Source: an uncultured Planctomycetia bacterium (GTDB taxonomy: Bacteria; Omnitrophota; Gorgyraeia; Duberdicusellales; 4484-171). Taken from it: a stretch of DNA of 64,000 nucleotides. Positions 1 through 64,000 of this stretch are shown here, in pieces. Numbering within the stretch: the first letter of the stretch is position 1; the number at the start of each line of letters is the position of its first letter. Below the pieces are notes generated by a model. That model did not search any database. It saw only the letters and a list, made by a program, of their open reading frames with translations, and had not been told where the DNA came from. The position numbers and the translations under genes were made by a program. The DNA is taken from NCBI GenBank assembly GCA_964629655.1, contig CAZVQU010000002.1, positions 162,814 to 226,813 of the forward strand. Direction: 5' to 3'.

Positions 1-1098
1 AGACCTGAAACGTTTGTTCCTTGTAATTATTTCCCAAACCTTCAAAAATAAAGCTGCCAGAACAATTGAGAACCCGAACGAAGGCAGATAAAGATATCTC
101 TCTGAGATAATATTGCACACCGGAATAAGATTTGAATAAGGTGCGTAAGTGATAAAAAACCACATTATTCCAAAAGAAACCGGCTTAAAATTACGCCGGC
201 ACTTGAAGAAAGAAACTATTGCTATCCCAATTATACTTAGAGACAGGAAGAAAGCCGGACTAAAGGCTTGAATGTTAGTAACGTTAAAAGCAAAAGGGTG
301 GACAAGCCCACGCTGAAGCGGCAAGTAAAGAATCTTTAGATAATAAACAAAAGCCTTGGCAGCTACCACTAAGTATCTAAAACCCCTGACGTAGAAAATC
401 AGATGCATGAATTCATTCTTTGATACAAAGAATAAGCTGATAAAAAGAAAAGATACGGCCGAGAGCAAAATTAATAGCATTATTCGCAGCCGGCGCAGAA
501 AAATGTCGTTCTCACTTCTCTGTCGAAAGAATATGTCATAGGAAATAAACAGGAGCGGCAAAACTGCCACTGCATTGCCGGCTAGAAAACAAAGGCTGAA
601 AGCAACTACTGAAAAAGTTAAATTAAAAATAGATCTGTCTGACTTAACATAAAATAAAAAAGAGGCGATGAAAAATAGGCTCGATAAAGCATAGGGGCCG
701 CCAGAAATCCAACTAACCGCTTCAGTATGGATTGGATGAAGAGCAAAAATAAGGCTACTTAGGAAAGATAAGGCTCGATTATTAAATAAGACGCTGCAAA
801 GAAGAAAAACAAGGATTACACACCCAATGTGAGCTAAAACATTAGCTAAGTGATAGGGATAAGGATTCTGGCCCCAAAAATTCCAGATAAAAACTTTTGG
901 TATTTCAACTAAGACTCCGGGATGTATCGAAAAATATTTCGAAAAGTACGTCCCAGCATCATGTATCCTTTTATTCCTTAATATGCCTACGGTATCATCA
1001 ATTAAAAAGTCACCTTGTAGAGAATTTGCATAGACCGCAAAAGCAATAAGACCTAGCAATACAATTAAACCCCAATCTTTTAACTTGCTAGAGTGCAT
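1..1098 (-). CDS. TMTC/PMT-family (GT-C type) polytopic membrane glycosyltransferase, N-terminal part; C-terminus lies beyond the window start
   Basis: Manual translation from ATG at 1098..1096 (RBS AGGA 6 nt upstream): MHSSKLKDWGLIVLLGLIAFAVYANSLQGDFLIDDTVGILRNKRIH..., multiple TM helices, FxDD motif near N-terminus typical of PMT/TMTC-like proteins. Not in ORF track because the stop lies outside the window. Confidence 0.55.
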   Translation of the reverse strand, partial: MHSSKLKDWGLIVLLGLIAFAVYANSLQGDFLIDDTVGILRNKRIHDAGTYFSKYFSIHPGVLVEIPKVFIWNFWGQNPYPYHLANVLAHIGCVILVFLLCSVLFNNRALSFLSSLIFALHPIHTEAVSWISGGPYALSSLFFIASFLFYVKSDRSIFNLTFSVVAFSLCFLAGNAVAVLPLLFISYDIFFRQRSENDIFLRRLRIMLLILLSAVSFLFISLFFVSKNEFMHLIFYVRGFRYLVVAAKAFVYYLKILYLPLQRGLVHPFAFNVTNIQAFSPAFFLSLSIIGIAIVSFFKCRRNFKPVSFGIMWFFITYAPYSNLIPVCNIISERYLYLPSFGFSIVLAALFLKVWEIITRNKRFRS

Positions 1099-1125
1099 GG
1101 GCTGTTCCTAAAGAATAAAGATACG

Positions 1126-1184
1126 TTTTAATAAAAAACAAGGCTGACTCCTCATCCGTTAAAATCAACAATGAAAAGTCAGCC
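1126..1184 (-). terminator. Putative intrinsic terminator downstream of the pilin gene
   Basis: Inverted repeat GGCTGACT...AGTCAGCC (1142-1149 / 1177-1184, 8-bp stem, long loop) followed on the minus strand by TTGTTTTTTATT. Confidence 0.35.
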
Positions 1185-1231
1185 ATTATTTGTATCGTAA
1201 AAAAATAATTAATTTAGTTAAACACTCAGTT

Positions 1232-1627
1232 TTAGAATCCTGAACCCTGAGTCTCGGTAGCTGAGCTCCAAATCCTGCCAGTATTTGCATCATAAATCCA
1301 TCCAGCAGCTGAATTTGCTGTCTCAGATGCTCCAGCTACAAAGCTAGCTGAGTTCGTGTAAGGGTTTTCGGGGACTTGTCCGTTAGACATAACGCCGTTA
1401 GTTGCTTGACTCATTTCAGCTAGCGTAGGCCAAGCAGCTGCACCTGAAGCAGCTGTTTTAGCATACCAAATTGAAATACCGCTACGCAACCCTCCCAGGC
1501 CTCCTTTAAGTGCTGATTCTTTAGCTTCATCTTGTAAATTGAAAAATGTAGGTGTAGCGACCGCCGCTAGAATTCCTAAAATGACCATTACCATAACTAA
1601 TTCAATCAGTGTAAAACCTTTTCTCAC
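1232..1627 (-). CDS. Type IV pilin / pseudopilin (prepilin-type N-terminal cleavage/methylation domain)
   Basis: N-terminus (GTG start) RKGFTLIELVMVMVILGILAAVA = class III signal peptide with G^FTLIEL motif; 131 aa; strong RBS AGGAGGTG 6 nt upstream. Confidence 0.85.
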   Translation of the reverse strand: MRKGFTLIELVMVMVILGILAAVATPTFFNLQDEAKESALKGGLGGLRSGISIWYAKTAASGAAAWPTLAEMSQATNGVMSNGQVPENPYTNSASFVAGASETANSAAGWIYDANTGRIWSSATETQGSGF

Positions 1628-1672
1628 TAGACACCTCCTTGTTGTAACATAGATAGCACTTCTTTCATCTAC

Positions 1673-2887
1673 CTAGTTCGGTTTAAATACTCTTATTAAA
1701 TTCCACATCGGCATAAATATTCCCAAAGCCATAATTAAAACCATGACCGCTAAAATGAAAATAAGTATTGGCTCAATATAAGTAGTTAGGTTATTGATCA
1801 TATAGGCTGCTTCACGATCATAATAATCAGCAGCACTTAAAAGTAACTCGTCAGTCTTTCCTGATTGTTCACCAATGGCAACCATTTGAGTTACCACCGG
1901 GGGAAATAAATTGGAAATCTTCATTGGCTCGGATATGCCCTTGCCTTGGCTAACACTCTCTCGGATATTTTGGATTGCTCGAACAATTATACTATTTCCC
2001 GACGAAATAGCAACTAAATCCAGGACTTTTAAAATAGGCACTCCGCTCTTCATTAATATGGCGGTAACTCTAGCAAAGCGCGACATTACTAACATTGATA
2101 CAAGTGGACCAAAGACAGGAACGCTTAATTTAAAGTTATCCCAGAGTGTTCTTCCGGTTTTAGACTTGATGAAATATCTAAAAGCAATGATTAACCCTCC
2201 TAAGACCAGAATAAATAAATACCAGAATTCTTTTATGACTACATTTGTACTAATTAAGATACGTGTGGGAAGCGGTAAAGCTGCATTGAATTTACCATAT
2301 AGACTGGCAAAACGGGGAATCACAAAGGTAATGACAACTAAAAAGCCTAAACATAAAACCCCTAAAGCAATCATCGGGTAGCGGGTAGCCGATTTTATTC
2401 TCATCCGGGTTTCGATCTCGCGGTCAATTAGCTCTGAAAGCCTTTCTAGGACCTCGACCATTCTACCGCTAGCCTCAGCTGCTTTTACCATCCCGACATA
2501 AATATTGTTAAAAGTACTTCCATGTTTTTCTAAACCTTGAGAAAAACTTGAACCTCCTCTGATGTCACGCACGATTTCTTCTATAGTTATTTTAAAATAT
2601 TGATCTTTGGTTTGAATGGCAATTGCCTCAAGACTAGCAAGCAAGGGTACTCCGGCTTTCTGCAAAGAATAAAGCTGACGGGTAAAAGCATTTATCTCGC
2701 CAGGTTTTACGCGCTTAAATCTTTTTAGAATACCACTAGTCTTTATCTCAGCTGTCTTAGCTATAGAGACCAGAACATACCCCATCTCCTTAAGCTTCTT
2801 AGCAGCATCCCCCTTGGCTTCAGCCGAGATTACCCCAGTTACTAACCTTGCGAATTTATCCCTGGCTTTGTATTTAAAATTAGCCAT
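1673..2887 (-). CDS. pilC: Type IV pilus / type II secretion inner-membrane platform protein (PilC/GspF family)
   Basis: 404 aa, two GspF-type repeats, 3 TM segments, positioned between the PilB-like ATPase and the pilin gene. Confidence 0.8.
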   Translation of the reverse strand: MANFKYKARDKFARLVTGVISAEAKGDAAKKLKEMGYVLVSIAKTAEIKTSGILKRFKRVKPGEINAFTRQLYSLQKAGVPLLASLEAIAIQTKDQYFKITIEEIVRDIRGGSSFSQGLEKHGSTFNNIYVGMVKAAEASGRMVEVLERLSELIDREIETRMRIKSATRYPMIALGVLCLGFLVVITFVIPRFASLYGKFNAALPLPTRILISTNVVIKEFWYLFILVLGGLIIAFRYFIKSKTGRTLWDNFKLSVPVFGPLVSMLVMSRFARVTAILMKSGVPILKVLDLVAISSGNSIIVRAIQNIRESVSQGKGISEPMKISNLFPPVVTQMVAIGEQSGKTDELLLSAADYYDREAAYMINNLTTYIEPILIFILAVMVLIMALGIFMPMWNLIRVFKPN

Positions 2888-2893
2888 ATTCTG

Positions 2894-4567
2894 CTATATC
2901 TCTTCAGTCACCCTTAAAACTTCAGCTAGAGTAGTTATTCCCTTTAGGACTTTCTCCATTCCGTCATCATACAAAATTCGCATACCCAATTCTATCGCTT
3001 TTTTCTTGATCTCGTTGGCTGATGCCTTGGCTGCAACCATATTTCTGATTTCATCATTTACTACCAATAACGCATAAATTCCTATCCGGCCAAGAAATCC
3101 TGTATTTTTACATGCTCGACACCCCTTACCCTGATAAAATTTTGCATTCAAGCTCAAGTTTAAATCTTTACGCACTTCATCTGAAGGTATATGTTCTTCC
3201 TTACACTTAGGGCAAATTACCCTTACCAAGCGTTGAGCCAATATAGCGATAATTGACCCTGAAACCAAAAAAGGTTCAATGTCCATGTCTAATAGACGAG
3301 TTAAAGCGCTAGGAGCATCATTGGTGTGAAGAGTTGAAAAAACCAAATGTCCGGTTAACGAAGCTTGAATTGCTATTTCAGCAGTTTCTTTATCGCGAAT
3401 TTCACCGACCATTATAATATCCGGGTCTTGCCTTAAAATGTTTCTTAAACCATTGGCAAAGGTTAAACCAGCCTTAGGGTTGACCTGAGTCTGACGAATT
3501 AAGGGCAATTCATATTCTACCGGGTCTTCAATAGTAATTATATTCTTCTCCATGGAGTTTATAGTGGCTAGAGCTGAATAAAGGGTAGTGGTTTTCCCTG
3601 AACCAGTAGGACCGGTAACAAGAATTATCCCGTTGGGGTGCCTAATCATCTTACCAAAGATTTCCAAGACTTTATCAGAAAGCCCTAGCTCAGCTAATCC
3701 CAGAAGCACTGAAGTCTTATCAAGAATTCTAATAACGATATTCTCGCCATGAATAGTAGGAAAAGAAGAAATTCTTAAATCTAGGCTCTTATTCTCTACT
3801 TTAAGCTGCATTCTCCCGTCTTGAGGCTTACGGGTTTCAGCAATATCCATGTCTGAGACTACTTTAATTCGTGAAGCTAGAGCACTCTGCAGATGCTTAG
3901 GAAACTCCTGGATCTCATGCAAGATCCCATCAATGCGATAACGGACAAGAACCTTCTTTTGATCGGGCTCAATATGGATATCACTGGCTCCATCTTTAAC
4001 TGCCTGCATTATAATTAGATTAACTAACTTAATTACCGGAGCATCAGCAGCGATTTCAATTAACCCTTTAGGTTTCTTTTTTCCCTTCTCAGCTGCCTCT
4101 TTTGTCAACCCTTCAACCAGACTATCAACACTTCCTAAAGTACCATAATATTGATCGATAACCTTCTGTATCATATCAGGAGTTGAGAGAACTGGATCAA
4201 CTGCCTCAGCACCACTTTTCTTCCTGAGATCATCAATTGCGGTAATGTCTTGGGGATCTACCATGGCCACAGTTAAGGTATTCCCTATTTTAAACAAAGG
4301 TACAGCTTTATGTTTTTTAGCCACATTTTCAGGAACTAACTTTACCACTTCGGAATCAATTAAATAGTCATTTAAATCTATAAAAGGAATGCCTAAAGAA
4401 CCAGCCACAACCCTGACGATGTCAATCTCAGAAACAAATCCTAACTTCTCTAAGGCTTTCTCTGTAGGCATACCGGTTTTATGAACCTCTTCCTTAGCCT
4501 TATCAAGCTGCTCCTTAGTAATTATTCCTTTCTCAACTAATAACTCGATGTTTAGTTTTCTAGCCAT
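2894..4567 (-). CDS. pilB: Type IV pilus assembly ATPase PilB/GspE family with N-terminal T2SSE_N (MshEN-like) domain
   Basis: Walker A VTGPTGSGKTTTLYSAL, Asp box, His box, C-terminal tetra-Cys (CPKCK...CRAC) typical of GspE/PilB; 557 aa. Confidence 0.85.
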   Translation of the reverse strand: MARKLNIELLVEKGIITKEQLDKAKEEVHKTGMPTEKALEKLGFVSEIDIVRVVAGSLGIPFIDLNDYLIDSEVVKLVPENVAKKHKAVPLFKIGNTLTVAMVDPQDITAIDDLRKKSGAEAVDPVLSTPDMIQKVIDQYYGTLGSVDSLVEGLTKEAAEKGKKKPKGLIEIAADAPVIKLVNLIIMQAVKDGASDIHIEPDQKKVLVRYRIDGILHEIQEFPKHLQSALASRIKVVSDMDIAETRKPQDGRMQLKVENKSLDLRISSFPTIHGENIVIRILDKTSVLLGLAELGLSDKVLEIFGKMIRHPNGIILVTGPTGSGKTTTLYSALATINSMEKNIITIEDPVEYELPLIRQTQVNPKAGLTFANGLRNILRQDPDIIMVGEIRDKETAEIAIQASLTGHLVFSTLHTNDAPSALTRLLDMDIEPFLVSGSIIAILAQRLVRVICPKCKEEHIPSDEVRKDLNLSLNAKFYQGKGCRACKNTGFLGRIGIYALLVVNDEIRNMVAAKASANEIKKKAIELGMRILYDDGMEKVLKGITTLAEVLRVTEEI

Positions 4568-4637
4568 CTTCTACCTATCTCCTCAATTTCTTATTTTACT
4601 TCCTCTCTGCTAAAACCTCAACCGCTAAGAATTGTAA

Positions 4638-5759
4638 TTACGTGACTTCCGAGCTAGGTCTTGCCAAAAAGTACCCCTGTCCGGCATCAATACCGTAATC
4701 AACCAAGACCTTTAACTCCTCTTCTTTTTCAATCCCCTCGGCAATAGAAATTATGTTACTCTGCCTACAAAAACTAATTATCGCCTTAAGGAGGTTTTGC
4801 TTAACTGGATTGTCTTGGATGTCCTGAATAAGATGTCTGTCAATTTTTATAAAATCAGGCTTAATCTCAACTATTAGATCTAAAGCAGCATATCCGCTTC
4901 CAATATCATCAATAGAAGTTTTAAATCCCTTTTCCTTAAAAAATTTCAAAGTCTTTAGGAAACCAGCGAAATTATTAATTGCTGTACGTTCAGTCAGCTC
5001 TAAAACGATATTCTCAGCTTGAGCATAGCTTTCGTAAAATGAACTAAACTCTTTGAATTTTTCATCTTGAATAAGATAAGGGCTGACATTAAAAAAGGTT
5101 AAACTTTCCTTGGCCTTATCTCCTAACTTAGTTAGAGCCTTTTTATGACACATTATCTCTAAGTCAAAAAGCATACCTAGGTGGAAAGCAGTATCAAATA
5201 AAACTTCCGGGTTTGGGAAATAACTTCCCGGTAACGGCCGACTCAAGACTTCTCTACCTAAAAGACCTTGAGGGCTTAAGTAAAATATGGGTTGAAAATA
5301 AGGATTAACCAGCTCACCATTGATAATCCCCTTAACTTCATTGATTGCCTTAGCTTTATCTTTTACTCTCTCCTCAAATGGCTGATTACGCCGCAGGACT
5401 GCCTCTAGCCGTGCAAACAACTCTTCAATATCAAAAGGCTTAGTAACATAATCATCGGCACCAGTATGTAAGCCCTCAACCTTATCTTGAGAAGCATCTT
5501 TACCGGTAAGCATAACAATAGGAATTCGACTCGTTACCTTATCTGAGCGTAGCCGCCGGCAAACCTCGTAACCACTCACATCAGGCAACACCAGGTCTAG
5601 GAGAATAAGGTCGGGTGCATCTTTGACCCTTTCAAAAGCCTCTTCGGCAGTAGAAGCTACATTAACTATATAATCACGGGAATGAAGACGCATGCTAAAG
5701 ATATCTACAAAGTCACGATCGTCATCAACTAGAAGGATTCGTTTCTTTACTGTAACCAC
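4638..5759 (-). CDS. Response regulator with receiver + EAL (c-di-GMP phosphodiesterase) domains
   Basis: N-terminal REC (ILLVDDDRDF...DLILLDLVLPDVSG...MLTGK); C-terminal EAL-domain motifs ELTER, DDIGSGYAALD, IKIDRHLIQ, EGIE, QGYFLARP. Confidence 0.8.
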   Translation of the reverse strand: MVTVKKRILLVDDDRDFVDIFSMRLHSRDYIVNVASTAEEAFERVKDAPDLILLDLVLPDVSGYEVCRRLRSDKVTSRIPIVMLTGKDASQDKVEGLHTGADDYVTKPFDIEELFARLEAVLRRNQPFEERVKDKAKAINEVKGIINGELVNPYFQPIFYLSPQGLLGREVLSRPLPGSYFPNPEVLFDTAFHLGMLFDLEIMCHKKALTKLGDKAKESLTFFNVSPYLIQDEKFKEFSSFYESYAQAENIVLELTERTAINNFAGFLKTLKFFKEKGFKTSIDDIGSGYAALDLIVEIKPDFIKIDRHLIQDIQDNPVKQNLLKAIISFCRQSNIISIAEGIEKEEELKVLVDYGIDAGQGYFLARPSSEVT

Positions 5760-5769
5760 ATTAACCTCT

Positions 5770-6141
5770 TTATTGTTCTCCTAAAAGTTCCTTAATTTTT
5801 GAAAGTAATACCTGAGGCTCAAAAGGCTTTGTTATATAGGCATCTGCTCCTACCTGAGCACCCATCTCCTTATCTGAAGCTTGAGCCCGAGCAGTAAAGA
5901 GAATTATCGGAATGCTCTTATACTTCTCATCAAACTTAAGCATCCGGCAGACCTTATACCCGTCTAATTTGGGTAGCATTAAATCCAGCACTATCAAATC
6001 GGGGTTCTCAGCCCTTGCCTTATCTACAGCTTCCTGCCCATCGTAAGCAGATAAAACTTTATATCCACTAGCTTCAAGCCGCATCTTTAGCATCTCAACT
6101 AATTGAACCTCATCGTCAACCACTAAAATTCTTTTTGCCAT
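5770..6141 (-). CDS. CheY-like single-domain response regulator (paralog 4 of 4)
   Basis: 123 aa REC-only protein; DDE..D..K signature (VVDDE, LDLMLP, ILFTAR...KPF). Confidence 0.85.
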   Translation of the reverse strand: MAKRILVVDDEVQLVEMLKMRLEASGYKVLSAYDGQEAVDKARAENPDLIVLDLMLPKLDGYKVCRMLKFDEKYKSIPIILFTARAQASDKEMGAQVGADAYITKPFEPQVLLSKIKELLGEQ

Positions 6142-6165
6142 TATAGTATTTTCCTCCGGTACAGG

Positions 6166-6528
6166 CTAAACGTATCTTTTAATAAAATCTAATAACTCTT
6201 TTGTGTCAAATGGTTTGATGAAATAATCTGTTGAGCCTAAATCGTGTGTCTTAAACATAGTCTCTGTATCTCCTTTTGCCGTAAGCATCACTACCGGTGT
6301 ATGCTGAGTTTCTAAATCAGCTCTTAACCTGCGTAATACCTCAAATCCATCCATCTTTGGCATCATGATATCTAAAACAATCAGATCAGGCTTAAGGTCT
6401 TTGGCTTTCCCTAAGGCCTCTTCACCATCAGAGGCAGTACTGACTTCATAGCCTTCAGCTTCCAACCGCATCTTTAGCATCTCAACTAATTGGACTTCAT
6501 CGTCAACCACTAAAATTCTTCTTGCCAT
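6166..6528 (-). CDS. CheY-like single-domain response regulator (paralog 3 of 4)
   Basis: 120 aa REC-only protein; N-terminal 22 aa and ~70 nt nearly identical to paralog 4. Confidence 0.85.
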   Translation of the reverse strand: MARRILVVDDEVQLVEMLKMRLEAEGYEVSTASDGEEALGKAKDLKPDLIVLDIMMPKMDGFEVLRRLRADLETQHTPVVMLTAKGDTETMFKTHDLGSTDYFIKPFDTKELLDFIKRYV

Positions 6529-6545
6529 AACTACTCCTCACTTAA

Positions 6546-6917
6546 TTATTTCTTCAAAACCTTATCGACCATTAGCAATAACTTATCAGCCTCAAAAGGT
6601 TTAGCAATAAAAAGATTATCACCTATTTCTTCACTACCTTGGTTCTCGGTCATCCCATCAGCTAAGCAAGTTAAAAAGATAATTGGGATTTTAGAAAATT
6701 GATCGTCTTCCTTTAAAGCCGCACCTACCTCATTGCCAGCCATCTTTGGCATTACGATATCCAAGATGATCAAATCAGGCTTAAGGTCTTTAGCTTTCTG
6801 TAACCCCTCTTCACCATCAAAGGCAGTAATGACTTCGTAACCGTTGGCTTGAAGGCGCATCTTTAGCATAGTTACTAATTGAGGTTCGTCGTCAACTACT
6901 AAAACTCTTTTGGCCAT
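6546..6917 (-). CDS. CheY-like single-domain response regulator (paralog 2 of 4)
   Basis: 123 aa REC-only protein. Confidence 0.85.
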   Translation of the reverse strand: MAKRVLVVDDEPQLVTMLKMRLQANGYEVITAFDGEEGLQKAKDLKPDLIILDIVMPKMAGNEVGAALKEDDQFSKIPIIFLTCLADGMTENQGSEEIGDNLFIAKPFEADKLLLMVDKVLKK

Positions 6918-6942
6918 TTCACTCTCCTTATGATTTATTATA

Positions 6943-7314
6943 CTATACCTTTAAGCACTCGCTAATCTTATTTAGAAGGTCATCAGCGTCAAAAGGCTTC
7001 ACAACTAGATCATCAGCCCCGGCTTCCCTACACTTCTCGACTAAATCTTTATTGCCAGAAGCAGTAACCATGATTATTGGAATATCCTTTGCTTGGGCAT
7101 CGCTTTTAAGCTGACGGCAAAGTGACCAACCGTCAAGTTTGGGCATTACTATATCAAGAAGTATGAGGTCAGGTTTGCCCTCCTGAACCTTCTCTAATCC
7201 TTCCTCACCATCAGAAGCAGAAATCATCTCATAGCCGCTAGCCTGAAGTCGCATCCTCATCATGGTAACGAGTTCTTCCTCATCTTCAATAAGTAATATT
7301 TTCTTCTTACCCAT
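6943..7314 (-). CDS. CheY-like single-domain response regulator (paralog 1 of 4)
   Basis: 123 aa REC-only protein. Confidence 0.85.
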   Translation of the reverse strand: MGKKKILLIEDEEELVTMMRMRLQASGYEMISASDGEEGLEKVQEGKPDLILLDIVMPKLDGWSLCRQLKSDAQAKDIPIIMVTASGNKDLVEKCREAGADDLVVKPFDADDLLNKISECLKV

Positions 7315-7328
7315 GACTCCTCCTAACG

Positions 7329-10061
7329 TTATGCCTTGCCGGATAAACCAAGATTATCCAATAACCCTTGGCTGCTATTAGCCTGGTCAGGATATGTGGT
7401 TAAACCAGCTTCTAATTTGATGCTTCCGGATAAATTCTTACCCCGTAAATAATCTTTTACTATTTCGATTAACCTGTTTTCAATCCTTTGAGCATTGTCG
7501 TTATCACAAGCAGTCAGCAAAACAGCAACTCCCTGAGAAATTTTAAACGCTTTATCATTTTCTCGACGAAAAGTACTCTTTAAAGCCTTCTCAAGATCAC
7601 TGAGTGCTGTCTGCAGCTGATTATCGGTAAGTTTTTTCTTTATTTTATCAGGAAAAGTTAGGCAAATCTTGATAAGGGAAACCTTTGATTTTTCCATCAC
7701 CGCTTCGTTCACCGCTCTGTCAAGATGCTTCTTAAGAAACAGTCCGGAAACATACTTGGGCAGGGTGAAGATGAATTTTGATCCCTTACCAAGCTTACTT
7801 TTAACCTTTATGGTGCCGCCATGCTCTTCAACTAAGTTTTTGGTAATTGCTAAACCTAGCCCGGTACCTTTTGCGCCCGGCCCGGCTACCCGCCCGAACT
7901 GCTGAAACTTAGTAAATACTTTAGGTAAATCATTCTTGGATATCCCCTGACCGGTATCAGAAATTGAGATTTCTACATCGTTTTTGCTATCTATTAACTC
8001 AATTTTTATTCTGCCTTTCTCAGAAGTATATTTTATGGCATTAGAAACAAGATTATCCAAAACCTGAGTTATCTTGTCAGGATCAACAGAAATGTTTACC
8101 GGGATATCCGGTACAGAACAGTCTAAGTCCTGTTCTTTCTTTTTGCTCTCTATCTTCCACTCCTCACATATAGTTCTTACCATCTGGCGAATATCTACCA
8201 GAGATTTCTCCAGCTTTAACTTCCCGGCTTCAATCTTAGAAATATCCAAAAGATTATTTATAATCCTTGCCAAACGATCAATGTTTTCGCTGCCCATTTT
8301 AAGGATATTTTTCTGTTTCTGGTTCACTTTGCCCGGTATCTCGTCTGCAATCAAAGACACCCCTTCCTTGATTATAGACAATGGGGTACGTAACTCATGG
8401 GAAACGGTACTAATAAACTCATCTTTAAGCTTCTCAACTTTTTTACGTTCAGTAATATCCTTAGCTATATGCACTGCGCCGACAATCTTTCCTTCTTCAT
8501 CAAAAATTGGTGACACAGTAATTAAAAGAGGTATTCCGATGTGTGGGTCGTCAACTTCTTCACTGTGAGCCTTTCCGGTTTTCTCCATAGCTTGGAAAGG
8601 ACATCCCGGCCAAGAAAAATTTTGTCCATGAACTACTTCATGACATTTTTTGCCTATAATCTCCTCCGGCTTAGCCTTCATTGCTGCAGCAAAAGCTTTG
8701 TTAACCTTAACAATAGTAGAGTCTCTATCTTGGATAAAGATTAAGTCGGTTATGGAATTAAATGTTCTTTGCCATTCTTCGGCAGCTTTCTTTATTGAAC
8801 TGTCAGCTTTTTTACGTTCGGTAATATCCCGAACCGTTGCCTGGACAAACTCTTTATCTCCAATCTGCATTTTAGTTAACAAAACTGTAGCTGGAAATTC
8901 ATCTCCACTTAATCGCTTATGTTGCCATTCAAAGAAGTTTGAACCGGTTTTTAACGCCTCTCCTATCCTCACCTTAGCTTTTACCTCTGATTTTTGTCCG
9001 TCGGGCTGATACTCTGGAGATAATTTCCCCGGCCCTTTTGATATAAACTCGGCTTCATCTTTAGCACCGAACACCCTAATTGTGGCCGGGTTTCCAGAAA
9101 TAAACTTCCAATCTGGAGGAGCTAAGACCATAATCGCATCCATGGAAGACTCATAAAGTGTTCTGAATTTTTCCTCGCTTTCGGTTAAAGCTACTTCGAC
9201 CTGCTTACGTTCAGCAATTTCTCTGTTCAAAGCAACTATAGAGATAGTGCTATTTTTTAAATTTTCTGTCATCTTATCAAAAGCCCTTGAAAGTTGACCG
9301 ATTTCATCTTTTGAGCCAGTGCCTACTTTATAATCTAAATTGCCCCCTCCGATTATCTCCATCCCCTTACGTAAAGCCTTCATCGGATTAGCAATTGTTC
9401 TAGAAACAAACATACTTACGCCCAACACTGACATCAAAAATAAAAGAACGGTATAGAAAACCCTGTATTTGCTGTGATGGACTGAATTCTGCACATTTGT
9501 TACTGCCTCATTTAATGTCAGATCAGAAGCTATGATTGCTTTATTGCGCTTTAGACTCATTGTGTCAACATAAGCCTTAAGGCCACCTGCATAAATATCC
9601 TTGTTCTCCCAGTAAGCATCACTCTCCAAAATCTTAGCTGCTTCTTCTCCTTCTCCGGCATCAACGAGCTTAATCGACATATGTTCCATTTCCACCAGAG
9701 CTATGTTTGCTTTGTCGACGCTTGCAAAAAATTTTTTGCCGGACTGATCTATTCTTGCAATAGCTTGTTTTATTGTCTTGTCTAACTTGGGCTCAATATC
9801 GTAATAGCGTTGTTTCCATTTTTCATCTCCGGTAAATGCATAATTTCGCGCAGATTGAGTTAAAACTTCGTCATGATATCGGATTGATTTAGCCAATCCA
9901 TCCATAAACGTTGTCTCGGCTATTGCATAAATATCTTCTGGTATATCTCTATTTAACGGTTTAGCAATCTCATTTAGTTGACTTATGGTTACATAACCCA
10001 TAACCGCAACTAAAAAAGTAACCAACGAAAATCCTAGCAATAATTTCTGTCCTATTCTCAC
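7329..10061 (-). CDS. Sensor histidine kinase: periplasmic sensor domain, TM, HAMP, two PAS domains, HisKA, HATPase_c, plus ~170-aa uncharacterized C-terminal domain
   Basis: TM helices flanking a ~170-aa extracytoplasmic region; HAMP (IANPMKALRKGMEIIGGGNLDY); PAS with Cys-rich CHEVVHGQNFSWPGCPF; H-box HELRTPLSII; G-boxes DTGQGI and GTGLGLAITK; 910 aa. Confidence 0.85.
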   Translation of the reverse strand: MRIGQKLLLGFSLVTFLVAVMGYVTISQLNEIAKPLNRDIPEDIYAIAETTFMDGLAKSIRYHDEVLTQSARNYAFTGDEKWKQRYYDIEPKLDKTIKQAIARIDQSGKKFFASVDKANIALVEMEHMSIKLVDAGEGEEAAKILESDAYWENKDIYAGGLKAYVDTMSLKRNKAIIASDLTLNEAVTNVQNSVHHSKYRVFYTVLLFLMSVLGVSMFVSRTIANPMKALRKGMEIIGGGNLDYKVGTGSKDEIGQLSRAFDKMTENLKNSTISIVALNREIAERKQVEVALTESEEKFRTLYESSMDAIMVLAPPDWKFISGNPATIRVFGAKDEAEFISKGPGKLSPEYQPDGQKSEVKAKVRIGEALKTGSNFFEWQHKRLSGDEFPATVLLTKMQIGDKEFVQATVRDITERKKADSSIKKAAEEWQRTFNSITDLIFIQDRDSTIVKVNKAFAAAMKAKPEEIIGKKCHEVVHGQNFSWPGCPFQAMEKTGKAHSEEVDDPHIGIPLLITVSPIFDEEGKIVGAVHIAKDITERKKVEKLKDEFISTVSHELRTPLSIIKEGVSLIADEIPGKVNQKQKNILKMGSENIDRLARIINNLLDISKIEAGKLKLEKSLVDIRQMVRTICEEWKIESKKKEQDLDCSVPDIPVNISVDPDKITQVLDNLVSNAIKYTSEKGRIKIELIDSKNDVEISISDTGQGISKNDLPKVFTKFQQFGRVAGPGAKGTGLGLAITKNLVEEHGGTIKVKSKLGKGSKFIFTLPKYVSGLFLKKHLDRAVNEAVMEKSKVSLIKICLTFPDKIKKKLTDNQLQTALSDLEKALKSTFRRENDKAFKISQGVAVLLTACDNDNAQRIENRLIEIVKDYLRGKNLSGSIKLEAGLTTYPDQANSSQGLLDNLGLSGKA

Positions 10062-10239
10062 AATATATACTTTAGTTTTTTAAATAAGCTTTTTAACTTC
10101 TCCAATTAAGTCTGACAAATCACTGGTCTCGGGGCAATAATCATCAACCCCCCAATTTTCTAGCCTTTGCTGCATCTATGGCTCCACCGGAAGAAGAAAA
10201 ACCCTTAGTAACCTATTGTATATAGGCAATTTAGGCTAG

Positions 10240-11475
10240 TCAAGGCTTTTTGCCTTTCCGTTTAGAAGCTAACTTGCCTCCGGCCCGAAAGATTGCCTCC
10301 CGGCCGAATTTATCCTTTATCTTATCAATAGCCTTATGCATTCTCTCCTGCTTTTCTTCCTTGCCTTGGTCAAAAAGGGTAACCTGAACTTCACCCTGAG
10401 TGAAATTTGAGACCTTGACTCCCACTAAACGCACCCTCTTACCCTTACGGTTAAACTTATCTAAAAGCTCTTTTATAGTCTTATAGATCGTATCAATAAA
10501 ATTAGTCGGCTTATCCAGGGTCTTAGCCCGGGTAAAGGTCAAAAAACCCTCCAACCTTATCTTTAAGGTAATAGTTTTTCCCTTAAAGCCCTGTTGGCGC
10601 AGGCGACCGGACACCTTCTCGCAAAGGTTAATCAAAGCTGCATAAATTATCTTTCTATCCCCTGTGTCCTCAGCAAAGGTATATTCATTACCTACTGACT
10701 TTGTCTCATCTTCTACTTCTACCTCTCGCTCATCTATACCATTAGCCAAGGTCCAGAAGTATTCACCATTTTTACCTAATATCTGCCCTACTTCTTGCAA
10801 ATCCTTCTTGGCTAAATCACCTATGGTCTTAATTCCTAAATCATTAAAGATAACTTTACTCTTCTTGCCCAATCCGGGAATCTTATCAATATCTAAAGGC
10901 CAGAGAAAATCAAGAACTTTATCTTGACCAACCTCAACTAAACCATCAGGCTTATCAATATCTGAGGCTATTTTTGCAGCCATCTTAGTAGGAGCTAAAC
11001 CAACTGAAGCAGTTAGCTTAGTCTTCTCGTTTATTCTAGACTTTAATAACCTACAGGTCTCTCGGGGACCTCCAAAGAGATGATGACTTCCGGTTATATC
11101 TAAAAAAGCTTCATCAACGCTTATCATCTCAACCTTAGGAGTAAACTCATGGAAAATCTCGTAAATCTCATCAGATACCTGGCTATACTTCGCAGAATCC
11201 ACTGACAGGAATATACCCTTAGGGCACTTCTTATAAGCCGTAGATATTGGTTGACCGGAGTGTATGCCAAACTTTCTGGCTTGATAAGAACAGGTTGAGA
11301 CAACCCCCCTACCCTTGCCCCCCTTAGGATCAGCTCCGACTATTACTGGCTTGCCAATAAGAGCAGGATTATCCCTCTGCTCTATGGCTGCGAAAAAAGC
11401 ATCCATATCTACATGTAAAATATAGCGTATTTTAAGAATAGGGTTTATTGGGCTAATTTTAGCCTTTTTTGCCAT
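10240..11475 (-). CDS. dinB: DNA polymerase IV (Y-family translesion polymerase)
   Basis: ILHVDMDAFFAAIEQRDNPALIGKPVIVG... catalytic palm/fingers motifs; 411 aa. Confidence 0.85.
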   Translation of the reverse strand: MAKKAKISPINPILKIRYILHVDMDAFFAAIEQRDNPALIGKPVIVGADPKGGKGRGVVSTCSYQARKFGIHSGQPISTAYKKCPKGIFLSVDSAKYSQVSDEIYEIFHEFTPKVEMISVDEAFLDITGSHHLFGGPRETCRLLKSRINEKTKLTASVGLAPTKMAAKIASDIDKPDGLVEVGQDKVLDFLWPLDIDKIPGLGKKSKVIFNDLGIKTIGDLAKKDLQEVGQILGKNGEYFWTLANGIDEREVEVEDETKSVGNEYTFAEDTGDRKIIYAALINLCEKVSGRLRQQGFKGKTITLKIRLEGFLTFTRAKTLDKPTNFIDTIYKTIKELLDKFNRKGKRVRLVGVKVSNFTQGEVQVTLFDQGKEEKQERMHKAIDKIKDKFGREAIFRAGGKLASKRKGKKP

Positions 11476-11605
11476 TCTAGATTATATAGATAATTTAGTA
11501 TATATACTATGTACCCCCCTTAAAAACCTCATTTTTATCCCAAATAAGGGTATTCTAAGAGGTATTTTTTCTCCTCTTGGAGATTGTCCCTAAGGGGATG
11601 TTTCA

Positions 11606-12835
11606 CTACCACCTTAAAGCCTTGATCCGCTCTAAAACCGGGGGGTGGCTATAAGACATAAAGACCTTTAAAGGGTGGGGTGTTAAATTAGAAAGGTTAT
11701 CTACGCTTAACTTCTTTAAAGCCAGAATAAAAGCCTCGGGCTTTTTGTAGGTAGAGGCTACATATTTATCCGCCTCATACTCATGTTTTCGCGAAAGAAC
11801 ACTCCTAGCTAAAGAAAGAATTATATTAATCGGTGTATAGAGAAAACTAAAAAATAAAAGGCTAGCGTAAATTGAAAGATTATCCATTCGAAAAGCAGCA
11901 AACATCCCGGGATTATTAATAAAAAGAGAAAGAATAAAAAACATCAAACCATTGGTAAGGATCGAGATAACCATCATCTTTAAAATATGTTTCTTCTTAT
12001 AGTGGCCCATCTCATGAGCCAATACTGAGACTAACTCATCAACGCTATGGTTCTTAATTAAGGTGTCAAACAAAACAATCCGCCGATACTTACCAAAACC
12101 AGTAAAAAAAGCATTAGACTTAGAAGAACGCCGTGAACCATCCATCTTAAATAAACCCCTTAACTTAAAATTTTGGCTTTGAGCATAAGTTTGGATGGCT
12201 TGCTTTAATTCTCCTTCCTCCAGAGGAGTGAACTTATTGAACAAAGGCATTATTACTATCGGAGCAATAAAGATTATAAAAAACTCAAATATAGTTACTC
12301 CTAGCCAACAGAAGAGCCAAGCTAGACTATCGCTCTTGATGAAAAACCAAAGAATCAAAGAAAGAAGCAGGCCACCAATAATAATTGATAGCAGCCAACC
12401 CTTTAGAATATCCAAAATGAAGGTCTTAGGCTTAGCACGGTTAAAACCGTATTTCTCCTCAATGACAAAAGTATGATATGCCGAGAAAGGTATTCCGATA
12501 ATCTGAAAGAAAAAGAATAGAATCCCGATAAAGATAAGGCCGGTAGGAATAATGCTAAAGTTAAAACTTCTAGCTACACTGTCAATAAAGTTGAATCCGC
12601 CGCTTAAAATAAGACACAGGACTACTACGGTTGTAGCTGCACCTTGAATTAGCTTAAAATAAGTATTATCCTTTAAATACTCCTGAGACTCCTTATATTT
12701 AGCTGCAATATAAAAGCCCTCAAACTCTCCTGGTAATTCCTTTTTTGCAGACCTTACGTTAAGAATCTCAATAATGAGATCTAAGATATAATTACCGATG
12801 ATGATAGCTAAAATAACTATTAGATAAATATTCAT
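11606..12835 (-). CDS. M48A family zinc metalloprotease (Ste24/CAAX prenyl protease-like), polytopic membrane protein
   Basis: 7 predicted TM helices and HEXXH zinc site VLAHEMGHYKKKH; 409 aa. Confidence 0.75.
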   Translation of the reverse strand: MNIYLIVILAIIIGNYILDLIIEILNVRSAKKELPGEFEGFYIAAKYKESQEYLKDNTYFKLIQGAATTVVVLCLILSGGFNFIDSVARSFNFSIIPTGLIFIGILFFFFQIIGIPFSAYHTFVIEEKYGFNRAKPKTFILDILKGWLLSIIIGGLLLSLILWFFIKSDSLAWLFCWLGVTIFEFFIIFIAPIVIMPLFNKFTPLEEGELKQAIQTYAQSQNFKLRGLFKMDGSRRSSKSNAFFTGFGKYRRIVLFDTLIKNHSVDELVSVLAHEMGHYKKKHILKMMVISILTNGLMFFILSLFINNPGMFAAFRMDNLSIYASLLFFSFLYTPINIILSLARSVLSRKHEYEADKYVASTYKKPEAFILALKKLSVDNLSNLTPHPLKVFMSYSHPPVLERIKALRW

Positions 12836-12870
12836 CTTTTTCTCTTAAAGGAGGGACGAGCTCTCAGAGC

Positions 12871-13932
12871 CTACTTATTTAAATGTATAGTCTGAGTGGG
12901 AAAAGCAAACTCAATTTTTTTCTTCTCAAACTCTTCTTTGATAAGGAAGTTTATCTCCTGCTGAATATTCATATACTTATTATAGTCACTGCTTAAGACA
13001 TAATAGACAACTTCAAAAACAAGGTTAAAATCACCATAAGAGGAGAAATGAGCCCGGTCAAATACTGTATCCTTAATGCTCTTAATAGCTTTCTCAATTA
13101 TCTGGGGTATTTCTTTTAAGGTTTTAAGGCGTGTGTCATAGACCACACCTAATTTGAAAACTACTCTCCGCTTCTGCATCCGCTTATAATTACGTACCCG
13201 GGAATTAGTAAGGTCGGAGTTAGAAAAAACTAATTGCTCACCGCCTAAGCTACGGATACGGGTAGTCTTAATTCCGATATGCTCTATTGTCCCCAAAAGG
13301 TCTCCGACAATAATAAAGTCGCCAACCTCAAAGGGCCGATCAAAGAGTATAGAAAAATAACTGAATAAATCCTTTAGTACTGCTTGAGCTGCCAGAGCAA
13401 TAGCAACACCGCCAATACCTAAGCCGGCAATTACCGCTGATATTTTAAATCCCAGATTATCCAAAAAGAATATAGCTGCTCCTGACCAAAGAATAAACCT
13501 GATCACTTTAAGTATGCCTTTAAGGCTATGATCAGTAGCTGAACTCTGCCTGGTCTTTCGGGAGTAAGTTTGAAAACCATAGGTGATTAACAGTGAGGCT
13601 ATGCGGACAGTAAAAATAGTTACTACCGCCATACCGACAATATTAATACCTTTAACAATTAAGTCCCCTAGGGTTAGAATCTGAACGCTTAAGTAGAGTG
13701 CACCAAGATAAAGAAAAGGAACAACCACTCTTTTAAAAACACCGACTATAAAGTCATCTAGGGTAGTGGCGGTCTTCTTGGCCCAGTTCTCTAATCTCTT
13801 TAAAATGATCGCTTCAAAAATTTTAATTATAATAACACTAAGTAAGAATACACCTACGCAGATTAAATAATCCAAAACCCGGTTGCTTAGAAAGCTTAGC
13901 TCTAAAATCTCTTTAAACATATTCTCCTCCAT
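12871..13932 (-). CDS. Small-conductance mechanosensitive channel (MscS family)
   Basis: TM3-beta domain signature GIGGVAIALAAQAVLKDLFSYFSILFDRPFEVGDFI...GTIEHIGIKTTRIR; 353 aa. Confidence 0.8.
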   Translation of the reverse strand: MEENMFKEILELSFLSNRVLDYLICVGVFLLSVIIIKIFEAIILKRLENWAKKTATTLDDFIVGVFKRVVVPFLYLGALYLSVQILTLGDLIVKGINIVGMAVVTIFTVRIASLLITYGFQTYSRKTRQSSATDHSLKGILKVIRFILWSGAAIFFLDNLGFKISAVIAGLGIGGVAIALAAQAVLKDLFSYFSILFDRPFEVGDFIIVGDLLGTIEHIGIKTTRIRSLGGEQLVFSNSDLTNSRVRNYKRMQKRRVVFKLGVVYDTRLKTLKEIPQIIEKAIKSIKDTVFDRAHFSSYGDFNLVFEVVYYVLSSDYNKYMNIQQEINFLIKEEFEKKKIEFAFPTQTIHLNK

Positions 13933-13934
13933 CT

Positions 13935-15128
13935 TTAATTCTTAAGGGCTGAGTTAGAAGACTTGACTCTCTGGACACTTAAAGCCTCTTGTATCTGCTG
14001 ATCACCGACAAAACCCAGTTCTTTAAGGACCTCACCTAATACTATTCCCCTCTTCCAATGCAGATTTAAAGCCTCATCTAATTGTTCATAAGAGATTGCC
14101 TGGTTCTGAAGCAATATCTGACCCAAGGGTTGGTAGGGATAGGCTGGGGTCTTCTTATTAACTTGGGGTACCTTGTTAGCAAAAGAAACCGAATCCCTTC
14201 GCTCAGCCATAAATATACTCTCGGGAATTGTTTTTAAAAATCTCTTTATCTCGGCAATCCGTTCATTGACCTCGATAATACTCTTGACCTTAGAAGAATC
14301 ATCTTTGTTGAACACAGCAATAGACACACTCATCAACGGTGACTTCTTTATCTTCCGGGCCCGATCCCTAGCCATAACAAAGCCCTTGGTACGGTCACTA
14401 GCTGAATAGTGGAAAGGGGTAATGTTGTCAAAGAAATTAATAAAATTCTTACAGACCCTCTCATATTTATCAGGAGTAGTAATAAAAGCAAAGTCATCAC
14501 CGCCGATATGACTGATAAAATCGTCACCATTACCGAAATCTTTCAAGGTTGTAAATAATAAATAAGCGGTCTGCAAAATTACTCTATCCCCCTTGCGATA
14601 TCCATAAACGTCATTAAAAGACTTAAAATTATCGATATCTACGTAAGCAAAAGAAAAAGGCATACCAGAGCTTAACCTCTCCTTAAGCGTATCTTCAAGA
14701 ATCTTTCCTCCAGGAAGGCCGGTTAAAGGGCTAGCATAAATACTATGTTTTGCCCTTCTTACTGACATCTCAATTCTTATCCGTAAATCCAGAGGATCTG
14801 GCGGTTTAATAAGATAGTCATCTACCCCCTGTTTAAGATTTAGAAGTTGAGCTCGCAAGTGACGCTTATTAATTAAGGTTATTACCGGAATGAAAGCAGT
14901 GGTGAAGTCTTTTTTTAGATTTCGACAGATATCAAGCTGTTGTTTGCTGGCTGTTTGAACATCAACCACGATAACATCAGGAGAGACTTTCTTGATTTCT
15001 TCAATGTCAGAGTCTGGTGAAGAATCTTTCAAGAAAACTTCATACCCCCAGCCATCAAAGCAAAAACTAAGTACATCCTTAAGCTTGCTATCTGAAGACA
15101 CGATCAAGATCTTCTTAATTTTATCCAT
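13935..15128 (-). CDS. Three-domain c-di-GMP signalling protein: atypical receiver + GGDEF-type cyclase domain (GGDDF variant) + C-terminal T2SSE_N/MshEN-like domain
   Basis: N-terminal REC-like fold with SSDS replacing the acidic DD pair; GGDEF domain with YGYRKGD and HIGGDDFAFI; C-terminal LGEVLKELGFVGDQQIQEALSVQ matches the MshEN/T2SSE_N c-di-GMP-binding repeat. Confidence 0.7.
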   Translation of the reverse strand: MDKIKKILIVSSDSKLKDVLSFCFDGWGYEVFLKDSSPDSDIEEIKKVSPDVIVVDVQTASKQQLDICRNLKKDFTTAFIPVITLINKRHLRAQLLNLKQGVDDYLIKPPDPLDLRIRIEMSVRRAKHSIYASPLTGLPGGKILEDTLKERLSSGMPFSFAYVDIDNFKSFNDVYGYRKGDRVILQTAYLLFTTLKDFGNGDDFISHIGGDDFAFITTPDKYERVCKNFINFFDNITPFHYSASDRTKGFVMARDRARKIKKSPLMSVSIAVFNKDDSSKVKSIIEVNERIAEIKRFLKTIPESIFMAERRDSVSFANKVPQVNKKTPAYPYQPLGQILLQNQAISYEQLDEALNLHWKRGIVLGEVLKELGFVGDQQIQEALSVQRVKSSNSALKN

Positions 15129-15178
15129 ATAATAGAATTATATCACAGGACTAAGAAAATCATATAGGAATTCGACTC

Positions 15179-18100
15179 CTAATCCTTCTTTTTGGCTTGT
15201 TCTTTTTCCTCGATTATTCTCTTAGCTATTTCTTTAGGAACTTGGGTGTATTTTTTAAAGTGCATAGAGCAATTAGCCCTTCCGCTGCTTAAAGAACGCA
15301 TATTAGTAGCATAACCGAACATCTCCGATAGTGGGGCCTCAGCCATGATTGTCTTTTGAGTCCCTTTAGTCTCCATGCCTAAAATCTTTCCTCGCTTAGA
15401 ACAGACATAACCGACAAGGTTGCTGGTATACTCATCAGGAGCATTTATCTCTAGCTCCATACAGGGCTCAAGCAATACTGGGTCACACTTCATAAAAGCG
15501 CTCTTAAAACAACTCCTGGCGGTTAGCTTAAAAGCTAACTCTGAAGAATCAACATCATGATAAGAACCATCAACTAATTTTACCTTTACGTCTACTACCG
15601 GATAGCCGGCACAAGGGCCCTGCTTCATGGCTTCAATAATTCCTTTTTCAACAGCCGGAATATAATTTCTTGGTATAACCCCACCGGTAATGGCATCTTC
15701 GAACTCAAAGCCTTCTCCGGGGGCATTCGGTGAGAGCTCAATCACCACATGGCCATATTGGCCCCGGCCTCCGGTCTGTTTTATATGTTTATACTCTTCA
15801 GTTATACTATTGAGTATTGCTTCTTTATAAGCTACCTTAGGCTGCCCAACAGTAGCGCTAACTTTGAATTCTTCTTTTAATCTATCTACAATTATCTCTA
15901 AATGCAATTCGCCCATCCCTGAGAGAATGGTCTCTGAAGTCTCCTCATCTATATGAGCCTTAAAGGTAGGGTCTTCCTCGGATAGCTTAGCTAAGCCTTT
16001 ACTTAATTTATCCTGTTCACTTCTGCTATCAGGTCTAATGCTGATTGAAATTACCGGTTCGGAGAATTCAATTGACTCTAAGATAATCGGGCTCTCCGGA
16101 TTGGTAAGGGTATCTCCGGTTAAAGTGCTACTTAAACCAACTACTGCTGCGATATCTCCGGTAAAAACAGCATCTAAGTTCTCACGTTGATTAGCATGCA
16201 TCTGGACAATTCTTCCAACCCTTTCCTTCTTCTCCTTAGTAGCATTGTATATATAAGTTCCGGCTTTTAGATATCCGGAGTAGACCCGGATATAGACTAA
16301 TTTACCAATATGTTGATCAGCCTGAATCTTAAAAGCTAAGGCTGAGAAAGGTTCCTGGTCTGATGGCTTACGCTGGAGCTTATTCTCTGAATCAGAAGCA
16401 TCATGTCCTTGTATTGGTGGAATATCTAAGGGTGAAGGAAGATACAGAGTTACCGCGTCAAGAAGACTCTGTACTCCTTTATTTTTAAAAGCTGAACCGC
16501 AAAGCACCGGAACAATCTTGCGGGCTATCGCCCCTTTGCGAATAGCTTTTTTTAATTCCTCTTCGGTAATTGACTTCTCATCTTTTAAGTACTTTTCAGT
16601 AAGAAGACTATCCTCAGCTGCCGCTTTCTCTAGAAGGGTATGCCGATACTTATCACAGGTATCTTTATATTCTTGAGGAATCTCTTCAACTTTGAAATCA
16701 TTTCCTAAAGTATCATCTTCGTAGACATAGGCTTTCATAGTAATAAGATCAATTACTCCTTTAAAATTCTCTTCAGCCCCAATCGGAATCTGTAAAGCTA
16801 AAGCATTAGCACCTAACTCTTTCTCAATACTCCCTAAAACCGCAAAAAAATCTGCACCCATGCGGTCCATCTTATTAACAAAAACAATTTTAGGTACCTC
16901 ATATTTATCAGATTGACGCCAGACCGTCTCTGATTGGGGCTCAACCCCTCCAACAGCACAGAAAACTGCTACTGCTCCATCTAAGACCCGTAAACTCCTC
17001 TCAACTTCAGCAGTAAAATCTACATGCCCGGGAGTGTCAATAATGCTAACCCGATAATCTCCCCAAATACAAGTAGTGGCAGCTGAAGTAATAGTAATCC
17101 CTCTCTCCTGTTCCTGTTTCATCCAGTCCATCTGGGCAGCACCATCATGAACCTCTCCGATCTTATGAGAACGGCCGGTATAAAAGAGAATCCTTTCGGT
17201 TAAGGTGGTCTTACCGGCATCAATATGGGCCATAATCCCGATATTTCGTAATTTAGCTAGGTCATTCTTTCTAACTAAAGGGGGCTCTTCTTTCCCTGCC
17301 TTTGGCGGGACTTCTCCTTCACTACGCTCAGGACTTTGCTCTGGTCGCTTTTTGGGCTTTTCCTTAACTTTCTCTTTAGACTCTTCTGCCTTAACCTCTT
17401 CTTTAGGTTTTTCTTCTTTCTTCTCTTCAACTACCTCTTGAGGCTTGGTAACCTCAGCTGCCAGTACTTCTTCTTTAACCTCGGAAGGAAGCACTTCTGC
17501 GGTCTTCTTCTCTTCCTCTTCTTTTGCCTTCTCTTGCTTAATGGAAACTTCAACTATTGGCTCTATGCCTTGTTCTTTAAGCTGATGAGCCAAACGCATC
17601 CGCTCTTTGTCTTTGGCCTCTATCTCTTTACTCCTCAGCTCTACTTCTTTCTTACTAATTTCTAAATGCTGCTTTAACTCCTCTTTTTCTTCAACTAAAC
17701 TATTGTACTCCTCTTTAGAAACCCAGCCGCTCTCCTTTTCTCTCTTCCTTAACTTTGCTACTTCTTCCTTCTGAGCCCGTAAATCACCTACTACCTTAAC
17801 CATCCTCTCGTCAGCAGATTTGATCTTTTTCTCTAAAGCTCCTCTTTCATCCTTTAAGCTCTTGATATTTCCCTCTAAAAGCTTTACTTCTCTGTGGGCA
17901 TCCGAGACATCCCTTTTTAGATTCACATTCTTAGTAAATTCCTGCTCTAATTGTTTTTCCTTATCGAGAAGACTCTTCCTAAGCTCTCGCTCCGGTCCTT
18001 TTTCTTTCTTTAAGAGCTTCTGCTGATAAGTGAGCCACTTTTTACTTTGCTTATCTTTCTCTCTTAGCTCAGCTTCTTTCTTCTTTAAGTTTTCTAGCTC

Positions 18101-18343
18101 CTTTTTCATAACAGAGCTGCGGACCTTAATTTTTTCTAAAGCGGCAAGCTCAGCCTTATAGTCAAAAACTTTTTTCCTTAAGGATTGACTCTTATCGGTT
18201 AGGTCTACGATTCTCTTCTCGATAGCCCGGACTTGAACTTTTTCTTTAGTCTTTTTCCTGGCATCTTTGGCATCTTCGCTGTTTAAGGAGTAGACAACAA
18301 GGACTATAGCTGAAGCAATAAGTATCGAGGCAAAAATAATCAT
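15179..18343 (-). CDS. Elongation factor G homolog fused to a ~365-aa N-terminal extension (TM helix + K/E-rich coiled coil)
   Basis: Residues ~366-1054 are a full EF-G ([33 protein letters not shown]-prime, domains II-V). Residues 1-365 are [20 protein letters not shown] (TM) followed by heptad-rich KE repeats. No in-frame ATG/GTG/TTG start precedes the EF-G core. Confidence 0.75.
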
Positions 18344-18371
18344 TATGTCTTAGAAAAGCTTATTCTGATTC

Positions 18372-18818
18372 TTAATCCCTGGCAATAGAACGAACGATAT
18401 CTTTCTTGGTGATTACTCCTACTAGTTTACCTGCCTCTGCCACTGGGCAGTAGTAACTAGCCTTCTCAATCATAGCTGTGGCAGCATCTTCAACGCTCGT
18501 CTCAGGGCTTAGGATAACAATGTCTTTTTCTAGAATATCAGCAACTTTAGTAGCAGTAACCTTTTTTATCTCTTCTTCGTACTTTTTCATCCCTAAGGTC
18601 AGAAATCCTAGGGAAATATGCAAAAATGTAGGCAAGTGGACCTTTTTGTCCTGAAAAATTACCCCTTCCTCTTGGACAATGCCCAATAAGACACCGTTAT
18701 TATCTACTACCGGAGCACCACTTATATTCTTTTCAATAAATAATTCTGCTAAGGCATGCACATTTGTAGCTGGGGTAACAGCAATCGGGTCTGTGGTCAT
18801 TATATCCTTTACCTGCAT
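18372..18818 (-). CDS. CBS-domain pair protein
   Basis: Two CBS motifs (DIMTTDPIAV...; ...LVGVITKKDIVRSI); 148 aa. Confidence 0.75.
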   Translation of the reverse strand: MQVKDIMTTDPIAVTPATNVHALAELFIEKNISGAPVVDNNGVLLGIVQEEGVIFQDKKVHLPTFLHISLGFLTLGMKKYEEEIKKVTATKVADILEKDIVILSPETSVEDAATAMIEKASYYCPVAEAGKLVGVITKKDIVRSIARD

Positions 18819-18928
18819 CTGGCCTCCTTTAATAATCCCGAAAAGGTCGGGGGAATTAAACCCTGAACATCACCGAAGGGCCTAAATTAATATTTACTTA
18901 AAATTATATCACATATTTGCAGAAATTA

Positions 18929-18937
18929 TGATATAAT
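18929..18937 (+). promoter_or_regulatory. Putative extended -10 element (TGaTATAAT) for the only plus-strand gene
   Basis: TGnTATAAT at 18929-18937, 9 nt before the ATG at 18947, implying a leaderless or near-leaderless transcript. Confidence 0.3.
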
Positions 18938-18946
18938 CTCTGCATT

Positions 18947-19393
18947 ATGCTGGAAGATAAGATTTACCAGGATTACACTCAGGCTCTTAGGGCTAAAGAT
19001 AGGCAAAAAATTGATTTCTTAAGCCTTATCCGGGCTGATATAAAAAATCAGGCTATTGACCTCAAAAAAGATAAGCTTGAGGATGCAGAAGTCTTGGCAG
19101 TATTGAAAAAAGCCCAGAAAAAGCTTCAAGATGCTAAAGAAAGCATTGCTAAATCTGAACGTACTGATCTCCTCGAAGGCCTAGAGAAAGAACTTGCTAT
19201 CGTAGGAGAATATCTGCCTAAACCTCTCGAAGATGCTCAAATTCTAGAAATTGTTAATACAGTAATAAGTGAGCTTTCAGCCTCTTCAATGAAAGATATG
19301 GGCAAAGTCATGAAAGAAACCTTAGCCAGGGTAGGTGTTCGAGCTGATTCCAAAAAGGTAAGTCGCCTGGTTAAAGAAAAACTCTCCTCTTAA
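18947..19393 (+). CDS. GatB/YqeY-domain protein
   Basis: 148 aa; YqeY-like helical protein (ALRAKD...LSLIRADIKNQAID...EYLPKPL...); only plus-strand gene in the window. Confidence 0.7.
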   Translation: MLEDKIYQDYTQALRAKDRQKIDFLSLIRADIKNQAIDLKKDKLEDAEVLAVLKKAQKKLQDAKESIAKSERTDLLEGLEKELAIVGEYLPKPLEDAQILEIVNTVISELSASSMKDMGKVMKETLARVGVRADSKKVSRLVKEKLSS

Positions 19394-19412
19394 ACTAATC
19401 TTTATTTAAATT

Positions 19413-19709
19413 TTAAGAAGCTAAATCCTTAAAGAGTTCTTCTACGAATTCAACTACAGGGTGGGTATTTTTTTCTTTCGCCTTGGCAATAAGGTAGGCT
19501 AACTTCTGAGGCTGCTCTATCTCCTTGCGTATCTTATCCAAGTCAAAATCAACCTCTTGGTCAAAGTATTTAACTAAATCAATAAGAAAGTCGTCGCAGG
19601 TATATCCGGTTTTATAGTCTCCTAGTTGACTCAACTTAAAACTTTTAGCTTGGCGCTGAAACCGGATTTCTCTACCTTCGCTGTCAAAGGCCTTCTTGTC
19701 ATCTTCCAT
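19413..19709 (-). CDS. Hypothetical protein (98 aa, acidic)
   Basis: Intact ORF; no recognisable motif. Confidence 0.4.
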   Translation of the reverse strand: MEDDKKAFDSEGREIRFQRQAKSFKLSQLGDYKTGYTCDDFLIDLVKYFDQEVDFDLDKIRKEIEQPQKLAYLIAKAKEKNTHPVVEFVEELFKDLAS

Positions 19710-19738
19710 CTTATTAAATCTTACCTAAAAAGGCTCTC

Positions 19739-19972
19739 TTACATCTTAGCTAAAGCTTCCTGAATCAAAGGCAAGATCCCTTCGGCTTCGTCTTTAGCTA
19801 AACGACCTAACTTAGTGAATCTATATTCACCTTCATTAGTTTGATTCTCTCGGGTAATCTGCAGCTTCTTAACTCCCTTATTGTAAGAGTAAACGCTGAC
19901 AGTAATCTTAGTTCCCTCACCCTCCCAAGCGCTAGAAAACAATTGTTCGTCTAAACTACCATCGTATGGCAT
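19739..19972 (-). CDS. Hypothetical small protein, possibly PC4/YdbC-like ssDNA-binding fold
   Basis: 77 aa; KITVSVYSYNKGVKKLQITRE...GEYRFTKLGRLAKDEAEGILPLIQ pattern resembles bacterial PC4-like proteins; weak. Confidence 0.35.
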   Translation of the reverse strand: MPYDGSLDEQLFSSAWEGEGTKITVSVYSYNKGVKKLQITRENQTNEGEYRFTKLGRLAKDEAEGILPLIQEALAKM

Positions 19973-20060
19973 ATGCCCTCCTTTATTATCCTAAGCCAGT
20001 AAAATCACTTTCTTATATTCTAACCAAAGACTTTTCCTTGTCAAGGTTATCTAGGAATTG

Positions 20061-20777
20061 CTAACAGCTAGGACGAGTAAGATGTTTTTCTACGAATTCG
20101 GCAATTTTCTCTTGTTTCTCAGGAGTTATGTTGTGAAATTCTAAACCCATCCCTGGATAATCCTCAGACTGAATCTCTTCATCAGCTAGCCAAACCACCT
20201 TAACATCAGCTTCTATGGTTCCTGTCTGAGGTTGAAGATCCATCCGGGTAACTAATAACTCTCCTATCGAGAATATCTTGTTGCTAACTATAAATACTCC
20301 TTCGGCGCTTAAATTTACTATTTTACCCTCATGGAATGGTTCATCCTTAAGAAGTTTTTGTCTGTATTCAATAGCAGTATCAAAAGGTATCCGCTCGAAC
20401 CTCCTTCTTAAAGGATCCTGAGCTAAACGTTCCATCTCTCGCTCATGCTTAATCGCTTCTAAGGCTTGCTCTTCGCTAATATGAAATTTAAAGATTCTAT
20501 CCATGCCAACAATTGAGAATAGCCTCATTACATGCGAAGGAACATTATATAACTCAATTTTTCCCTTATGGTTTAAGACATTCTTATATATAACTGAAAT
20601 CAAAGACACTCCTACGTAATCGACTAAGTTTACGCTTTCAAAATTACAAATTATATCTTTAGCCTGGTGGTTGAGAACCCATCCTACAGTCTCAACAAAA
20701 TCTGAGGCATCAATACCAATGCTACCTTCTAACTCTAAGATTGCTACCCCTTCTTTTATTTTAATCTTAATTCTCAT
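20061..20777 (-). CDS. STAS (anti-sigma-factor antagonist SpoIIAA-like) domain fused to a C-terminal PilZ (c-di-GMP-binding) domain
   Basis: N-terminal STAS fold (EGVAILELEGSIGIDASDF...YVGVSLISVI); C-terminal PilZ with RRRFERIP (RxxxR) and VNLSAEG (D/NxSxxG); 238 aa; 4-nt overlap with uppP. Confidence 0.7.
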   Translation of the reverse strand: MRIKIKIKEGVAILELEGSIGIDASDFVETVGWVLNHQAKDIICNFESVNLVDYVGVSLISVIYKNVLNHKGKIELYNVPSHVMRLFSIVGMDRIFKFHISEEQALEAIKHEREMERLAQDPLRRRFERIPFDTAIEYRQKLLKDEPFHEGKIVNLSAEGVFIVSNKIFSIGELLVTRMDLQPQTGTIEADVKVVWLADEEIQSEDYPGMGLEFHNITPEKQEKIAEFVEKHLTRPSC

Positions 20778-21529
20778 ACGATTAGAGTAAGTAACGCCAG
20801 CAATAAACAGTAGTAAGCGAAGTTCTTAAACCTCCTGCTTATTAAAGTTCTTTTAACTAAACTCAAAGCGATTAATCCGAAAACAAAAGCAACTATGAAT
20901 CCCAAACCCATATTTTTCAAAGCAAAATTAGGCGAAGCCATCTCCTTAGAGATACTCTGGCCCAATCCTTTAAACTCAATAAAAAAAGCACCGACGATAA
21001 GAGGAATTGCCATTAAAAAAGAAAGAATAAAAGCTTCGCTACGTTTAAAACCTCTTCTTAATAACCCGACAATAGTGATACCAGAACGGGATACTCCCGG
21101 TAAGGGAGAAAGTCCCTGCAAAAGCCCTAAGAAAAGAATATCTTTGAACTTTATACTACCAATATCTCTTTGGCCCGAAGAAGGCCGAATACTAAGCAAT
21201 ATTCCGGCATTAGCTAGAAAACAAAAAGTCAGCATGAGGGTAGTGTCGAAGAGCTCCTTAAGATAAAATCTAATCCCTAACCCCATAATCCCGCTTATTA
21301 AGGTTATTAGGAGAATGCTCAGTAGAATCCTCACTTTACAAAATAGTTTAATCTTCTTGAAAAAAAAGACAATTATAGCCAGGAGTGTTGCTAAGTGTAG
21401 AAAAACAAAAAAGGGAAGATGATCTCCCCTTATTCTTAGTAATTTTTGTATGAGAAATAAATGGCCGGAGCTGCTTATCGGCAGGAATTCAGTTACCCCC
21501 TGCACAATACCAAGAAATATCAATTTCAC
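20774..21529 (-). CDS. uppP: Undecaprenyl-diphosphatase
   Basis: GIVQGVTEFLPISSSGHLFLIQ signature, 8 TM; 251 aa. Confidence 0.85.
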   Translation of the reverse strand: MKLIFLGIVQGVTEFLPISSSGHLFLIQKLLRIRGDHLPFFVFLHLATLLAIIVFFFKKIKLFCKVRILLSILLITLISGIMGLGIRFYLKELFDTTLMLTFCFLANAGILLSIRPSSGQRDIGSIKFKDILFLGLLQGLSPLPGVSRSGITIVGLLRRGFKRSEAFILSFLMAIPLIVGAFFIEFKGLGQSISKEMASPNFALKNMGLGFIVAFVFGLIALSLVKRTLISRRFKNFAYYCLLLALLTLIV

Positions 21530-21533
21530 TGGA

Positions 21534-22901
21534 TTAACCCTTTAAAAGAAGATAGCCTAGAAATCCCAAAACACCCAAACCAACGACTACGCATAAGTAC
21601 TCCAGAAAACCTGAATCATTCTTCTCTAATGGCGCCCCGTCAAGAGAATAAGATGTCTCTCCTGACGACTCCTGGCTCTCTTCAGCTTCCTCTAAAGGTA
21701 TTTCTTTTTCTTTCGACGCCGGTTCTTCCAATCCCTCTTCTTCAAGTTCTATAGCGGCTTCTGGTGAAGGTTCGGGCACCTCTTCGGCTTTTTTTACTTC
21801 CTTCTTTTCTTCTATTACCTCTTCCACCTTTTCCTCTTCCAAGGAAAGCTCTGCTTTCTCTTCCAAGGGAGGTTCGGCCTTGGCTTCTTCCTTATCCTGA
21901 ATGACAACAGGCTCTGCCTCTTGGGGTTTCTCTCCGGGGTCTCCCTTGCCTAGCTCAGGTTTTCCTAAGATATCATCAACCTTATCCAAAGAAGCTTCGA
22001 TGTCCTCTCCGGGGAAATACTCTATATCTTCTTCCTTCTCGCTTTCATCCTTCGGCTTCACTTCCAAGGACTCCCCTTGGCTTTGGTCCTCTTTAAGAGG
22101 AACTTGCTCTTCTCTAATCTCAGGAGTTTGCTCCGGTTGTTCTTCCTCTATCTCTCTGACTTCAGAAACTGGTATTTCTTCTTCCTTTATTTCTTCCGTT
22201 GCTTCTTCAGCCTTCTTCTCTTCCAAGGGAGGTTCGACCTTGGCTTCTTCCTTATCCTGAATGACAACAGGCTCTGCCTCCTGGGGTTTATCTCCGGGGT
22301 CTCCCTTGCCTAGCTCAGGTTTTCCTAAGATATCATCAACCTTATCCAAAGAAGCTTCGATGTCCTCTCCGGGGAAATACTCTATATCTTCTTCCTTCTC
22401 GCTTTCATCCTTCGGCTTCACTTCCAAGGACTCCCCTTGGCTTTGGTCCTCTTTAAGAGGAACTTGCTCTTCTCTAATCTCAGGAGTTTGCTCCGGTTGT
22501 TCTTCCTCTATCTCTCTGACTTCAGAAACTGGTATTTCTTCTTCCTTTATTTCTTCCGTTGCTTCTTCAGCCTTCTTCTCTTCCAAGGGAGGTTCGACCT
22601 TGGCTTCTTCCTTATCCTGAATGACAACAGGCTCTGCCTCCTGGGGTTTATCTTCCTCAAGAGAAGGCTTCGCCTCCTCTTTTACCTTTTCCTCTTCCGG
22701 AGAGAGAGATTCTGGCTGCGCTTGGGCAGAAACCTCTGCTGCTTCTTCAACTTCTGAAACTTTATCCATTAACTCGCCTAAAACTGTGCGGCAATCATGG
22801 CAAACGCAAAGATGCTCCTCTACCGTTTGGATTTCTTCCTCACTGGCAGTATGCTGGAAGTACCTAGGAATTACTCTCTTAATCTCTTCGCACTCCATCA
22901 A
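21534..22901 (-). CDS. Membrane-anchored anti-sigma factor-like protein: N-terminal zf-HC2 domain, ~380-aa acidic E/K/P-rich repetitive linker, C-terminal TM helix
   Basis: CEEIKRVIPRYF...EEHLCVCHDCRTVLGEL matches the zf-HC2 anti-sigma zinc finger; C-terminal LEYLCVVVGLGVLGFLGYLLL; contains 2.2 tandem copies of a 120-aa repeat. Confidence 0.65.
   Translation of the reverse strand: MMECEEIKRVIPRYFQHTASEEEIQTVEEHLCVCHDCRTVLGELMDKVSEVEEAAEVSAQAQPESLSPEEEKVKEEAKPSLEEDKPQEAEPVVIQDKEEAKVEPPLEEKKAEEATEEIKEEEIPVSEVREIEEEQPEQTPEIREEQVPLKEDQSQGESLEVKPKDESEKEEDIEYFPGEDIEASLDKVDDILGKPELGKGDPGDKPQEAEPVVIQDKEEAKVEPPLEEKKAEEATEEIKEEEIPVSEVREIEEEQPEQTPEIREEQVPLKEDQSQGESLEVKPKDESEKEEDIEYFPGEDIEASLDKVDDILGKPELGKGDPGEKPQEAEPVVIQDKEEAKAEPPLEEKAELSLEEEKVEEVIEEKKEVKKAEEVPEPSPEAAIELEEEGLEEPASKEKEIPLEEAEESQESSGETSYSLDGAPLEKNDSGFLEYLCVVVGLGVLGFLGYLLLKG
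21857..22653. repeat. Direct tandem repeat, 360-bp unit, 2.2 copies, ~99% identical, in-frame inside the anti-sigma-like gene
   Basis: Anchor CTTGGCTTCTTCCTTATCCTGAATGACAACAGGCTCTGCCTC recurs at 21879, 22239 and 22599 (period exactly 360). Copies differ by 2-3 SNPs; the third copy diverges at ~22654. Confidence 0.9.
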
Positions 22902-22979
22902 AAATATTATATCAAAGACAACGAATATTACAAGACGATAATTCCTACGATTTTTAAAAAAGGCAAAAAAGAGGGGTTT

Positions 22980-23648
22980 TCAGAGTGGTATTAAGTCGCA
23001 ATAATAAAAACGTTCATCCCGCAAGATGACTTCACCTAATTTATAAGGTATTTTTTCTTTGAATATCGGGCCATCATAAACAAAAGAGTGAAATTCGCCA
23101 TTCTCACCGCAGGGATCAATACTCACTGGAAGTTGAGATAGAAAATCCTGGTCAAATTCTCTACCCACGAACTCCTTTCCCAGAATTCTTGAATCAACGC
23201 AAGTGATAACCGCTTTAAAGCCTGAGGCTATGAAACTTTGAGCAAGAGATTTGGTATTTCTCTGCCACAAAGGAAAAATTGCCTTCAAACCTACTTTTGA
23301 TAGCTTATCCTCGCGATATTTGCGAATATCCTCTAAGAATATATCGCCAAAAGCTACTTGGAAAGCGCCGCTTTGCTTACATTCCTCTAAGGCCTTGCGC
23401 ATTTTTGTTTCATATTCCTGACTAGACCGGGCCTTTGAGATAAGTACTTTTTTCAGCTCAATCCCGATTGATACAGCTTGCTTCTCCAACAATGCTTCCC
23501 GGACACCATGCATGCTAATTCTACCGTAATCGTTAGTTACAGTTGTCAGGAGGGAAAAAATATCATAGTTTCCGCTTTTTTGGGCCTCATAGAAAGCCAT
23601 GGCACTGTCTTTACCACTACTCCAACAAAATAATATTCTTTGTTTCAT
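22980..23648 (-). CDS. PP-loop ATP pyrophosphatase of the Dph6/MJ0570 (DUF71, ATP_bind_4) family, paralog A
   Basis: N-terminal SSGKDS PP-loop, C-terminal ENGEFHSFVYDGPIF signature; 222 aa; last gene of the B12-riboswitch operon. Confidence 0.7.
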   Translation of the reverse strand: MKQRILFCWSSGKDSAMAFYEAQKSGNYDIFSLLTTVTNDYGRISMHGVREALLEKQAVSIGIELKKVLISKARSSQEYETKMRKALEECKQSGAFQVAFGDIFLEDIRKYREDKLSKVGLKAIFPLWQRNTKSLAQSFIASGFKAVITCVDSRILGKEFVGREFDQDFLSQLPVSIDPCGENGEFHSFVYDGPIFKEKIPYKLGEVILRDERFYYCDLIPL

Positions 23649-23672
23649 TTACGGTTTTAAGAATAACTTAAT

Positions 23673-25541
23673 CTAAAACGTATATTTTGCCCCCAGATAC
23701 CAGGAAAATTTAGGAGTCTGGTAACCATTTGCAAGTTCATAATCATCGCTAAGAATATTTTCGAATCTTAAAAATGTATTGAGCTTATCATTTACTTTAT
23801 AATTAAAATCAACACCGCCTAAAATGTATGATTTCAATTTTACGTTAGATGAATCCATCCTGTTGCCCACGTAAGAAACATTAGCAGATATATCTAATTT
23901 TTTAAAGGCAGTTTTTATTTTACAGGTTACCTTACTGTTTGGCCTGCGAGTAAGCCGTGTTCCATCGGATAATTTTTCTGTATCCATATGGGCGTAGGCT
24001 ACAGTTAAAGTTGTATTATCGCCAAGCAAATATTCAGCAAAGCTCTCAATACCGTAAATTCTTGCTTTTCCAGTATTTTTATACTCCCCAGCCCAAAGAC
24101 CGGTTGAAACCCATTCTATAGAATTTTTAATATGGGTATGAAAATAAGTTGAGCCAAGGATTAAATACTCACCTAGCTCTTGCTCAAAGCCTGCTTCATA
24201 ACTTTCTGACTCTTCGGGATTCAAATTTTCATTTCCATAACTACCATTAAAAAGTTGATAGAGTGACGGGGCCTTAAATCCTTCTCCAAAAGAACCTTTT
24301 AGTTTTGTACCAGTCCCTTCTATGGAATAACTCCCTGAGAGGCTAAAAGTATTATGTCTGTTAAATTGTGAGTGATCTTCCAAACGGAAAGATGCAGCGA
24401 GAAATAGATTGTCAATAGGCGTAAAAATGTTTTCTATATAATATCCTTTAGTATTCGCTGTCGTCTTTGGGCCAAGAGAAATTCCAAAAGCGCTATCCCT
24501 ACGACTTTCGCCAAGTTCTCTTAGATAATCAAAGCCAAAAACAATCTGGTCAAAATCACAAAGTTGGTAATCTCCCTGCCATTTTGCTTGATAAGTTTTA
24601 CCATTATTCCACCCATGTGTTGTCGCGCTTTGCCAATCCTTCCGATAAGTTCGTGTATACCCAAAAATTGCCTTGTAAGAAAAACGGTCCGATAATTGAT
24701 GTTTTAAATTTATTCCTCCAACTCCTTGGTAAAAATATGCATAATTGTCGCCATCATCCGTAGGTAAATAAGGAGGGATCCCACTATTTGCGTCGTATTC
24801 GTACTTAGCATACGTATAATCCACAAGCAATCCCACATCAATATCGTTAGTTAGTATATAATCAAGCCTTAACGAAGAATTCAAATTATAGTAGGGATCC
24901 TTTTCATGATTTCCGTCTTTATATTTGCTAGAATAAAACCCATTCACGTCAGCTCTTGATACAGACAAAGAATAGCTTAGTTTATCTATCTCACCCTGGG
25001 AGGAAAGCTTTTCGCGATAAGTTTGGTAACTTCCAAATTCTTGGGTATACGAGAGAGTCGGTTTACCCTGACCTTTACGCGTTATAAGGCTGACGGTTCC
25101 GCCAATGGAATCTGAACCATACAAAGAGCTATAAGGGCCCTTTGATACTTCTATTGTCTCAAGATTATCAAGTGACATATAGGTATACCCATAAAAATAA
25201 GCCGCGGTAACAATCGGATCGTATAATTTTATGCCATCAAGCAAAACCTGGGTATGCTCAGAATCAGCACCTCTTATGAAAACTCCGGTAATCCCGCCTA
25301 CTCCTCCGGAAGTGGAATAGCTTACGCTAGGAATACCCTTTATCGCGTCGGTTAAAGTAAAAACCCCCTTGTCATTTAACCCTTCGGCCGAAATCACATC
25401 GGTTGACGAAGGATCCTGGGAAACGCTTACCCCTATCCTGTAAGGGGTAACTACAATTCCTTCTAACTCAATTGCTTCTTGAGCACTACAAAGCTGAACC
25501 GGGATAATTCCTAAAAGAAGAATAAGAAACTTTTTAATCAT
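23673..25541 (-). CDS. btuB: TonB-dependent outer-membrane receptor, BtuB-like (cobalamin/corrinoid)
   Basis: Signal peptide, TonB box GIVVTPY, plug domain (FIRGADSEHTQVLLDGIKL), 22-strand barrel ending in aromatic terminal YTF; 622 aa; in B12-riboswitch operon. Confidence 0.75.
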   Translation of the reverse strand: MIKKFLILLLGIIPVQLCSAQEAIELEGIVVTPYRIGVSVSQDPSSTDVISAEGLNDKGVFTLTDAIKGIPSVSYSTSGGVGGITGVFIRGADSEHTQVLLDGIKLYDPIVTAAYFYGYTYMSLDNLETIEVSKGPYSSLYGSDSIGGTVSLITRKGQGKPTLSYTQEFGSYQTYREKLSSQGEIDKLSYSLSVSRADVNGFYSSKYKDGNHEKDPYYNLNSSLRLDYILTNDIDVGLLVDYTYAKYEYDANSGIPPYLPTDDGDNYAYFYQGVGGINLKHQLSDRFSYKAIFGYTRTYRKDWQSATTHGWNNGKTYQAKWQGDYQLCDFDQIVFGFDYLRELGESRRDSAFGISLGPKTTANTKGYYIENIFTPIDNLFLAASFRLEDHSQFNRHNTFSLSGSYSIEGTGTKLKGSFGEGFKAPSLYQLFNGSYGNENLNPEESESYEAGFEQELGEYLILGSTYFHTHIKNSIEWVSTGLWAGEYKNTGKARIYGIESFAEYLLGDNTTLTVAYAHMDTEKLSDGTRLTRRPNSKVTCKIKTAFKKLDISANVSYVGNRMDSSNVKLKSYILGGVDFNYKVNDKLNTFLRFENILSDDYELANGYQTPKFSWYLGAKYTF

Positions 25542-25593
25542 ACCTGCCTCCGCTTAAATTGTGATTAACCTACCAGTATAATTTCACTCAGAC

Positions 25594-26307
25594 TTAAGAA
25601 ACGTCTATGAACCAATAACCGTCTTTTAAAACCTTTTGTTTTATCTCCAGATGCAGCGGCGAAGTAAAAATCGGACCGTCAGTAACAACACTATGAAACT
25701 CTCCGTTTTCACCACAGATATCAACACCGGCGACTTCCAACTGGTTAATTAAATCAGTGTCTATGTTTTTGCCTAAAAATCTTCTATCTAAAGAGTTTTC
25801 TTTAACAGCAATGATTGTAGCCTTAAATCCATCTTTGAGAAACTGCTTTAGAATCAAACCACGGGGTTTCTGCCAAAGAGGATGGTAGGCCTTAACCTGG
25901 GAATAAGAACATGCCTTTTCTACCCACTGACGGTGAGATTCGATATCGATGTCACCGAAAACACCGGTTTTAATTCCCTGCTCTTTGAGTTTGCCAAGGG
26001 CTGAGATGAAAACTGTCTCATAATTTATCCAGGAAGCAGCATGAAAAATCACCGGAATACCTAAAGCTGCCGCTTGCTTCTTAATCAGCCTAGTGCTTAA
26101 GCCATGAGACCGGGACCGCTTGCCGTCTTCAGTCAACATTGTTAAGAGCAGAGCCGGTTTGCCCCATTTTTTGATTGCATAATGCAGAGCCAGGCAACAA
26201 TCCTTTCCGCCACTCCATGAGCAGAAAAAAGAACGGCCTTTAGTTGGCCTTCTGCTCTTTTTAGCGATATCCTTTGTTTTACACAGAGTTAATTTTGCTA
26301 ACATCAT
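25594..26307 (-). CDS. PP-loop ATP pyrophosphatase of the Dph6/MJ0570 (DUF71) family, paralog B
   Basis: WSGGKDC PP-loop, C-terminal ENGEFHSVVTDGPIF; 237 aa; 4-nt overlap with upstream ABC ATPase gene. Confidence 0.7.
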   Translation of the reverse strand: MMLAKLTLCKTKDIAKKSRRPTKGRSFFCSWSGGKDCCLALHYAIKKWGKPALLLTMLTEDGKRSRSHGLSTRLIKKQAAALGIPVIFHAASWINYETVFISALGKLKEQGIKTGVFGDIDIESHRQWVEKACSYSQVKAYHPLWQKPRGLILKQFLKDGFKATIIAVKENSLDRRFLGKNIDTDLINQLEVAGVDICGENGEFHSVVTDGPIFTSPLHLEIKQKVLKDGYWFIDVS

Positions 26308-27092
26308 TTTCCCTTAGAAACTAGTATTACGTAAGGCTTGGCAGAAATAGGATTTTCTTTCACTACCACAACAGTCTTGTACACAGATTCGATATTCTGA
26401 TAAGTCAGAACCGAAGCAGGTTCGCCATCCTTAAATATCTCTCCCTGATTAAGCAAAATAAGCCGGTTGCAATATTCACTAGCTAAATTTAAATCATGCA
26501 TAACTAAAATTATAGTAAGTTTGGTCTCCTGATTCAGTCTTTTTAATAAATCCAATATCTGTATCTTGTGCCCAATATCTAAGTGCGAAGTAGGCTCATC
26601 CAATAACAAGAGAATCGGCTCTTGGGCTAGAGCCTTAGCAATAATAACCCTCTGACGCTCTCCGGCGCTTAACTGATTTATTTGTTTAGCTTCCAGATGC
26701 AGTGAATCTGTCGACGAAAGAGCTTTCTTGGCAATTGCTAAATCTTTACTACTCTCAAATTGAAGCCTCTTAAGATGGGGGGTTCTCCCCAAAAGTGCAA
26801 TCTCCCAAACAGTAAATGAGAAATTAATCAAAGTCTCTTGAGGAACAAAGGCAATTTTCCGGCAAAGTTCTTTAAGCTTTATCTTACTTATATCTTTATC
26901 CTCAAAAACCACGCTTCCCCCCCGAGGGCAGAGAGCCTTGCTAATCAACTTAAGCAAGGTAGATTTACCTGAGCCGTTAGGGCCGATTATTCCTAAAAAA
27001 TCACCTTTCCCTACCTCAAACGAAACATCATTTATTACCAATTTTTGATCGTAGGCTCCGGATAAATTATCTACTTTTAGCAAAATGCTCAT
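26304..27092 (-). CDS. btuD: ABC transporter ATP-binding protein, BtuD/FecE family
   Basis: Walker A GPNGSGKST, signature LSAGERQRV, Walker B LLLDEP; 262 aa. Confidence 0.8.
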   Translation of the reverse strand: MSILLKVDNLSGAYDQKLVINDVSFEVGKGDFLGIIGPNGSGKSTLLKLISKALCPRGGSVVFEDKDISKIKLKELCRKIAFVPQETLINFSFTVWEIALLGRTPHLKRLQFESSKDLAIAKKALSSTDSLHLEAKQINQLSAGERQRVIIAKALAQEPILLLLDEPTSHLDIGHKIQILDLLKRLNQETKLTIILVMHDLNLASEYCNRLILLNQGEIFKDGEPASVLTYQNIESVYKTVVVVKENPISAKPYVILVSKGK

Positions 27093-27095
27093 AGA

Positions 27096-28058
27096 CTACT
27101 TGATTTTTTGTTCTCTTCTCAATAAAAATATAAAAATTGGTGCTCCAACTAAAGATGTAATGACTCCAATCGAAATTTCAACCGGCGAAAAAAGACTGCG
27201 TGCTAAGGTATCTGATAAAATTAAGAATGCAGCTCCCGATAAGCAAGACGCGGGGATAAGAACCTTATGATTGGGGCCGACAACCATTCGCATCATATGG
27301 GGAATAATCAATCCGACAAATCCGATTATCCCGGTAATTGAAACTAAGGCTCCGGTAATTAAGGCAGTGGTGACGAATAATATTTTCTTCACTGTCTCAA
27401 CCTCAATACCTAAATGAACAGCCTCTTCCTCGCCAAGGCTTATCGCATTTAAATCCTGGAAAAGAATAAAAATCGGTATAATCCCTAAACAAACTATACT
27501 GCCGACTATTAAAAGAAGTTTAAAATTGTAGACTTCCAGACTTCCCAATAACCACCAAAGTATTCCACGCAAAGCCTGATTGTTTGATATCGATACCAAA
27601 AACACGATTAGCCCTGAGATAGCTATCGCCACAATTACTCCTGATAAAATAAGTGACTGAACCGAAATTCTTCCATTTTGCTTAGCAAGGTTATATACTA
27701 AAATAATACTTAATAAGGCTCCGATGAAGGCAACTAAAGGAATTAGACTAATCGAAAGCCCGAAGAATATTCCCAAAGCAGCACCAAGCCCAGCTCCGCT
27801 TGAAGTCCCTAATAAATAGGGTTCGGCGAGCGGGTTTCGTAAAATTGCTTGTAATACCGCTCCTGAGACACCTAAACCAGCTCCAGCGAATAACCCCAAC
27901 ATAATTCTTGCTAAACGTAATTGCAAAATATTCCGGTTGGCTTGAGAGAACAACTCTCCCAAAGGAATCTTTACTGAACCATAATAAACTCCTAAGGCTA
28001 TACTAGCTAAGAGGATTAAAAATAATATTAGAAGTTTTTTCCGGTTATTTACGTTCAT
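27096..28058 (-). CDS. btuC: ABC transporter permease, FecCD/BtuC family
   Basis: 320 aa, ~9 TM helices, FecCD-family conserved Gly-rich segments. Confidence 0.8.
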   Translation of the reverse strand: MNVNNRKKLLILFLILLASIALGVYYGSVKIPLGELFSQANRNILQLRLARIMLGLFAGAGLGVSGAVLQAILRNPLAEPYLLGTSSGAGLGAALGIFFGLSISLIPLVAFIGALLSIILVYNLAKQNGRISVQSLILSGVIVAIAISGLIVFLVSISNNQALRGILWWLLGSLEVYNFKLLLIVGSIVCLGIIPIFILFQDLNAISLGEEEAVHLGIEVETVKKILFVTTALITGALVSITGIIGFVGLIIPHMMRMVVGPNHKVLIPASCLSGAAFLILSDTLARSLFSPVEISIGVITSLVGAPIFIFLLRREQKIK

Positions 28059-28906
28059 TCTGGATACAGCCTCTTATGAATTGCCTCCAGACCTTCGACT
28101 AACCTCGGTCCGGGCCGGAAAAAAAGATTGGGGTCGATATCCCGATAGATACGGTTATTCTTTACGGCCGCAATATTTCCCCAACCTAACCGGCTTCCAA
28201 TCTTAAGTGCATCCGGATTCTTATTCATATACCCGAGAATAATGCAGTCGGGATTACGCTCTAGGACTTGTTCACTGCTAAAATAGCTGTAGCTTCTAGG
28301 AAGATCACTGGCTATATTTATACCCCCGGCTAAACTAATCAACTCACCTACAAAAGACCCACTACCGGCAGTCATTAAAGGATCGACCCCAATTTCAATA
28401 AATACGCTTAGCCGCTTGGCTTGGGGAATAAGTTTAACCTTATCGTTAATCCGTTCAATCCTCTCCTCCATTTGCCTAATTAGTAATTCGGCCTTTTGCT
28501 CTCGATGAATAAGCTTTGCGATTTCCCTTATCGAACTAAATAGCTCTTTAAAACTTGCCGGGTCGCTAACGAAAACTTTCATACCAAGTCTGCGTAAATC
28601 ATCGACTATCGAAGCTTGTTCCAGGCCGGTAGCAAAAACTATATCCGGTTTTAAAAAGACAATTTTTTCGATACTCGGCTGGCTAAAAGTACCCGCCTTT
28701 TCCTTAGCCTTGGCCTTAGGCGGATAATTACAGAATGTACTTACCCCGACAATCTCATCATCGAGCCCTAAACGGAATAATATTTCGGTTACCGACGGAG
28801 CAATTGAAACAACCCTCTGTTTGGGAACCGCCTGCGAAAGTAGTGGCCTGGGGCCAAAACAGATAAGTATGACTACTAAGCTGCTGAGTAAAATATTCTT
28901 TCTCAT
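28055..28906 (-). CDS. btuF: Periplasmic corrinoid-binding protein, BtuF-like (class III SBP); start reassigned to internal Met
   Basis: VVSIAPSVTEILFRLGLDDEIVGVSTFCNYPP...KPDIVFAT matches BtuF. ORF-track start 29011 would place a terminator hairpin inside the CDS, so the ATG at 28906 (MRKNILLSSLVVILICFG signal peptide) is preferred. Confidence 0.7.
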   Translation of the reverse strand: MRKNILLSSLVVILICFGPRPLLSQAVPKQRVVSIAPSVTEILFRLGLDDEIVGVSTFCNYPPKAKAKEKAGTFSQPSIEKIVFLKPDIVFATGLEQASIVDDLRRLGMKVFVSDPASFKELFSSIREIAKLIHREQKAELLIRQMEERIERINDKVKLIPQAKRLSVFIEIGVDPLMTAGSGSFVGELISLAGGINIASDLPRSYSYFSSEQVLERNPDCIILGYMNKNPDALKIGSRLGWGNIAAVKNNRIYRDIDPNLFFRPGPRLVEGLEAIHKRLYPE

Positions 28907-28942
28907 CTCTAAAATAAAAAATCCCCGACTGTTATGTCGGGG
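28907..28942 (-). terminator. Riboswitch expression-platform terminator (attenuator)
   Basis: Minus strand CCCCGAC-ATAACA-GTCGGGG (7-bp GC-rich stem) immediately followed by ATTTTTTATTTT, ending 1 nt before the btuF start codon. Confidence 0.6.
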
Positions 28943-29014
28943 TGCACCCTCTTTTCTTGGCCCGGAAATAAAAAATTTTAGGTTATTATTCCGCGTAAAA
29001 CCTAAATTCAATTC

Positions 29015-29195
29015 TTCTCGGCAGGTCTTCTGACTCTCTCACTTTTCCTAGCGGTCTTCCCATCAGCCTCAAGCTGATAGTGACACGAAGTGCTAAGAAA
29101 ATTTTCCTGGCTTATGCCTAGGGTGGGATTACAGCACCGGGAGTGTCTCCGATTCTCACGGAGTTCCCTATTATGCCTTACGGCACCGAAAAAAA
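29015..29195 (-). ncRNA. Cobalamin (adenosylcobalamin) riboswitch aptamer
   Basis: Minus strand reads CGGTGCCGTAAGGCATAATAGGGAACTCCGTGAGAATCGGAGACACTCCCGGTGCTGTAA...AAGCCAGGAAAA...AGAAGACCTGCCGAG. This matches the conserved cobalamin-riboswitch core (AATAGGGAA / GTGAGAATC / CCGGTGCTGTAA) and B12 box (AGCCAGGA...GAAGACCTGCC), upstream of a btu operon. Confidence 0.75.
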
Positions 29196-29223
29196 TAATC
29201 CTTAACTCCCAAAGAACAACTTT

Positions 29224-29251
29224 ATTCTATCTTTACCGACTATCTTGTCAA
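29224..29251 (-). promoter_or_regulatory. Putative sigma-70 promoter of the riboswitch/btu operon
   Basis: Minus strand TTGACA (29251-29246), 16-nt spacer, TAGAAT (29229-29224), ~25 nt upstream of the aptamer. Confidence 0.4.
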
Positions 29252-29262
29252 CATTTTTATCA

Positions 29263-29335
29263 TGCGCCCGGGCCGACTCGAACAGCCACATCAGCCTTAG
29301 GAGGGCCGCGCTCTATCCTGTTGAGCTACGGGCGC
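29263..29335 (-). tRNA. tRNA-Arg (anticodon CCU)
   Basis: 73-nt cloverleaf found by eye: acceptor GCGCCCG/CGGGCGC, D-arm GCTC-AACAGGATA-GAGC, anticodon arm CGGCC-CUCCUAA-GGCUG (CCU), 4-nt variable loop, T-arm GGCTG-TTCGAGT-CGGCC, discriminator A, no encoded CCA. Confidence 0.85.
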
Positions 29336-29355
29336 GAATCGAATAAAGATTATAA

Positions 29356-29868
29356 TTAATATTTGATTAAAGAAAGTACCGGGTATTTCTTTAGTCTATT
29401 TCGCCCTTTTAGGAAAGTCAACTCAATGAGAAAGATAATCGCTGTAACTTTCCCCTTTAATTTTTCAACTAGCTTCGCCGAAGCTAAAGCAGTTCCCCCG
29501 GTGGCTAACAGGTCATCTAAAACCAGAATCTTTGAACCGGAAGAAAAAGCATCACGATGGATCTCTAATGAATCTTTACCATACTCCAAAGAATAGGTAT
29601 AGCAGTAAGTTTTCCCGGGAAGCTTTCCGGGCTTTCTTACTGGAACAAACCCGCAATTTAAACGATAAGCTAAGGCTGAGCCAAAGATAAAACCTCGGGA
29701 TTCTGCAGCCACAATATAGTCGATTTTTTTCCCTTTTAAAGCCTTGGCCATATCATTGATTGCCCTTCTGAATGCTCCCTTGTCATTAAGCAAGGTGGTT
29801 ATATCTTTAAAAAGAATACCTTTCTTGGGAAAATCAGGAATATCGCGGATATGTTTTTCTAATTTCAT
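29356..29868 (-). CDS. apt: Adenine phosphoribosyltransferase
   Basis: 170 aa; PRPP-binding motif ILVLDDLLATGGTALA and Apt-specific N-terminus IRDIPDFPKKGILFKDIT. Confidence 0.85.
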   Translation of the reverse strand: MKLEKHIRDIPDFPKKGILFKDITTLLNDKGAFRRAINDMAKALKGKKIDYIVAAESRGFIFGSALAYRLNCGFVPVRKPGKLPGKTYCYTYSLEYGKDSLEIHRDAFSSGSKILVLDDLLATGGTALASAKLVEKLKGKVTAIIFLIELTFLKGRNRLKKYPVLSLIKY

Positions 29869-29881
29869 AAGAATCTCCAGC

Positions 29882-30703
29882 CTAAGCCTCTATTTTTTTC
29901 TTCTGTTGGTCAACGACATAAGTACGCAGCCTTTTAAGAGCCTCTTTCTCAATTTGCCGCACTCTTTCTCGAGATACCTTTAATACTTTAGCCACCTCAG
30001 CCAAGGTATGAGCCCTGCCATTAGTTATTCCGAAACGTAAATCTAAAACTAATCTTTCACGTCCAGTAGTAAAACTAAGCAGTTCCTCTATCTTCTCGTG
30101 ATTAAAAACTTTATCTGCAGCTGAAGTTGTCATTGTGCTGTCATCGGTAGCAATAAAATCAGCAAGCTGTGAATCACCGTCACCACCTACCGGTGCATCT
30201 AAAGAAGATTGTTTCTGGGTCCAAAGCTCAATCTCAGCCACCCTCTTCACAGTTACTCTTAAACCTTTAGCAACTTCTCCTCGACGAGGTTCCCGGCCTA
30301 ATTTCTGGCGTAAGACCTCTTTAGCCCGTTTATGTTTTGCAATAAGTTCACTCATATAAACCGGGACACGAATGGTCTTGCCTTGATCAATAAGTGCCCG
30401 GGTTACGGCTTGACGTATCCACCAGGCAGCGTATGTAGAGAAACGGTAACCTTTACGGGCGTCAAACTTATCAATAGCCCGCATAAGGCCGATATTACCT
30501 TCAGCAATTAAATCCATTAAAGAAAGGTTGTAGTGAGAGTAGTGTTTGACAATGCTTACAACCAGCTTTAAGTTACAATTAATTATTTTACGCCGAGATA
30601 CCCGGCTACCGCGCTTGGCCTTTCGGATAAGCTCAACCTCTTCCTTTTTCTTTAATATTGGAAGATCTTTAATCCTCTCTAGATAAGCTTTAATTGCTTC
30701 CAT
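29882..30703 (-). CDS. RNA polymerase sigma factor, sigma-70 family (RpoD/RpoS-like group 2, regions 1.2-4.2)
   Basis: [37 protein letters not shown] (region 2), [28 protein letters not shown] (region 4.2); 273 aa. Confidence 0.8.
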
Positions 30704-30720
30704 ATTCTTCTAAAACCTTT

Positions 30721-33417
30721 CTATTTTTTACTCCTGCCTTTTTCTTGTATTGCTATTTGAGCAGCAGCTAGCCTGGCAATCGGAACCCGATAGGGGGAAC
30801 AGCTAACGTAATTTAAGCCGGCTTTGTGGCAAAATTTAACCGACTTCGGATCTCCTCCGTGCTCTCCGCATATACCGCATTTAAGTTTCTTATTTGTTTT
30901 TCTGCCTAAGTCTACGGCTGTTTTTAAAAGCTGGCCTACGCCCTCCTGATCAATTGTCTGAAATGGATCATCGGGTAGAATTTTCTTCTCTATATATTCC
31001 GGTAGAAAAACTCCGGCATCATCGCGGCTATAACCAAAGGTCATCTGGGTAAGGTCATTTGTCCCAAAAGAGAAAAATTCAGCCTTTGCCGCAACCTTAT
31101 CAGCAGTTAATGCTGCCCGAGGAATTTCAATCATTGTTCCTACCGTATATTTTACATTTGATTTCGATTTACTAATAATGCTCTTGGCAGCTTTTCGAAC
31201 AATTTCTTCCAGATAGTCAAATTCGTTAACTGTGCCAATAAGCGGAATCATAATCTCAGGAATAACCTTAATTCCCGCCTTGGCCACATTACAAGCTGCT
31301 TCGATTATCGCTGTTGTCTGCATCAGGCAAAGTTCAGGATAAGTAATCGACAATCTACAACCGCGATGGCCGAGCATCGGGTTTAACTCGTGTAGCTTCT
31401 TAACAAGATCCTCTACCTTTGCCGGTGAGATTTTCAAACGCTTAGCCATTTCTTTTTGCCCGTCTGGATCATTAGGCAAAAATTCATGCAGCGGCGGATC
31501 GAGAAGCCGTATTGTCACCGGAAGCCCATTCATCTCCTTAAAAATCCCCTCAAAGTCTTTTCTCTGGTAAGGTAACAATTTCTTAAGAGCTTTCTCTCTT
31601 GTTTTGCTATCCTGGGCTAGAATAAACTCACGAACAGCCCAAATCCTCTCTCCTTCAAAAAACATATGTTCAGTTCTGGTAAGACCAATACCTTCAGCGC
31701 CTAATCTCCGAGCTGCCATTGAATCTTTAGGTGTGTCAGCGTTAGTACGAACTTTAAGTGTTCGGTATTGATCTGCCCATTTCATTGTCTGAATAAACAT
31801 CTTGTAAATTGGACTCTTCTTAGCCCGAGGATTATTTTCAACAACTCCGGCAATTACCGGGCTGGTTGTCGACTTCACATCGCCGAGCATAACCTCTCCG
31901 GTTGCACCGTTTAGGGAAAGATAATCGCCCTCCTTGACTATGACTCCTTCAACCGATATCTGTTTTTTAGAGTAGTTAATATTTAAAGCGCTGCATCCGG
32001 CGATACAACACTTACCCCAACCTCTGGCAACTACAGCTGCATGTGAAGTCATTCCACCGGTTGAGGTCAATATTCCCTCAGCAGCATCCATTCCGGCTAC
32101 ATCCTCCGGAGAGGTCTCATGGCGGACAAGAATAACCTTTTTCCCCTTCTTCTTCCAGGCTTCTGCATCATCAGCTGTGAATACCACATGCCCTGAAGCA
32201 GCACCCGGTCCAGCCGGAAGGCCCTTGGCTACCTTTTTAGCTTTACTGGCAGCTACAGGGTCAAAAATCGGAAAGAGAAGCTGATTAAGCTGTTCACCCT
32301 CAATCCGCAGGAGAGCTTCTTGAGCTGTAATCATTTTTTCTCCTACCATATCGTATGCAATCTTAACTGCTGCAAGCCCGGTACGTTTACCGGTACGTGT
32401 CTGAAGCATAAAAAGCCTGCCTTCCTGTATGGTAAATTCTACATCCTGTATATCTCTATAGTGTTTCTCAAGTTTTTTTCTTATATCATCGAGTTGTTTA
32501 TAAATTTTCGGCATTTCCTTTTTAAGATCATTTATAGGCTCAGGAGTCCTTATCCCGGCTACTACATCTTCACCCTGAGCGTTAATAAGAAACTCGCCAA
32601 AAAATTCATTATCTCCGGTTGAAGGATTACGGGTGAAGGCTACTCCGGTTCCGGAAGTATTACCCATATTCCCAAAAACCATTGTTTGAACATTAACTGC
32701 TGTACCAAGAAGTCCGGTAATTTTATTTATTCTTCTGTAAATTACGGCTCTCTCAATATTCCATGAGCCAAATACCGCGTTAACTGCAGACATTAGCTGT
32801 TTTTTTGCGTCAGTCGGAAAAGGTTTCTTTACATATCTCTTATATACATCCTTATACTGACCGACTAGTTCTTTAAGCTGAACAACTGTAAGGTCATTAT
32901 CTTGTTTTGCTCTATATTTTTTCTTAATAGCTGTTAATTTTTCTTCAAAATGCTCATGGTCGACTCCCATAACAACATTTCCGAACATATCAATAAAGCG
33001 TCGATAAGCATCCCAGGCAAGGCGTTGATTGCCGGTTTTCTTTGCAAGACCGATTACTGCATCATCATTTAACCCAAGATTAAGAACAGTATCCATCATC
33101 CCCGGCATTGAGACTGCGGCACCGCTGCGCACTGAAACCAGCAAAGGATTCTTAGAATCCCCCAACTTTGCGCCCATGCTTTTCTCTAACATAGCAATAT
33201 TAGCATCTATTTGTTTTTGTAGCTCAGAAGGATATTTCCTTCCATGTTTATAGTAGTAGTCACAAACTTCGGTTGAAATTGTGAATCCCGGAGGCACCGG
33301 AACTCCGATACTGCACATCTCAGCTAGATTTGCACCTTTGCCGCCTAGAATATTCTTCATTGTAGCGTTACCATCAGATTTTCCCTTGCTGAAAAAATAT
33401 ACAAATTTTTTAGCCAT
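30721..33417 (-). CDS. ppdK: Pyruvate, phosphate dikinase
   Basis: 898 aa; N-terminal ATP-grasp (MKNILGGKGANLAEM), central phospho-His domain (GGMTSHAAVVARGWGKCCI), C-terminal PEP-utilizing TIM barrel. Confidence 0.9.
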   Translation of the reverse strand: MAKKFVYFFSKGKSDGNATMKNILGGKGANLAEMCSIGVPVPPGFTISTEVCDYYYKHGRKYPSELQKQIDANIAMLEKSMGAKLGDSKNPLLVSVRSGAAVSMPGMMDTVLNLGLNDDAVIGLAKKTGNQRLAWDAYRRFIDMFGNVVMGVDHEHFEEKLTAIKKKYRAKQDNDLTVVQLKELVGQYKDVYKRYVKKPFPTDAKKQLMSAVNAVFGSWNIERAVIYRRINKITGLLGTAVNVQTMVFGNMGNTSGTGVAFTRNPSTGDNEFFGEFLINAQGEDVVAGIRTPEPINDLKKEMPKIYKQLDDIRKKLEKHYRDIQDVEFTIQEGRLFMLQTRTGKRTGLAAVKIAYDMVGEKMITAQEALLRIEGEQLNQLLFPIFDPVAASKAKKVAKGLPAGPGAASGHVVFTADDAEAWKKKGKKVILVRHETSPEDVAGMDAAEGILTSTGGMTSHAAVVARGWGKCCIAGCSALNINYSKKQISVEGVIVKEGDYLSLNGATGEVMLGDVKSTTSPVIAGVVENNPRAKKSPIYKMFIQTMKWADQYRTLKVRTNADTPKDSMAARRLGAEGIGLTRTEHMFFEGERIWAVREFILAQDSKTREKALKKLLPYQRKDFEGIFKEMNGLPVTIRLLDPPLHEFLPNDPDGQKEMAKRLKISPAKVEDLVKKLHELNPMLGHRGCRLSITYPELCLMQTTAIIEAACNVAKAGIKVIPEIMIPLIGTVNEFDYLEEIVRKAAKSIISKSKSNVKYTVGTMIEIPRAALTADKVAAKAEFFSFGTNDLTQMTFGYSRDDAGVFLPEYIEKKILPDDPFQTIDQEGVGQLLKTAVDLGRKTNKKLKCGICGEHGGDPKSVKFCHKAGLNYVSCSPYRVPIARLAAAQIAIQEKGRSKK

Positions 33418-33439
33418 CTCTCTTCTCTCCTCCCTATGA

Positions 33440-33469
33440 ATTAACCCTTTGGCTTCGCTCAGGGTTAAT
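33440..33469 (-). other. Perfect 8-bp hairpin (ATTAACCC/GGGTTAAT, 14-nt loop) in the glyQS-ppdK intergenic region, just upstream of the ppdK RBS
   Basis: Seen directly; no U-tract, so not a canonical terminator. Confidence 0.3.
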
Positions 33470-33488
33470 GCTGAGCAACGCCGAAGTA

Positions 33489-34826
33489 TTAATTAAATTT
33501 TACTCGTTGTTTAAGAAATTCCTTAACTTTAGTTTTGTCAACCCTCTCCTGCTCCATGCTATCTCTATCCCTGATGGTAACCTTTCCATCATTTAAGCTT
33601 TCTACATCAACAGTGATGCAAAAAGGAGTCCCAATTTCGTCTTGGCGGCGATAAAGCTTGCCAATTGCTGCTGTGTCGTCATAAAGGGCAGGCAACTCAT
33701 CTTTTATATCACAAAAAATACTTTTTGCAAGCTCAACTACTTCCGGTTTATTCTTCAGCAAAGGAAAAACTGCTGCTGAATAAGGTGCCAGGTCCGGTTT
33801 TAATTTCAAAACATTCCTGACTCTACCCTTAACCTCCTCACTGCAGAAGGCGTCGGAAAGGCAAGCAAAAAAAGTCCTGTCTACTCCGGCTGAAGGTTCA
33901 ATAACATAAGGAATAAACTTCTCACTACTAGTGTTATCAAAATATGATAGGTCTTTCTTGCTTACTCTAGCATGTTCACTTAAATCAAAATCTCCCCGAT
34001 TGGCTATTCCCTCTAATTCACTCCAGCCAAAGGGAAATTCAAACTCAACATCAGTGCAAGACTTAGCGTAATGGGCCAACTCATCCCTAGCATGCTCCCT
34101 TAACCTTAGGTTCTCTTTCTTCAAACCAATTCTTTCAATGTAGAAATTAAATCTCTCTTTAACCCAATACTTATAAAACTGATCAGCCTCTTTAGGATGG
34201 ACAAAATATTCAATCTCCATCTGATCGAATTCTTTCATCCTAAACACAAAGCTACCGGTAGTAACTTCATTTCTAAAGGCTTTGCCAATCTGGGCTATAC
34301 CTAAGGGGAGTTTTTTAGAGGTAGTCTTAAGAACATTAGCAAAATTTACAAATATCCCTTGAGCAGTCTCAGGACGCAGATAAGCATAATTAGGTTCATC
34401 CTCAGTAGCACTCATATTAGTCTTTAGCATGAGGTTGAACTTGCGGGGTTTATTCTTATCGGTGTCTATCTCCTGCTTACACTCCAGGCAGCTATAGACT
34501 GTGCCGCCTATCTTTTCCAGCTTATCGACTCGAAATCTCTTCTTACAATTCGGACAATCAATGAGTAAATCAGCAAATCCCTGGAGATGGCCAGACGCCA
34601 TGAAAACCTGGTCCTTCATGATTATGCTACTGTCTAAACCAACGATATCAGCTCTTTTCTCTACATACTCCTTCCACCAGATATCCTTGATTCGTTTTTT
34701 AAGCCTTGAGCCTAAAGGACCATAATCCCAAATGCTAGAGAGCCCTCCGTAGATCTCCGAGCCACCGAAGATAAAACCTCTTCTCTTACATAAGGATACT
34801 ATTTGTGCTAACTTATCCTGACTCAT
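33489..34826 (-). CDS. glyQS: Glycine--tRNA ligase (alpha2 dimeric class II type)
   Basis: 445 aa; N-terminus RGFIFGGSEIYGGLSSIWDYGPLG and class II motifs plus C-terminal anticodon-binding domain. Confidence 0.85.
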   Translation of the reverse strand: MSQDKLAQIVSLCKRRGFIFGGSEIYGGLSSIWDYGPLGSRLKKRIKDIWWKEYVEKRADIVGLDSSIIMKDQVFMASGHLQGFADLLIDCPNCKKRFRVDKLEKIGGTVYSCLECKQEIDTDKNKPRKFNLMLKTNMSATEDEPNYAYLRPETAQGIFVNFANVLKTTSKKLPLGIAQIGKAFRNEVTTGSFVFRMKEFDQMEIEYFVHPKEADQFYKYWVKERFNFYIERIGLKKENLRLREHARDELAHYAKSCTDVEFEFPFGWSELEGIANRGDFDLSEHARVSKKDLSYFDNTSSEKFIPYVIEPSAGVDRTFFACLSDAFCSEEVKGRVRNVLKLKPDLAPYSAAVFPLLKNKPEVVELAKSIFCDIKDELPALYDDTAAIGKLYRRQDEIGTPFCITVDVESLNDGKVTIRDRDSMEQERVDKTKVKEFLKQRVKFN

Positions 34827-34894
34827 TTTAAGTTATTATTATACCCTAAAAACTGTTTTTTTTAAGAGAAATTTTCGCGAAGTAAAGACGCGGG

Positions 34895-35698
34895 CTATTT
34901 TGAAGGTCGCTTGCGAAAATCCTTTATCTTTGATGATGAATCTGTTGTATTACTGCTCATAACCTCTTTTATCTTGGTATCTGCCGCAGCGTAACGGTCT
35001 TTAGGTTTGGGGTGGCTGCGCAGAAAAATCGGCATAGCAGTAGAACCATACTCCTTTTCTATCTCTTCAAACCGCTTAAAAACAAGAAGGGATGCTTTAG
35101 GGTCAAATCCGGCCTGATAACCATAGCTAACTCCTAAGGAGTCAGCTAAATACTCATCCTTGCGGGAAAAACCCAGACTAACATACTTATCGACCTCGGC
35201 AATTAAATCTCCGATGGCCTTTTGGTTGGACTGGCCTGATAAAACTGCCATGACCAGCTGCAGACCAAAGATCTTTTCAAATCTTTTAAAACCATGCCGA
35301 GCACAGATATGGCCAACCTCATGGGCCATAACAAAAGCTAACTCCGGTTCAGTGAATGAATCAAGCAACCCTTTATTGACAAAGATATGCCCGCCTAGGA
35401 GAGCGTAAGCATTTATATCCTCACTATCAATAATATAGAATTGATAATCTAAGTAACTGCGGTGACTAGTAGCAACTACCCGCTCTCCGATTTCTTTTAG
35501 GTAAGCTAAAGCCTCGGGGTCATTGACCATCTTGGTTTTGGAAATCATTTGTTTAGCTAAGCTATTACCTAATTTAATCTCATATTTTTCATCAAAAAGA
35601 TGCATCTCTCTTCGGCCAGTAGCCGGGTTATATACAGTTATGCAACCAACAAGCAAAAGTGTGAGTATCGCGACAATCCAAACAGTTCTTTTCTTCAT
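34895..35698 (-). CDS. M48 family metallopeptidase lipoprotein (BepA/YfgC-like)
   Basis: Lipobox LLVGC, HEXXH site MAHEVGHICARH; 267 aa. Confidence 0.7.
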   Translation of the reverse strand: MKKRTVWIVAILTLLLVGCITVYNPATGRREMHLFDEKYEIKLGNSLAKQMISKTKMVNDPEALAYLKEIGERVVATSHRSYLDYQFYIIDSEDINAYALLGGHIFVNKGLLDSFTEPELAFVMAHEVGHICARHGFKRFEKIFGLQLVMAVLSGQSNQKAIGDLIAEVDKYVSLGFSRKDEYLADSLGVSYGYQAGFDPKASLLVFKRFEEIEKEYGSTAMPIFLRSHPKPKDRYAAADTKIKEVMSSNTTDSSSKIKDFRKRPSK

Positions 35699-35699
35699 T

Positions 35700-36467
35700 T
35701 TACTCCCCTTCTAATACTTCTATCTCGTAAGGACTATTAACAATAACCTCAGGTCCATTATACTCCTGAATCCTTCCGTTAACACGTATTTTCTTTCCAT
35801 TATAAAAATCTAAAGGGTTAATGCCTCTTCGGCTAAAGGCATTGAGGACATTATTAAAGATAACTACGCTAAAGTCTTTCTTGTAATCCTGGCCAAAATT
35901 TAAAAATACACACTTTGCTGATTTATAGCTACCGAGAACTACCCCCTCGACGCTCCTTATCTGATTAATATACTTATTGGCCTGGCTGTGGTTAATAACC
36001 GGAAAACTGCCCCATAAGCCATTTTTTGCCTCACGAGCTCTTTTTTGTGCGTCTATAAAAAGCTCAACATACTTTACATTCGGCGGATAAGTATAGAGAA
36101 CGGCATACCCTTGCTCTATTAACCTTGCATTTACAAAAGTCTCCTCGAGAAAGCAATAGCCTAAGAGCCGGCCATAACGATCGGTCTTCTCGATATCAAA
36201 TTCAATCCGGACGAGTTTTCCTTCTACCAACTTTCGGTTAAACTCTTTTGCTTCTAAGCTAAATGGTTGAGGCCGGTACTTAAAATCACCGGCTTTTTCT
36301 TTTATTCTTACCTCAGGAGTATCTAGGCCAATATAGCGCAAAAGCCTTCCGTTGGAAAGCTTAATAGTATCGCCATCGATAACCTCTAAGACTCTTATTT
36401 GAGAATAATTAGATTGGCTGCAGGAAAGGATTAAAAGAAGACTTAAAAGGAATAATCTCTTTATCAC
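35700..36467 (-). CDS. Thermonuclease (SNase/micrococcal nuclease-like) lipoprotein with C-terminal extra domain
   Basis: Lipobox ILSCS; SNase core VIDGDTIKL...LRYIGLDTPE...RYGRLLGY; 255 aa. Confidence 0.7.
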   Translation of the reverse strand: MIKRLFLLSLLLILSCSQSNYSQIRVLEVIDGDTIKLSNGRLLRYIGLDTPEVRIKEKAGDFKYRPQPFSLEAKEFNRKLVEGKLVRIEFDIEKTDRYGRLLGYCFLEETFVNARLIEQGYAVLYTYPPNVKYVELFIDAQKRAREAKNGLWGSFPVINHSQANKYINQIRSVEGVVLGSYKSAKCVFLNFGQDYKKDFSVVIFNNVLNAFSRRGINPLDFYNGKKIRVNGRIQEYNGPEVIVNSPYEIEVLEGE

Positions 36468-36835
36468 TTAAAATCAGAGAGTATCTTTAAGAATATTTTC
36501 TGGGCAAATTGTGCCTTTGGCATTAAAAGTTGACGTGCTGATACTTTCAACCTCTGGGTATTCGTACTAATACTGTCTATCTTCACAGCTATGTTATGCT
36601 CGGAGAGCTTAGCCTTTATCGCGCCTTTAGACTCATTGCTAACTACTATCTCAGCCTCCATCGCTTCCAGCTTATCCAGACAAAGATCCCATAATACCCG
36701 ATACTCTACGTTTACATTACCGGAAGCAGTAGCATTACTTAAACTATATCCGGTCACTACTCCGGCACCAATAAGAACCGGGATACATCCTGATATTAGT
36801 GCTAACCCTAAAATTAAACTAATTATCTTTTTCAT
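36464..36835 (-). CDS. Small lipoprotein, function unknown
   Basis: Signal peptide with lipobox LISGC; 123 aa. Confidence 0.5.
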   Translation of the reverse strand: MKKIISLILGLALISGCIPVLIGAGVVTGYSLSNATASGNVNVEYRVLWDLCLDKLEAMEAEIVVSNESKGAIKAKLSEHNIAVKIDSISTNTQRLKVSARQLLMPKAQFAQKIFLKILSDFK

Positions 36836-36912
36836 ATTATTAACTCCTTTATATTAACTATAGCAAAATTATATTATTTTGCAAGGGTTGGTTGATAAAA
36901 AAAACAACTAGG

Positions 36913-37527
36913 TTAACCAACCGAAATACCGAGATTCTTTAAATCCACCAACAGCTGTTTAAAGCTAGTAAATTGCAGACACTGTAAGTAAAAGTCCTTG
37001 GCTTTTGTAATCAAATCTTCGCGGTCATCAATATAAATTATATCTTCAAAATCTACCCCGGCTGTATCTTTTAAGACCTGGTAGATTGCCTTTTCAGGCT
37101 TAACTGACTTAACTTTGAAAGAGAGAATCAACTGGTTAAAAAGGGAAAAAATTCCCCGGTGCTCTTTGAAAAGATGTTCAAAATGGAGCTCATTTATATT
37201 AGAAATAAGATACAAAGGATATCTTCCTTTGAGATATCTTACTAAGTCTATCACATCTTTTTTAGGTGAGAATATCTTACACCAAGCATCAACAAAACAA
37301 TCATAGCTTAAAGTCGCTTTGAAGGTATTTTTAAAGTAAGAATAAAACTCACTAGGGCTAAGTTCTCCTTTCTCAAAACTTGTTCCAAAGTCATTCTCAA
37401 ACAATTCTTTAATCACCTCTTCGATTGGCACACCAATCTTATCTTTGATCCTCTCTAAAGCAATATTATAGTCAAAATCAAAGAGTACTCTTCCTAAATC
37501 AAATGCAATTACTTTTTTGCTTTCCAT
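36913..37527 (-). CDS. HAD-superfamily hydrolase
   Basis: N-terminal DxD motif (IAFDLGRVLFDFD), C-terminal YIDDRED; 204 aa. Confidence 0.65.
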   Translation of the reverse strand: MESKKVIAFDLGRVLFDFDYNIALERIKDKIGVPIEEVIKELFENDFGTSFEKGELSPSEFYSYFKNTFKATLSYDCFVDAWCKIFSPKKDVIDLVRYLKGRYPLYLISNINELHFEHLFKEHRGIFSLFNQLILSFKVKSVKPEKAIYQVLKDTAGVDFEDIIYIDDREDLITKAKDFYLQCLQFTSFKQLLVDLKNLGISVG

Positions 37528-38462
37528 AGACTTTTTCTCCCCAAAAAAGATTGAGCGCTCTTAGTGAGGCTTTCTCTGGCCTTAAAAGGTGTTTTAAACC
37601 CTAATGATCTTATTCTCTCTAAGCTATAAACTCTATCCTTAGAGAAGAAACCTATTTTTCTACCGATAAAAGGCAGCCTTATCACTACTGGCTTCAACCA
37701 AGCTGAAAGATTAGGCAGTGGCTTTACCTTTAGGGCTTTGGCGAAAGTATCAAATACCTCTCTTACCGTGAGGACCTCTTCATCACCAAGGAAAAAAGAA
37801 CCTTCCAAAGCCTCTTGCTTATCCAACAAAAAAATCATCGCCTCAGCAATATTCTTCACATAGCCAAGATGAAACTTAGCCTTTCCCTTATCAATTAGAG
37901 GAAAAAGCCTATACTTAGTAAGAAAAAGCAAAACTTTCAGCATGTGAGGCTCATCTTCTCCATAAACCATGGGAGGACGGACAATCACTATATTCAAACC
38001 CTTTTCTCTATAGTTAAGAATTACTTTTTCAGCCTCAATCTTAGACTCGCCATAGATATTAGTAGCTTTAAATGGTAGCTCTTCAGTAAGAGGTACTTGG
38101 TGATTTCCACTTACAACAGATACTGAACTAGTATAAACCATCTTTTTCACTCCTAAAGATAGGGCCAGTTCGCAGATGTTCTCGCTACCTAACACGTTGG
38201 TTCTATGAAGAAGGTTAGGATTTTTATTCTCTACATAGGCAGCATTATGAAATATAACGTCGATCTTATAATTGAGGAGTTTACTCAAAGAAGCCTTATC
38301 AGTAATGTCACCATAGATAAGTTTTGCTCCGTAAGGTTCTAAAGCTTTTGCTTTGGCCGGATTTCTTACAAAGCAAAAAAGAGCATGCCCGCCTTTATTA
38401 AAAAGGCCTTCCACTAAACTCTTGCCGATAAACCCAGTGGCTCCGGTTATAAGTATATTCAT
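37509..38462 (-). CDS. NAD-dependent epimerase/dehydratase (extended SDR)
   Basis: ILITGATGFIGKSLVEGL Rossmann motif, YGESK catalytic motif; 317 aa. Confidence 0.75.
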   Translation of the reverse strand: MNILITGATGFIGKSLVEGLFNKGGHALFCFVRNPAKAKALEPYGAKLIYGDITDKASLSKLLNYKIDVIFHNAAYVENKNPNLLHRTNVLGSENICELALSLGVKKMVYTSSVSVVSGNHQVPLTEELPFKATNIYGESKIEAEKVILNYREKGLNIVIVRPPMVYGEDEPHMLKVLLFLTKYRLFPLIDKGKAKFHLGYVKNIAEAMIFLLDKQEALEGSFFLGDEEVLTVREVFDTFAKALKVKPLPNLSAWLKPVVIRLPFIGRKIGFFSKDRVYSLERIRSLGFKTPFKARESLTKSAQSFLGRKSLWKAKK

Positions 38463-39439
38463 ACCTTCTCTTTGACCTTCTCAATCTCGCTGAGCCTCTC
38501 GGCTAAAATACCTTCTATTGTTCTTAAGTCTTCTTCACTAATCTTCCAGCCGACACTACCTAAGTTATCATATAGCTGAGCAAGCTTTCTGGTCCCGGCA
38601 ATAGCCGAGGCTATTCCCTTCTGGTTATAGTTCCAATTTAATACCAATTGAGCTAAAGTTTTCCCTTGACTGTCAGCTAAATTTTTTAGCTTAAGGAGAG
38701 TTGTTTTGTTTATTGAGAAGCAGGGTTCTTCTAATTCCTGCCTTTTCATCTTGCGATTAATATCACTGGGGACCTTTGCACCATCTAAGAAGAACTTTCC
38801 GGTTAATAAACCACTATATAAAGGAGCGTAGGTGACGATGCTAATAGAGTTCTCAAGGCAAAAGGGCACAATACTCTCTTCAATCCCCCGGTCAAACATG
38901 CTATAGGGAGGTTGTAAGCTATGGATCGGCGAATGCTTTTTAAACTCATCCATCTGGGCCACAGAGTAATTGCTGACTCCGATAGCTTTAATAACACCCT
39001 CTTGGTAAAACTTATGCATTATCTCAGCAACCTGCCCGATCGGCGTATCAGGATCGTGCCAATGTACTTGATAAAGATCAAAATAATCTGTCTTAAGGCG
39101 TCTACGCGAGGCATCAATTTCGTCAAACATCCTCTTTCTCGATAAATCATGGAAAATACTTCTCCCATCCCAGCGCAAGCCTAATTTTGTGGCTAAAATT
39201 ACTTTCTCTCTTATATTTTCCGTAGCAATAAATGTTCCGATAACCTCTTCGGAGTGCCCGCGTCCATAGATCGGAGCAGTATCAATAAAGTTAACTCCTC
39301 TAGCTATTGACTCTTCTAACACTGCCAGGGAATCCTTATCCTCTTGATGACCCCACCACTTATCATCGCCAAAAGCCCAAGTGCCTAAACAAATTGATGA
39401 AACCTCTAGTGAAGAACTTCCTAGTTTTCTATATTCCAT
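38459..39439 (-). CDS. Aldo/keto reductase
   Basis: LGTWAFGD...FIDTAPIYGRGHSEEVIG AKR signature; 326 aa. Confidence 0.8.
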   Translation of the reverse strand: MEYRKLGSSSLEVSSICLGTWAFGDDKWWGHQEDKDSLAVLEESIARGVNFIDTAPIYGRGHSEEVIGTFIATENIREKVILATKLGLRWDGRSIFHDLSRKRMFDEIDASRRRLKTDYFDLYQVHWHDPDTPIGQVAEIMHKFYQEGVIKAIGVSNYSVAQMDEFKKHSPIHSLQPPYSMFDRGIEESIVPFCLENSISIVTYAPLYSGLLTGKFFLDGAKVPSDINRKMKRQELEEPCFSINKTTLLKLKNLADSQGKTLAQLVLNWNYNQKGIASAIAGTRKLAQLYDNLGSVGWKISEEDLRTIEGILAERLSEIEKVKEKV

Positions 39440-39453
39440 ATATTCGACTCCCT

Positions 39454-40950
39454 TTAAAAATAAAGATCTCTCTGGCCACCCTTAATTCTCTGATAATATT
39501 CTATAACCTTAGGATAAGTCCTTGGCATAAGAGTTTTGATCTCTGCTAACTCCTTGCGAATAATTTCCTCACCATCTTTTCTAGTTTCGCCAGTAGCAAA
39601 ATCATCTAACCACTCCCTAAAGGTAAGCACAGCATTTAATTTGCAAAGTTTACCCTCCTCTCCGGTCCTTAAAAGTTCCATAATGCACTTGCCGGTTCTT
39701 CCGCAACGATAACCGGCAGTACAAAAAGAAGTGATATGGCCGGCATAAGAGAGTTCCCTTACTACCTCATCCAAGCTCCTGGTATCTCCTAAAAAGAATT
39801 GTTGCCTTTGACCTTCTTGTTCCCTATAGCGGTCACTATAGGCGCCGATACCAATACGTGTAGAGGCATCAGTCTGGGTACAGCCTAAAGGAATAGATTC
39901 TCTTCGCATCTGGGCATTTTCCCGGGCGGTAATAATCATTCCGGCATGAGGAACAGCTAATCTTATAATCGTAATCAGTTTTTTAAAATCCTGATCACTT
40001 ACTTTATAACGAGACTCTTGGGTAAAAGGTGTATTAGCTGCCGGCTCAAGACGCGGAAAAGAAATTGTATGTGGCCCAACACCAAATCTTGCTTCTAGTT
40101 CCCGTGAGTGCAGAAGAAGACTTAAAACTTCAGACTTCCAGTCATATAAACCAAAAAGAACGCCAATGCCAACATCGTCGATACCAGCTTCAAATGCCCG
40201 ATGCATACAATATAATCGCCACTGATAATCAGCTTTTAGAGTTCCTTTGGGATGAAGAGCCTGATAAGTATCGGGATGGTAGGTCTCTTGGAATACCTGA
40301 TAGGTTCCTATTCCGCTGTTTTTCAAAATTTTAAGGTCCTCAATAGATAAAGGCGCAGCATTGACATTAACTCTACGGATCTGACCATAGCCTCTCCTAG
40401 TCTTTGTTTTAACTCCATAGATTGTTTTTATGGTTGAGTTCATATAATCTATATCAGTCTGAGGATGTTCTCCGTAGACTACTACCAAGCGTTTATGTCC
40501 AATCTCACCAGCTAAAACCTCAGTCTCACTCTTGACCTCATTTAAACCAAGCATTCTCCTATGAACATTAAAATTATCTTTTCTAAACCCACAATAAAGA
40601 CAATTATTCACACAAAGATTACTCATATACAAAGGAGCAAAGGTAACTATTCTGTTATCATAAACCTTCTTCTTAACCTCTCCAGCAACCTCAGCCATTC
40701 TTGCCAGCGAATCTCTATCCTCAACACTTAATAATAGCGCTGTTTCTTCAAGCCCTAAGGTCTCAATAGCTAGAGACTTATCAAGAATATCTTTAATTTG
40801 TGCCTTAGATGGTTTAAAATTAACAGCTAAAGCTCTCTCGATTGCTTCTTGATCAATAAAAAGCCTACCCTTATCTAGGTATTTTTCTACCTGCTCTTCT
40901 TTAATCTGGCTCTTTACCCAAGAATCTGGTGAACTTGTCTTTGTAGACAT
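39454..40950 (-). CDS. Radical SAM enzyme of the ThiH/HydG (tyrosine-lyase) family, HydG-like with C-terminal Cys-containing extension
   Basis: LGLEETALLLSVED...YDNRIVTFAPLYMSNLCVNNCLYCGFR (CX3CX2C after a HydG-type ~100-aa N-terminal domain); 498 aa, longer than ThiH; C-terminal FCTAGYRCGRTGKC...LC...LNAVLTF Cys cluster. Confidence 0.6.
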   Translation of the reverse strand: MSTKTSSPDSWVKSQIKEEQVEKYLDKGRLFIDQEAIERALAVNFKPSKAQIKDILDKSLAIETLGLEETALLLSVEDRDSLARMAEVAGEVKKKVYDNRIVTFAPLYMSNLCVNNCLYCGFRKDNFNVHRRMLGLNEVKSETEVLAGEIGHKRLVVVYGEHPQTDIDYMNSTIKTIYGVKTKTRRGYGQIRRVNVNAAPLSIEDLKILKNSGIGTYQVFQETYHPDTYQALHPKGTLKADYQWRLYCMHRAFEAGIDDVGIGVLFGLYDWKSEVLSLLLHSRELEARFGVGPHTISFPRLEPAANTPFTQESRYKVSDQDFKKLITIIRLAVPHAGMIITARENAQMRRESIPLGCTQTDASTRIGIGAYSDRYREQEGQRQQFFLGDTRSLDEVVRELSYAGHITSFCTAGYRCGRTGKCIMELLRTGEEGKLCKLNAVLTFREWLDDFATGETRKDGEEIIRKELAEIKTLMPRTYPKVIEYYQRIKGGQRDLYF

Positions 40951-40953
40951 ATT

Positions 40954-41607
40954 TTATCCTGCTTTGCCCTGTCTTCGTTTAGTAAGAAATATTAAACTCT
41001 CCAACTCAGAAGCCATATCAACATTAGACACTGATACGGCTTGAGGCACCTTTAGCACTATCGGTGCAAAATTTAAAATGCCCTTTATGCCTGAAGAAGC
41101 TAATTCATCAGCAACTCCTTGGGCAGCTTCCGGAGGCGTAGAGATTATTGCAACCTTGATGTTATTCTGCTTGACAATATCCTTTATCTCTTTTATGTGA
41201 TTAATCTTTACCCCTTTTCGGGCCTTACCTATCTTATCTTTGTCAATGTCAAAAGCAAAAGTTATTTTAATGTTGAATTTAGAGAATCCTTCGAAACCTA
41301 AGAGCGCCATACCTAACTTCCCTACGCCGACTATGGCAATCGCCCGCTCTTTGTTTATTCCTAATATATTTTCTATCTCTTCAGTTAACCTGACAACATT
41401 ATAACCAACTCCTCTCTTGCCAAACCCGCCAAAGAAGGAGAGATCTTTTCTAAATTGTGCCGGAGTAACATTAAGGAACTTTGTCAGTTTATTTGAAGAA
41501 ATAATATCTATGCCCTGCTCTTTCAATCTCTTTAAATTCCGCAAATAGAGGCTGAGACGCTTAATCGTCTCCAAAGAAAAGCCATTCTTGTTATTTCTTC
41601 TTTCCAT
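40954..41607 (-). CDS. rex: Redox-sensing transcriptional repressor Rex
   Basis: Winged-helix N-terminus (TIKRLSLYLRNLKRL) plus Rossmann NADH-binding domain (IAIVGVGKLGMALL); 217 aa. Confidence 0.85.
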   Translation of the reverse strand: MERRNNKNGFSLETIKRLSLYLRNLKRLKEQGIDIISSNKLTKFLNVTPAQFRKDLSFFGGFGKRGVGYNVVRLTEEIENILGINKERAIAIVGVGKLGMALLGFEGFSKFNIKITFAFDIDKDKIGKARKGVKINHIKEIKDIVKQNNIKVAIISTPPEAAQGVADELASSGIKGILNFAPIVLKVPQAVSVSNVDMASELESLIFLTKRRQGKAG

Positions 41608-41610
41608 AAC

Positions 41611-42918
41611 CTAATTAACCTCGCTTACACCTAAATCAGTAGGAGCCCGGCCTAAAGATTTAAGTAAAGCTATAGTCTGATCAATTTGCCTATCTATTAA
41701 CTCCTTATCATAAGCCCTATTAGGATAAATTTCATACAGTTTTCGATACTTAACTGGTGTAACGTTAAGCATCAAAGAATTAGCACCCGAAAGTAACCCC
41801 TGCTTGCGCGTAGCCGGCGCATAAGTTTCTAAGGCTGTGGTTACTAGAATTTTGGCTCGCTGGGGATCGATCAGGCGGGCCAAAGCTAAGGCCTTTAAAA
41901 CCAGCTCCTCTGTAGGGCTTTTGAGATCTCCCAAAGCTGTCTCAGGGTGTGGTAGAAATGGTCCAAAAGAGTACATTTCAGCGCTTAATTCTCTAGCCAG
42001 ATGAATATCATTTATAACATCCTGGTTAGTCTGTCCGGGTAGACCAACAAGCGCACCGGTCATGATTAAATAACCCAATAAGTGAGCCTTCCTGATATGC
42101 TCTAATCTGGTTTCCAGTTTCCTCCCGGGATGAAGCCGAGCATAGATATCTGGATTGGAACTCTCAAAACGCATAAGCAGGGCTCTGGCTCCGGCAAGAT
42201 AGAGCTCCTCTAAAGCCTCTAATCCTACTTCACCAAAACTGATACAAATTAATACCGGAACCTTTTCTTTAATTTTCTTTATGGTTATAGCTAGCTTCTC
42301 AACGCTATATCCGGGATCTTCTCCACTCTGTAAGAGGAGAGCCTGAAAACCATATTTCTCTACCGCTTCAACGGCAGTTTCGATAATCTCCTCCTGAGTC
42401 ATCCGGTAACGAGGCAGATCTTTATTGTGGGTTGATATCCCACAATAAGCACACTGCTGCTGACAATGATTTGAAATTTCAATTATTCCGTGGATACAGC
42501 AGGAATTTTTATGGTATTTTTGGCGTAAGAAATTTGCCGATTTATAAAGAAGCTGGCAAGACTGTTGATCGTCTAAGTCAAGCAAATACAATAATTCGTC
42601 TTTCTTTAAGGGAATATTCTCTAGGGCCTTATCTAAAATGAGATGTAGTTTCTTGTCGCTACCCTCTCCTGAGTCCAGCCGGGAGAGACGTAAATCAACA
42701 TCTTGAAGCTCGAAGAATAATTCCTGCCAGGCTGATAAGGTCTCTTTAGCTTCATCTTCTTTAACTTTTTTTATTACAAACCCGCCTTGAGCACAGATAT
42801 AGTCTCCAACGGCAATATCATAAAACTCATTAATTGCTCTTTTCTCTTCACCGAAGTAGTCTACTAAAACCTGTTTTCCCCAAATCTTTTTTACTTTTCC
42901 GGGAATCGCGTAACACAT
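41611..42918 (-). CDS. Fusion protein: HypC/HupF-family domain (N-terminal ~75 aa) + HydE/BioB-like radical SAM enzyme
   Basis: N-terminus MCYAIPGKVKKIWGKQVLVDYFGEEKRAINEFYDIAVGDYICAQGGFVIKKVKEDEAKETL aligns with HypC (MC-x-x-VPG...VGDWVLVHVGFA...EAxxTL). Downstream, HGIIEISNHCQQQCAYCGI (CX3CX2C) and the LLQSGEDP, MRFESSNP, GLPGQT motifs are typical of HydE/biotin-synthase-like enzymes; 435 aa. Confidence 0.7.
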   Translation of the reverse strand: MCYAIPGKVKKIWGKQVLVDYFGEEKRAINEFYDIAVGDYICAQGGFVIKKVKEDEAKETLSAWQELFFELQDVDLRLSRLDSGEGSDKKLHLILDKALENIPLKKDELLYLLDLDDQQSCQLLYKSANFLRQKYHKNSCCIHGIIEISNHCQQQCAYCGISTHNKDLPRYRMTQEEIIETAVEAVEKYGFQALLLQSGEDPGYSVEKLAITIKKIKEKVPVLICISFGEVGLEALEELYLAGARALLMRFESSNPDIYARLHPGRKLETRLEHIRKAHLLGYLIMTGALVGLPGQTNQDVINDIHLARELSAEMYSFGPFLPHPETALGDLKSPTEELVLKALALARLIDPQRAKILVTTALETYAPATRKQGLLSGANSLMLNVTPVKYRKLYEIYPNRAYDKELIDRQIDQTIALLKSLGRAPTDLGVSEVN

Positions 42919-42956
42919 AATAAAACTTAAACCTATTAAAGTTAGTTGAATTATCC

Positions 42957-43199
42957 CTATTCACAATCAAAGGAAACAACTTCTATGCGCGTGCTGGGGA
43001 AAAAAATAATCTCTAAGCTAGCACCTTCAAGTATAGTCCCCTTAGCCAAAAGGTTAAAAGTCTCCCTAAACGACTCTTCTTTAACGCCGGTAAGCTCTCC
43101 GATCTTTAACCTTAACTTAGTTATATTCTTTGCCCCTTCTTCTTCGGCATGCTTAACTATGCCTTTAATTACTGGTTCTATTAAGTGAGTCTCATGCAT
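42957..43199 (-). CDS. HypA-like nickel-insertion protein, truncated (Ni-binding N-domain only, zinc finger missing)
   Basis: MHETHLIEPVIKGIVKHAEEEGAKNITKLRLKIGELTGV... aligns with HypA (MHE Ni-binding motif) but ends after 80 aa with a single Cys; no CxxC...CxxC. Confidence 0.6.
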   Translation of the reverse strand: MHETHLIEPVIKGIVKHAEEEGAKNITKLRLKIGELTGVKEESFRETFNLLAKGTILEGASLEIIFFPSTRIEVVSFDCE

Positions 43200-43653
43200 T
43201 GACTACCTCCAAAATATTTCCTGACACCTCATCTAATACCGCTTTAAGCTCCTCTGACATCTCTGAACCTAGTTCAATACTTTGAGGCTGAACCCCAAGC
43301 ATATAGATATTCGCCTCTGTCTCTTTGGTTAAATAATCCATAAACATTACCGGAGAGACATCGTGAGTAGTAAATCCACACCTTGCTATATCTTCTCCCT
43401 TTAAAATCTCGCATTCACCAGGATTCTTGCCTAGATGAACAGCATCAACAATTAAAACCGTATCGGGGTTTTCTTTGGCGATTTTACCCAGATAATTCTC
43501 AGGAGCAGTCCCGCCGTCTAAACAGATAACCTTAGCCTCATTCTTTATCTTTTCAACTAGTAAAGGTCCGAAGCCATCATCCCCGCGGATAATGTTTCCA
43601 ATACCAATAATAATAACCTTTCCCTTGATAATATCTTTCAAATTAGTTTGCAT
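43192..43653 (-). CDS. Hydrogenase maturation endopeptidase (HycI/HyaD family)
   Basis: IIGIGNIIRGDDGFGPLLVEKI...LDGGTAPEN...VLIVDAVHLG; 153 aa. Confidence 0.8.
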   Translation of the reverse strand: MQTNLKDIIKGKVIIIGIGNIIRGDDGFGPLLVEKIKNEAKVICLDGGTAPENYLGKIAKENPDTVLIVDAVHLGKNPGECEILKGEDIARCGFTTHDVSPVMFMDYLTKETEANIYMLGVQPQSIELGSEMSEELKAVLDEVSGNILEVVNA

Positions 43654-43666
43654 TGTAATTACGCGG

Positions 43667-44272
43667 TCAGGTAGTTTCCCTTCTGCAGCTAGCGCAAAGA
43701 ATTTTTACTCGGTCGGAACGTCCTTGGTCAGCTAAGGCCGATATGATATTCTGATCTATAATGCCTAAGCGCTTGAGACGAGGAAGATATAGCGTTGGGC
43801 TGGAAAAACTAAGCTCTCCTATCCTTTTAACAATCCACTCTAGATGGTCACGGCAAGCAATAGCTTCGCCACAAATCTCACAGAGTTGCAACTCTTTCTC
43901 TATACGCTCGTCAGACTTACTGCGATCAAAAAAGGAAAGCTCCCAATCATTAGATAATTTAATACCCTGATTATCGGCAATACAGGCAGCCTCGCATTGA
44001 CCGCAGAATATACAGGTATCAGTATAGTGAATCATGACCCTTCGCGGATCACTCTTACCGTCAATAAGATCTAAACAATCAATCGCCTCTACCGGACAAA
44101 CCTCTTTACAAGCAGTACAGCCTACACACTTTTCCTCGTTAAACTTAGGCTGCCCTCTAAAATTAGGGTGAGGCTGGTGTGGCTGGATAGGAAACTTTGA
44201 AGTATAAGGCCCTTTTATAAGAGCTTTTATGGCTTCAATTAATTCTCTGATCTTTGGTAACCGTATTTGCAT
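43667..44272 (-). CDS. NuoI/MbhN-like 2x[4Fe-4S] ferredoxin subunit with Cys-rich C-terminal extension
   Basis: CVGCTACKEVCP and CIFCGQCEAACI motifs; extra CEICGEAIAC...CASC at the C-terminus; 201 aa. Confidence 0.7.
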   Translation of the reverse strand: MQIRLPKIRELIEAIKALIKGPYTSKFPIQPHQPHPNFRGQPKFNEEKCVGCTACKEVCPVEAIDCLDLIDGKSDPRRVMIHYTDTCIFCGQCEAACIADNQGIKLSNDWELSFFDRSKSDERIEKELQLCEICGEAIACRDHLEWIVKRIGELSFSSPTLYLPRLKRLGIIDQNIISALADQGRSDRVKILCASCRRETT

Positions 44273-44294
44273 CTTCTGACCTCAAACTCCTAAG

Positions 44295-44630
44295 CTAGAC
44301 TTCTCCCTCTTTATCTTCTAGATACTTATCGACAACGCTCTCTTTGCTAAGCTTCACCCCTGCCCTATGTGCACCTCTGGCTATAGCATGGGCAGCCACC
44401 GGAGAGGTTAATAACAAAAATATCATACATAAAAGTGCTTTCATTCCGGCAGCTGTAGGACCAACAACAATAAATGTCCCGAATAGAATACTGCAAGTGC
44501 CTAAAGTAACGCACTTTGTTGCAGCTTGGAGACGATTATATACATCAGGAAGACGTACCAGGCCTAAAACACCGAAAAGATTAAAAGCTAATCCTAAACC
44601 GATAAATGTCAAACCGATAATGCTACTCAT
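44295..44630 (-). CDS. Mrp/Mnh antiporter subunit G-like membrane protein (MbhC-like)
   Basis: 111 aa, 3 TM; LVRLPDVYNRLQAATK signature of MnhG/PhaG. Confidence 0.65.
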   Translation of the reverse strand: MSSIIGLTFIGLGLAFNLFGVLGLVRLPDVYNRLQAATKCVTLGTCSILFGTFIVVGPTAAGMKALLCMIFLLLTSPVAAHAIARGAHRAGVKLSKESVVDKYLEDKEGEV

Positions 44631-45009
44631 CGAACCCTCTTCCTTCTAAGTATTTAGAAAGCGCTAAAGTACTTATAAAACTCTGCAAGGCCCAGGCTAT
44701 TCCGATATCAATATACCAAGATCTCCCGGTAGAAATGGTCAGTATTGCGCACAAACCAGCAATCATAATACCCAAAATATCAATTGCCACTACACGGTCA
44801 GCACCAGTCGGCCCCTTGTAAATACGATAGAGACATAAAAAACAGGCTAGGATAAGTATGTAGCGGGCCCTTCCTACAAACCCGATGAAGGGAAGATCGG
44901 AACAAAAAAGAAAAGGAAGCGGCCGGATTATTATTAAACCTACGATCCCTCCCAAAACAATTGCGCCAATAAACCATTTAGTTCTTTTCATCTTAACCTC
45001 TCTAGTCAA
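44623..45009 (-). CDS. Mrp/Mnh antiporter subunit F-like membrane protein (MbhB-like)
   Basis: 128 aa, 3 TM, MrpF-like. Confidence 0.55.
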   Translation of the reverse strand: MTREVKMKRTKWFIGAIVLGGIVGLIIIRPLPFLFCSDLPFIGFVGRARYILILACFLCLYRIYKGPTGADRVVAIDILGIMIAGLCAILTISTGRSWYIDIGIAWALQSFISTLALSKYLEGRGFDE

Positions 45010-45499
45010 AAATCTTTTTTAGTATTTTTTCAAAGCGTTGGACAATAATTTTTGTAGCGCCTTCGGTATCTTTTGCTCTTACATTAATCCAGTGTATATA
45101 TAAAACACCACTATCCTTATCTATATCCACACTCATAGTGCCGGGGGTCAAGGTTATAGAATTAGCTAAAAAAGTAAGAGCAGTATCGCTCTTTAGGCTT
45201 GTCTTCACTTTAACAATTCCCGGTTTTATCGGTAAATCAGGATGCAATACGCGATAAGCAACATCAACATTTGCTTTAATAAGCTCCCATAAAAATACCG
45301 GTAAATAATGGGCAACGAAATACCAGTACCGCCAAGGATGCTTTAAGACATGCGGACGGGTAAGGAATAAATCTCCGGTTAGAATAGCTACAAAAGCTGC
45401 CACAAAAATTCCAGTTATAAGGTGCTGGGAATCGGGAACCCAGCTTAAAAGACACCAGCCTAAAAATGCTACCAGAAAAAGTATTATCCTACTTTTCAT
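45002..45499 (-). CDS. Mrp/Mnh antiporter subunit E-like protein (MbhA-like)
   Basis: 165 aa; LWELIKANVDVAYRVL...TLTPGTMSVDID MnhE signature. Confidence 0.6.
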   Translation of the reverse strand: MKSRIILFLVAFLGWCLLSWVPDSQHLITGIFVAAFVAILTGDLFLTRPHVLKHPWRYWYFVAHYLPVFLWELIKANVDVAYRVLHPDLPIKPGIVKVKTSLKSDTALTFLANSITLTPGTMSVDIDKDSGVLYIHWINVRAKDTEGATKIIVQRFEKILKKIFD

Positions 45500-45501
45500 T
45501 T

Positions 45502-47007
45502 CTACCTCACTGCCTCAAAAACTATCGGGCCATATTTTACACCTTTGGTGAGCACATCTGCAGCTGGTTTTAAGAAAACTTCTTTTATTCCCGGCAAAAG
45601 CAAAACTCCTCCGATAATACAGATACCGGCTAAAGCTATCATAGCCAAAACCATAAAAACAGGGACTTCTTTTATTTTGCGCCATTTTTCTCTTAGCTTA
45701 CCAAAAAAACCATACTTCATAACCTTAGTGAATGAAGCTAAAGTCAATACGCTGGCTAAAACTGCCCAAAAAGCATAACCAGGATGGCCAGCGCTTACAG
45801 CAGCAATTATAATCAACAGCTTACTCCAAAATCCATTAAAAGGCGGGATTCCGGCAATAGACATCGAAGCAGTAAGGCCAGTGGTGCTGGTTACCGGCAT
45901 TTTCTCTCTTAACCCACCCATTTTTTGTAAATCCCGGGTTCCTGCAGAATACTCTACTGCTCCCGAATTCAGAAACAAGAGCGACTTAAATATTGAATGG
46001 TTAAAGAGATGAAACAGACCGCCTAATATACCTAACGGTGTGCCTAAGCCAATGCCTAGAACAACATAACCGATTTGACTTATTGAATGGTATGCTAAGA
46101 GACGCTTAAAATCCCACTGACCAATCGCTAAGAATACTCCGATCACCATCGAAATTGCCCCCAGAAACATCAGCAAAGAAGAGATTTTTAAGCTTAATCC
46201 AATCACATTAAAAAATATCCTACAAATAGTATAAACACCTAGAGACTTTATCAGGACTCCTGAAAGCATGGCTGATATCGGAGCCGGTGCCGAAGGATGA
46301 GCATCAGGAAGCCAAGCATGAAAAGGAACTAATGCAGCTTTTAATCCGAAACCCATGATAAATAAAACACTTACTATAAGACCGATATTGCCAACGCCTT
46401 TCTCGGCCAAGATTACTGCCATATCAGCCATATTCAATGTTGAGGTATAACTATACAAGAATACAATTCCGATAAGAATAAAAAGGGAGCCAACAGTACT
46501 CATAACTGCATATTTAAAAGCAGCTTCTAACTCATGACGTTCAGTTCCGAAAGCAACTAAAGCATAGCTTGCTACTGAAGCAATCTCTAAAAATACAAAC
46601 AGGTTAAAAATATCGCCGGTAATAATTACCCCGTTCATTCCGGCTAACATCAAAAGGAATAAGGCATAAAACTTCCACTTAGAAGTATACTTCTCCATGT
46701 AATTTATCGCATAGATCGAGATTATAAAAGCAACTAAGTTTACAGTAACAAGCATGAATGAAGTTAGGCCATCAAGAACTAAGCCTATACCAACCGGCGG
46801 CTTCCAGTAACCAACACTGTAAACTACAGTTCCGTAAGAATTAGATAGCTTTACCGCAAAAATAGAGAGACAAAGTAAGGTAAAAGTAGTCAAGTTACCC
46901 AATGCATCTGGCAACCACTTTATTCTTTTACCAACCAGAGCAATTAAAAAAGCTCCTGATAACGCTATAGCTACAAAAAGAGGTATTATATTAATGCCTG
47001 GAATCAT
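45502..47007 (-). CDS. Proton/sodium-translocating antiporter-like subunit (MrpD/NuoN/MbhH family)
   Basis: 501 aa, ~14 TM, NuoL/M/N-family conserved core. Confidence 0.75.
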   Translation of the reverse strand: MIPGINIIPLFVAIALSGAFLIALVGKRIKWLPDALGNLTTFTLLCLSIFAVKLSNSYGTVVYSVGYWKPPVGIGLVLDGLTSFMLVTVNLVAFIISIYAINYMEKYTSKWKFYALFLLMLAGMNGVIITGDIFNLFVFLEIASVASYALVAFGTERHELEAAFKYAVMSTVGSLFILIGIVFLYSYTSTLNMADMAVILAEKGVGNIGLIVSVLFIMGFGLKAALVPFHAWLPDAHPSAPAPISAMLSGVLIKSLGVYTICRIFFNVIGLSLKISSLLMFLGAISMVIGVFLAIGQWDFKRLLAYHSISQIGYVVLGIGLGTPLGILGGLFHLFNHSIFKSLLFLNSGAVEYSAGTRDLQKMGGLREKMPVTSTTGLTASMSIAGIPPFNGFWSKLLIIIAAVSAGHPGYAFWAVLASVLTLASFTKVMKYGFFGKLREKWRKIKEVPVFMVLAMIALAGICIIGGVLLLPGIKEVFLKPAADVLTKGVKYGPIVFEAVR

Positions 47008-47348
47008 CCTCGCAACTCCCTAATTTTTGTAATATCAAAAGTACCGTATTTTTCATAAATTCTCATAGCAATAGCAACTAATAAAGCTGTAGTCGCTAAA
47101 CCAATAACAATAGCTGTAAGGACCAAAGCGTGCGGTAGGGGATCAACCATAGTAGAAGCAGATATGTCTGCTTGAGATGAGAATATCGGAGCTCTGCCGC
47201 CGATACGATAGGCTACCAAGATAAAAAAGAGATTAACAGCATACTCGCATATAATAATCCCCACAATAATCTTAATAATATTACGCTTTCGTAAAATACA
47301 ATATAGCCCTACGCAAAAAAGCACTAAGCAAAGAAAATATATCATCAT
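47004..47348 (-). CDS. MrpC/NuoK-like small membrane subunit
   Basis: 114 aa, 3 TM. Confidence 0.6.
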   Translation of the reverse strand: MMIYFLCLVLFCVGLYCILRKRNIIKIIVGIIICEYAVNLFFILVAYRIGGRAPIFSSQADISASTMVDPLPHALVLTAIVIGLATTALLVAIAMRIYEKYGTFDITKIRELRG

Positions 47349-47797
47349 TGTTTACTCTCCGATTCCAATTTTACTAAGACCAAGGCAACAAATATTGCAA
47401 ACAGTCCGGCACCAACCTTAAGACTAATAGCTATATTGCAAAGAGGGATAATCCCGGCACTAAATAACTCATAAGGACTTCCTTTAGTCATGAAGTTTAA
47501 GAAAAAATATCCTCCGGTAAAACCTAGCAAAGCTATAGCTAAAAACATTATTGCTCCGGCGTTCTCTAAAAATGAGACCATTCCTTTAGGGAATTTCTTC
47601 AAAGCAACCTCCTTGCCGTAAGCTAACATAAGATGGATGAAGGAAAGGGCAATGATAACCCCTCCGGCAAATCCTCCACCGGGAGATAAGTGACCATGCG
47701 TGAGAATATAAATACCGTAGAGCAATATCAAGCCTATTGTAAGACGGGTAATAGTCTTAACAATTACTGACATACCTTTGTCGTGTTCTCTACTCAT
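47345..47797 (-). CDS. MrpB/MnhB-like membrane subunit
   Basis: HGHLSPGGGFAGGVIIALSFI motif typical of MrpB; 150 aa. Confidence 0.65.
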   Translation of the reverse strand: MSREHDKGMSVIVKTITRLTIGLILLYGIYILTHGHLSPGGGFAGGVIIALSFIHLMLAYGKEVALKKFPKGMVSFLENAGAIMFLAIALLGFTGGYFFLNFMTKGSPYELFSAGIIPLCNIAISLKVGAGLFAIFVALVLVKLESESKQ

Positions 47798-48335
47798 CTT
47801 CTTCTATGACCTCATCTTGTTTTTTTCTGCCGATTTTACGCACAACAGCCAAAACTCCGATTACAGCAGTGAATAGCACTGTGGCCTCACCTAAAGTATC
47901 ATAGGCTCTAAAATCTAATATTACCGAAGAAACAACATTAGCTGCACCGGTCTGGCTTAGCCCCTTAGCAAGATATATTTTGGCAACTTTCATAATTGGA
48001 TAACCAAAACTAGGCAATTCCCTTAAAGCCTTGATAACGACAAATAAGAATATGGCGATAAAGCTGAGAGTAATAAGTGTATTTAGAAACCATCTGCCAG
48101 TAGTAGCGAAAGGTAAATCTTTCTTCAAGGTCGCTCGAATCAAAATCATCAAACACAATATCTCAACTACAAGCTGGGTAATTGCTACATCCGGTGCTTT
48201 TAAAATTAAAAAGACCATAGAAAGTGCTATGCCCACTGCACCAACGGTTACCACCGAAGAAAGTAAATCCTTCACCTCGATAGCAATTACTGCACCGATG
48301 ATCATAAATATTAGAAGAATGTATAGCTCAATCAT
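47790..48335 (-). CDS. MnhB-domain (DUF4040) membrane subunit (MbhD/E-like); start placed at internal ATG 48335
   Basis: ANVVSSVILDFRAYDTLGEATVLFTAVIGV MnhB-domain signature. The ORF-track start at 48389 overlaps the upstream gene by 49 nt, whereas the ATG at 48335 lies 5 nt after the upstream stop. Confidence 0.55.
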   Translation of the reverse strand: MIELYILLIFMIIGAVIAIEVKDLLSSVVTVGAVGIALSMVFLILKAPDVAITQLVVEILCLMILIRATLKKDLPFATTGRWFLNTLITLSFIAIFLFVVIKALRELPSFGYPIMKVAKIYLAKGLSQTGAANVVSSVILDFRAYDTLGEATVLFTAVIGVLAVVRKIGRKKQDEVIEEDE

Positions 48336-48340
48336 AAGAC

Positions 48341-49996
48341 CTACCGCAACAGAATATAGAATATTATCGCCATACCTAAAAGGCACCAAGCCATGTAGGT
48401 AGGAAGTATCCCATTGTGAATGAAACGCAATACCTTGTTAAAACCAAAAGTTATCTTCGAACCAACCTCGTAGACATCAAAGACCTTCTTCTTGGCTAAT
48501 TTGTATATAGCTTTAAGGAAACCGAACTCTTGAATCGTATGATAGAAGTCAATGCCGGAGACTCGCATATCAGGATGCTTTTCTAAAAACTCTCCTCCGA
48601 CGAAACTTTCGGTCTCTCTTGTCTTAGTCGCCTTACCAAGAAGATAGATTACCATACCAATAATAATTCCGATGACTATTAAAACTGTAGCTAAACCAGC
48701 ATCCCAAACCCCAGTGAATCCAACTCCCCCTCCTAAACTAGGGAAGACAAACATTTTAAGCGGAACTGTGAGAGCAAAGACTCCAAAAACAATACAAAGT
48801 ATAGCTAAAAAGCATTGAGGAATCCACATACTCGGACCAACATCTCTTAAAACCTTGCCGGCAACTCCTGATTCGCAAGAAGGCTGGCCCAAGAATACAG
48901 CATGAATTAACTTCATAAAACTAGCTAAGGTAAGAGCGCTACCAAACATAGCCGCAACCAACCAAACTATCCAGAGATATCCTCCACCCTTAGCAGTCTC
49001 GATTATGCCCTGATAAATCATCCACTTCGAAGCAAAGCCATTAAAAGGCGGAACCCCGGAAATTGCTAAAGACGCTATAAGAAAGGTAACGAATGTAATT
49101 GGCATAGCTTTAGCTAAACCACCTAATTTTCCCAAATCTGTAGTCCCGGCCTTCTTCTCTACTGAGCCGCCGGAAAAGAATAAACAGGATTTATAAATTG
49201 CATGATTTAACATGTGAAATAGACCACCAGCAATTCCAATTGGATTTCCGGTTCCAATACCTAAGACCATATATCCAACCTGGCTAACAGCATGGTATCC
49301 TAAGAGCCTCTTTAAATCGTGTTGAATTAGAGCCATCATAACTGCAGCTACGATCGTAATGCTGCCGACTACCATCAAAAAAGTATTCATGCCGTTGTCC
49401 ATCTGAAAGATATTCAACGATAATCTAGCCAAGAAATAAATACCAAGAAGCTTATCCAAAGAGGCTGGTAGAAAAGCAGTGACTGGTGTCGGTCCATCTT
49501 CGGCAGCATCAGGAACCCAGGTATGAAAAGGCATAGCTCCGGCCTTAGCAAAGGCACCGGCTGCCAGGTACAAATAAGCCAAGACTGCTACGTGAGTATT
49601 CAAAGGTATACTCATCTTATCAATCTGGAAATTCTTGGTTAATGCCCAGATAAAAGCTACCCCCAAAAGCATTAGGGCGTCGGTTCCACCAATTATAATA
49701 AAAGCTTTCTTTGCTGTAGCTTGAGTCTGAGCCTTTTTCCCAAAACCAATTAAAAGATACAAAAGCATACCCAAGAAACCCCAGAAGACCATAAACAGAA
49801 TAATATTGTTGGAAAAAACAGCGCCTAAAGAAGCTAAAAGGGTAAGAACTATATATAGGTAATAACGAATTAGCTCCTTGCCTCTCTTCATAAAACCTAC
49901 TGAATAGATAATCGTCAGTAGTGAGAATATTCCAATAAATATCCCTACAAATATAGAAAGTTTATCGAATTTGAAAAATTGTTCAATCAAGCTCAT
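48341..49996 (-). CDS. MrpA/NuoL-like large antiporter-type membrane subunit
   Basis: 551 aa, ~16 TM, NuoL-family core (WVPDAAEDGPTPVTAF...). Confidence 0.75.
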   Translation of the reverse strand: MSLIEQFFKFDKLSIFVGIFIGIFSLLTIIYSVGFMKRGKELIRYYLYIVLTLLASLGAVFSNNIILFMVFWGFLGMLLYLLIGFGKKAQTQATAKKAFIIIGGTDALMLLGVAFIWALTKNFQIDKMSIPLNTHVAVLAYLYLAAGAFAKAGAMPFHTWVPDAAEDGPTPVTAFLPASLDKLLGIYFLARLSLNIFQMDNGMNTFLMVVGSITIVAAVMMALIQHDLKRLLGYHAVSQVGYMVLGIGTGNPIGIAGGLFHMLNHAIYKSCLFFSGGSVEKKAGTTDLGKLGGLAKAMPITFVTFLIASLAISGVPPFNGFASKWMIYQGIIETAKGGGYLWIVWLVAAMFGSALTLASFMKLIHAVFLGQPSCESGVAGKVLRDVGPSMWIPQCFLAILCIVFGVFALTVPLKMFVFPSLGGGVGFTGVWDAGLATVLIVIGIIIGMVIYLLGKATKTRETESFVGGEFLEKHPDMRVSGIDFYHTIQEFGFLKAIYKLAKKKVFDVYEVGSKITFGFNKVLRFIHNGILPTYMAWCLLGMAIIFYILLR

Positions 49997-51177
49997 TTAA
50001 TACCTAATTTACTCTTTACTTGTGCAGTCTTCTCTTGTGAGAGCCGTATTAGATCTTCTCCGTTGTAAATCTTCTTCCCTTTAGTATTACGTACAGCCAT
50101 TCTCTCGGTACAGCAATAACAAGGGTCAATAGCTGCAAAGATTATAGTTGCGTCAGATATAGTCTGGCCAACAACAGTTGATTTATAAGTTGGTAAATTC
50201 ATAAAAGTTGGCGCTCTAACCTTATGACGAGCCGGTCGGTTAGTGCCGTCACTCTTCACATAATGGAAACACTCTCCTCTTGGCGCTTCAATCTGGCCAA
50301 TACCTTCTCCGGGAGGAATGCTCTTAATTTTAGCGTCGATCTCACCTTTAGGAAGGTTCAAGAGACAGTGTTTTATTATTTTTATAGATTCAAAGGTCTC
50401 CAAAACTCTTACTACTAACTTATCAAAGACATCACCATTGGAAGTTACAATCATATCCCAGTCTAACTCCTGGTAAGCTCCATAAGGACAATCTTTTCGC
50501 AAGTCCTTAGCTACGCCTGATGCTCTTGAGGTCGGACCCAGAGCCGAATACCTTATAGCGTCTTCTTTGGTAAGTACGCCTATTCCTTTAGTCCGGGCAT
50601 GCAACACCGGATCATCAATAACTGCCTTTTTAAGCATTATCAATGTCGGTATAATTGAATCTATTTTCTTCAAAACTGTCGGTATGTCATCTGCTTTTAT
50701 GTCTCTTCTTACTCCTCCGGGTTTAAACATAGCGTAATTATTTCTATTTCCTGATAGAATTTCCATAGCATCTAGTATTTCTTCTCTTAACTTCCAAGCC
50801 CACATGTATACTGTATTATACCCTAAGAAGTGTCCTGCTAAGCCCAACCAAAGAAGATGGGAGTGTATCCTCTCACCCTCAGCAATTATAGTTCGGATAT
50901 ACTTGGCCCGCTCGGGTACCTCCAAAGAAATAACATCCTCAACCGCCCTGGTATAAGCAAAAGGGTGGCTAGTAGAACAAATACCGCAAATTCTCTCAAC
51001 CAGAAAAGTTGATTGGTCAAAGGTTTTGCGTTCGGAAAGTTTTTCTATGCCCCGATGGTTATAGCCTACTTCAACCTCAACAGCGACAATCTTTTCACCC
51101 TCAACAGTAAGCGTAAAAAACTCCGGTTCTTCCTGCAAAGGATGATAAGGTCCTATCGGTACTATTGTTCTTGCCAT
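49993..51177 (-). CDS. Group 4 (energy-converting, membrane-bound) [NiFe] hydrogenase catalytic large subunit (MbhL/EchE/HycE-like)
   Basis: N-terminal L1 motif ERICGICSTSH and C-terminal L2 motif AIDPCYCCTERM, the four Ni-Fe-ligating cysteines absent from NuoD; 394 aa. Confidence 0.85.
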   Translation of the reverse strand: MARTIVPIGPYHPLQEEPEFFTLTVEGEKIVAVEVEVGYNHRGIEKLSERKTFDQSTFLVERICGICSTSHPFAYTRAVEDVISLEVPERAKYIRTIIAEGERIHSHLLWLGLAGHFLGYNTVYMWAWKLREEILDAMEILSGNRNNYAMFKPGGVRRDIKADDIPTVLKKIDSIIPTLIMLKKAVIDDPVLHARTKGIGVLTKEDAIRYSALGPTSRASGVAKDLRKDCPYGAYQELDWDMIVTSNGDVFDKLVVRVLETFESIKIIKHCLLNLPKGEIDAKIKSIPPGEGIGQIEAPRGECFHYVKSDGTNRPARHKVRAPTFMNLPTYKSTVVGQTISDATIIFAAIDPCYCCTERMAVRNTKGKKIYNGEDLIRLSQEKTAQVKSKLGIK

Positions 51178-51653
51178 TATACTCCTCTATCTCTAATTGC
51201 TTTCCCATCCCACTCTTTGTAGTCTTTACGTAAAGGATAAGAATCTTTCGGCCACTCATCAGGTAAAAGAAGTTTTCTTAAATCAGGATGGCCCTTAAAA
51301 TTAATTCCCAACATCTCAGTAATCTCCCGTTCAATCCAATTTGCCGCTTCAAATGAAGGCGTAAGCGAGTCTATCTCTAGCTTTGGCTTGGCTAACTTTA
51401 CTCTTAAAGAAATTACTAGATTTATATCGTCAAAGGTAAAATGATATAAGATCTCCATATGAGAACGGGCATCAACGCCGGATGCAATACTAAACCTGGC
51501 CTTTAAGTTTTTAAAAATATATTCTGCAACCTTAACAAGCGAAGAAGGCTTAATCTCGATATATACCCGAGTAGAAGACTTATCAACAAGATCAATAATG
51601 TCCTCCTTAAATTTCTGGTTAATATCTCCTAAAACGCCACTTCTGTCCATCAT
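51177..51653 (-). CDS. NuoC/MbhK-like subunit of group 4 hydrogenase
   Basis: 158 aa; NuoC-family fold (EREITEMLGINFKGHPDLRKLLLPDEW). Confidence 0.7.
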   Translation of the reverse strand: MMDRSGVLGDINQKFKEDIIDLVDKSSTRVYIEIKPSSLVKVAEYIFKNLKARFSIASGVDARSHMEILYHFTFDDINLVISLRVKLAKPKLEIDSLTPSFEAANWIEREITEMLGINFKGHPDLRKLLLPDEWPKDSYPLRKDYKEWDGKAIRDRGV

Positions 51654-52090
51654 TTCCCCTTCTTCTTGATTGTACCTTGTACCTTTCCGATTAGTTTAAC
51701 TACACCGGCAATAATAGCCTCTGGCTTAGGTGGACATCCCGGAATGTAAACATCCACCGGAATAATCTTATCTATCGGAACCGGACAATTGTAGCTATGT
51801 ATAAACATACCCCTAGACAAAGAGCACTCTCCGATTGCCACCACTAAACAAGGTTTAGGCACCTGATCATATAATCTCTTGACTCGCTCCATTGATTTTC
51901 TATTAGCTGAACCAGTAACCAAGAGCACATCAGCATGCCTTATGCTCCCGGCCAAAATCATGCCAAACCTCTCGATATCAAACCTGGGAGTAAGGCAATC
52001 CAATATCTCGATATCGCAATTATTGCAGCTGCCGGTAGCAAGATGAAAGACCCAGGGTGATTTTAATAATGCTTTTAACTTTACACTCAT
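51650..52090 (-). CDS. [NiFe] hydrogenase small subunit of NuoB type (MbhJ/EchC/HycG-like), proximal [4Fe-4S]
   Basis: GSCNNCDIE ... GECS ... GCPP cysteine pattern of NuoB-like subunits; 146 aa. Confidence 0.8.
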   Translation of the reverse strand: MSVKLKALLKSPWVFHLATGSCNNCDIEILDCLTPRFDIERFGMILAGSIRHADVLLVTGSANRKSMERVKRLYDQVPKPCLVVAIGECSLSRGMFIHSYNCPVPIDKIIPVDVYIPGCPPKPEAIIAGVVKLIGKVQGTIKKKGK

Positions 52091-52091
52091 A

Positions 52092-53015
52092 TTACTTTCC
52101 GATTAATGCTAAAGCAACTGCCAATGCGGCGATTATGGTCATCGGGCCCCAGAAAAACCGCATTGCCTGATCAATCCTTACCCGAGGATTGGTATTTCTA
52201 ATAACTGTTATGAGAGCAACTATGCCCACATACTTTAATATTCCAAAAAGTAAGTGTATCCCGTCAAACCTTAAACCGCCCATAAGAAGAATCATTAAAA
52301 AAAACGGCAAGACAAATAAAAGCATATTTTTAGTGAGTCTGTAGATAGCCAGTCCTGTTCCTGAATATTCGATTAGCGGACCGCCGACTATCTCGGTTTC
52401 AGCCTCAGGAATATCAAAGGGAACTAAAGCTAATTTAGCCTGCACACACATTATAAGCACGATGAAAGCTAATATCCCTGATAAATTTCCCAAGATTACT
52501 CCATTTTGAGCCTGGGCAGTTATGATTTCCCCTAAGCGTATAGAAAAGTTAGATTTTATAACCGGAACTAATACTGCCAAAACAAAGGGAAGCTCATAAC
52601 TCAAGATTAGTTTCATCTCCCGAGATGCCCCCAAGCTCGCTAAGGGATTACGAGAAGCAAAACCACCAATAATAATACTCATTGAAGGGATAGTTAATAA
52701 ATATAAAACTACTATTAAATCGCCAAGGAAAGTCTTACCGGGATTAATATTGTTCAGCCACAGGAGAGTAGATACTAAGATTACACCAGCAAGCCCAACA
52801 ACCGGAGCCATAAGAAAGGTCGACTTTGACGAACCGACCGGTACAAGATTCTCTTTCCCAAGAAGCTTTACAATGTCTATTAAGGGCTGCAGAATCGGTG
52901 GTCCCTTCCGATACTGAACCCGGGCAGTAACTTTACGGTCTATCCAACTAGCCAGCAACCCAATAACCGCTGTTGCCAGAAAACCAAATACTAAAAAATA
53001 GAATAAATAAATCAT
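52092..53015 (-). CDS. NuoH/MbhM/HycD-like membrane subunit
   Basis: 307 aa, 8 TM, NuoH-family. Confidence 0.75.
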   Translation of the reverse strand: MIYLFYFLVFGFLATAVIGLLASWIDRKVTARVQYRKGPPILQPLIDIVKLLGKENLVPVGSSKSTFLMAPVVGLAGVILVSTLLWLNNINPGKTFLGDLIVVLYLLTIPSMSIIIGGFASRNPLASLGASREMKLILSYELPFVLAVLVPVIKSNFSIRLGEIITAQAQNGVILGNLSGILAFIVLIMCVQAKLALVPFDIPEAETEIVGGPLIEYSGTGLAIYRLTKNMLLFVLPFFLMILLMGGLRFDGIHLLFGILKYVGIVALITVIRNTNPRVRIDQAMRFFWGPMTIIAALAVALALIGK

Positions 53016-53578
53016 GCCCTGTCTCTTTCCCAGTGAGTTGAATGAACTATCAAATTATCACCGACTAAAAATGTATTTTCGTCAAGCTCAACGCTTCCTT
53101 CTTTTAAACTTAAAGCTCCATGAGGGCAACTCTTTATACATAGAGGTTCACTCTTGGCCTCTCTTCTGTCTAAACAAAAATCACAATTATGAATCAAGTA
53201 AGGCACATGCTCAGGATATATAGTGCCATAGGGACAAGCATGGGAACAAGATTTACAACTTACACAACGCATATTATGACGTATTAACAGTTTATTTTTA
53301 TCTTCTTGCTGTTCTAAGGCATCGGCTGGACAAGAGTCAACGCAGTGAGGCTCCTCGCACCGACGACAGACAAGAGCATAGGTAGCAAGCTCAGCCACCG
53401 AGATAATACCATTATTCACCGGGCTCTGAGTGTGGTAATAATAACTGCATTCAAGCACGCACTCTTTACATTCACCAGAAGCACAAAGGTCTAAGTCAAC
53501 GAATAGCCTCCTATCCTTTGATTTTTTAGCATTTACGTTTAACTTGCCTTGATGTAATTGTTCTGCGCTTGAACTCAT
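53012..53578 (-). CDS. HycB-like polyferredoxin (four [4Fe-4S]-binding Cys motifs)
   Basis: CASGECKECVLEC, CRRCEEPHCVDSCP, CVSCKSCSHACP, CDFC...CIKSCP; 188 aa. Confidence 0.75.
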   Translation of the reverse strand: MSSSAEQLHQGKLNVNAKKSKDRRLFVDLDLCASGECKECVLECSYYYHTQSPVNNGIISVAELATYALVCRRCEEPHCVDSCPADALEQQEDKNKLLIRHNMRCVSCKSCSHACPYGTIYPEHVPYLIHNCDFCLDRREAKSEPLCIKSCPHGALSLKEGSVELDENTFLVGDNLIVHSTHWERDRA

Positions 53579-53579
53579 T

Positions 53580-54404
53580 TTAATCCCAAATTTCGTGAAA
53601 GTTCTTTATCTTATCGTAGGTAAAAACCGGACCATCTTTGCAAGCATAGTAGATTCCGATTCGACAATGCCCACACTTACCAATACCACAAGACATGTTC
53701 TTCTCCATCGAAAGGTAGATATTCTCATCGACAAAGCCCATCTCGAGGAGTTTCTTGGTGGCAAATTTCATCATTATCGGCGGCCCACAAACAACAGCAA
53801 TGCCTTTTCCGCAATCCATGCCTAAATCATCTAATATGGTAGTGACAACACCAACATTACCATTCCACTGGCTATCGCCCTTATCTACAGTAAGCTTTAA
53901 GTCTAAATCATCCCGCTGGGCCCATTCGCCCATCTCGCCTCTATAGACTAATTCTTGAGAAGTCTTACAACCACCTCTAAAAATCAGCTTTTTAAACTCA
54001 CTGCTCCTATGAAAAAGTGCATACATAAGACTACGCAGAGGTGCAAAACCGCACCCTCCTCCAACAACCAAAACTTCTTTTCCTTTAAACTCATCTAAGG
54101 GGTATCCTTGCCCCATCGGGCCCCTTACGCCAATAATATCTCCTTTCTTTAGCTGATGAATCTTCTCAGTAACTTTGCCAACCCTCATCACAGTAACTTC
54201 CATTAAGTCCTTTACCGTAGATTTTGAAGACGGAGTAAAAGGAGCCTCTCCTACCCCAGGGATAGTTACCTCTATAAACTGACCGGTAGCAAAACCGATC
54301 GGTTCCTGTGGCTTAAACTTAATAGTCTTTATGGTAGGAGTCTCCTCGATAACTTCCACAATCTCAGCTTTAATCGATCGATAAGGATTTTTACAATTAA
54401 TCAT
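53580..54404 (-). CDS. FAD/NAD(P)-binding oxidoreductase with C-terminal [2Fe-2S] (AsrB / sulfhydrogenase gamma / PyrK family)
   Basis: FNR-like fold (RFTP... VVGGGCGFAPLRSL) and C-terminal CGIGKCGHCRIG cluster; 274 aa. Confidence 0.7.
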   Translation of the reverse strand: MINCKNPYRSIKAEIVEVIEETPTIKTIKFKPQEPIGFATGQFIEVTIPGVGEAPFTPSSKSTVKDLMEVTVMRVGKVTEKIHQLKKGDIIGVRGPMGQGYPLDEFKGKEVLVVGGGCGFAPLRSLMYALFHRSSEFKKLIFRGGCKTSQELVYRGEMGEWAQRDDLDLKLTVDKGDSQWNGNVGVVTTILDDLGMDCGKGIAVVCGPPIMMKFATKKLLEMGFVDENIYLSMEKNMSCGIGKCGHCRIGIYYACKDGPVFTYDKIKNFHEIWD

Positions 54405-55422
54405 TGGCTACTAGCTTATTTAATACTTTCCTAATATCTATCTTGGCCGGACAAGCCGAAATGCAACGACCACAGCCAGTACAGGCATAAACACCAGCAA
54501 CTTTAGGAAAAAAATCAAACTTCTTTTCAAATCTATTTCGCAGTCGCATCCAGAGTTTTTCCCGGGGATTAGCTCCGCCAGCAACTCTAGCAAAGTCCTT
54601 TATCATGCATGAATCCCAAATTCGCAGGCGAGCCATCTTTTTCTCGTCTTTCTGATCATACAAAAGAAAACAATGGCAAGTAGGGCAAATTACATTACAG
54701 GCTCCGCATTCAACGCAGGTTTGGGCTTCGTCTTTCCAGATGTTAGCATCATAATTCTTCTCAATAATGCCTTCAAAACTATCTTGCACAGGAATTTTAT
54801 TAGTTTTAATATTCTCATCTACTGCGCTTACTACCTCAAGCCGTTGCCCATCTCTGGCTTTAACTTCTTCCTTACCAGCCTCACTAAATAATGATGAATT
54901 TTTGCTGATCAGGGCCTCTCCCTTCCCAGAACCAGACTCAACAGCAAAACCACCTTTAACTTCAGATAAATTAAGGTCAAAATATTTTTGGGGATATGGC
55001 TTAAGGCCTAAGGCCAAACAAAAACAAGTATCAATCGCACAGGTACAATCTGCAGAAATAATAAGATTTTCTTCTCGAGGTTTATTGTAGAAAGGTTCCG
55101 GGCAATCTTGATTTTGGAAGACATAATCCTGAACTTTAAAACCTTTTAAGTCGCAGGCTTTAACACCAACCACAGCTAAAGGCTTATCGCCAGAACGAGA
55201 AACATCGTCTTTGAATCCTTCAGCAACTACTTCTCTTGCTCGGAAAAAAAATGACTTCAGAGGCTCTAAAGCTCTTACCTCGCCAATTACAACATCGTCA
55301 CCAAAAGAATCATACCTTTGATAAAGACGCTGTTCGCCTTTTTTTACCGGTAAGCAAACAGTATAGTCATTCTTTAAATTATCTAGAAATACAGCGAAAT
55401 CGCTTAATGAGATGTAATGCAT
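54397..55422 (-). CDS. Iron-sulfur subunit of AsrA / sulfhydrogenase beta type (2x CxxCxxCxxxCP)
   Basis: CVECGACNVICPTC and CTGCGRCISACP; 341 aa; first gene of the hydrogenase operon. Confidence 0.65.
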   Translation of the reverse strand: MHYISLSDFAVFLDNLKNDYTVCLPVKKGEQRLYQRYDSFGDDVVIGEVRALEPLKSFFFRAREVVAEGFKDDVSRSGDKPLAVVGVKACDLKGFKVQDYVFQNQDCPEPFYNKPREENLIISADCTCAIDTCFCLALGLKPYPQKYFDLNLSEVKGGFAVESGSGKGEALISKNSSLFSEAGKEEVKARDGQRLEVVSAVDENIKTNKIPVQDSFEGIIEKNYDANIWKDEAQTCVECGACNVICPTCHCFLLYDQKDEKKMARLRIWDSCMIKDFARVAGGANPREKLWMRLRNRFEKKFDFFPKVAGVYACTGCGRCISACPAKIDIRKVLNKLVAND

Positions 55423-55481
55423 CCAGCCCCGAATTTTAAGTTGTTAATTGTGGTAAGTTACCTAAAAGGTACTTTAATACT

Positions 55482-55499
55482 TTGTGAATAAAATCACAA
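55482..55499. promoter_or_regulatory. Rex operator (TTGTGAA-N4-ATCACAA) in the promoter of the hydrogenase operon
   Basis: TTGTGAATAAAATCACAA, 17/18 match to the palindromic Rex consensus TTGTGAAnnnnTTCACAA, 60 bp upstream of the first operon gene. It overlaps a putative minus-strand -35/-10 (TTGTGA-17-TAAAGT). rex is encoded in the same locus. Confidence 0.7.
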
Positions 55500-55588
55500 T
55501 CAAGATAATTAATCGTATCATACAAGAATAAACTTGTCAAACAATTTTTATGTTTTTGATTGCGTTAGGTCTGTCTTAATCTAGCAGA

Positions 55589-55876
55589 TTACCCTTTAAC
55601 ATCTACATATTTAGCTAAGGTAGGGTTGAATTTGCTCAAAAAAATCATCATTCCCCAAAGTAAAGTTGTCGCTACGACAATAAGCACTCCCAGAACTAAA
55701 TCCTTAGGCGTGTTTGCAGAAACAAGGAACAACTCGCCATTGTAAAGGTGATCTATTACTCCGAACATGGCTCCTCCGTAAAACATCAGGGTCAACCACC
55801 AAACTTTGATACTCCTGTTCCTCTTCCAAGTTAATGAAGTAACTGCGGCTGCAGCTATTGATACAACATAACACAT
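55589..55876 (-). CDS. Small hypothetical membrane protein (3 TM)
   Basis: 95 aa hydrophobic ORF. Confidence 0.45.
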   Translation of the reverse strand: MCYVVSIAAAAVTSLTWKRNRSIKVWWLTLMFYGGAMFGVIDHLYNGELFLVSANTPKDLVLGVLIVVATTLLWGMMIFLSKFNPTLAKYVDVKG

Positions 55877-55934
55877 ATCTGACCTCCTCTTATTTATTTC
55901 TCCTTTTAAAAAGATACTACTTTTCTAAAATATG

Positions 55935-56963
55935 TCAAATGCTAAGAAATGAAATTGCTTTATCAACCACCTCTTGAGGGGTAATTTCTTCAAGGCAAAG
56001 AAAACCTTTCATGCAATTATGAGCTAAGCACTTGGTGCAGCCGACATCTTTATGAAAATAGAAACTTTTGCTGCCTCGTGGTCCCCATCGCAGGGGCGAA
56101 AGCCCTGAATCATCTCTGCCGAAAATGGAAATTACCGGAGTATTAAAACTAGCAGCAATATGAACCGGGCCGGAATCGTTAGAGATAAAAAGGGCTGCTT
56201 GTTTAAGTAAGGCTCCTAGCTCTGGGGTATTTAATCTTCCCCTTAGGTCAATAACGCCGCTATCCCTAACTAATTCCTCCCCGTGTTTTCTCTCGCTCTG
56301 CGAGGTTATTACAATTATCTTAAAATCCACTTTTTCGCTTAGCAATTTAATTACCTTCTGAAAAGACTCCTGAGGCCACCGCTTAGAAGGACAAGACGCT
56401 GAAGGATGAATGACAATGAATTTATCACTTATCCCTACCCCCTCGTCGTTAAGCAATTGTTCCACTGCTGCCCTAGCCTTAGATTTAATCGGGAAATAAG
56501 TATTAGTATTCTTAATCGGAATGTCCAGCTCTTTTAAAAGATCCAATGTATATTCGAGTTCATGCTTTTTGCCTTCTTGTTTCGTATGCTTAATCCTTTT
56601 AGTGAGTAACCTGCCTAACTTTTTATCCCATCCTACTCTTTGGGGTATTGCAGCTAAAAAGGTAATTAGATGAGCTCTGTTCGTAGGATGCAATATGAGA
56701 GCAAGGTCGAATTTCTTCTTGCGTAAATAAAGGGAAAATTTGATTGAAGCCCAAAGATTCTTTTGTTCTCGATACTTATCATAAATAATAACCTCATCTA
56801 AGTCCGGATTTCCCTCTAGAGCACTTCGGGTATATGGCCGGCAGAGAAAAGCAATATGAGCTTTGGGAAAGGCGAGACGCAAATTCCTAATCACTGGCGT
56901 AGAGAGCACAACATCTCCTAGCCTATCAGTACGAACTATTAAAATCTTATTTGGTTTTTGCAT
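55935..56963 (-). CDS. Glycosyltransferase family 9 (LPS heptosyltransferase-like)
   Basis: ILIVRTDRLGDVVLSTPVIRNL N-terminus and C-terminal NDSGPVHIAAS motif; 342 aa. Confidence 0.8.
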   Translation of the reverse strand: MQKPNKILIVRTDRLGDVVLSTPVIRNLRLAFPKAHIAFLCRPYTRSALEGNPDLDEVIIYDKYREQKNLWASIKFSLYLRKKKFDLALILHPTNRAHLITFLAAIPQRVGWDKKLGRLLTKRIKHTKQEGKKHELEYTLDLLKELDIPIKNTNTYFPIKSKARAAVEQLLNDEGVGISDKFIVIHPSASCPSKRWPQESFQKVIKLLSEKVDFKIIVITSQSERKHGEELVRDSGVIDLRGRLNTPELGALLKQAALFISNDSGPVHIAASFNTPVISIFGRDDSGLSPLRWGPRGSKSFYFHKDVGCTKCLAHNCMKGFLCLEEITPQEVVDKAISFLSI

Positions 56964-57882
56964 CCTTTAATATTTTATTTATAGCAGCAATAACCTCTTG
57001 GGGCGTTATCTTCATGCATTCACCGTTACGACTACATCTTGCCGTCTCGCAAGGCAGACAATCTAGCTCCTCCTTTCGTAAAACTACCGAACGTTTTGAA
57101 CGCGGATATGATCTTTCATAACTAGTTGGACCGAAAAGACAAACCACCGGCAGGCCGAGATAGCTCCCCATATGGGTAATGCTTGAATCAACTCCTAAAA
57201 GCAAACTCGCATATTTCTTAAGGAGATAAAAGATATCGCAGATACCGGTCTTACCCACCAAATCAATGACCCCCTTTTGCTTAAGTATATCCTTATAAAA
57301 TCCCCTATCTTGTTCCTGACCTAGAATAATAATGTTTTGTTTATCCTTAAAATATGAGACCACATCCTTGAGGTTAGCATATGGATATTGTTTTATATCT
57401 GAGCGTGAGCTGCAAGCAACAAATATAGCTTTTTTTATCCCCAAAGAATCCCATTTATTTTTTTCATCGTCTGTGAGAATAAAATTACTCTCTTCGCGAG
57501 TCTCTTTAGGAGCAATCTTGCTTATCAAGCTAAGATATTTATCCTCTATATGCACTTTATTAGAAAACCGGCGGATAAAAGGTGTCCTCTTGCCGATACC
57601 CAGAGCAACTGGAAGAAAGGAGTTCTTTAAGTCAGCAATCACATCATACTTGCCTCTTAAGTAACGACAGAATTTTATCTTTGCTCGTAGTTTCCAGGAC
57701 TTATCGAAGAGGATAACTTCATCGATAAAGCGATTGCGCATAAAAAATTTATGGGTCTGCGGGGAGGTGATAGCTGAGATTTTAGCCTGAGGATAGTTAG
57801 AGTGCAGCCTGTCTAGAACCGGTAAAGCGACGATTGCATCACCTAAATTAGTAGGGAAATTTATTATTATCCTCTTAACCAT
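56947..57882 (-). CDS. Glycosyltransferase family 9 (heptosyltransferase-like)
   Basis: NLGDAIVALPVL... and C-terminal GVDSSITHMGSYLGLPVVCLFGPT; 311 aa. Confidence 0.75.
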   Translation of the reverse strand: MVKRIIINFPTNLGDAIVALPVLDRLHSNYPQAKISAITSPQTHKFFMRNRFIDEVILFDKSWKLRAKIKFCRYLRGKYDVIADLKNSFLPVALGIGKRTPFIRRFSNKVHIEDKYLSLISKIAPKETREESNFILTDDEKNKWDSLGIKKAIFVACSSRSDIKQYPYANLKDVVSYFKDKQNIIILGQEQDRGFYKDILKQKGVIDLVGKTGICDIFYLLKKYASLLLGVDSSITHMGSYLGLPVVCLFGPTSYERSYPRSKRSVVLRKEELDCLPCETARCSRNGECMKITPQEVIAAINKILKDAKTK

Positions 57883-58894
57883 TAGTTAATATATTTTTAG
57901 CTTGAGAATAGACTTCACTGACACTTAAATCCTTTAGACAAGTATTATCCTGGCAATCAAGCCTATAGCAAGGTATCTGGCAATCGACATTCTTCTTAAC
58001 CACCTTAACCGCTACTCCTCGCGGTACTGTAGCCGAAGGCGAAGTAGGACCAAAAATGACCACGGTATTTACTCCTAAAGACGCAGCTAAGTGGGCTGGC
58101 CCGGAGTCATTAGATATAAAAAGCTTTAAATTTTGCATTAGAGCACCTAGGCTCTTAAGGCTAGTCTTGCCGCAAAAGTTAAAGGACTTTTGACTCATCT
58201 TGGCTCTAACCTCCTCAATAAGTGTCCGCTGTGCTTGGGTTCCGATAAAAATAATTGCGGCCTTAAAATCCCTGACTAAAGAATCAGCCAAATTAGCAAA
58301 ATAACTCCTCGGCCAGCGCTTAAGCTCCCAGTTAGCTGAAGGATTTATACCAATAAGAAAAGCGTGATCTTTCTTTAATGGCTCTAAGTCCTTACCAACC
58401 TCATCCTTAACATCCTCAGGTATAAAAAAACTAGGCAATCTATCTTCAACAGCAATACCAGATTTCTCAAAAAGATAGAGATAGTGATCTTGACGATGAG
58501 GAGAGTCCCCAGAAGGCTCTATCTTTTTATTAAGAATCAAAGAATTCTTAATGCGCCGGTACCCGATTCTTAATTTTATGCCGGCTAAAAAACAAACCAG
58601 GGCTCGGGTAAATGAGCGATGGATAAGAAAGACCGTATCGAATTTCTTCTTTCTTAAAAGCTGAATGAATTTCAACTTAGCGAAAAAACCTCTCTGTCGA
58701 CCTCTTTCGTCAAAAACTATTACCTCATCGATATAAGGATTGTCTTGGAAAACATCTTTTACTCTATCAACCGTCATAACCCCTAGGTAAGATCCGGGAA
58801 GCTTCTTCTTCAAAGCTTTGAAAGCCGGAGTAGTGAGTAGTGAGTCACCTAGCCAATTGACACCTACAACTAAGATTTTTTTCATATTCTTCAT
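57875..58894 (-). CDS. Glycosyltransferase family 9 (heptosyltransferase WaaF/WaaC-like)
   Basis: NWLGDSLLTTPAFKAL... and NDSGPAHLAASLGVNTVVIFGPT; 339 aa. Confidence 0.8.
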   Translation of the reverse strand: MKNMKKILVVGVNWLGDSLLTTPAFKALKKKLPGSYLGVMTVDRVKDVFQDNPYIDEVIVFDERGRQRGFFAKLKFIQLLRKKKFDTVFLIHRSFTRALVCFLAGIKLRIGYRRIKNSLILNKKIEPSGDSPHRQDHYLYLFEKSGIAVEDRLPSFFIPEDVKDEVGKDLEPLKKDHAFLIGINPSANWELKRWPRSYFANLADSLVRDFKAAIIFIGTQAQRTLIEEVRAKMSQKSFNFCGKTSLKSLGALMQNLKLFISNDSGPAHLAASLGVNTVVIFGPTSPSATVPRGVAVKVVKKNVDCQIPCYRLDCQDNTCLKDLSVSEVYSQAKNILTNG

Positions 58895-58905
58895 TGTCCT
58901 AAATA

Positions 58906-59682
58906 CTAATAAGGTTTCTTGGGTTTTCTGAAGGAATTGTAGAATCCGCTTAACTTAGCCCAAAGTTTATAACCTAAATCCCGATTGGTAATTTTAATTC
59001 TCCGCAAGGCAAAACGGTTAAGTTTTCGGGAAAAACCTCTATTGGTAGCGCAAGCGCATAGATATCCAGCCTCTTCGACATCAGACAAAGCTTCTTCAGT
59101 AAATCCGCCTATAGGATAAGAGAGTGCTCCGACGTCTTGGGAAAAGTTTTTCTCTAGCTGCCTCTTTGACTGGAAAATCTCCCTTTTCATTATCAATCTC
59201 TCTTGATCCGGCAAATAGGCATGGCTTAAGGTATGTGAACCAATATTAACTTTTATCTTATCATCAGTCAAAAAAGATACGATATTTTCTCTGGACAAGA
59301 AACCGTCTCTTCCTATTTTTTTGGCAATGACAAAGATGGTTACTGGGTAGCCAAACTCTTTTAACACCTCCATAGCCTTAAGATTATCTTTGTATCCATC
59401 ATCAAAAGTTATTACTACTAAATTTCGGGGGATAGCCTCTGCCTCCTTAAGCAATTTGCAATACTCCGGGAGAGAAACTACCTTGTAACCACCAACCCTA
59501 ATGAATTCCATTTGTTTACGAAAAACTTCAGAATCTACTGCAGCGTAAGTAGCTACCCTTGACTTATCTAAAGAGTGATACATTAATATCGGGGTTGCAT
59601 AATTTTGGTTAAGATATATCCAGAATGAACCTACCAAGAGAGCTACTACAAGAAAAAATAATGTTAATTTTTTCATTGGCAA
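58906..59682 (-). CDS. Polysaccharide deacetylase (NodB homology domain), secreted/membrane-anchored
   Basis: N-terminal TM; VVITFDDGYKDN catalytic motif; 258 aa. Confidence 0.75.
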   Translation of the reverse strand: MPMKKLTLFFLVVALLVGSFWIYLNQNYATPILMYHSLDKSRVATYAAVDSEVFRKQMEFIRVGGYKVVSLPEYCKLLKEAEAIPRNLVVITFDDGYKDNLKAMEVLKEFGYPVTIFVIAKKIGRDGFLSRENIVSFLTDDKIKVNIGSHTLSHAYLPDQERLIMKREIFQSKRQLEKNFSQDVGALSYPIGGFTEEALSDVEEAGYLCACATNRGFSRKLNRFALRRIKITNRDLGYKLWAKLSGFYNSFRKPKKPY

Positions 59683-60746
59683 ACCTCTCTGTATACCCTT
59701 TCTGTATCGGTTGCCATACGTTGGCTTGAAAAGCGCAAGACGTCTTGGCTGGCCTGCTGCACAACTTTCCGGCGTAAATTATCGTTAGAAATAATATCTT
59801 CCATTCTCTCAACCAGAGCAAGGCTACTATAATTGTAAAACAAAAGGCCATTCTCTCGATCTCTTATAATTTCGGCAATACCCCCGGTATTGTAGCCAAT
59901 TACCGGAACACCCTTAGAGAAAGCTTCAAGAATTGAATAGCCAAAACCTTCTTTCTGGGAAGGCATTAATAGCAAATCTATAATATCTAAAAATTGATTA
60001 GGCCGGCAATCAATAAACCTAACTTTCTCCTCTAGCCCCTCTTGCTTCAAATATGCCCGCAATTGACTATCCAGCCTGCCCCTACCGGAAACTAACAAGT
60101 AAGCATTCTTGTGTCTAGCGGCAAGCTTAGCAATCGCATCAGCAGCCAAAAAGTGACCTTTTTCCTGCGAGACTCTGCCCAGGATGCCTATTAAATAATC
60201 TTGATTACTAAAACCCCAGTCGCCTCTAATAGCCTCTTTAGATGAAAACTCATCACTATTAATTCCATTATAAACAACCTTTATCTTCTCATCTTTTATA
60301 TTCAAATCCTTTATCAAGTGCTCTTTTACTGCTTTACTTACGGCAATACTGATTACTCCTGAGAGTTTAAATTGCTTCCTGAAGATTGACGGCCGATAAA
60401 ATCCATGATAGGCACCTATGTAGGGAAGATTGAAACGCTTATAGAGAAGAAATCCCAGGAACTGGGTTACCCGGGTATTGCAATGGACTACATCGAAATT
60501 CTCTCGACGGATAAACTTGCCTAAAGCTAGAAAAGAAAAAAGTATTTTCAGACTGCAGATAGATTTTGTTTTAATCGGAATATTCTTATAATTTACGCCG
60601 TTCTCACTTAACCTTCCAATCCACTCTCCGCCGCTACAGGCGACCCAAACATTATGATTTTGCCTCCTTAAAGATGCGCTTAAGTTAAGAACATAGCGGG
60701 AAAGACCTCCGGGATTAAGGTGAGTAGTAAGAATAAGGATATTCAC
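59673..60746 (-). CDS. Glycosyltransferase family 4 (GT-B, GT1 superfamily)
   Basis: EGFGYSILEAFSKGVPVI E-X7-E-region motif; 357 aa. Confidence 0.8.
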   Translation of the reverse strand: MNILILTTHLNPGGLSRYVLNLSASLRRQNHNVWVACSGGEWIGRLSENGVNYKNIPIKTKSICSLKILFSFLALGKFIRRENFDVVHCNTRVTQFLGFLLYKRFNLPYIGAYHGFYRPSIFRKQFKLSGVISIAVSKAVKEHLIKDLNIKDEKIKVVYNGINSDEFSSKEAIRGDWGFSNQDYLIGILGRVSQEKGHFLAADAIAKLAARHKNAYLLVSGRGRLDSQLRAYLKQEGLEEKVRFIDCRPNQFLDIIDLLLMPSQKEGFGYSILEAFSKGVPVIGYNTGGIAEIIRDRENGLLFYNYSSLALVERMEDIISNDNLRRKVVQQASQDVLRFSSQRMATDTERVYREVCQ

Positions 60747-62800
60747 CTCTTAAGTATCTCCTTTATTTTAGCTAAGACTCTTGAAGGAGAAATCTTAGCC
60801 AAACAGGCATTTGTTTCTTCAAGCCCGCACTTTGACCGGTAACAAAAAGAGCAAGGCATCTTTTCGCAAAAAACATGGAGGTCCTTGCTCTTAACTGTAT
60901 GGCGAGCCGGATCAGTAGGGCCAAAAAGGGCAATGGTAGGAATACCTAAGGCTACAGATAAATGCAGAGTTGCAGTATCAGGAGTAATGAATGCCTTTAA
61001 ATCCTTCATCACCTGAGGCAGGGTACGCAAAGTAGTCTTTCCACAAAGGTTAAGTGGTGAAGGCACAATAGACTTCTCTATTTTCCTAGCCTCCTCTCTT
61101 GAATCTTCATCTCCAAGGAGAACCACTCGAGAATTATTAAAATTCTTATGTACTAAGTCAATTAACCTTAGGATATGTCCCCGAGGCCAATTCTTTGACC
61201 GCCACTTTCGCGAAGCTGATATGTTTACACCAATAAGTTCAGCTGCCGGCAAAGCAATGGGACGTTCGGGCTCTTGAGGCCAAAAGACTAGTTTCTTTTC
61301 AGCAAATTTAATACCCAATAGCTGTAATATTCTCTCTTGGGAAAGCAACGGAGAATCCGGACGATTATATTTTATCCTCTTGGTCAACAAGAAACCTCCC
61401 CGAAAAGAATAACCAAAGGATTGTCGGGGAAAACTCAAAAAAGAGATGAGATGAGATGAACGACTATTTTGTAAATCCACTATATAATCAAATGAATAAC
61501 GCCTTAAGGCCCGAGTGATGCTAAATATATTCTTAATCTTCTTATACTTGCCCTCTAAGGTAATGACTTCATCAACATAGGGACAATCACAGAAGAAAGA
61601 GTGATATTTTTTGAGAGTTAAAAGACTGATAAAACTGCGTGGAAACTCGTCACGCAACGCCTTCAAAGAAGGTAAGCTTAATATTAAATCACCAAAAGAA
61701 GAAATCTTAATTACCAGAATTCTTAATGTCTCAGCGGTTTTCTTGTAAACTTCTTCAGTCTTTAACAAGCACTCCTCCATAGTATACTTTCGCTCTACCC
61801 CTTCCCGGGCTTGCTTGACTAACTTTTCAGCAAAATTAGAATCATCCAAAATCTTAAGAATACCTTCGGATATAGCTGAGCTGTCTCCTGGCTCAACCAA
61901 GAGTCCGTTTTTTCCATCCTCAATTATCTCTTTGAATCCTCCTACAGCAGTAGCAATAACCGGAACTCCGCAAGCAAAAGCCTCGATAGCTACCCTGCCA
62001 AAAGACTCTTCAATTACTGATGGTGCGACTAGAATGCGAGCCTTGGCCAGAATCGCTTCAACATCTTGCGTAAAACCAACAAATTCAACATTATAGTTTA
62101 GAGAAAAACGGCTTACCAAGGTTTTTAAATAATCTAAATATCTCTGTTTAGATTTATCGGCAGAACCAACTATCTTTAACTTTAGATAAGGATTAAATCT
62201 AACTACCTTTTTGAATCCTTTAATCAAATGCTCATAGCCTTTACTCGGAGAAATTCGACCAATGCTAACAATATAATTACTGTTCTTTCGGCTTTTATAG
62301 TCAGTAAAGCTAAACTTATCTAAATCAACCCAACGGCTTATAATACTTACCTTAGCTTCTGGCACCCCAAACTTATCACGCATATGGCGGGCAACTACCC
62401 GGGAAGGCGCAATAACAAATTTGCCCCACCCCATAACTTCACTAAAGAAACGATTCTTATAAATCCCATGGGCTGTGGTAACGAAATGAGTGAGACTGGA
62501 ACGAGAAGCAAAAAAACTTATCCAGCCCGGTACTCGGCTACGGGCATGAACGATATCTATCTTTTCATCTTTAATAATCTTCCTTAGTTTAGGAATAAGA
62601 AGTAATCCTAACGGCGATTTCTTATAGACCGGCAACGTGTAATGCTTAATCCCCTCAGCCTCTAGCTCGCTAGCTAGCTGACCTCCTCCGCTGACAATAA
62701 CGGTGGTGATATCCTTATCCTTAAAGAACCTGGCCAGGTCATAGACCCCTCTTTCGACACCACCGACACACATCCGAGGAAGAATTTGCATTACCCTCAT
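60743..62800 (-). CDS. Bifunctional fusion: N-terminal GT4 glycosyltransferase + C-terminal GT9 heptosyltransferase-like domain
   Basis: N-terminal half with ESFGRVAIEAFACGVPVIATAVGG; C-terminal half starts ILVIKISSFGDLILSLPSLKAL and ends with the GT9 PDTATLHLSVALGIPTIALFGPT motif; 685 aa. Confidence 0.75.
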   Translation of the reverse strand: MRVMQILPRMCVGGVERGVYDLARFFKDKDITTVIVSGGGQLASELEAEGIKHYTLPVYKKSPLGLLLIPKLRKIIKDEKIDIVHARSRVPGWISFFASRSSLTHFVTTAHGIYKNRFFSEVMGWGKFVIAPSRVVARHMRDKFGVPEAKVSIISRWVDLDKFSFTDYKSRKNSNYIVSIGRISPSKGYEHLIKGFKKVVRFNPYLKLKIVGSADKSKQRYLDYLKTLVSRFSLNYNVEFVGFTQDVEAILAKARILVAPSVIEESFGRVAIEAFACGVPVIATAVGGFKEIIEDGKNGLLVEPGDSSAISEGILKILDDSNFAEKLVKQAREGVERKYTMEECLLKTEEVYKKTAETLRILVIKISSFGDLILSLPSLKALRDEFPRSFISLLTLKKYHSFFCDCPYVDEVITLEGKYKKIKNIFSITRALRRYSFDYIVDLQNSRSSHLISFLSFPRQSFGYSFRGGFLLTKRIKYNRPDSPLLSQERILQLLGIKFAEKKLVFWPQEPERPIALPAAELIGVNISASRKWRSKNWPRGHILRLIDLVHKNFNNSRVVLLGDEDSREEARKIEKSIVPSPLNLCGKTTLRTLPQVMKDLKAFITPDTATLHLSVALGIPTIALFGPTDPARHTVKSKDLHVFCEKMPCSFCYRSKCGLEETNACLAKISPSRVLAKIKEILKR

Positions 62801-64000
62801 AGTAATTTCTCCAAAGCTCTTCCTACTGCCTCTTTATTCTTATCGAAAATCAGTGAAGTCTTTAGTTTCATTGAGCTTATGTTATAAGGTTTTCTTAAAA
62901 AACTTATCTCTCCCTCCATCGACTTTAGGAAAACTCTGCGCTTATCATCCTCGGGTTCAAGAAACACGCACACACAGGGTTTCTGTAAAGACGCAATCTC
63001 TGAAACCATAGAGATACTCTCACTGCTAACAAAAATAACATCGGCTAGATCGCCAAAACCTTCAAAAACAAAATCGTAATTATTCTTATTAGCTACAACT
63101 AAAGCCTCTAAATTAGTAAAGCCTTTTAACTCTTTCTCTAAATAGTCTTCAGCTTCCTTGGGGGTACGCCGAGACGTGCTAATAAGAATCTTATAGCCTT
63201 CTTTTAAGGAAAATTCTTTTAGCTTGGGAATGAAGAGTTTTAGATTTTCGACAAACTCTTCTTTCTCTGAAATCGGCCCTCCCAAAAAGAAAGAAATCTT
63301 CTTATCTTTGCCCAAGTTAAAAAACTCTCTGCAATCTTTCACCTTTCCTTCAAGATTATCGGGATAAAATAAAGCTCCCTTAATCATTACAGCAAAATCA
63401 CTCTGTATCCGATCGTGCTCAGGAATAATTGCTAGGTCAAATTTTCGCAAAGGTATATTTGGACGTAAAACCGTAACTGCTTTCGCTCCCAAATAAGAAG
63501 AAACCAACTTATTCACCGGGGCAATAAAACTCCCCGCGCTTATTACAATATCAGCATAAGTTCTGTCTAACTCCTGCCAGGTCTTTTTATCAACCAGATG
63601 GGTTAGAAAGGTCCCGCAACTAAGCCAGTTTCTCCCGGCAAAGAAAGCTATCATATCAGCGAATATCCTCCCAAACTTATTCTTATACTTAACCTCGATG
63701 ACCTTGCTTCTTATCTGCAAACCTTCTACAGGCAATAAAGACAGTAGAGCTTTCGCTTGCTTAAGATGGCCGGGTTTACCGTCACTTAAGATTAGGATAT
63801 CACGATCCACCTTATGTTTGAAACGCTTATAATACCAGAAATACTCCCAGGGATACTTCTTTAGGAGTTCTTCGTAAATTTTATTTAATTCTGTTAATAC
63901 TTCTCTATCATCCCTGCCTTCAACATCTATAGGCTCACTTATTTCCAGTAGATGAGAAAAATTCTTCCGGCGGCGGCAAAAAGTAATATATATCTTCTTA
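62797..64000 (-). CDS. ELM1/DUF1022-family protein (putative LPS-core-associated glycosyltransferase); reading frame stays open to the window end, so the true N-terminus may lie beyond 64000
   Basis: ILSDGKPGHLKQAKAL N-terminal motif of the ELM1 family. The ORF track begins at GTG 63810, but the same frame has no stop for a further 63 codons up to the window edge (...YEELLKKYPWEYFWYYKRFKHK-VDRDIL...). Confidence 0.5.
   Translation of the reverse strand, partial: KKIYITFCRRRKNFSHLLEISEPIDVEGRDDREVLTELNKIYEELLKKYPWEYFWYYKRFKHKVDRDILILSDGKPGHLKQAKALLSLLPVEGLQIRSKVIEVKYKNKFGRIFADMIAFFAGRNWLSCGTFLTHLVDKKTWQELDRTYADIVISAGSFIAPVNKLVSSYLGAKAVTVLRPNIPLRKFDLAIIPEHDRIQSDFAVMIKGALFYPDNLEGKVKDCREFFNLGKDKKISFFLGGPISEKEEFVENLKLFIPKLKEFSLKEGYKILISTSRRTPKEAEDYLEKELKGFTNLEALVVANKNNYDFVFEGFGDLADVIFVSSESISMVSEIASLQKPCVCVFLEPEDDKRRVFLKSMEGEISFLRKPYNISSMKLKTSLIFDKNKEAVGRALEKLL

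Follow-up and report, generated by a model that had tools for sequence, protein, structure and literature searches.

A Probable Recent In-Frame Duplication of 360 bp in the Acidic Linker of a Tail-Anchored Omnitrophota Protein With an Anti-Sigma-Like Zinc Head

Introduction

The window, that is, the whole 64-kb stretch of Omnitrophota DNA analysed here, contains a minus-strand gene in which a long segment occurs more than twice, head to tail, almost without differences. This raises the question of whether the repeat belongs to the genome or to its assembly, and, if it belongs to the genome, what kind of protein has been lengthened and what the added sequence may do.

Results

Layout of the array

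Tandem Repeats Finder placed the array, the only one of its kind within the 64-kb window, at 21856-22653 (period 360, 2.2 copies, 99% matches, 0% indels, score 1575). Compared base by base at an offset of 360, 21856-22293 equals 22216-22653 except for three substitutions, 21877 G/A, 21921 T/C and 21930 C/A. An earlier note on this DNA had described a near-identical 360-bp tandem duplication of 2.2 copies with 2-3 substitutions between copies, which agrees with both analyses; of the coordinates that it gave, 21857-22653, the end is exact and the start is one base off. A 360-nt repeat of 99% identity cannot be a product of chance. All three substitutions lie within the first 78 nt of the unit, so that the array reads, on the plus strand, A(78) B(282) A'(78) B(282) A'(78), where the two copies of B are identical to each other and so are the two copies of A'. 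The longest exact repeat that it contains is 363 nt.

22576..22653, minus strand: first copy of repeat segment A', 78 nt, which encodes DKPQEAEPVVIQDKEEAKVEPPLEEK; an insertion at this place relative to all homologues
22294..22575, minus strand: first copy of repeat segment B, 282 nt, with the same sequence as the second
22216..22293, minus strand: second copy of repeat segment A', 78 nt, with the same sequence as the first; the junction that it forms with the end of B before it is diagnostic of the duplication
21934..22215, minus strand: second copy of repeat segment B, 282 nt
21856..21933, minus strand: repeat segment A, 78 nt, the terminal partial copy, differing from A' at 21877, 21921 and 21930

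Translation of the minus-strand open reading frame 21534-22901 confirmed that the array is in frame, as had been claimed; it spans residues 82-348, and its three differences amount to V/A, D/E and one synonymous Q codon. The array thus combines a period divisible by 3, at least two head-to-tail copies, three differences and a position inside a reading frame, which together define an in-frame tandem repeat.

A tail-anchored protein with a long acidic linker

The ORF finder starts this frame at TTG 22901 (455 aa). All homologues begin with MEC or MDC, and the gene therefore most likely starts at ATG 22898, which fits this beginning.

21534..22898, minus strand: gene of a zf-HC2 (ZAS-type anti-sigma-domain-like) tail-anchored protein, 454 aa, defined by the ORF, Pfam and homologue starts
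22761..22898, minus strand: head, residues 1-46, three helices, Pfam zf-HC2
21606..22760, minus strand: acidic linker, residues 47-431 (~385 aa), predicted to be disordered, containing the 360-bp array
21540..21605, minus strand: C-terminal transmembrane (TM) helix, residues 432-453, hydropathy maximum at residue 434, pLDDT 89-97

The linker consists of 30% Glu and carries a net charge of -93 (computed on residues 47-426), and in the full-length AlphaFold model, where the head and the TM helix are ordered and the linker is disordered, pLDDT is below 50 for 313 of the 454 residues. The earlier view of an expanded, E/K/P-rich disordered linker between an N-terminal zinc finger and a C-terminal TM helix is in line with these data. 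Foldseek searches with this low-confidence full-length model gave no matches, and exact look-up of the 455-aa and 454-aa proteins returned no record.

The TM helix is present in all family members. In the window protein, and likewise across the family, only a terminal K-G lies beyond its hydrophobic core, which leaves no extracytoplasmic domain; a sensor domain after the helix, of the type that gates site-1 and site-2 cleavage in RsiW, RseA and MucA, is absent from the window protein and from the family. The linker presumably lies on the cytoplasmic side. The protein may serve to tether a sigma factor, or a different partner, to the membrane's inner face.

A family with a variable linker

The family was sampled as 23 homologues, 30 genome loci, 25 metagenome loci and 135 cluster representatives among 1.84 billion proteins. 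All 30 genome loci come from Omnitrophota MAGs or from mislabelled bins, and the family is, to judge from this sampling of sequences, confined to Omnitrophota. Literature searches on Omnitrophota, zf-HC2 or tail-anchored anti-sigma proteins, STAS-PilZ and the SRR runs cited below retrieved no description of it. Three cluster representatives were set aside, P0045 (1747 aa, 12 head matches) as unrelated repetitive sequence, and P0113 and P0133 as ordinary multi-zf-HC2 proteins from other phyla.

Family members measure 87-455 aa in the loci and up to 482 aa among the cluster representatives, and these differences come purely from the linker, which ranges from ~15 to 400 residues (~25-fold); short members of 87-110 aa include those of L029, L031, L035 and L037. 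In-frame module duplications are demonstrably common. The loci L007 and L008 have flanks that diverge by 1.2-3.1%, and their genes differ by 2 SNPs and by one 183-bp in-frame tandem copy, which is present in L007 and L042 and missing in L008 and L044, so that each allele occurs in two assemblies. Similarly, three SSFEII modules occur in P0006, 2-3 KVIQTPLGPI modules in P0056 and P0061, and a further, different doubled module in P0048. No close relative with the 360-bp unit was found by exact protein look-up or with an exact 41-nt pattern from the B unit, which had zero matches in genome contigs and in metagenome contigs.

The duplicated unit includes the clade's only conserved linker motif, EDIEYFPGEDIEASLDKVDDILGK (EYFPG...DKVDDILG), and is therefore not a plain spacer.

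22320..22391, minus strand: conserved linker motif EDIEYFPGEDIEASLDKVDDILGK, copy 1, residues 170-193, with a weak helix predicted at 180-190
21960..22031, minus strand: conserved linker motif EDIEYFPGEDIEASLDKVDDILGK, copy 2, residues 290-313

Wherever a homologue has this motif, which is probably a short binding motif, it has one copy (23 homologues and the loci examined); two copies occur only in the window protein. Segment A is the counterpart of the single conserved copy that relatives have after the motif.

Gene cluster and promoter

A conserved zf-HC2 / uppP / STAS-PilZ cluster begins with the zf-HC2 gene.

22906..22933, minus strand: sigma-70-type promoter TTGTAA-N16-TGaTATAAT, conserved in related loci
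20774..21529, minus strand: uppP (BacA, undecaprenyl-diphosphatase), starting 4 nt past the zf-HC2 stop codon
20061..20777, minus strand: STAS-PilZ protein gene, overlapping uppP by 4 nt

The gene that follows the family gene is uppP in 27 of 31 loci, and STAS-PilZ lies downstream in 21 of the 31, immediately after the zf-HC2 gene where there is no uppP; nearly all loci have one or both. The promoter ends 7 nt before ATG 22898, so that the mRNA is probably leaderless. A short RpoD-like sigma gene is also syntenic with the family gene across the phylum, and in some short-form loci it lies directly upstream.

The head and its possible partners

Pfam zf-HC2 (PF13490) matched residues 4-38, scoring 24.7 bits when the full protein was searched and 29.1 bits with the head alone (gathering score 22.2), and it matched all 26 family heads examined (best E 4e-10); no NCBIfam model matched the protein. 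Residues C3, H16, H29, C31, C33 and C36 are invariant among 23 full-length homologues and 26 diverse heads, an apparent invariance that is inflated by locus searches baited with VEEHLCVC. Among them, H29-x3-C33-x2-C36 forms the HX3CX2C motif which, together with an upstream Cys, defines the ZAS domain (PMC3177212).

The head-only AlphaFold model (pLDDT 82, above 90 over residues 1-40) has three helices, 3-14, 20-30 and 34-56, and no counterpart of the fourth helix of a full anti-sigma domain. When this model was searched against the PDB with Foldseek, ranks 1-21 were all anti-sigma domains solved with ECF sigma factors, including RslA (3hug), MucA (6in7, 8z6g), RsiW (5wuq), ChrR (2z2s, 2q1z), RskA (4nqw) and DdvA (8rlz), with probabilities up to 0.99 and TM-scores of 0.6-0.79; individual E-values were weak (0.19-1.8) because the domain is short. 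Sequence searches of the PDB with the head, single or as a profile, gave nothing significant, the profile retrieving only ChrR, in register, with E 1.1. The predicted fold of the head thus resembles that of the domains by which ECF anti-sigma factors bind their sigma factors.

No ECF sigma gene was found in the 64-kb window or in ~60 family loci, using phmmer with the sequence of E. coli RpoE and neighbour tables; with phmmer on all ORFs of the window and loci, an ECF sigma factor appeared only in L038, a non-family control, where it is directly upstream. A 273-aa protein encoded ~7 kb upstream (29882-30703), the only nearby sigma factor in the window, was rejected as a cognate ECF partner, since it is RpoD/RpoS-like, with regions 2-4; it is at most a speculative partner. 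It is conceivable, if somewhat unlikely, that the head is functionally not anti-sigma and is instead a small zinc-binding module that acts on UppP or STAS-PilZ from the same cluster, perhaps where c-di-GMP controls the recycling of the envelope lipid carrier, with the linker only a spacer. This reading accounts for the missing ECF gene and for the downstream genes at 4-nt spacing or overlap, and it can invoke C31 and H16, which are invariant beyond the ZAS ligands; gene adjacency is, however, no demonstration of physical interaction, the HX3CX2C motif is intact, and the only PDB folds that the predicted structure matches are sigma-bound anti-sigma domains.

A far bolder proposal, which we hold to be highly improbable, would make the cluster a partner-switching module of Omnitrophota, tethered to the membrane and so far undescribed. 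In this proposal, region 4 of the short RpoD-like sigma factor would be captured by the head, and STAS-PilZ would be a c-di-GMP-responsive antagonist. The acidic linker, together with the EYFPG...DKVDDILG motif, would serve as an element tunable in length and valency, either a tether or a DNA mimic like sigma region 1.1, the copy number setting the strength of sequestration. Were this so, the duplication would be a functional dial, not neutral drift.

Independent read sets and the assembly graph

Seven Logan contigs from four runs match the window with 100% identity. They end at 22624 in SRR8146440 (the same contig in 5 samples) and in SRR24302411, and start at 21907; these positions coincide exactly with the unitig ends that a k=31 simulation of the 2.2-copy structure gives, which implies that the reads include A' behind a sequence that is not the unique upstream flank. 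The contig of SRR24302424 breaks at 22611, the position predicted without the B-to-A' junction. Internal repeat contigs (unitig lengths of 337 vs 377 nt for the alternatives) were sought in a protein collection through their predicted partial products (111 aa, 125 aa, antisense ORFs) and none was found; the known cut products of L064, L068 and L069 were absent from it too.

Two single-copy strains, A'-B-A and A'-B-A* (A* being an A segment that shares positions 4 and 13 with A'), would give a k=31 graph identical to that of the duplication in nodes and edges, and the Logan break points are therefore no proof of duplication. At k=55, which is the default maximum of metaSPAdes, no k-mer of the 2.2-copy path is yet missing from the mixture, whereas at k=77 and above at least 20 k-mers of the duplication are absent from it. 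The two structures become separable once k or the read span reaches ~58 nt: the end of B followed by A' with the A' allele at position 57 (22237 = A) is unique to the duplication, and the A' alleles at positions 4 and 13 (equivalent to 22290 = A and 22281 = C) followed by the A allele at position 57 (G) are unique to the hypothetical A'-B-A* strain. The choice left by the earlier note between recent duplication, copy-number variation and an assembly problem is thereby narrowed: independent read sets contain the junction that a duplication needs, and a two-strain mixture could mimic it at small k. Break points in public k=31 assemblies may be used in this way as a test of a suspected tandem duplication, with limits that can be stated precisely.

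Discussion

Probable origin of the array

Taken together, these data make it likely that the array is a real, very young in-frame tandem duplication in the cytoplasmic, acidic and disordered linker of an Omnitrophota-specific tail-anchored protein with a 46-aa ZAS-type head, whose gene heads the zf-HC2 / uppP / STAS-PilZ cluster. From a mechanistic point of view, it may have started from low-complexity DNA coding for Glu, Lys and Pro, in which a 78-nt direct repeat (A'/A) already flanked the 282-nt B, and recombination or replication slippage could then have added one 360-bp unit. A single unequal crossover between the 78-mers was rejected as a sufficient mechanism: with a longest identical block of 43 nt it would leave a hybrid middle copy, which is not seen. 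The middle 78-nt segment indeed agrees with A' at each of the three variable sites, so that this simplest mechanism does not fit; two or more events, or else conversion together with turnover of the array, would be required to explain the allele pattern. The outcome would be that the tether gains 120 residues, with a net charge of -29, and a second copy of the probable binding motif. The extra unit may be tolerated because linker length is barely constrained, and its effect is probably neutral or modulatory, on reach or valency, with no new function.

An assembly artefact seems unlikely. According to this explanation, the true genomes have 1.2 copies, that is, one B with flanking 78-nt repeats, and two strains differ by a short conversion tract in the downstream 78-mer, the cycle having been threaded twice by a small-k assembler. 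Such double threading would yield exactly the all-A' middle copy, the graphs at k=31 and k=55 accommodate it, and the read set of SRR24302424 shows a graph without the B-to-A' junction. Against it, the explanation requires a hypothetical recombinant strain that was never observed, the break at 22624 is shared by two unrelated run series, duplications of this kind recur in the family, and the k-mers that distinguish the structures from k=77 upward mean that any large-k or long-read assembly would exclude it.

It is less probable still that the duplication is real and has more than 2.2 copies, which the assembler collapsed by taking the loop the minimum number of times. By reasoning from the repeat graph, no walk shorter than the 2.2-copy path takes in all of its edges, and the 363-nt exact repeat exceeds short-read length; however, the sequence gives no sign of additional copies, and a much longer linker would be an outlier in a family whose longest members have 482 aa.

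The array also creates two open reading frames on the plus strand, which the earlier note took for antisense artefacts, in agreement with our results.

21901-22260 and 22261-22620, plus strand: twin 119-aa ORFs, antisense by-products of the repeat, not genes

Each is complete from ATG to stop and exactly one period long, yet there is next to no chance that they are real genes duplicated by the repeat: they are of low complexity with 38% Ser, antisense open stretches of 76-206 codons, a by-product of Glu and Lys codons, occur in all five homologous family genes examined, the minus-strand protein has at least 23 homologues with conserved ends, and neither sequence is in a collection of 15 billion proteins.

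What the locus offers

The preferred reading, a real and recent duplication, makes this locus a textbook case of disordered-linker growth, in a region whose length is already so variable. The family often gains and loses linker modules, and the finding is therefore real but fairly ordinary. The more useful outcome is the description of an Omnitrophota-wide tail-anchored family that has an anti-sigma-type zinc head, neither an extracytoplasmic sensor nor an ECF partner gene, and a tie to UppP and STAS-PilZ. Should the head prove to bind a sigma factor, anti-sigma control would be wired in an unusual way in this phylum, whose bacteria are mostly uncultured and very small, and the natural series of linker lengths, including the duplication in the window, would amount to a ready-made tether-length experiment.

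Comparison with known systems

The closest parallel is the ZAS domain of ECF anti-sigma factors (RslA, RsiW, ChrR, RsrA, RskA and MucA), which shares with the head the HX3CX2C motif with an upstream Cys, the three-helix N-terminal domain and Pfam zf-HC2, and which provides its only convincing fold matches in the PDB. RsiW, RslA and MucA further resemble the window protein in having an N-terminal, presumably cytoplasmic domain followed by a single TM helix. Unlike these factors, the window protein has no cognate ECF sigma gene in the loci examined, has two residues and no extracytoplasmic sensor after the TM helix, and has a head of ~46 aa, apparently without the fourth helix of the full domain. 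The linker between head and TM helix reaches ~400 acidic disordered residues in the Omnitrophota family, against a few tens in ZAS anti-sigma factors.

YlaD of Bacillus subtilis is a membrane-located protein. It is the anti-sigma factor of YlaC (cited in PMC3177212), and it resembles the 87-110-aa family members in its ZAS head, short spacer and hydrophobic C-terminus. Its gene adjoins that of its own sigma factor, whereas the Omnitrophota genes do not, and most Omnitrophota spacers are enormously expanded.

Long disordered regions in membrane proteins are also known from RsgI, the anti-sigma-I factor of B. subtilis, in which such a region is functional and part of the working mechanism (PMC9732909). 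In RsgI the region lies outside the cytoplasm and acts as a cell-wall sensor, whereas the Omnitrophota linker lies between head and anchor, presumably in the cytoplasm.

Finally, in-frame perfect tandem repeats that create disordered regions have been described in proteins of Borg elements (PMC9879509). Like those, the present repeat is near-perfect, head to tail, with a period divisible by three; in both cases the repeats are recent, arise independently in related sequences and give an acidic disordered product. Here, by contrast, a single bacterial chromosomal gene is concerned, with an unusually long 360-bp unit in about two copies, and what has been repeated is a conserved motif rather than new sequence.

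Structure and Content of the Repeat

Tandem Repeats Finder placed the array at 21856-22653 (period 360, 2.2 copies, 99% matches, no indels), and base-by-base comparison at an offset of 360 found 21856-22293 identical throughout except at 21877, 21921 and 21930, three substitutions all confined to the initial 78 nt of the unit. By this comparison, the array consists of the following segments, in plus-strand reading order:

21856-21933: segment A (78 nt)
21934-22215: segment B, first copy (282 nt)
22216-22293: segment A' (78 nt, differing from A at three sites)
22294-22575: segment B, second copy
22576-22653: segment A', last copy

The two copies of B are identical to each other, as are those of A'. 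The array is in frame within the minus-strand ORF 21534-22901, and its copies differ in the protein by V/A, D/E and one synonymous change. The earlier note described this 360-bp in-frame tandem repeat correctly to within one base. No second such array was detected by a repeat scan anywhere in the 64-kb window; a diverged repeat of ~388 bp from the same scan corresponds to four tandem paralogous single-domain response-regulator genes (5770-7314, minus strand, 120-123 aa each), downstream of a 910-aa sensor kinase gene.

The 120-aa unit carries a net charge of -29 and includes EDIEYFPGEDIEASLDKVDDILGK, the sole strongly conserved element between the zinc-finger head and the membrane anchor in the clade of the window protein (E173, Y174, F175, P176 and G177 at least 90% conserved in the homologue alignment). 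This motif is single in each of the 23 homologues retrieved by word-indexed search (259-425 aa) and occurs once or not at all in each locus protein; only the window has two. In protein order, the first A' segment (22576-22653) is an insertion relative to all homologues, and the last segment, A (21856-21933), matches the conserved sequence that follows the motif in other members.

Origin and Probable Reality of the Duplication

A clean duplication of unique sequence would give 2.0 copies; the window has an extra 78 nt, which points to pre-existing flanking repeats or to several events. Had there been a single unequal crossover within the 43-nt identical core of A' and A, the middle copy would be a hybrid bearing the A alleles at positions 4 and 13, which was not observed. 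Identical internal copies next to a diverged terminal one are expected of a small array that repeatedly expands, contracts or undergoes conversion. Since no difference was found over 363 nt, whereas strains of a related species diverge by 1-3%, either the last event was very recent or the copies are under homogenisation.

The window's own genome was absent from assembled collections, as judged by exact protein look-up and by an exact B-unit pattern in genome and metagenome contigs. Proteins exactly matching the window neighbours were found on Logan short-read contigs of SRR8146440, SRR24302411, SRR24302413 and SRR24302424, and all seven contigs were 100% identical to the window and stopped inside the zf-HC2 gene. 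Upstream contigs ended at 22624 in SRR8146440 (same contig, five samples) and SRR24302411, and downstream contigs began at 21907, in exact agreement with the ends predicted for the 2.2-copy structure by a k=31 de Bruijn simulation. In the same simulation, structures devoid of the B-to-A' junction, among them the A'-B-A allele of 1.2 copies and a duplication whose middle copy is a hybrid, predicted 22611 and 21907. At least two unrelated run series thus hold reads entering A' from a second context, as a duplication requires. The upstream k=31 contig of SRR24302424 (L068) ended at 22611, 13 nt from the 22624 of L069 and L070 (SRR8146440, SRR24302411); some read sets therefore contain the junction between the end of B and the A' alleles, one other read set lacks it or has it only rarely, and the locus is polymorphic between read sets.

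We consider that the tandem duplication is probably real. An assembly artefact arising from two strains is unlikely: A'-B-A mixed with a recombinant A'-B-A* (A* bearing the A' alleles at positions 4 and 13) has a k=31 graph identical to that of the duplication and still holds every k-mer of the 2.2-copy path at k=55, but from k=77 upwards 20 or more k-mers are private to the duplication, so that this explanation requires both that k was below ~58 in the assembly of the window and that an A'-B-A* strain exists. A longer array with collapsed copies, which would itself be a real duplication, is more doubtful still.

Linker Turnover in the Family

The copy-number variability proposed in the earlier note is supported as a general property of the gene. 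Two related loci from different samples, L007 and L008, have flanks diverged by 1.2-3.1%, and their genes have 2 SNPs between them, one having an additional in-frame tandem copy of 183 bp (period 183, 2.1 copies, 93% identity); the long allele (L007) was seen again in L042 and the short one (L008) in L044, the ENA and JGI assemblies concerned being perhaps not fully independent. Two or three copies were found of an SSFEVI module in the homologues P0006, P0008 and P0011 and of a KVIQTPLGPI module in P0023, P0056 and P0061; P0048 has yet another multiplied module, and loci L040 and L041 differ by in-frame indels of 12 and 90 nt. Such turnover of the linker is typical of the family.

Genome and metagenome scans yielded 30 and 25 loci, respectively, and an exhaustive phmmer search of 1.84 billion proteins with the head as query retrieved 135 cluster representatives, of which 62 had E <=1e-10. 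Real family members all came from Omnitrophota MAGs or bins labelled Planctomycetia, one being labelled Methanosarcinales. All members share the head and the C-terminal TM helix, which usually ends in KG; total length is 87-455 aa in the loci and reaches 482 aa among cluster representatives. In the 87-110-aa forms, just ~15-40 non-acidic residues separate head from anchor; the long acidic linker is thus an elaboration confined to some of the members, and the basic design can do without it. No description of this family was found in the literature searched.

The plus-strand 119-aa ORFs, previously read as antisense artefacts, are indeed by-products: they contain 38% Ser, and neither sequence is present in a collection of 15 billion proteins. 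The five homologous family genes examined have antisense frames open for 76-206 codons, since a Glu or Lys codon yields no stop when read on the opposite strand.

The zf-HC2 Gene and Its Product

Because all homologues begin with MEC or MDC, the start codon is taken to be ATG 22898 (454 aa), not the TTG that lies 3 nt upstream of it. A promoter of the extended -10 type, TTGTAA-N16-TGaTATAAT (22906-22933, minus strand), ends 7 nt before this ATG and was found again in related loci, which suggests a separate transcription unit with a probably leaderless mRNA. Among the loci compared (L001, L040, L039, L007 and L013), close relatives keep this promoter with a 22-nt AT-rich leader lacking a Shine-Dalgarno sequence, and distant ones have GGAGG.

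The linker contains 30% Glu and has a net charge of -93, as computed on residues 47-426. In the full-length AlphaFold model, the head and the C-terminal TM helix (432-453, pLDDT 89-97) are ordered, 313 of the 454 residues have a pLDDT <50, and weak helices are predicted at the DIEASLDKVDD motif and at 347-372. As K-G alone lies beyond the hydrophobic core of the TM helix, the protein is tail-anchored, without an extracytoplasmic domain. We infer that head and linker are cytoplasmic, since the protein has no signal peptide and its head is rich in Cys, and since ~430 acidic residues would otherwise need to be exported.

The head (residues 1-46) matches Pfam zf-HC2 above threshold and carries C3 and H29-x3-C33-x2-C36, the motif of the zinc-binding anti-sigma (ZAS) domain (PMC3177212). 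In addition to these four expected ligands, H16 and C31 (head at 22761-22898, minus strand; signature VEEHLCVCxxCR) are invariant, an invariance partly inflated by the use of VEEHLCVC as search bait; it hints at a possible second metal site or redox role.

PDB sequence searches with the head were uninformative, except for an in-register ChrR match (E 1.1). The head-only AlphaFold model has pLDDT >90 for residues 1-40 and helices at 3-14, 20-30 and 34-56, with a helix break at C31-C33, where a ZAS domain would have one. In a Foldseek search of the whole PDB, ranks 1-21 were all anti-sigma domains solved in complex with ECF sigma factors, namely RslA, MucA, RsiW, ChrR, RskA and DdvA (probability up to 0.99, TM-score 0.6-0.79), and unrelated proteins started at rank 22. 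The domain is short and single E-values are accordingly weak; it is the specificity of the hits obtained with this predicted structure that is persuasive.

Gene Neighbourhood

Among 31 loci, uppP follows the zf-HC2 gene in 27, mostly at a distance of 4 nt, and STAS-PilZ lies downstream in 21, directly after the zf-HC2 gene where uppP is absent. A long EF-G-like GTPase (15179-18343, minus strand; ~1040-1070 aa, ~350 aa above normal EF-G) is encoded downstream of the operon, only a few genes away, and is conserved there in all related loci (L001, L003, L007, L008). Genes upstream of the zf-HC2 gene vary among loci. The window has there, all on the minus strand:

30721-33417: PPDK
29882-30703: 273-aa sigma factor
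29356-29868: adenine phosphoribosyltransferase (apt)
29263-29335: tRNA gene, preceding the uptake cluster
29003-29205: cobalamin riboswitch (89.6 bits), heading the uptake cluster

The PPDK/sigma/apt block recurs across the phylum upstream of the zf-HC2 gene and on its strand; besides the window, at least eight loci have it (L003, L010, L012, L019, L030, L031, L035 and L063). It is separated from that gene by a TonB-receptor/B12-uptake cluster of variable size; in the short-form L031, the block is directly adjacent, apt ending ~630 nt before the zf-HC2 gene. In the window, the cluster comprises BtuF-like, FecCD, ABC and TonB-receptor genes and, being preceded by a cobalamin riboswitch, would be a B12-uptake operon. 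Two paralogous Dph6-like genes (PF01902, diphthine-ammonia-ligase-type ATP pyrophosphatase; 22980-23648 and 25594-26307, minus strand) flank the TonB-dependent receptor gene, and similar ones occur in the same cluster of related loci.

The 273-aa sigma factor is RpoD/RpoS-like, with regions 2-4 only, and is not an ECF sigma. It could be the partner of the head, or the block could be mere conserved backbone synteny. A phmmer scan of all ORFs of the window and fetched loci, using E. coli RpoE as query, found no ECF sigma gene except in L038, a Methyloglobulus locus from the weak end of the search. This locus is not a family member and served as positive control; in the canonical order, its ECF sigma gene lies directly upstream of a zf-HC2 anti-sigma gene (5316-5954, 6001-6726).

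Comparison With Known Anti-Sigma Factors

Of its kind, the duplication is ordinary; the linker that harbours it is unusually permissive. Interest lies mostly in the uncharacterised zf-HC2 family and its natural series of linker lengths. Its motif and the fold of the structural model group the head with ZAS class I anti-sigma domains; the usual ECF sigma neighbour is missing in the examined loci. Unlike known membrane anti-sigma factors, the zf-HC2 protein has neither an adjacent ECF sigma gene nor any extracytoplasmic domain; its linker reaches ~400 acidic disordered residues, presumably on the cytoplasmic side, and its gene forms a fixed cluster with uppP and STAS-PilZ.

Follow-up and report, generated by a model that had tools for sequence, protein, structure and literature searches.

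Two deep lineages of DUF71-B12 PP-loop enzymes behind a single cobalamin riboswitch in a Candidatus Omnitrophota bacterium

Introduction

What role could two PP-loop enzymes play in an operon dedicated to the import of vitamin B12? This question is raised by a minus-strand operon of a Candidatus Omnitrophota bacterium, found in the 64-kb stretch of DNA analysed here (the window). It serves the uptake of corrinoids (the vitamin B12 family), and its products are a BtuB-like outer-membrane receptor, a BtuFCD-like binding protein with its ABC importer, and two cytoplasmic PP-loop ATP pyrophosphatases of the DUF71 family, hereafter copies A and B.

Such a context has been recognised before: the link between DUF71 and B12 has been known since 2012, and the hypothesis space is published. 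The "DUF71-B12" subgroup of DUF71/COG2102 was defined by de Crecy-Lagard et al. (2012, Biol Direct 7:32; PMC3541065) on the basis of an ENGEF/YH motif, in which His replaces a Glu of Dph6; 75 of its 102 genes lie beside btuCDF and 18 of the 102 are adjacent to cbiB. These authors predicted a role in B12 salvage, and favoured a CbiZ-like function in pseudo-B12 salvage over re-amidation. In a 2016 review the subgroup still appears under 'function unknown, B12 salvage', and the searchable literature contains neither biochemical or genetic data for any DUF71-B12 protein nor a paper testing its function, so that an earlier note on this DNA was right in stating that no role of the family in a B12 context is experimentally established.

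Organization and control of the operon

Read along the minus strand, a promoter-like site, a riboswitch and a hairpin are followed by genes for a BtuF-like protein, a FecCD permease, an ABC ATPase, copy A, a BtuB-like receptor and copy B:

29335..29263, minus strand: tRNA-Arg(CCU), upstream boundary of the operon
29251..29224, minus strand: sigma-70-like promoter candidate TTGACA-16-TAGAAT (consensus scan, 11/12 matches, in a region where promoter-like sites are no more numerous than in shuffled sequence)
29205..29003, minus strand: cobalamin riboswitch aptamer RF00174 (cmscan, 89.6 bits; gathering score 31.5)
28942..28913, minus strand: intrinsic-terminator-like expression platform (G+C-rich hairpin and U tract)
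28055..28906, minus strand: BtuF-like periplasmic corrinoid-binding protein (Peripla_BP_2 PF01497, 3.3e-39)
27096..28058, minus strand: BtuC-like FecCD-family ABC permease (FecCD PF01032, 1.1e-86)
26304..27092, minus strand: BtuD-like ABC ATPase (ABC_tran PF00005, 6e-33)
25594..26307, minus strand: DUF71 copy A, DUF71-B12-type PP-loop ATP pyrophosphatase (PF01902, 1.5e-41)
23673..25541, minus strand: BtuB-like TonB-dependent outer-membrane receptor (Pfam Plug and TonB_dep_Rec_b-barrel)
22980..23648, minus strand: DUF71 copy B, clade-B PP-loop enzyme (PF01902, 5.3e-38)

Every element that the earlier note had described is present where it was placed, all on the minus strand, and its reading as a riboswitch-controlled corrinoid uptake operon with two DUF71/MJ0570-family enzymes is borne out. 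The aptamer (E 8.1e-21) covers model positions 1-189 of 189, and the putative promoter, a consensus match only, sits between it and the tRNA-Arg gene. In the expression platform, the terminator scan finds a hairpin CCCCGAC...GUCGGGG at 28942..28923, with a 7-bp stem including 6 G-C pairs, followed by a U run (tail AUUUUUUAUU); the hairpin appears in both the MFE and the centroid folds, and the platform ends 7 nt upstream of the ATG at 28906. This ATG is almost certainly the true btuF start, as the mechanical open reading frame, opening at a TTG at 29011, crosses both riboswitch and terminator; the protein read from the ATG has a signal-peptide-like N-terminus. Riboswitch and terminator platform together turn the operon off when corrinoid is plentiful.

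The uptake proteins resemble the known B12 families while scoring under their cutoffs: the best NCBIfam match is BtuF NF002894 for the binding protein (125 bits, cutoff 234), BtuC models for the permease (258 and 236 bits, each under its own cutoff), a corrinoid ABC transporter ATPase for the ATPase (248 bits, under cutoff), and TonB-B12 TIGR01779 for the receptor (271.6 bits, cutoff 599.7, top of 27 families). The junctions are tight or overlapping, as the earlier note had it, the extremes being an overlap of 4 nt and a gap of 52 nt: btuF and btuC overlap by 4 nt, btuC and btuD are 3 nt apart, btuD and copy A share 4 nt where stop and start overlap (ATGA), and gaps of 52 and 24 nt precede btuB and copy B, the last gene. 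Judging from this spacing, the genes would be co-transcribed; the terminator scan detects no convincing terminator inside the operon, and a weak promoter-like site (9/12) occurs within the 52-nt gap upstream of btuB.

The E. coli-type system has the same components, with an AdoCbl-class aptamer repressing uptake genes, but its uptake genes lie at separate loci and its btuB is under translational control, whereas the operon described here would form a single transcript, uses a terminator platform, and includes two extra cytoplasmic enzymes. Among the annotated ORFs of the 64-kb window, there is no further cob gene and no B12-dependent enzyme, and the organism's downstream pathway is thus not visible there.

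Two old subfamilies of DUF71-B12

A Pfam scan of both copies returns PF01902 alone. Within the Dph6/MJ0570 family, A and B are members of the published DUF71-B12 subgroup (PMC3541065), with which they share the PP-loop fold, the ENGEF/YH signature (as GENGEFH in A and B alike), a bacterial host, and a physical association with genes for btuFCD and cob salvage functions. Copy A carries an SGGKDC PP-loop, and its AF2 model (pLDDT 89.5, residues 1-22 disordered) has as best structural matches in Foldseek the Dph6 orthologues PH1257 and PF0828, with a TM of about 0.8. Copy B displays the motifs CGENGEFHSFVYDGPIF and RFYYCDL, and an atypical PP-loop, SSGKDS instead of SGGKDS. The ATP-site residues named in PMC3541065 are retained (SGGKD; a His, which is His68 of A and His47 of B; the Ser following the motif His), but both copies have a His where Dph6 has its catalytic Glu (E188).

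The description of the two copies as paralogous in the earlier note calls for a qualification: they are 38% identical, and represent two old subfamilies rather than a recent or local duplication. Copy B falls inside a tight clade (95/100 bootstrap) with a mean identity of 54%.

Genomic neighbourhoods of A-like and B-like genes

The association with B12 extends to other genomes. A survey of 2.0 Mb of DNA flanking 167 DUF71 homologues of other origin yields 50 cobalamin-riboswitch matches, every one of them on the strand of the DUF71 gene, which indicates an association beyond chance, and Rfam confirmed the riboswitch in 7/8 linked loci and in 7/8 of a second set. In GTDB species genomes, genes for btu/cob functions or a riboswitch accompany 22 of the 54 A-like loci that are informative and all 10 B loci; on metagenome contigs, they accompany 8 of 17 informative B loci. 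The enrichment near btu genes and B12 riboswitches, which the earlier note had named as a test, is found.

The two lineages keep different company. A-type genes neighbour cobU/cobT/cobS/cobC/cobQ and inner-membrane transporters, while B-type genes lie directly 3' of btuB, often with DUF6580 next. This btuB-B pair is recurrent: it is seen in Omnitrophota, Acidobacteriota, Ignavibacteriales and Bacteroidota, in many cases together with DUF6580 and with a riboswitch ahead, and L168, L170 and numerous acidobacterial contigs conserve it. Three to four phyla have both copies within a single B12 locus: cultured Roseivirga thermotolerans (L037) has the same six genes as the operon described here, RIBO-btuF-C-D-btuB-A-B, an acidobacterial locus (L065) reads RIBO-A-btuD-C-F-B-btuF, and a two-copy architecture is also found in L038, L024, L034 and L011. 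In a syntenic Omnitrophota relative (L168), DUF6580 takes the place of btuFCD, and A and B are both kept. The available text of PMC3541065 handles DUF71-B12 as one unit and contains no mention of repeated A and B co-occurrence in one B12 locus, whereas here two lineages stand behind a single riboswitch.

Among A-type genes, the commonest cob neighbour is cobU (13 loci, often directly adjacent), mostly without cbiB (13 versus 3 loci); in flavobacterial clusters the order is cobU-A-cobT-cobS-cobC, and cbiB is absent within 10 kb. In L006 and L016, the A-type gene is translationally coupled to a cobQ (cobyric acid synthase) of full length, and in L027 to a CobQ-like ATPase that lacks the glutaminase; in L055 and L061, it lies 3' of an AsnB-type amide synthetase likewise lacking the glutaminase. 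In L006, its neighbour is also a CbiR-like AP_endonuc_2 gene, CbiR being a member of that superfamily.

A-like subgroups of Acinetobacter, Paenibacillus, Bacillaceae and Janthinobacterium are as a whole unlinked to B12, and the 2012 study likewise describes unlinked genes as its 'cluster 3' (PMC3541065). The closest relatives of copy B (55-64% identical) are mostly stand-alone genes without btu genes or riboswitch, isolated among unrelated neighbours on Nitrospirota-, Desulfobacterota- and other-type contigs, and an Rfam scan of long loci around them finds a riboswitch in 0/8.

Which reaction on which corrinoid?

It is probable that the A and B pair processes corrinoids. For the reaction itself, our preferred though tentative reading, held at somewhat short of even chances, is ATP-dependent amidation of corrinoid carboxylates. 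Both enzymes would act in the cytoplasm on imported corrinoids, each adenylating a carboxylate (ATP to AMP and PPi) as Dph6 and other PP-loop amide synthetases do, and ammonia would turn the acyl-adenylate into an amide. Substrates would be free-acid corrin side chains of incompletely amidated precursors or of deamidated, inactive B12 analogues, and products a usable cofactor or cobinamide; in the flavobacterial clusters, which lack cbiB, the product should enter at the cobinamide level rather than as cobyric acid. Two non-redundant enzymes might correspond to different side-chain positions or substrates, as CbiA/CobB and CbiP/CobQ share the positions between them in the same carboxylate-to-carboxamide conversion of de novo synthesis. 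The latter combine a dethiobiotin-synthetase-like ATPase with a GATase_3 fold, take glutamine as donor and convert ATP to ADP and Pi, whereas DUF71 would produce AMP and PPi and probably use free ammonia. Amidation of a carboxylate by NH3 is the only characterised reaction of the family (Dph6; PMC3541065 and the title of PMC3585130), and the cobQ and AsnB-like amidating enzymes beside A-type genes give re-amidation some circumstantial support. Such neighbours are nevertheless limited to 5 loci and could reflect general cob-gene clustering; the 2012 authors read E188 to His as a change of reaction, and report a strict anti-correlation with CbiZ in bacteria, which favours a CbiZ-like role over amidation (both PMC3541065). 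The atypical PP-loop of copy B also weighs against the preferred reading.

In that CbiZ-like alternative, which we consider rather unlikely, DUF71-B12 would open the amide between the f-propionate of pseudo-B12 or cobinamide and the aminopropanol-nucleotide loop, and so provide CbiB with cobyric acid, by ATP-driven O-adenylation of the amide carbonyl and attack by water. Adenylation of carbonyl oxygens is known in the PP-loop enzymes GMP synthetase, TilS and argininosuccinate synthetase, but we know of no PP-loop enzyme acting as a net amidohydrolase. CbiZ (PF01955, adenosylcobinamide/pseudo-B12 amidohydrolase) occupies the same type of operon, with btuFCD and cbiB/cobU/cobT/cobS, but is ATP-independent and unrelated to the window proteins in sequence or fold. 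Almost every genome that encodes CbiB is reported to contain one of the two, CbiZ or DUF71-B12, which exclude each other in bacteria (PMC3541065), and the cbiB-adjacent genes of that study fit this alternative, as does a Dehalococcoidia MAG (L017) with A in a btuFCD-cbiB-cobD-cobT-cobS-A-cobU operon. No bacterial B12-linked locus of this survey has CbiZ within 10 kb; the sole bacterial CbiZ in it, a BtuD-CbiZ fusion (L054), accompanies a non-B12 Paenibacillus-type DUF71 that lies outside the operon. The prevalence of cobU without cbiB speaks against the alternative, and so does the CbiR-like remodelling gene of L006, whose presence makes a lower-ligand-removing role of A improbable there; joint retention of two different DUF71 enzymes would also be left unexplained. 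There is a slim chance of another corrinoid adenylation, either joining cobyric acid to aminopropanol or ethanolamine to supply cobinamide to CobU (a soluble CbiB bypass), or using a non-ammonia nucleophile. CobU kinase activity is required for cobinamide only, and the frequency of cobU beside A-type genes agrees with such a bypass, as Glu-to-His at the catalytic position does with altered chemistry (PMC3541065); however, the family offers no precedent, and A shares an operon with cbiB and cobD in L017 and L083, and is thus not simply a CbiB replacement.

Might one or both genes, especially B, have a housekeeping function outside corrinoid metabolism and only hitch-hike in the btu operons of some lineages? 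The isolated B relatives, the unlinked A-like subgroups and the lack of a B12 marker in about half or more of informative A-like and metagenomic B loci would fit, yet we judge this unlikely: the btuB-B pair recurs across four groups, B stays when the inner-membrane transporter is swapped (L168), the riboswitches share the DUF71 strand throughout, and the conservation of clade B suggests a single substrate. Many databases would name both copies diphthine-ammonia ligase (Dph6, EC 6.3.1.14), as NCBI records of bacterial MAGs do for homologues, and Dph6_archaeal is the best NCBIfam model for each. The fold, the ATP-site residues and probably the adenylation chemistry are those of Dph6/MJ0570/PF0828, but the scores, 105 and 97 bits, stay far under the 197.3 bits required of an equivalog, Dph6 orthologues are about 26-30% identical to the two copies, and ENGEFH stands where Dph6 has the motif EGGE/DxE. 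According to PMC3541065, EF-2-binding residues are not conserved in DUF71-B12, and bacteria lack EF-2 diphthamide. These scores, the motif, the low identity and the bacterial host effectively refute this identity, to which we leave next to no probability.

Taken together, amidation of corrinoid carboxylates remains the preferred reading, with the qualification that, since the closest B relatives mostly stand alone, the substrate of B may not be specific to salvaged corrinoids. To the published picture, the present comparison adds the split of DUF71-B12 into two deep lineages, an A-like set and the tight clade B, with different preferred neighbours.

Operon organization and probable corrinoid import

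The earlier note described a B12 riboswitch with a terminator-like hairpin, followed by btuF, btuC and btuD, a btuB gene and two DUF71 genes, and all of these elements are indeed present on the minus strand. The sole adjustment concerns the start of btuF, which was moved to the ATG at 28906 because the mechanical ORF, from the TTG at 29011, reads through the riboswitch.

Features of the operon and its upstream region, 5' to 3'

29335..29263 (-), tRNA-Arg(CCU), upstream of the operon's regulatory elements
29251..29224 (-), promoter-like TTGACA-16-TAGAAT
29205..29003 (-), cobalamin riboswitch aptamer RF00174 (89.6 bits, gathering score 31.5, E 8e-21, model positions 1-189 of 189)
28942..28923 (-), G+C-rich terminator-like hairpin and U tract, between the aptamer and the btuF ATG at 28906
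28055..28906 (-), Peripla_BP_2 binding protein (btuF), strong match to PF01497
27096..28058 (-), FecCD permease (btuC), strong match to PF01032
26304..27092 (-), ABC ATPase (btuD), strong match to PF00005
25594..26307 (-), DUF71 copy A, PF01902
23673..25541 (-), TonB-dependent receptor with plug and barrel (btuB), top NCBIfam family a B12 receptor
22980..23648 (-), DUF71 copy B, PF01902

The aptamer was recovered at full length, above the RF00174 gathering score, in a covariance-model search of the window, and the hairpin and U tract that follow it predict ligand control of the six genes through a terminator-like platform. We infer from their spacing that these genes form one operon, with btuF/btuC and btuD/A (ATGA) each overlapping by 4 nt and gaps of 3 nt between btuC and btuD, 52 nt between A and btuB and 24 nt between btuB and B; a terminator scan found no credible terminator inside the operon, and the gene 3' of it has its own promoter-like site (22933..22906). 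That B lies outside the operon was considered less likely given the short gap that precedes it, the lack of a terminator and the conservation of the btuB-B pair.

Among NCBIfam models, those for B12 rank first or near first for BtuF, BtuC and BtuD, with scores of 125, 258 and 248 against cutoffs of 234, 461 and 537, respectively, and the btuB product, in which both plug and barrel domains were found, has TIGR01779 as its top family (271.6 bits, cutoff 599.7). An equivalog-level match would have pointed to a corrinoid rather than a siderophore or haem importer; because these scores lie below the equivalog cutoffs, the corrinoid specificity of the transporter proteins rests on the riboswitch. 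Homologues of btuB also sit after cobalamin riboswitches in comparison loci around other DUF71 genes (L168, L170, L038 and others). The operon brings together what is probably a complete outer- and inner-membrane path of corrinoid import, placed behind a cobalamin riboswitch.

Two DUF71-B12 proteins that are not Dph6

The association of DUF71 with B12 has been known from comparative genomics since 2012, and a DUF71 gene in a btu operon will not surprise specialists; the window, from the phylum Omnitrophota, is not a new kind of system. In the original study (de Crecy-Lagard, Forouhar, Brochier-Armanet, Tong and Hunt, Biol Direct 2012; PMC3541065), DUF71 was split into Dph6 (diphthine-ammonia ligase) and DUF71-B12, the latter being found next to B12 transporter genes in 75/102 cases and next to cbiB in 18/102, carrying the signature ENGEF/YH with a His in place of the catalytic Glu188 of Dph6, and being anti-correlated with bacterial CbiZ; its authors cautiously suggested that DUF71-B12 acts in pseudo-B12 salvage, like CbiZ or in some other way. 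Its supplementary table lists genomes with two to five DUF71-B12 copies, and its taxonomic table lacks Omnitrophota. In 2016 a review by these workers continued to list it as 'function unknown, B12 salvage'. Our literature search for experimental characterization, which covered DUF71-B12, COG2102, PP-loop enzymes acting on cobamides, and DUF6580, found none, and returned only PMC3541065 and works citing it. The earlier statement that no role is established for the family holds for experimental evidence, but not for the link to B12 salvage, which had already been drawn; the interpretation offered there is partly supported.

Both window proteins agree with DUF71-B12 in every defining feature open to checking, namely motif, clustering with B12 genes and bacterial placement: each lies inside the riboswitch-btuFCD-btuB operon, with homologues clustered with B12 genes in many phyla, and no CbiZ gene was seen in the 64-kb window, which is part of a 599-kb contig and had most of its ORFs annotated. 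PF01902 is the only Pfam family found in either (142.8 bits for A, 131.2 for B, gathering score 23.2), with no membership of PF01955 (CbiZ), so any CbiZ-like role would be one of analogy, not homology. The ATP/PP-loop site is conserved in both, as SGGKDC in A and as SSGKDS in B (residues 9-15, 22980-23648, minus strand), one deviation from the SGGxDS pattern, which its close relatives all keep as SGGKDS. This Gly-to-Ser exchange recurs in the clade-B gene of an Acidobacteria gp6 locus (L065). Both carry GENGEFH, the ENGEF/YH signature, where Dph6 has EGGE/DxE, the catalytic Glu of Dph6 being replaced by His. With the Dph6 orthologues of Pyrococcus, the sole relatives whose structures have been solved, they share 26-30% identity, and they score 105.4 (A) and 96.9 bits (B) with the Dph6 equivalog TIGR03679 (cutoff 197.3). 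Judged on these sub-cutoff scores, low identities and the changed motif, A and B are not Dph6.

The AlphaFold (AF2) model of A (pLDDT 89.5) has the Dph6-like two-domain fold, its best structural matches in Foldseek being PH1257 and PF0828, with 2d13 and 3rk1 as the top entries (TM 0.80-0.85), and other PP-loop enzymes following at a distance; the first 22 residues are disordered in the model and may not be translated. The model of B, built from a shallow alignment, reaches a pLDDT of 65.7, with the C-terminal domain below 50, too poor to show its fold. A signal peptide is absent from both proteins, which are predicted to be cytoplasmic.

Bacterial members of both lineages are often named 'diphthine--ammonia ligase' in NCBI MAG records. 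This naming is a propagated misannotation, as the Dph6 catalytic motif is missing and the organisms lack diphthamide, and PMC3541065 had warned of it.

Two old lineages

A and B are only 38% identical to each other, and closer homologues exist in thousands for each (53-65% identity for A, 61-76% for B), which rules out a recent tandem duplication. In a neighbour-joining tree of 175 DUF71 sequences from 167 loci, rooted on just the two Pyrococcus Dph6 orthologues and distinct from the published tree, both are placed among bacterial sequences. Clade B (bootstrap 95/100 on a 67-sequence subsample, mean identity 54%) has the near-invariant motifs DR[IV]SMHGVR, FGDIFLED, CGENGEFHSFVYDGPIF and RFYYCDL, and A falls in a more diffuse assemblage (mean identity 40%) with the motifs RSRSHGL, GVFGDIDxExH and GExGE[FY]H. 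The two genes, described earlier as paralogous, are thus two DUF71 homologues, but old separate lineages rather than products of local duplication. Domain fusions gave no clue to function: most over-long ORFs are upstream-extension artefacts in high-GC contigs, of the two apparently genuine fusions, one, to DUF7661, is uninformative, and the other is an N-terminal extension, GrpB-like by eye only, of a non-B12 Paenibacillus protein (L059).

Genomic neighbourhoods of the two lineages

The neighbourhood comparison took in three sets: 80 loci of GTDB species genomes, taken in order of their similarity to A; 80 metagenome contigs for clade B; and 10 loci centred on named homologues. The 160 loci of the first two sets are the best 80 of more than 585 matches in each collection. 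All three sets were scanned for the window Btu proteins, annotated cob markers and riboswitches, the latter by Rfam on 24 loci and by a home-made nhmmer profile and a three-anchor regular expression on all. Profile and pattern recovered all but one of the Rfam cobalamin-clan matches in 16 B12-linked loci (the missed one, an AdoCbl-II riboswitch in L065, was added by hand) and gave zero matches in 8 loci where Rfam likewise found none.

The enrichment of DUF71 near btu genes and riboswitches, which the earlier note had proposed as a check, is borne out. Among the best-scoring loci flanked by 12 kb or more, B12 markers occur, as lower bounds, in 22/54 A-like and 10/10 B loci of the GTDB set and in 8/17 metagenomic B loci, and on a rough estimate only a few per cent of random 20-kb windows would be expected to contain them; all 50 riboswitch matches (50/50) are on the DUF71 strand. 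Besides Btu proteins, the recurrent neighbours are CobU (13 loci), CobT (11), CobS (11) and DUF6580 (10), and more rarely a CobC-like phosphatase (8), CbiB (3) and a CobD-type aminotransferase (3). The A and B lineages prefer different partners.

Gene arrangements around A-type and B-type DUF71 genes

A-type: cobU-A-cobT-cobS-cobC; L041, L042, L049-L051, Bacteroidota
A-type: btuB-A-cobU-cobT-cobS-cobC-B; L038
A-type: btuFCD-cbiB-cobD-cobT-cobS-A-cobU; L017, Dehalococcoidia
A-type: btuFCD-A(-cobU); L078 and L172 (Thermanaeromonas)
A-type: cobQ-A-cobT-cobS-(CbiR-like)-cobU; L006:393-6179, Ardenticatenales MAG
B-type: directly after btuB, usually riboswitch-btuB-B, often then DUF6580; acidobacterial contigs L074, L081, L134-L164, and the window's lineage

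The L006 arrangement is a compact salvage/remodelling cluster that the first marker set had missed, and contains an AP_endonuc_2 / xylose-isomerase-like TIM barrel protein, presumably a relative, at superfamily level, of the cobamide-remodelling enzyme CbiR. In two clade-B loci (L097:2578-6859 and L129) the genes behind a cobalamin riboswitch encode a DUF4465 protein of 603 aa, a second protein bearing a prepilin-type N-methylation motif, and the DUF71 protein; no btu genes were detected in either locus, and the DUF4465 protein may bind B12 at the cell surface.

Linkage is not uniform. No B12 context was found in the A-like subgroups from Acinetobacter, Paenibacillus, Bacillaceae and beta-proteobacteria, which matches what PMC3541065 said of its cluster 3. 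The genes nearest to B in sequence (55-64% identity) mostly stand by themselves, with no btu genes around, and Rfam found a riboswitch in 0/8 of their long loci. Across the family, DUF71-B12 is linked to corrinoid salvage genes.

A recurrent pair and a transporter exchange

A and B recur together in single B12 loci. Roseivirga thermotolerans (L037) has the window's six genes in a different order (riboswitch-btuF-C-D-btuB-A-B), and further pairs occur in Reichenbachiella (L038), in Flavivirga and Tamlana (L024, L034), and in the Acidobacteria gp6 MAG locus L065 (AdoCbl-II riboswitch-A-btuD-btuC-btuF-B-btuF), where A and btuD overlap by 4 nt as in the window. A Pirellulaceae MAG (L011) probably also pairs them, its B gene being a fragment at a contig end, and a Chloroflexia MAG carries a B-like gene twice. 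The syntenic Omnitrophota relative L168 has the window's flanking genes on both sides and the order tRNA-A-DUF6580-riboswitch-btuB-B: DUF6580, a small membrane protein, stands in place of BtuFCD, A and B both remain, and the riboswitch has its place in front of btuB. L170 has the same arrangement.

The membrane protein DUF6580 (PF20221; L168:9725-10231, L170:125-712) measures about 170-195 aa, has invariant His and Cys residues and adjoins clade-B DUF71 genes at 18 loci, among them L151-L162 and many acidobacterial btuB-B contigs. It matched none of the PDB chains, BtuM included, by phmmer or by profile, and nothing in NCBIfam. It is a candidate inner-membrane corrinoid transporter.

Other genes in the window

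No other cob genes or B12-dependent enzymes were found among the annotated ORFs in the rest of the 64-kb window. Immediately 3' of the operon, 21534-22901 (-) encodes a protein of 455 aa that is rich in Glu, Pro and Lys and extremely acidic, with a zf-HC2 zinc finger of the anti-sigma type at the N-terminus and a hydrophobic segment at the C-terminus; its gene contains a 360-bp tandem repeat (2.2 copies, 99% identity, 21856-22653), and the L168 counterpart is shorter (358 aa). The 1054-aa EF-G-like protein at 15179-18343 (-) has all five EF-G domains in residues 364-1042; the N-terminal stretch of about 360 aa in front of them matches no Pfam family, and L168 has a counterpart of 1051 aa in the same position. 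In the region of 5770-7314 (-) and 4638-5759 (-), four consecutive ORFs of about 120-123 aa, one of which was checked and is a stand-alone response-regulator receiver, adjoin a PAS/HAMP histidine kinase of 910 aa and two response-regulator proteins, one with EAL and one with GGDEF; together with a STAS-PilZ protein (20061-20777) they form a dense signalling cluster that likely involves c-di-GMP.

Window proteins were found on the 599-kb NCBI contig and in several Logan assemblies, and the window pyruvate phosphate dikinase (PPDK, 30721-33417) is 81-87% identical to proteins named from Candidatus Omnitrophota. Its best-scoring relative (P0242, 1317 aa) carries intein/LAGLIDADG domains (PF14890, PF14528), by which it is identified as an intein-containing PPDK of a related uncultured organism.

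A proposed reaction on imported corrinoids

A and B would adenylate some group on imported corrinoids. The reading that we favour, tentatively, is an ammonia-dependent amidation of free corrin side-chain carboxylates. It is preferred because amidation is the only known chemistry of the DUF71 family, and because of the company of A-type genes, which are translationally coupled to cobQ in two loci (L006, L016) and to a gene for a glutaminase-less CobQ-like ATPase in a third (L027), and which in L055 and L061 come after the gene of a glutaminase-less amide synthetase of the AsnB type. Further, the Flavobacteriia cobU-A-cobT-cobS-cobC clusters have no cbiB nearby, so one would expect the product of A to join the pathway at the level of cobinamide; a CbiR-like remodelling gene is already present in L006; and two non-redundant enzymes fit different side-chain positions. 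Against amidation, the Glu-to-His change suggests an altered chemistry, the amidase-type neighbours occur in a handful of loci only, many relatives of B stand alone, and the anti-correlation with CbiZ given in PMC3541065 points elsewhere.

A CbiZ-like activity, that is, an ATP-driven opening of the f-side-chain amide, the reading favoured in 2012, is unlikely. Another ligation, for example of cobyric acid with aminopropanol, is rather improbable, and much the same can be said of a non-corrinoid role for one or both proteins, to be set beside the isolated B relatives on the one side and the family-wide linkage to salvage genes on the other. That A and B are true Dph6 enzymes, as database names would have it, has a negligible probability given their divergent motif.

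Extended to the whole system, amidation would make A and B position-specific, ammonia-dependent corrinoid-carboxylate amide synthetases in a new side-chain repair and completion branch of B12 salvage, with B tied to import by BtuB/DUF6580, A to loop assembly by cobU/T/S/C, and DUF6580 an inner-membrane corrinoid transporter able to replace BtuFCD; in this full form the proposal is possible but doubtful.

Implications for B12 salvage

B12-type cofactors are needed by most microbes and made by few, and salvage routes therefore shape microbial communities. The window and the comparison loci add to this picture no fewer than two separate enzymes, which differ in their partners, and a pair kept together through a transporter exchange. 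The six-gene set also occurs in the cultured Roseivirga thermotolerans, which makes knock-outs and feeding experiments feasible; the A/B distinction, the recurring pair, the transporter swap and the cultured host all make the DUF71-B12 reaction more directly testable. Regardless of amidation, hundreds of bacterial genes are wrongly named 'diphthine-ammonia ligase'. If amidation is true, supposedly inactive corrinoid acids would be usable vitamin, and a side-chain repair branch would let auxotrophs use deamidated B12 analogues from the environment and incompletely amidated precursors.

Follow-up and report, generated by a model that had tools for sequence, protein, structure and literature searches.

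A HydG and HypC::HydE-like radical-SAM pair at the tail of a group-4 [NiFe] hydrogenase operon, a probable module for [NiFe] maturation

The tail of a group-4 [NiFe] hydrogenase operon from an uncultured Planctomycetia bacterium encodes HydG and a HydE-like radical-SAM enzyme that carries a HypC domain on its N-terminus. This pair probably forms a conserved module for [NiFe] maturation, in which a synthon made by HydG would pass through the HydE-like domain to Cys2 of HypC. The pair is a candidate for this role because enzymes known to make Fe-CO/CN units are here fused to the iron chaperone of [NiFe] hydrogenases and embedded in [NiFe] operons. A literature search found no paper describing a HydG plus HypC::HydE-like module. 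The window, the whole stretch of 64,000 nucleotides (64 kb) that was analysed, contains the following features, listed in the direction of the operon:

55512..55540, minus strand: sigma-70-like promoter (TTGACA, 17 nt, TACGAT), read from the sequence, with putative function
55482..55499, no strand assigned: putative Rex operator TTGTGAATAAAATCACAA, one mismatch to TTGTGAA-N4-TTCACAA, with predicted binding
53012..55422, minus strand: three electron-input genes (Pfam)
49993..53015, minus strand: group-4 [NiFe] hydrogenase core (Pfam, motifs)
44295..49996, minus strand: Mrp/Mbh-type membrane subunits (Pfam, ORF translations, gene order of a related locus, L001)
43667..44272, minus strand: NuoI/HycF-like 2x[4Fe-4S] subunit (family profile scores)
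43192..43653, minus strand: HycI-type large-subunit C-terminal endopeptidase (TIGR00072, 121 bits, cutoff 47)
42957..43199, minus strand: HypA, 80 aa, Ni-binding N-domain only (Pfam HypA positions 1-67 of 112)
41611-42918, minus strand: HypC::HydE-like fusion, 435 aa (Pfam, NCBIfam)
42724..42918, minus strand: HypC domain of the fusion, aa 1-65 (Pfam, alignment)
41641..42633, minus strand: HydE-like radical-SAM domain of the fusion, aa 96-426 (alignment, AF2 superposition)
40954..41607, minus strand: Rex, NADH/NAD+-sensing repressor within the operon (NF003995, 257.9 bits, cutoff 126)
39454-40950, minus strand: HydG, radical-SAM tyrosine lyase, 498 aa (TIGR03955, 4WCX alignment)

From 43653 down to 39454 the minus strand reads HycI, HypA, the fusion, Rex and HydG, with gene-to-gene gaps of -8 to 38 bp, and this five-gene tail is the end of a putatively Rex-controlled group-4 [NiFe] hydrogenase operon. 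The original prediction had placed these five genes at the tail of such an operon; all five lie within the stated coordinates, and the Pfam and NCBIfam scores agree with it on the families. The promoter-like site stands about 90 nt upstream of the operon's first gene, and the putative Rex operator, the sole site with at most one mismatch in the 64 kb, lies 12 nt downstream of the -10 box. The Rex gene of the operon scores above its family cutoff, and 17 of 33 related loci have a Rex gene in this place. By Pfam, the electron-input genes encode proteins of 341 aa (sulfhydrogenase-beta-like, Fer4_22), 274 aa (gamma-like, FAD/NAD-binding, with a DHODB Fe-S domain) and 188 aa (4Fe-4S ferredoxin-like). 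They are followed by the hydrogenase core, consisting of NuoH-like, small (NuoB-like), NuoC-like and large (394 aa) subunits, and by the membrane subunits MrpA/D-like, MbhD/E, MnhB, C, E, F and G, whose gene order is the same in the Pfam-labelled locus L001. The assignment to group 4 is based on the large-subunit motifs L1 (RICGICSTSH) and L2 (DPCYCCTER), which match RxCGxCxxxH and DPCxxCxxR, and on Pfam matches to Complex1_49kDa plus NiFeSe_Hases, Oxidored_q6, NADHdh, Proton_antipo_M and MbhD/E. We favor the view that the region as a whole forms the maturation end of a group-4 [NiFe] operon that is Rex-repressed, NAD(P)H-linked and Mrp-coupled, with a dedicated two-gene maturation module at its core.

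As in the classical HypC/HypD/HypE/HypF systems, HypA and a HycI-type protease occupy their usual operon position beside a standard large subunit. The large subunit extends 35 aa beyond DPCYCCTER, providing a substrate for HycI, whose score lies well above its cutoff; in the related loci, all large subunits with a C-terminal extension are accompanied by a HycI gene, and those without one are not. Unlike its classical counterpart, the HypA of the window lacks the zinc domain, containing one Cys and no CxxC pairs and scoring 59.4 on TIGR00100 (cutoff 88.1), in agreement with the earlier description of a truncated, zinc-finger-less HypA next to HycI. Its N-terminus, MHETHLIEP, contains the MHE nickel-binding motif that is kept in all relatives. 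The 80-aa form recurs in at least 12 related loci, and Fibrobacterota relatives have a 110-aa form with CxxC pairs.

The fusion protein begins with MCYAIPGK, and the claim that a HypC-type domain with an MC N-terminus is joined to a HydE-like enzyme stands. Pfam HupF_HypC (PF01455) covers residues 1-64 over model positions 1-65 of 65 with 53.3 bits (cutoff 28.5), TIGR00074 (HypC) is borderline at 47.5 against a cutoff of 48, and the domain matches the solved HypC 2Z1C with E = 2.5e-9. Cys2 of HypC becomes an iron ligand. The domain keeps Met1, Cys2 and Pro6, as classical HypC does, and all three are invariant in the 210 fusions collected. It differs from classical HypC in its covalent link to a radical-SAM enzyme and in the loss of His51: where E. 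coli HypC has His51, the window has Gln44, 177/210 fusions have Gln and none has His, whereas the three distinct solved HypC structures (T. kodakarensis, E. coli and 3D3R) all have His there.

The second domain shares its fold and core motifs with HydE. Pfam Radical_SAM spans residues 146-307, the CX3CX2C motif lies at C152/C156/C159, and M315 and M383 are the counterparts of TmHydE M224 and M291. In the AF2 model of the fusion (pLDDT 92.7, pTM 0.91), the radical-SAM domain superposes on TmHydE with a TM of 0.94 and an rmsd of 1.9 A (Foldseek). On the HydE model TIGR03956 the fusion reaches 237.9 bits, below the cutoff of 254.6; relatives of the fused type score 247-288 and canonical Omnitrophota HydE 331-359. 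The fusion resembles HmdB/HcgA, a HydE/BioB-like radical-SAM enzyme recruited to a non-[FeFe] hydrogenase (cofactor synthesis for [Fe]-hydrogenase), but differs from it in scoring only 69.6 bits on the HmdB model TIGR03957 (cutoff 320.9) and in having no Hmd/Hcg context.

The Fe2 product of TmHydE has CN ligands that are in contact with R54, T134 and R155 (PMC11826987). All 47 fused HydE domains fall into one clade of 52 among 184 HydE domains in a tree built, like the HydG tree, by NJ only. Within the fused-type clade, R54 is replaced by His (100%), which an invariant Cys precedes by two positions, T134 by Phe or Cys, and R155 by Gly or Ala with an Arg shifted to the preceding position. Domains of the His-54 type (n=53) have H in 100%, F at the T134 position in 66% and G at the R155 position in 66%, with the preceding Arg in 83%, whereas the 124 canonical HydE domains, grouped by having Arg54 and therefore carrying R54 by definition, have T134 in 96% and R155 in 95%. 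In the window these positions are His143, Cys and Ala, and His143 belongs to the new invariant pair C141/H143. Fused and canonical HydE alike retain the SAM Cys motif, M224, M291 and L157; the CX3CX2C motif and the Met224/Met291 pair are kept in 47/47 fused domains. Judged by sequence, the fused HydE is a distinct "Cys-x-His / Phe / Arg-shifted" subfamily that has lost the product-site triad.

HydG lacks such specialization. The 498-aa protein scores 451.2 bits on TIGR03955 (cutoff 312.15) and 258.8 on ThiH (below the cutoff of 380), confirming that it is HydG-like. Along its whole length it aligns with residues 21-480 of T. italicus HydG 4WCX (428 bits), and, as in the [FeFe] maturation system, it is full-length, with the N-terminal CX3CX2C motif (CVNNCLYC) and the C-terminal auxiliary-cluster domain that is absent in ThiH. 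The auxiliary-cluster motif is a variant, SFCTAGYRCGRTGKC...C, which departs from the canonical CX2CX22C in that the second Cys is Gly (CTAGYRC...) and new Cys residues appear at +3 and +9. This variant is common to all 12 group-4-linked HydGs, and its CTAGYRC part is also found in two [FeFe]-linked HydGs (L052 and L063). In the NJ tree the fusion-linked HydGs are polyphyletic and interleaved with [FeFe]-linked ones, indicating that HydG itself is not specialized for [NiFe] and forms no [NiFe]-specific clade.

The fusion is not a frameshift artefact; this architecture recurs in over 120 clusters (identity 61% or above). The proposed survey of HypC-radical-SAM fusions and their neighborhoods found them in more than 200 clusters, widespread and [NiFe]-linked. 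Carriers, known nearly all from MAGs, include Omnitrophota, Patescibacteria, DPANN archaea, anammox Planctomycetota, Fibrobacterota and others. The more distant of these fusions come from Ca. Scalindua, Kuenenia, Wunengus, Patescibacteria, Woese-/Aenigmarchaeota, Deltaproteobacteria and Fibrobacterota. Three lineages have triple HypC-HydE-HydG fusions, in every case within or next to a [NiFe] cluster, and a complete Omnitrophota chromosome (L009) is among the loci behind this evidence. Hydrogenase structural genes flank the fusion and HydG in a Patescibacteria locus, and an unfused variant occurs together with HydG, both NiFe subunits (small and large) and a HypC encoded separately. In Aenigmarchaeota, Scalindua and one Deltaproteobacteria MAG, the fusion adjoins HydG as a bare pair; HydG is missing from the 10-kb neighborhood in four loci of Fibrobacterota type and a few others. 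Consecutive maturation enzymes in one chain are also seen in HydF-HydE (L049) and HydE-HydG (P0142), of which the former differs in serving an [FeFe] system, with [FeFe] HydA about 2 kb downstream, and the latter in its canonical HydE part (R/T/R) and the lack of a HypC domain. The HydEF of green algae is another such maturase fusion.

The genomic neighborhoods also separate the two HydE types. Counted as raw loci, which are not phylogenetically independent, 27/33 fused-type loci and 0/25 canonical-only loci have a [NiFe] large subunit within 10 kb, and 0/33 fused-type and 15/25 canonical loci have HydF within 10 kb. The [NiFe] hydrogenases to which the fused-type clade is linked belong to groups 3b and 4. 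The earlier statement that the 64 kb contain neither an [FeFe] hydrogenase nor HydF holds as well, as tblastn with two HydF query sequences and [FeFe] HydA gave no match in the window and the ORF reading agrees. The module differs from the HydG/HydE/HydF system in its missing HydF neighbor, its replaced HydE triad, its N-terminal HypC and its [NiFe] partner. The separate clade, the [NiFe] linkage, the HydF count and the coexistence with canonical HydE described below argue that these radical-SAM enzymes serve [NiFe], not [FeFe], hydrogenases. Of the hybrid maturation route originally suggested, the recruitment of radical-SAM enzymes to [NiFe] hydrogenases is supported, also by the triple fusions and the Patescibacteria locus; HydG itself shows no specialization, and the chemistry is extrapolated.

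In the proposed sequence of events, HydG would cleave tyrosine to yield a cysteine-bound Fe(CO)2(CN) synthon, as for [FeFe] enzymes. The HydE-like domain would then remove the cysteine handle in a radical reaction, as canonical HydE does; it still has the SAM cluster and the counterparts of Met224, Met291 and Lys/Arg309. The site at which canonical HydE joins two units for HydF appears to be rebuilt, so that Cys2 of the tethered HypC would receive just one Fe-carbonyl/cyanide unit. HypC would insert this unit into the large subunit, the zinc-finger-less HypA would add nickel, and HycI would trim the 35-residue C-terminal tail. We infer all of these steps from sequence and from known HydG and HydE chemistry. 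Known HydG chemistry leads to Fe(CO)2(CN) and [NiFe] sites contain Fe(CO)(CN)2; an extra ligand exchange from the one to the other is speculative.

HypC genes normally adjoin hypD, as in the E. coli reference. As predicted, hypD, hypE and hypF are absent from the window: E. coli HypB/D/E/F queries gave no tblastn match in the 64 kb, and the ORF reading agrees. Nor were homologs of these four proteins found in the neighborhoods (+/-10 kb) of L001-L072 (with the E. coli reference L066 excluded), nor HypD/E/F among the Pfam labels of called genes in L073 and L074, so that the module also differs from the classical system in having no hypD/E/F nearby in the loci examined. It is conceivable, and we suggest it tentatively, that many anaerobes with streamlined genomes in both Bacteria and Archaea, such as Omnitrophota, CPR, DPANN and anammox bacteria, build the iron half of the [NiFe] site without HypD/E/F, with both CO and CN derived from tyrosine via HydG and a HydE-derived enzyme loading its own HypC. 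An alternative that we consider rather unlikely is that HypD/E/F encoded elsewhere make the cyanides and the module delivers only CO or Fe-CO to a HypC/HypD scaffold. Such a supplier would fill the step whose anaerobic source was called "the most pressing" open question in a 2025 review that regards HypCDEF as universal for [NiFe] maturation (PMC12134894). Classical parts do coexist with the fusion in the Ca. Kuenenia locus, where a full-length HypA and a cobW/HypB-like gene lie nearby, and the absence of HypDEF applies to the +/-10 kb neighborhoods. However, HydG makes CN as well as CO, hypD is nearby in 0 of about 41 fused-type loci despite its usual place beside hypC, and HypC His51 is lost in 210/210 fusions. 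The module is also frequent in the very small genomes of CPR and DPANN, in which keeping both systems would presumably be costly. A precedent for alternative ligand sources is HypX, an aerobic CO-ligand route from formyl-THF present in only some organisms (PMC12134894). HypX is likewise an accessory enzyme giving a diatomic ligand to HypC-bound iron, but it belongs to an unrelated family, is oxygen-tolerant and draws its carbon from the C1 pool, whereas the anaerobic radical-SAM module would take its carbon from tyrosine.

It is very unlikely that the co-location is incidental, with HydG and the HydE-like enzyme maturing an [FeFe] enzyme elsewhere together with HydF, HypC working with HypDEF and the fusion reflecting shared regulation. 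HydG passes the HydG equivalog cutoff, NCBI names many of the fusions "[FeFe] hydrogenase maturase HydE", and five related loci (L003, L014, L015, L026 and L065) have [FeFe] HydA 5-6 kb downstream of the fusion. Those [FeFe]-bearing loci, however, also carry canonical HydE. In L065 the fusion (262 bits, TIGR03956) follows NiFe and HycI, and a canonical HydE (331 bits) and then the start of HydF lie by the [FeFe] HydA; L014, L015 and L026 similarly combine the fused type, canonical HydE and an [FeFe] hydrogenase. In some relatives the [FeFe] hydrogenase a few kb away is accompanied by HydG, HydE and HydF. The two maturation systems are possibly co-regulated in these five loci. The lost product-site triad, the HydF counts and the triple fusions and Patescibacteria locus beside or within [NiFe] operons all speak against an incidental arrangement, as do Omnitrophota MAGs with a group-4g hydrogenase, which are reported to have that hydrogenase only (PMC8542988).

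A different product, such as a non-standard ligand set (e.g. Fe(CO)2(CN)), another [NiFe] modification or an unrelated sulfur/iron cofactor, is suggested by the gain of the invariant Cys-x-His pair and by the versatility of a scaffold that in other HydE relatives is fused to Se/S-carrier domains, but it is hardly probable given large subunits with standard L1/L2 cysteine motifs and protease-dependent tails, data that point to no other acceptor, and a HypC that to our knowledge is known only as an Fe(CN)2CO carrier.

Six Hyp proteins count as the universal machinery of the [NiFe] cofactor, and the HydG and HypC::HydE-like module is a concrete candidate for the anaerobic source of CO. If the proposal is true, it would correct a widespread annotation error, as metabolic reconstructions could go astray when the name "[FeFe] hydrogenase maturase HydE" is taken to indicate an [FeFe] hydrogenase, and it would allow [NiFe] hydrogenases to be produced heterologously with a compact set of about four small genes. 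It would further establish a second, radical-SAM biosynthetic route to a major metallo-cofactor, provide an evolutionary bridge between [FeFe] and [NiFe] maturation, and explain how hydrogenases are matured in organisms with tiny genomes.

The genes flagged in the original prediction lie at the end of a tight string of genes running from 55422 to 39454, in a part of the window where every gene is on the minus strand.

53012-55422, minus: sulfhydrogenase-beta-like Fer4_22, gamma-like FAD/NAD-binding and ferredoxin-like proteins (Pfam)
44295-53015, minus: group-4 [NiFe] hydrogenase core (NuoH-, NuoB-, NuoC- and NuoD-like), then Mrp/Mbh membrane subunits
between the Mrp/Mbh subunits and HycI, minus: NuoI-like protein
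43653-43192, minus: HycI
43199-42957, minus: HypA, 80 aa
42918-41611, minus: HypC::HydE-like fusion, 435 aa
41607-40954, minus: Rex
40950-39454, minus: HydG

Profile scores and positions agree in placing HydG, the HypC::HydE-like fusion, Rex, a zinc-finger-less HypA and HycI at the tail of a [NiFe] hydrogenase operon, the large subunit of which carries the motifs RICGICSTSH and DPCYCCTER and ends in a tail of 35 residues. As had been claimed, the window contains no hypD, hypE, hypF, HydF or [FeFe] hydrogenase: tblastn of the 64 kb with E. coli HypB, HypD, HypE and HypF, two HydF sequences and [FeFe] HydA gave no match. Given the clear family assignments and this empty search, the earlier observation is confirmed in full detail. 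The membrane-bound, Mrp-coupled group-4 operon opens with sulfhydrogenase-type beta (Fer4_22) and gamma (FAD/NAD-binding) subunits, and the combination of subunits at 53012-55422 and 44295-53015 suggests an NAD(P)H-linked, ion-translocating hydrogenase. Homologues of the beta- and gamma-like subunits (28% and 41% identity) are also found in a related locus, L007, about 4 kb downstream of its HydG and Rex.

The sole near-perfect Rex operator predicted in the window, TTGTGAATAAAATCACAA (55482-55499, one mismatch), is situated 12 nt downstream of a promoter-like TTGACA-17-TACGAT site and about 60 nt ahead of the first gene. Together with the NAD(P)H-type input subunits heading the operon, this predicted operator fits a hydrogenase that a build-up of NADH would switch on. 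Just upstream of the hydrogenase promoter, a hydrophobic 95-aa ORF with a strong AGGAGG ribosome-binding site (55589-55876, minus) likewise begins MCY, yet has no similarity to HypC. Further observations concern other parts of the window. A 1054-aa EF-G homologue (15179-18343, minus) has an N-terminal extension of about 360 aa, in which a hydrophobic, TM-like start and a Lys/Glu-rich, coiled-coil-like stretch precede the GTPase domain. A very acidic 455-aa protein (21534-22901, minus) is rich in Cys and His at its N-terminus and carries a C-terminal TM segment. Within its gene, about 360 bp are duplicated in tandem, which shows on the plus strand as two near-identical shadow ORFs of 119 aa (21901-22260 and 22261-22620). 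Finally, at 5770-7314 and 7329-10061 (minus), a 910-aa PAS histidine kinase has four single-domain response-regulator genes in a row downstream of it (120-123 aa each), and these are followed by a receiver-EAL protein (4638-5759).

Residues 1-64 of the fusion match Pfam HupF_HypC with 53 bits (cutoff 28.5). The remainder scores 238 bits on the HydE model, slightly below the cutoff of 254.6, and T. maritima HydE matches the fusion with 220 bits. HydG reaches 451 bits against a cutoff of 312, beats ThiH and matches T. italicus HydG along its entire length. When the two radical-SAM proteins were classified among the HydG, ThiH, HydE, BioB, HmdB and PylB families, the scores ruled out ThiH, BioB, PylB and HmdB as the identity of either. 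The AF2 model of the fusion is confident over its whole length (pLDDT 92.7, pTM 0.91), and its radical-SAM domain superimposes on T. maritima HydE with a TM score of 0.94. Met1, Cys2 and Pro6 of the HypC domain are invariant among 210 fusions; the position of E. coli His51, which is His in all three solved HypC structures, is never His in these 210 and is Gln in 177. HypA of the window covers no more than the first 67 of the 112 positions in its model. The same form, of exactly 80 aa, with the MHE motif and without the CxxC pairs, occurs in at least 12 related loci, indicating that the short HypA is a real variant and not a pseudogene; the HypA of the Fibrobacterota relatives has 110 aa and keeps the CxxC pairs. 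Across the related loci, the HycI gene tracks the C-terminal tail of the large subunit, being present wherever there is a tail and absent where there is none.

The HypC::HydE-like architecture is widespread. A search of 5.8 billion proteins found more than 120 clusters with the same two domains that are at least 61% identical, and almost all of those that carry a name belong to Candidatus Omnitrophota; an exhaustive search of 50%-identity representatives reached full-length fusions down to about 41% identity, as well as two single-chain HypC-HydE-HydG proteins of 881-906 aa. A search seeded with an unfused relative added fusions from Ca. Scalindua, Ca. Kuenenia, Ca. Wunengus, Patescibacteria (including Portnoybacteria), Woesearchaeota, Aenigmarchaeota, Deltaproteobacteria and Pseudomonadota, and a GTDB scan added those of Fibrobacterota. 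Relatives in the GTDB species set are all at most 86% identical to the fusion. NCBI names such proteins '[FeFe] hydrogenase H-cluster radical SAM maturase HydE', 'HypC family chaperone' or 'radical SAM protein'. Other fusions were also seen. In P0192 and P0243 (and, by signature, P0200), a Se/S-carrier domain (PF11823) stands in HypC's place before a HydE-like domain with the product-site signature R-T-N; these proteins are another, undescribed class of HydE fusions. Canonical-type HydE is joined to HydF in an 829-aa protein of a Verrucomicrobiales MAG (L049, 8483-10972) and to HydG in the 803-aa protein P0142.

To place these proteins in their neighbourhoods, 74 loci, almost all MAG-derived, were annotated over 10 kb on either side of the match. 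Loci L001-L072 were annotated by BLAST with the window proteins, E. coli HypA-F, [FeFe] HydA and two HydF queries, and for L073 and L074 the Pfam labels of the called genes were used. In about 27 of 33 loci, the fusion comes directly after a [NiFe] gene cluster with its HycI protease. Three kinds of cluster are represented: Mrp-linked group-4 clusters like that of the window, clusters resembling group 3b and, in Fibrobacterota, small group-4 clusters. The genes of a 3b hydrogenase enclose the fusion and HydG in one Patescibacteria locus, with gamma on one side and delta/alpha on the other. The two triple fusions lie inside or adjoining 3b-like clusters, and L009, a complete Omnitrophota chromosome of 1.52 Mb, has a third one after its group-4 cluster. 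The unfused form is accompanied by HydG, both the small and the large [NiFe] subunit, a nickel transporter and a free-standing HypC of 72 aa. The fusion and HydG stand as a bare pair in Aenigmarchaeota, Scalindua and a Deltaproteobacteria MAG. No homologue of HypB, HypD, HypE or HypF was found by BLAST in L001-L072 (the E. coli reference locus L066 excluded), nor HypD, HypE or HypF among the Pfam labels of L073 and L074. No HydF was found within 10 kb of the fusion in any locus; HydF is present in 15 of 25 loci with canonical HydE only. Fisher tests gave 5e-11 for the [NiFe] large subunit and 1e-7 for HydF, values which overstate independence because many of the loci are related. An 85-aa ORF after HydG in L019, a NiFe-3b locus without a full HydF, corresponds to the C-terminal Fe-S domain of HydF (12757-13014). 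As it was found in this locus only, a conserved mini-HydF was rejected, and the ORF is probably what is left of a hydG-hydF pair. L073, from a Ca. Kuenenia MAG, has an inserted type I restriction-modification system (11393-19311) that separates the HypC::HydE-like gene from a group of hypA, cobW/hypB-like and NiFe-fragment genes.

In an NJ tree of 184 HydE domains (NJ was used for all trees), 47 of 47 fused domains fall within one clade of 52. Of the other five members, two are truly unfused, one has a diverged HypC-like N-terminus and the rest are fragments. In T. maritima HydE, R54, T134 and R155 contact the cyanides of the di-iron product (PMC11826987). Mapped onto this enzyme, all three are systematically different in the fused clade: the R54 position is His in 100% of members, with an invariant Cys two residues before it (C141/H143 in the window), T134 is replaced by Phe or Cys, and R155 by Gly or Ala, with an Arg shifted one position back. 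Among 124 canonical R54-type domains, T134 and R155 are conserved in 96% and 95%. Canonical and fused-type domains alike keep the SAM-cluster cysteines, Met224, Met291 and Leu157. The HydE model also splits the two types, canonical Omnitrophota HydE scoring 331-359 bits and the fused type 238-288 bits. Both types occur together in L065, where the fused one follows NiFe genes and HycI, and a canonical HydE, then the start of HydF, lies beside [FeFe] HydA and HydG; L014, L015 and L026 share this layout. The site changes, the score split and the co-occurrence thus indicate that the fusion is not the cell's [FeFe] HydE; its sequence marks the fused HydE as a paralogue whose product site has been rebuilt. 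A [NiFe]-specific HydG was ruled out, as fusion-linked HydGs are polyphyletic, falling into several clades that each have [FeFe]-linked sisters; one Omnitrophota clade mixes NiFe-only with NiFe+FeFe loci. HydG of the window has a variant auxiliary-cluster motif, CTAGYRC...GKC, common to 12 of 12 group-4-linked HydGs, in which the second Cys of CX2CX22C is Gly and a new Cys lies three residues later. The CTAGYRC part occurs in both [NiFe]- and [FeFe]-linked genes, the latter being the two of L052 and L063, and only an extra Cys at +9 is restricted to the group-4-linked set.

On the best reading of these results, HydG and the HypC::HydE-like protein together make up a module that matures [NiFe] hydrogenases. 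An Fe(Cys)(CO)2(CN) synthon, the known product of HydG, would be made first, and the HydE-like domain would strip it of cysteine in the known radical reaction. The single iron unit would then pass to Cys2 of the fusion's own HypC domain, instead of being paired with a second unit for HydF, and the new Cys-x-His pair may hold it en route. Conversion to one CO and two CN could possibly draw on free cyanide released by HydG (PMC10114646). The main rival holds that canonical HypD, HypE and HypF are encoded elsewhere in the genome and that the module supplies CO only. An incidental arrangement, in which the two halves of the fusion serve separate classical pathways, is poorly compatible with the HydE paralogy, the product-site changes and the linkage pattern. 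Indirectly, it is also disfavoured by Omnitrophota MAGs with a group-4g hydrogenase, which are reported to have that hydrogenase alone (PMC8542988).

Full-text literature searches found no description of a HypC-radical-SAM fusion, or of HydG or HydE acting on [NiFe] enzymes. The only trace found is an unexplained family with 'homology to hypC' near 3b hydrogenases in a study of CPR bacteria (PMC7304191). A 2025 review presents HypA-F as the complete anaerobic machinery and the source of CO as unresolved, with no mention of HydG or radical-SAM enzymes (PMC12134894). The interest of the proposed maturation module is high, as through it the long-standing question of the CO source becomes directly testable.
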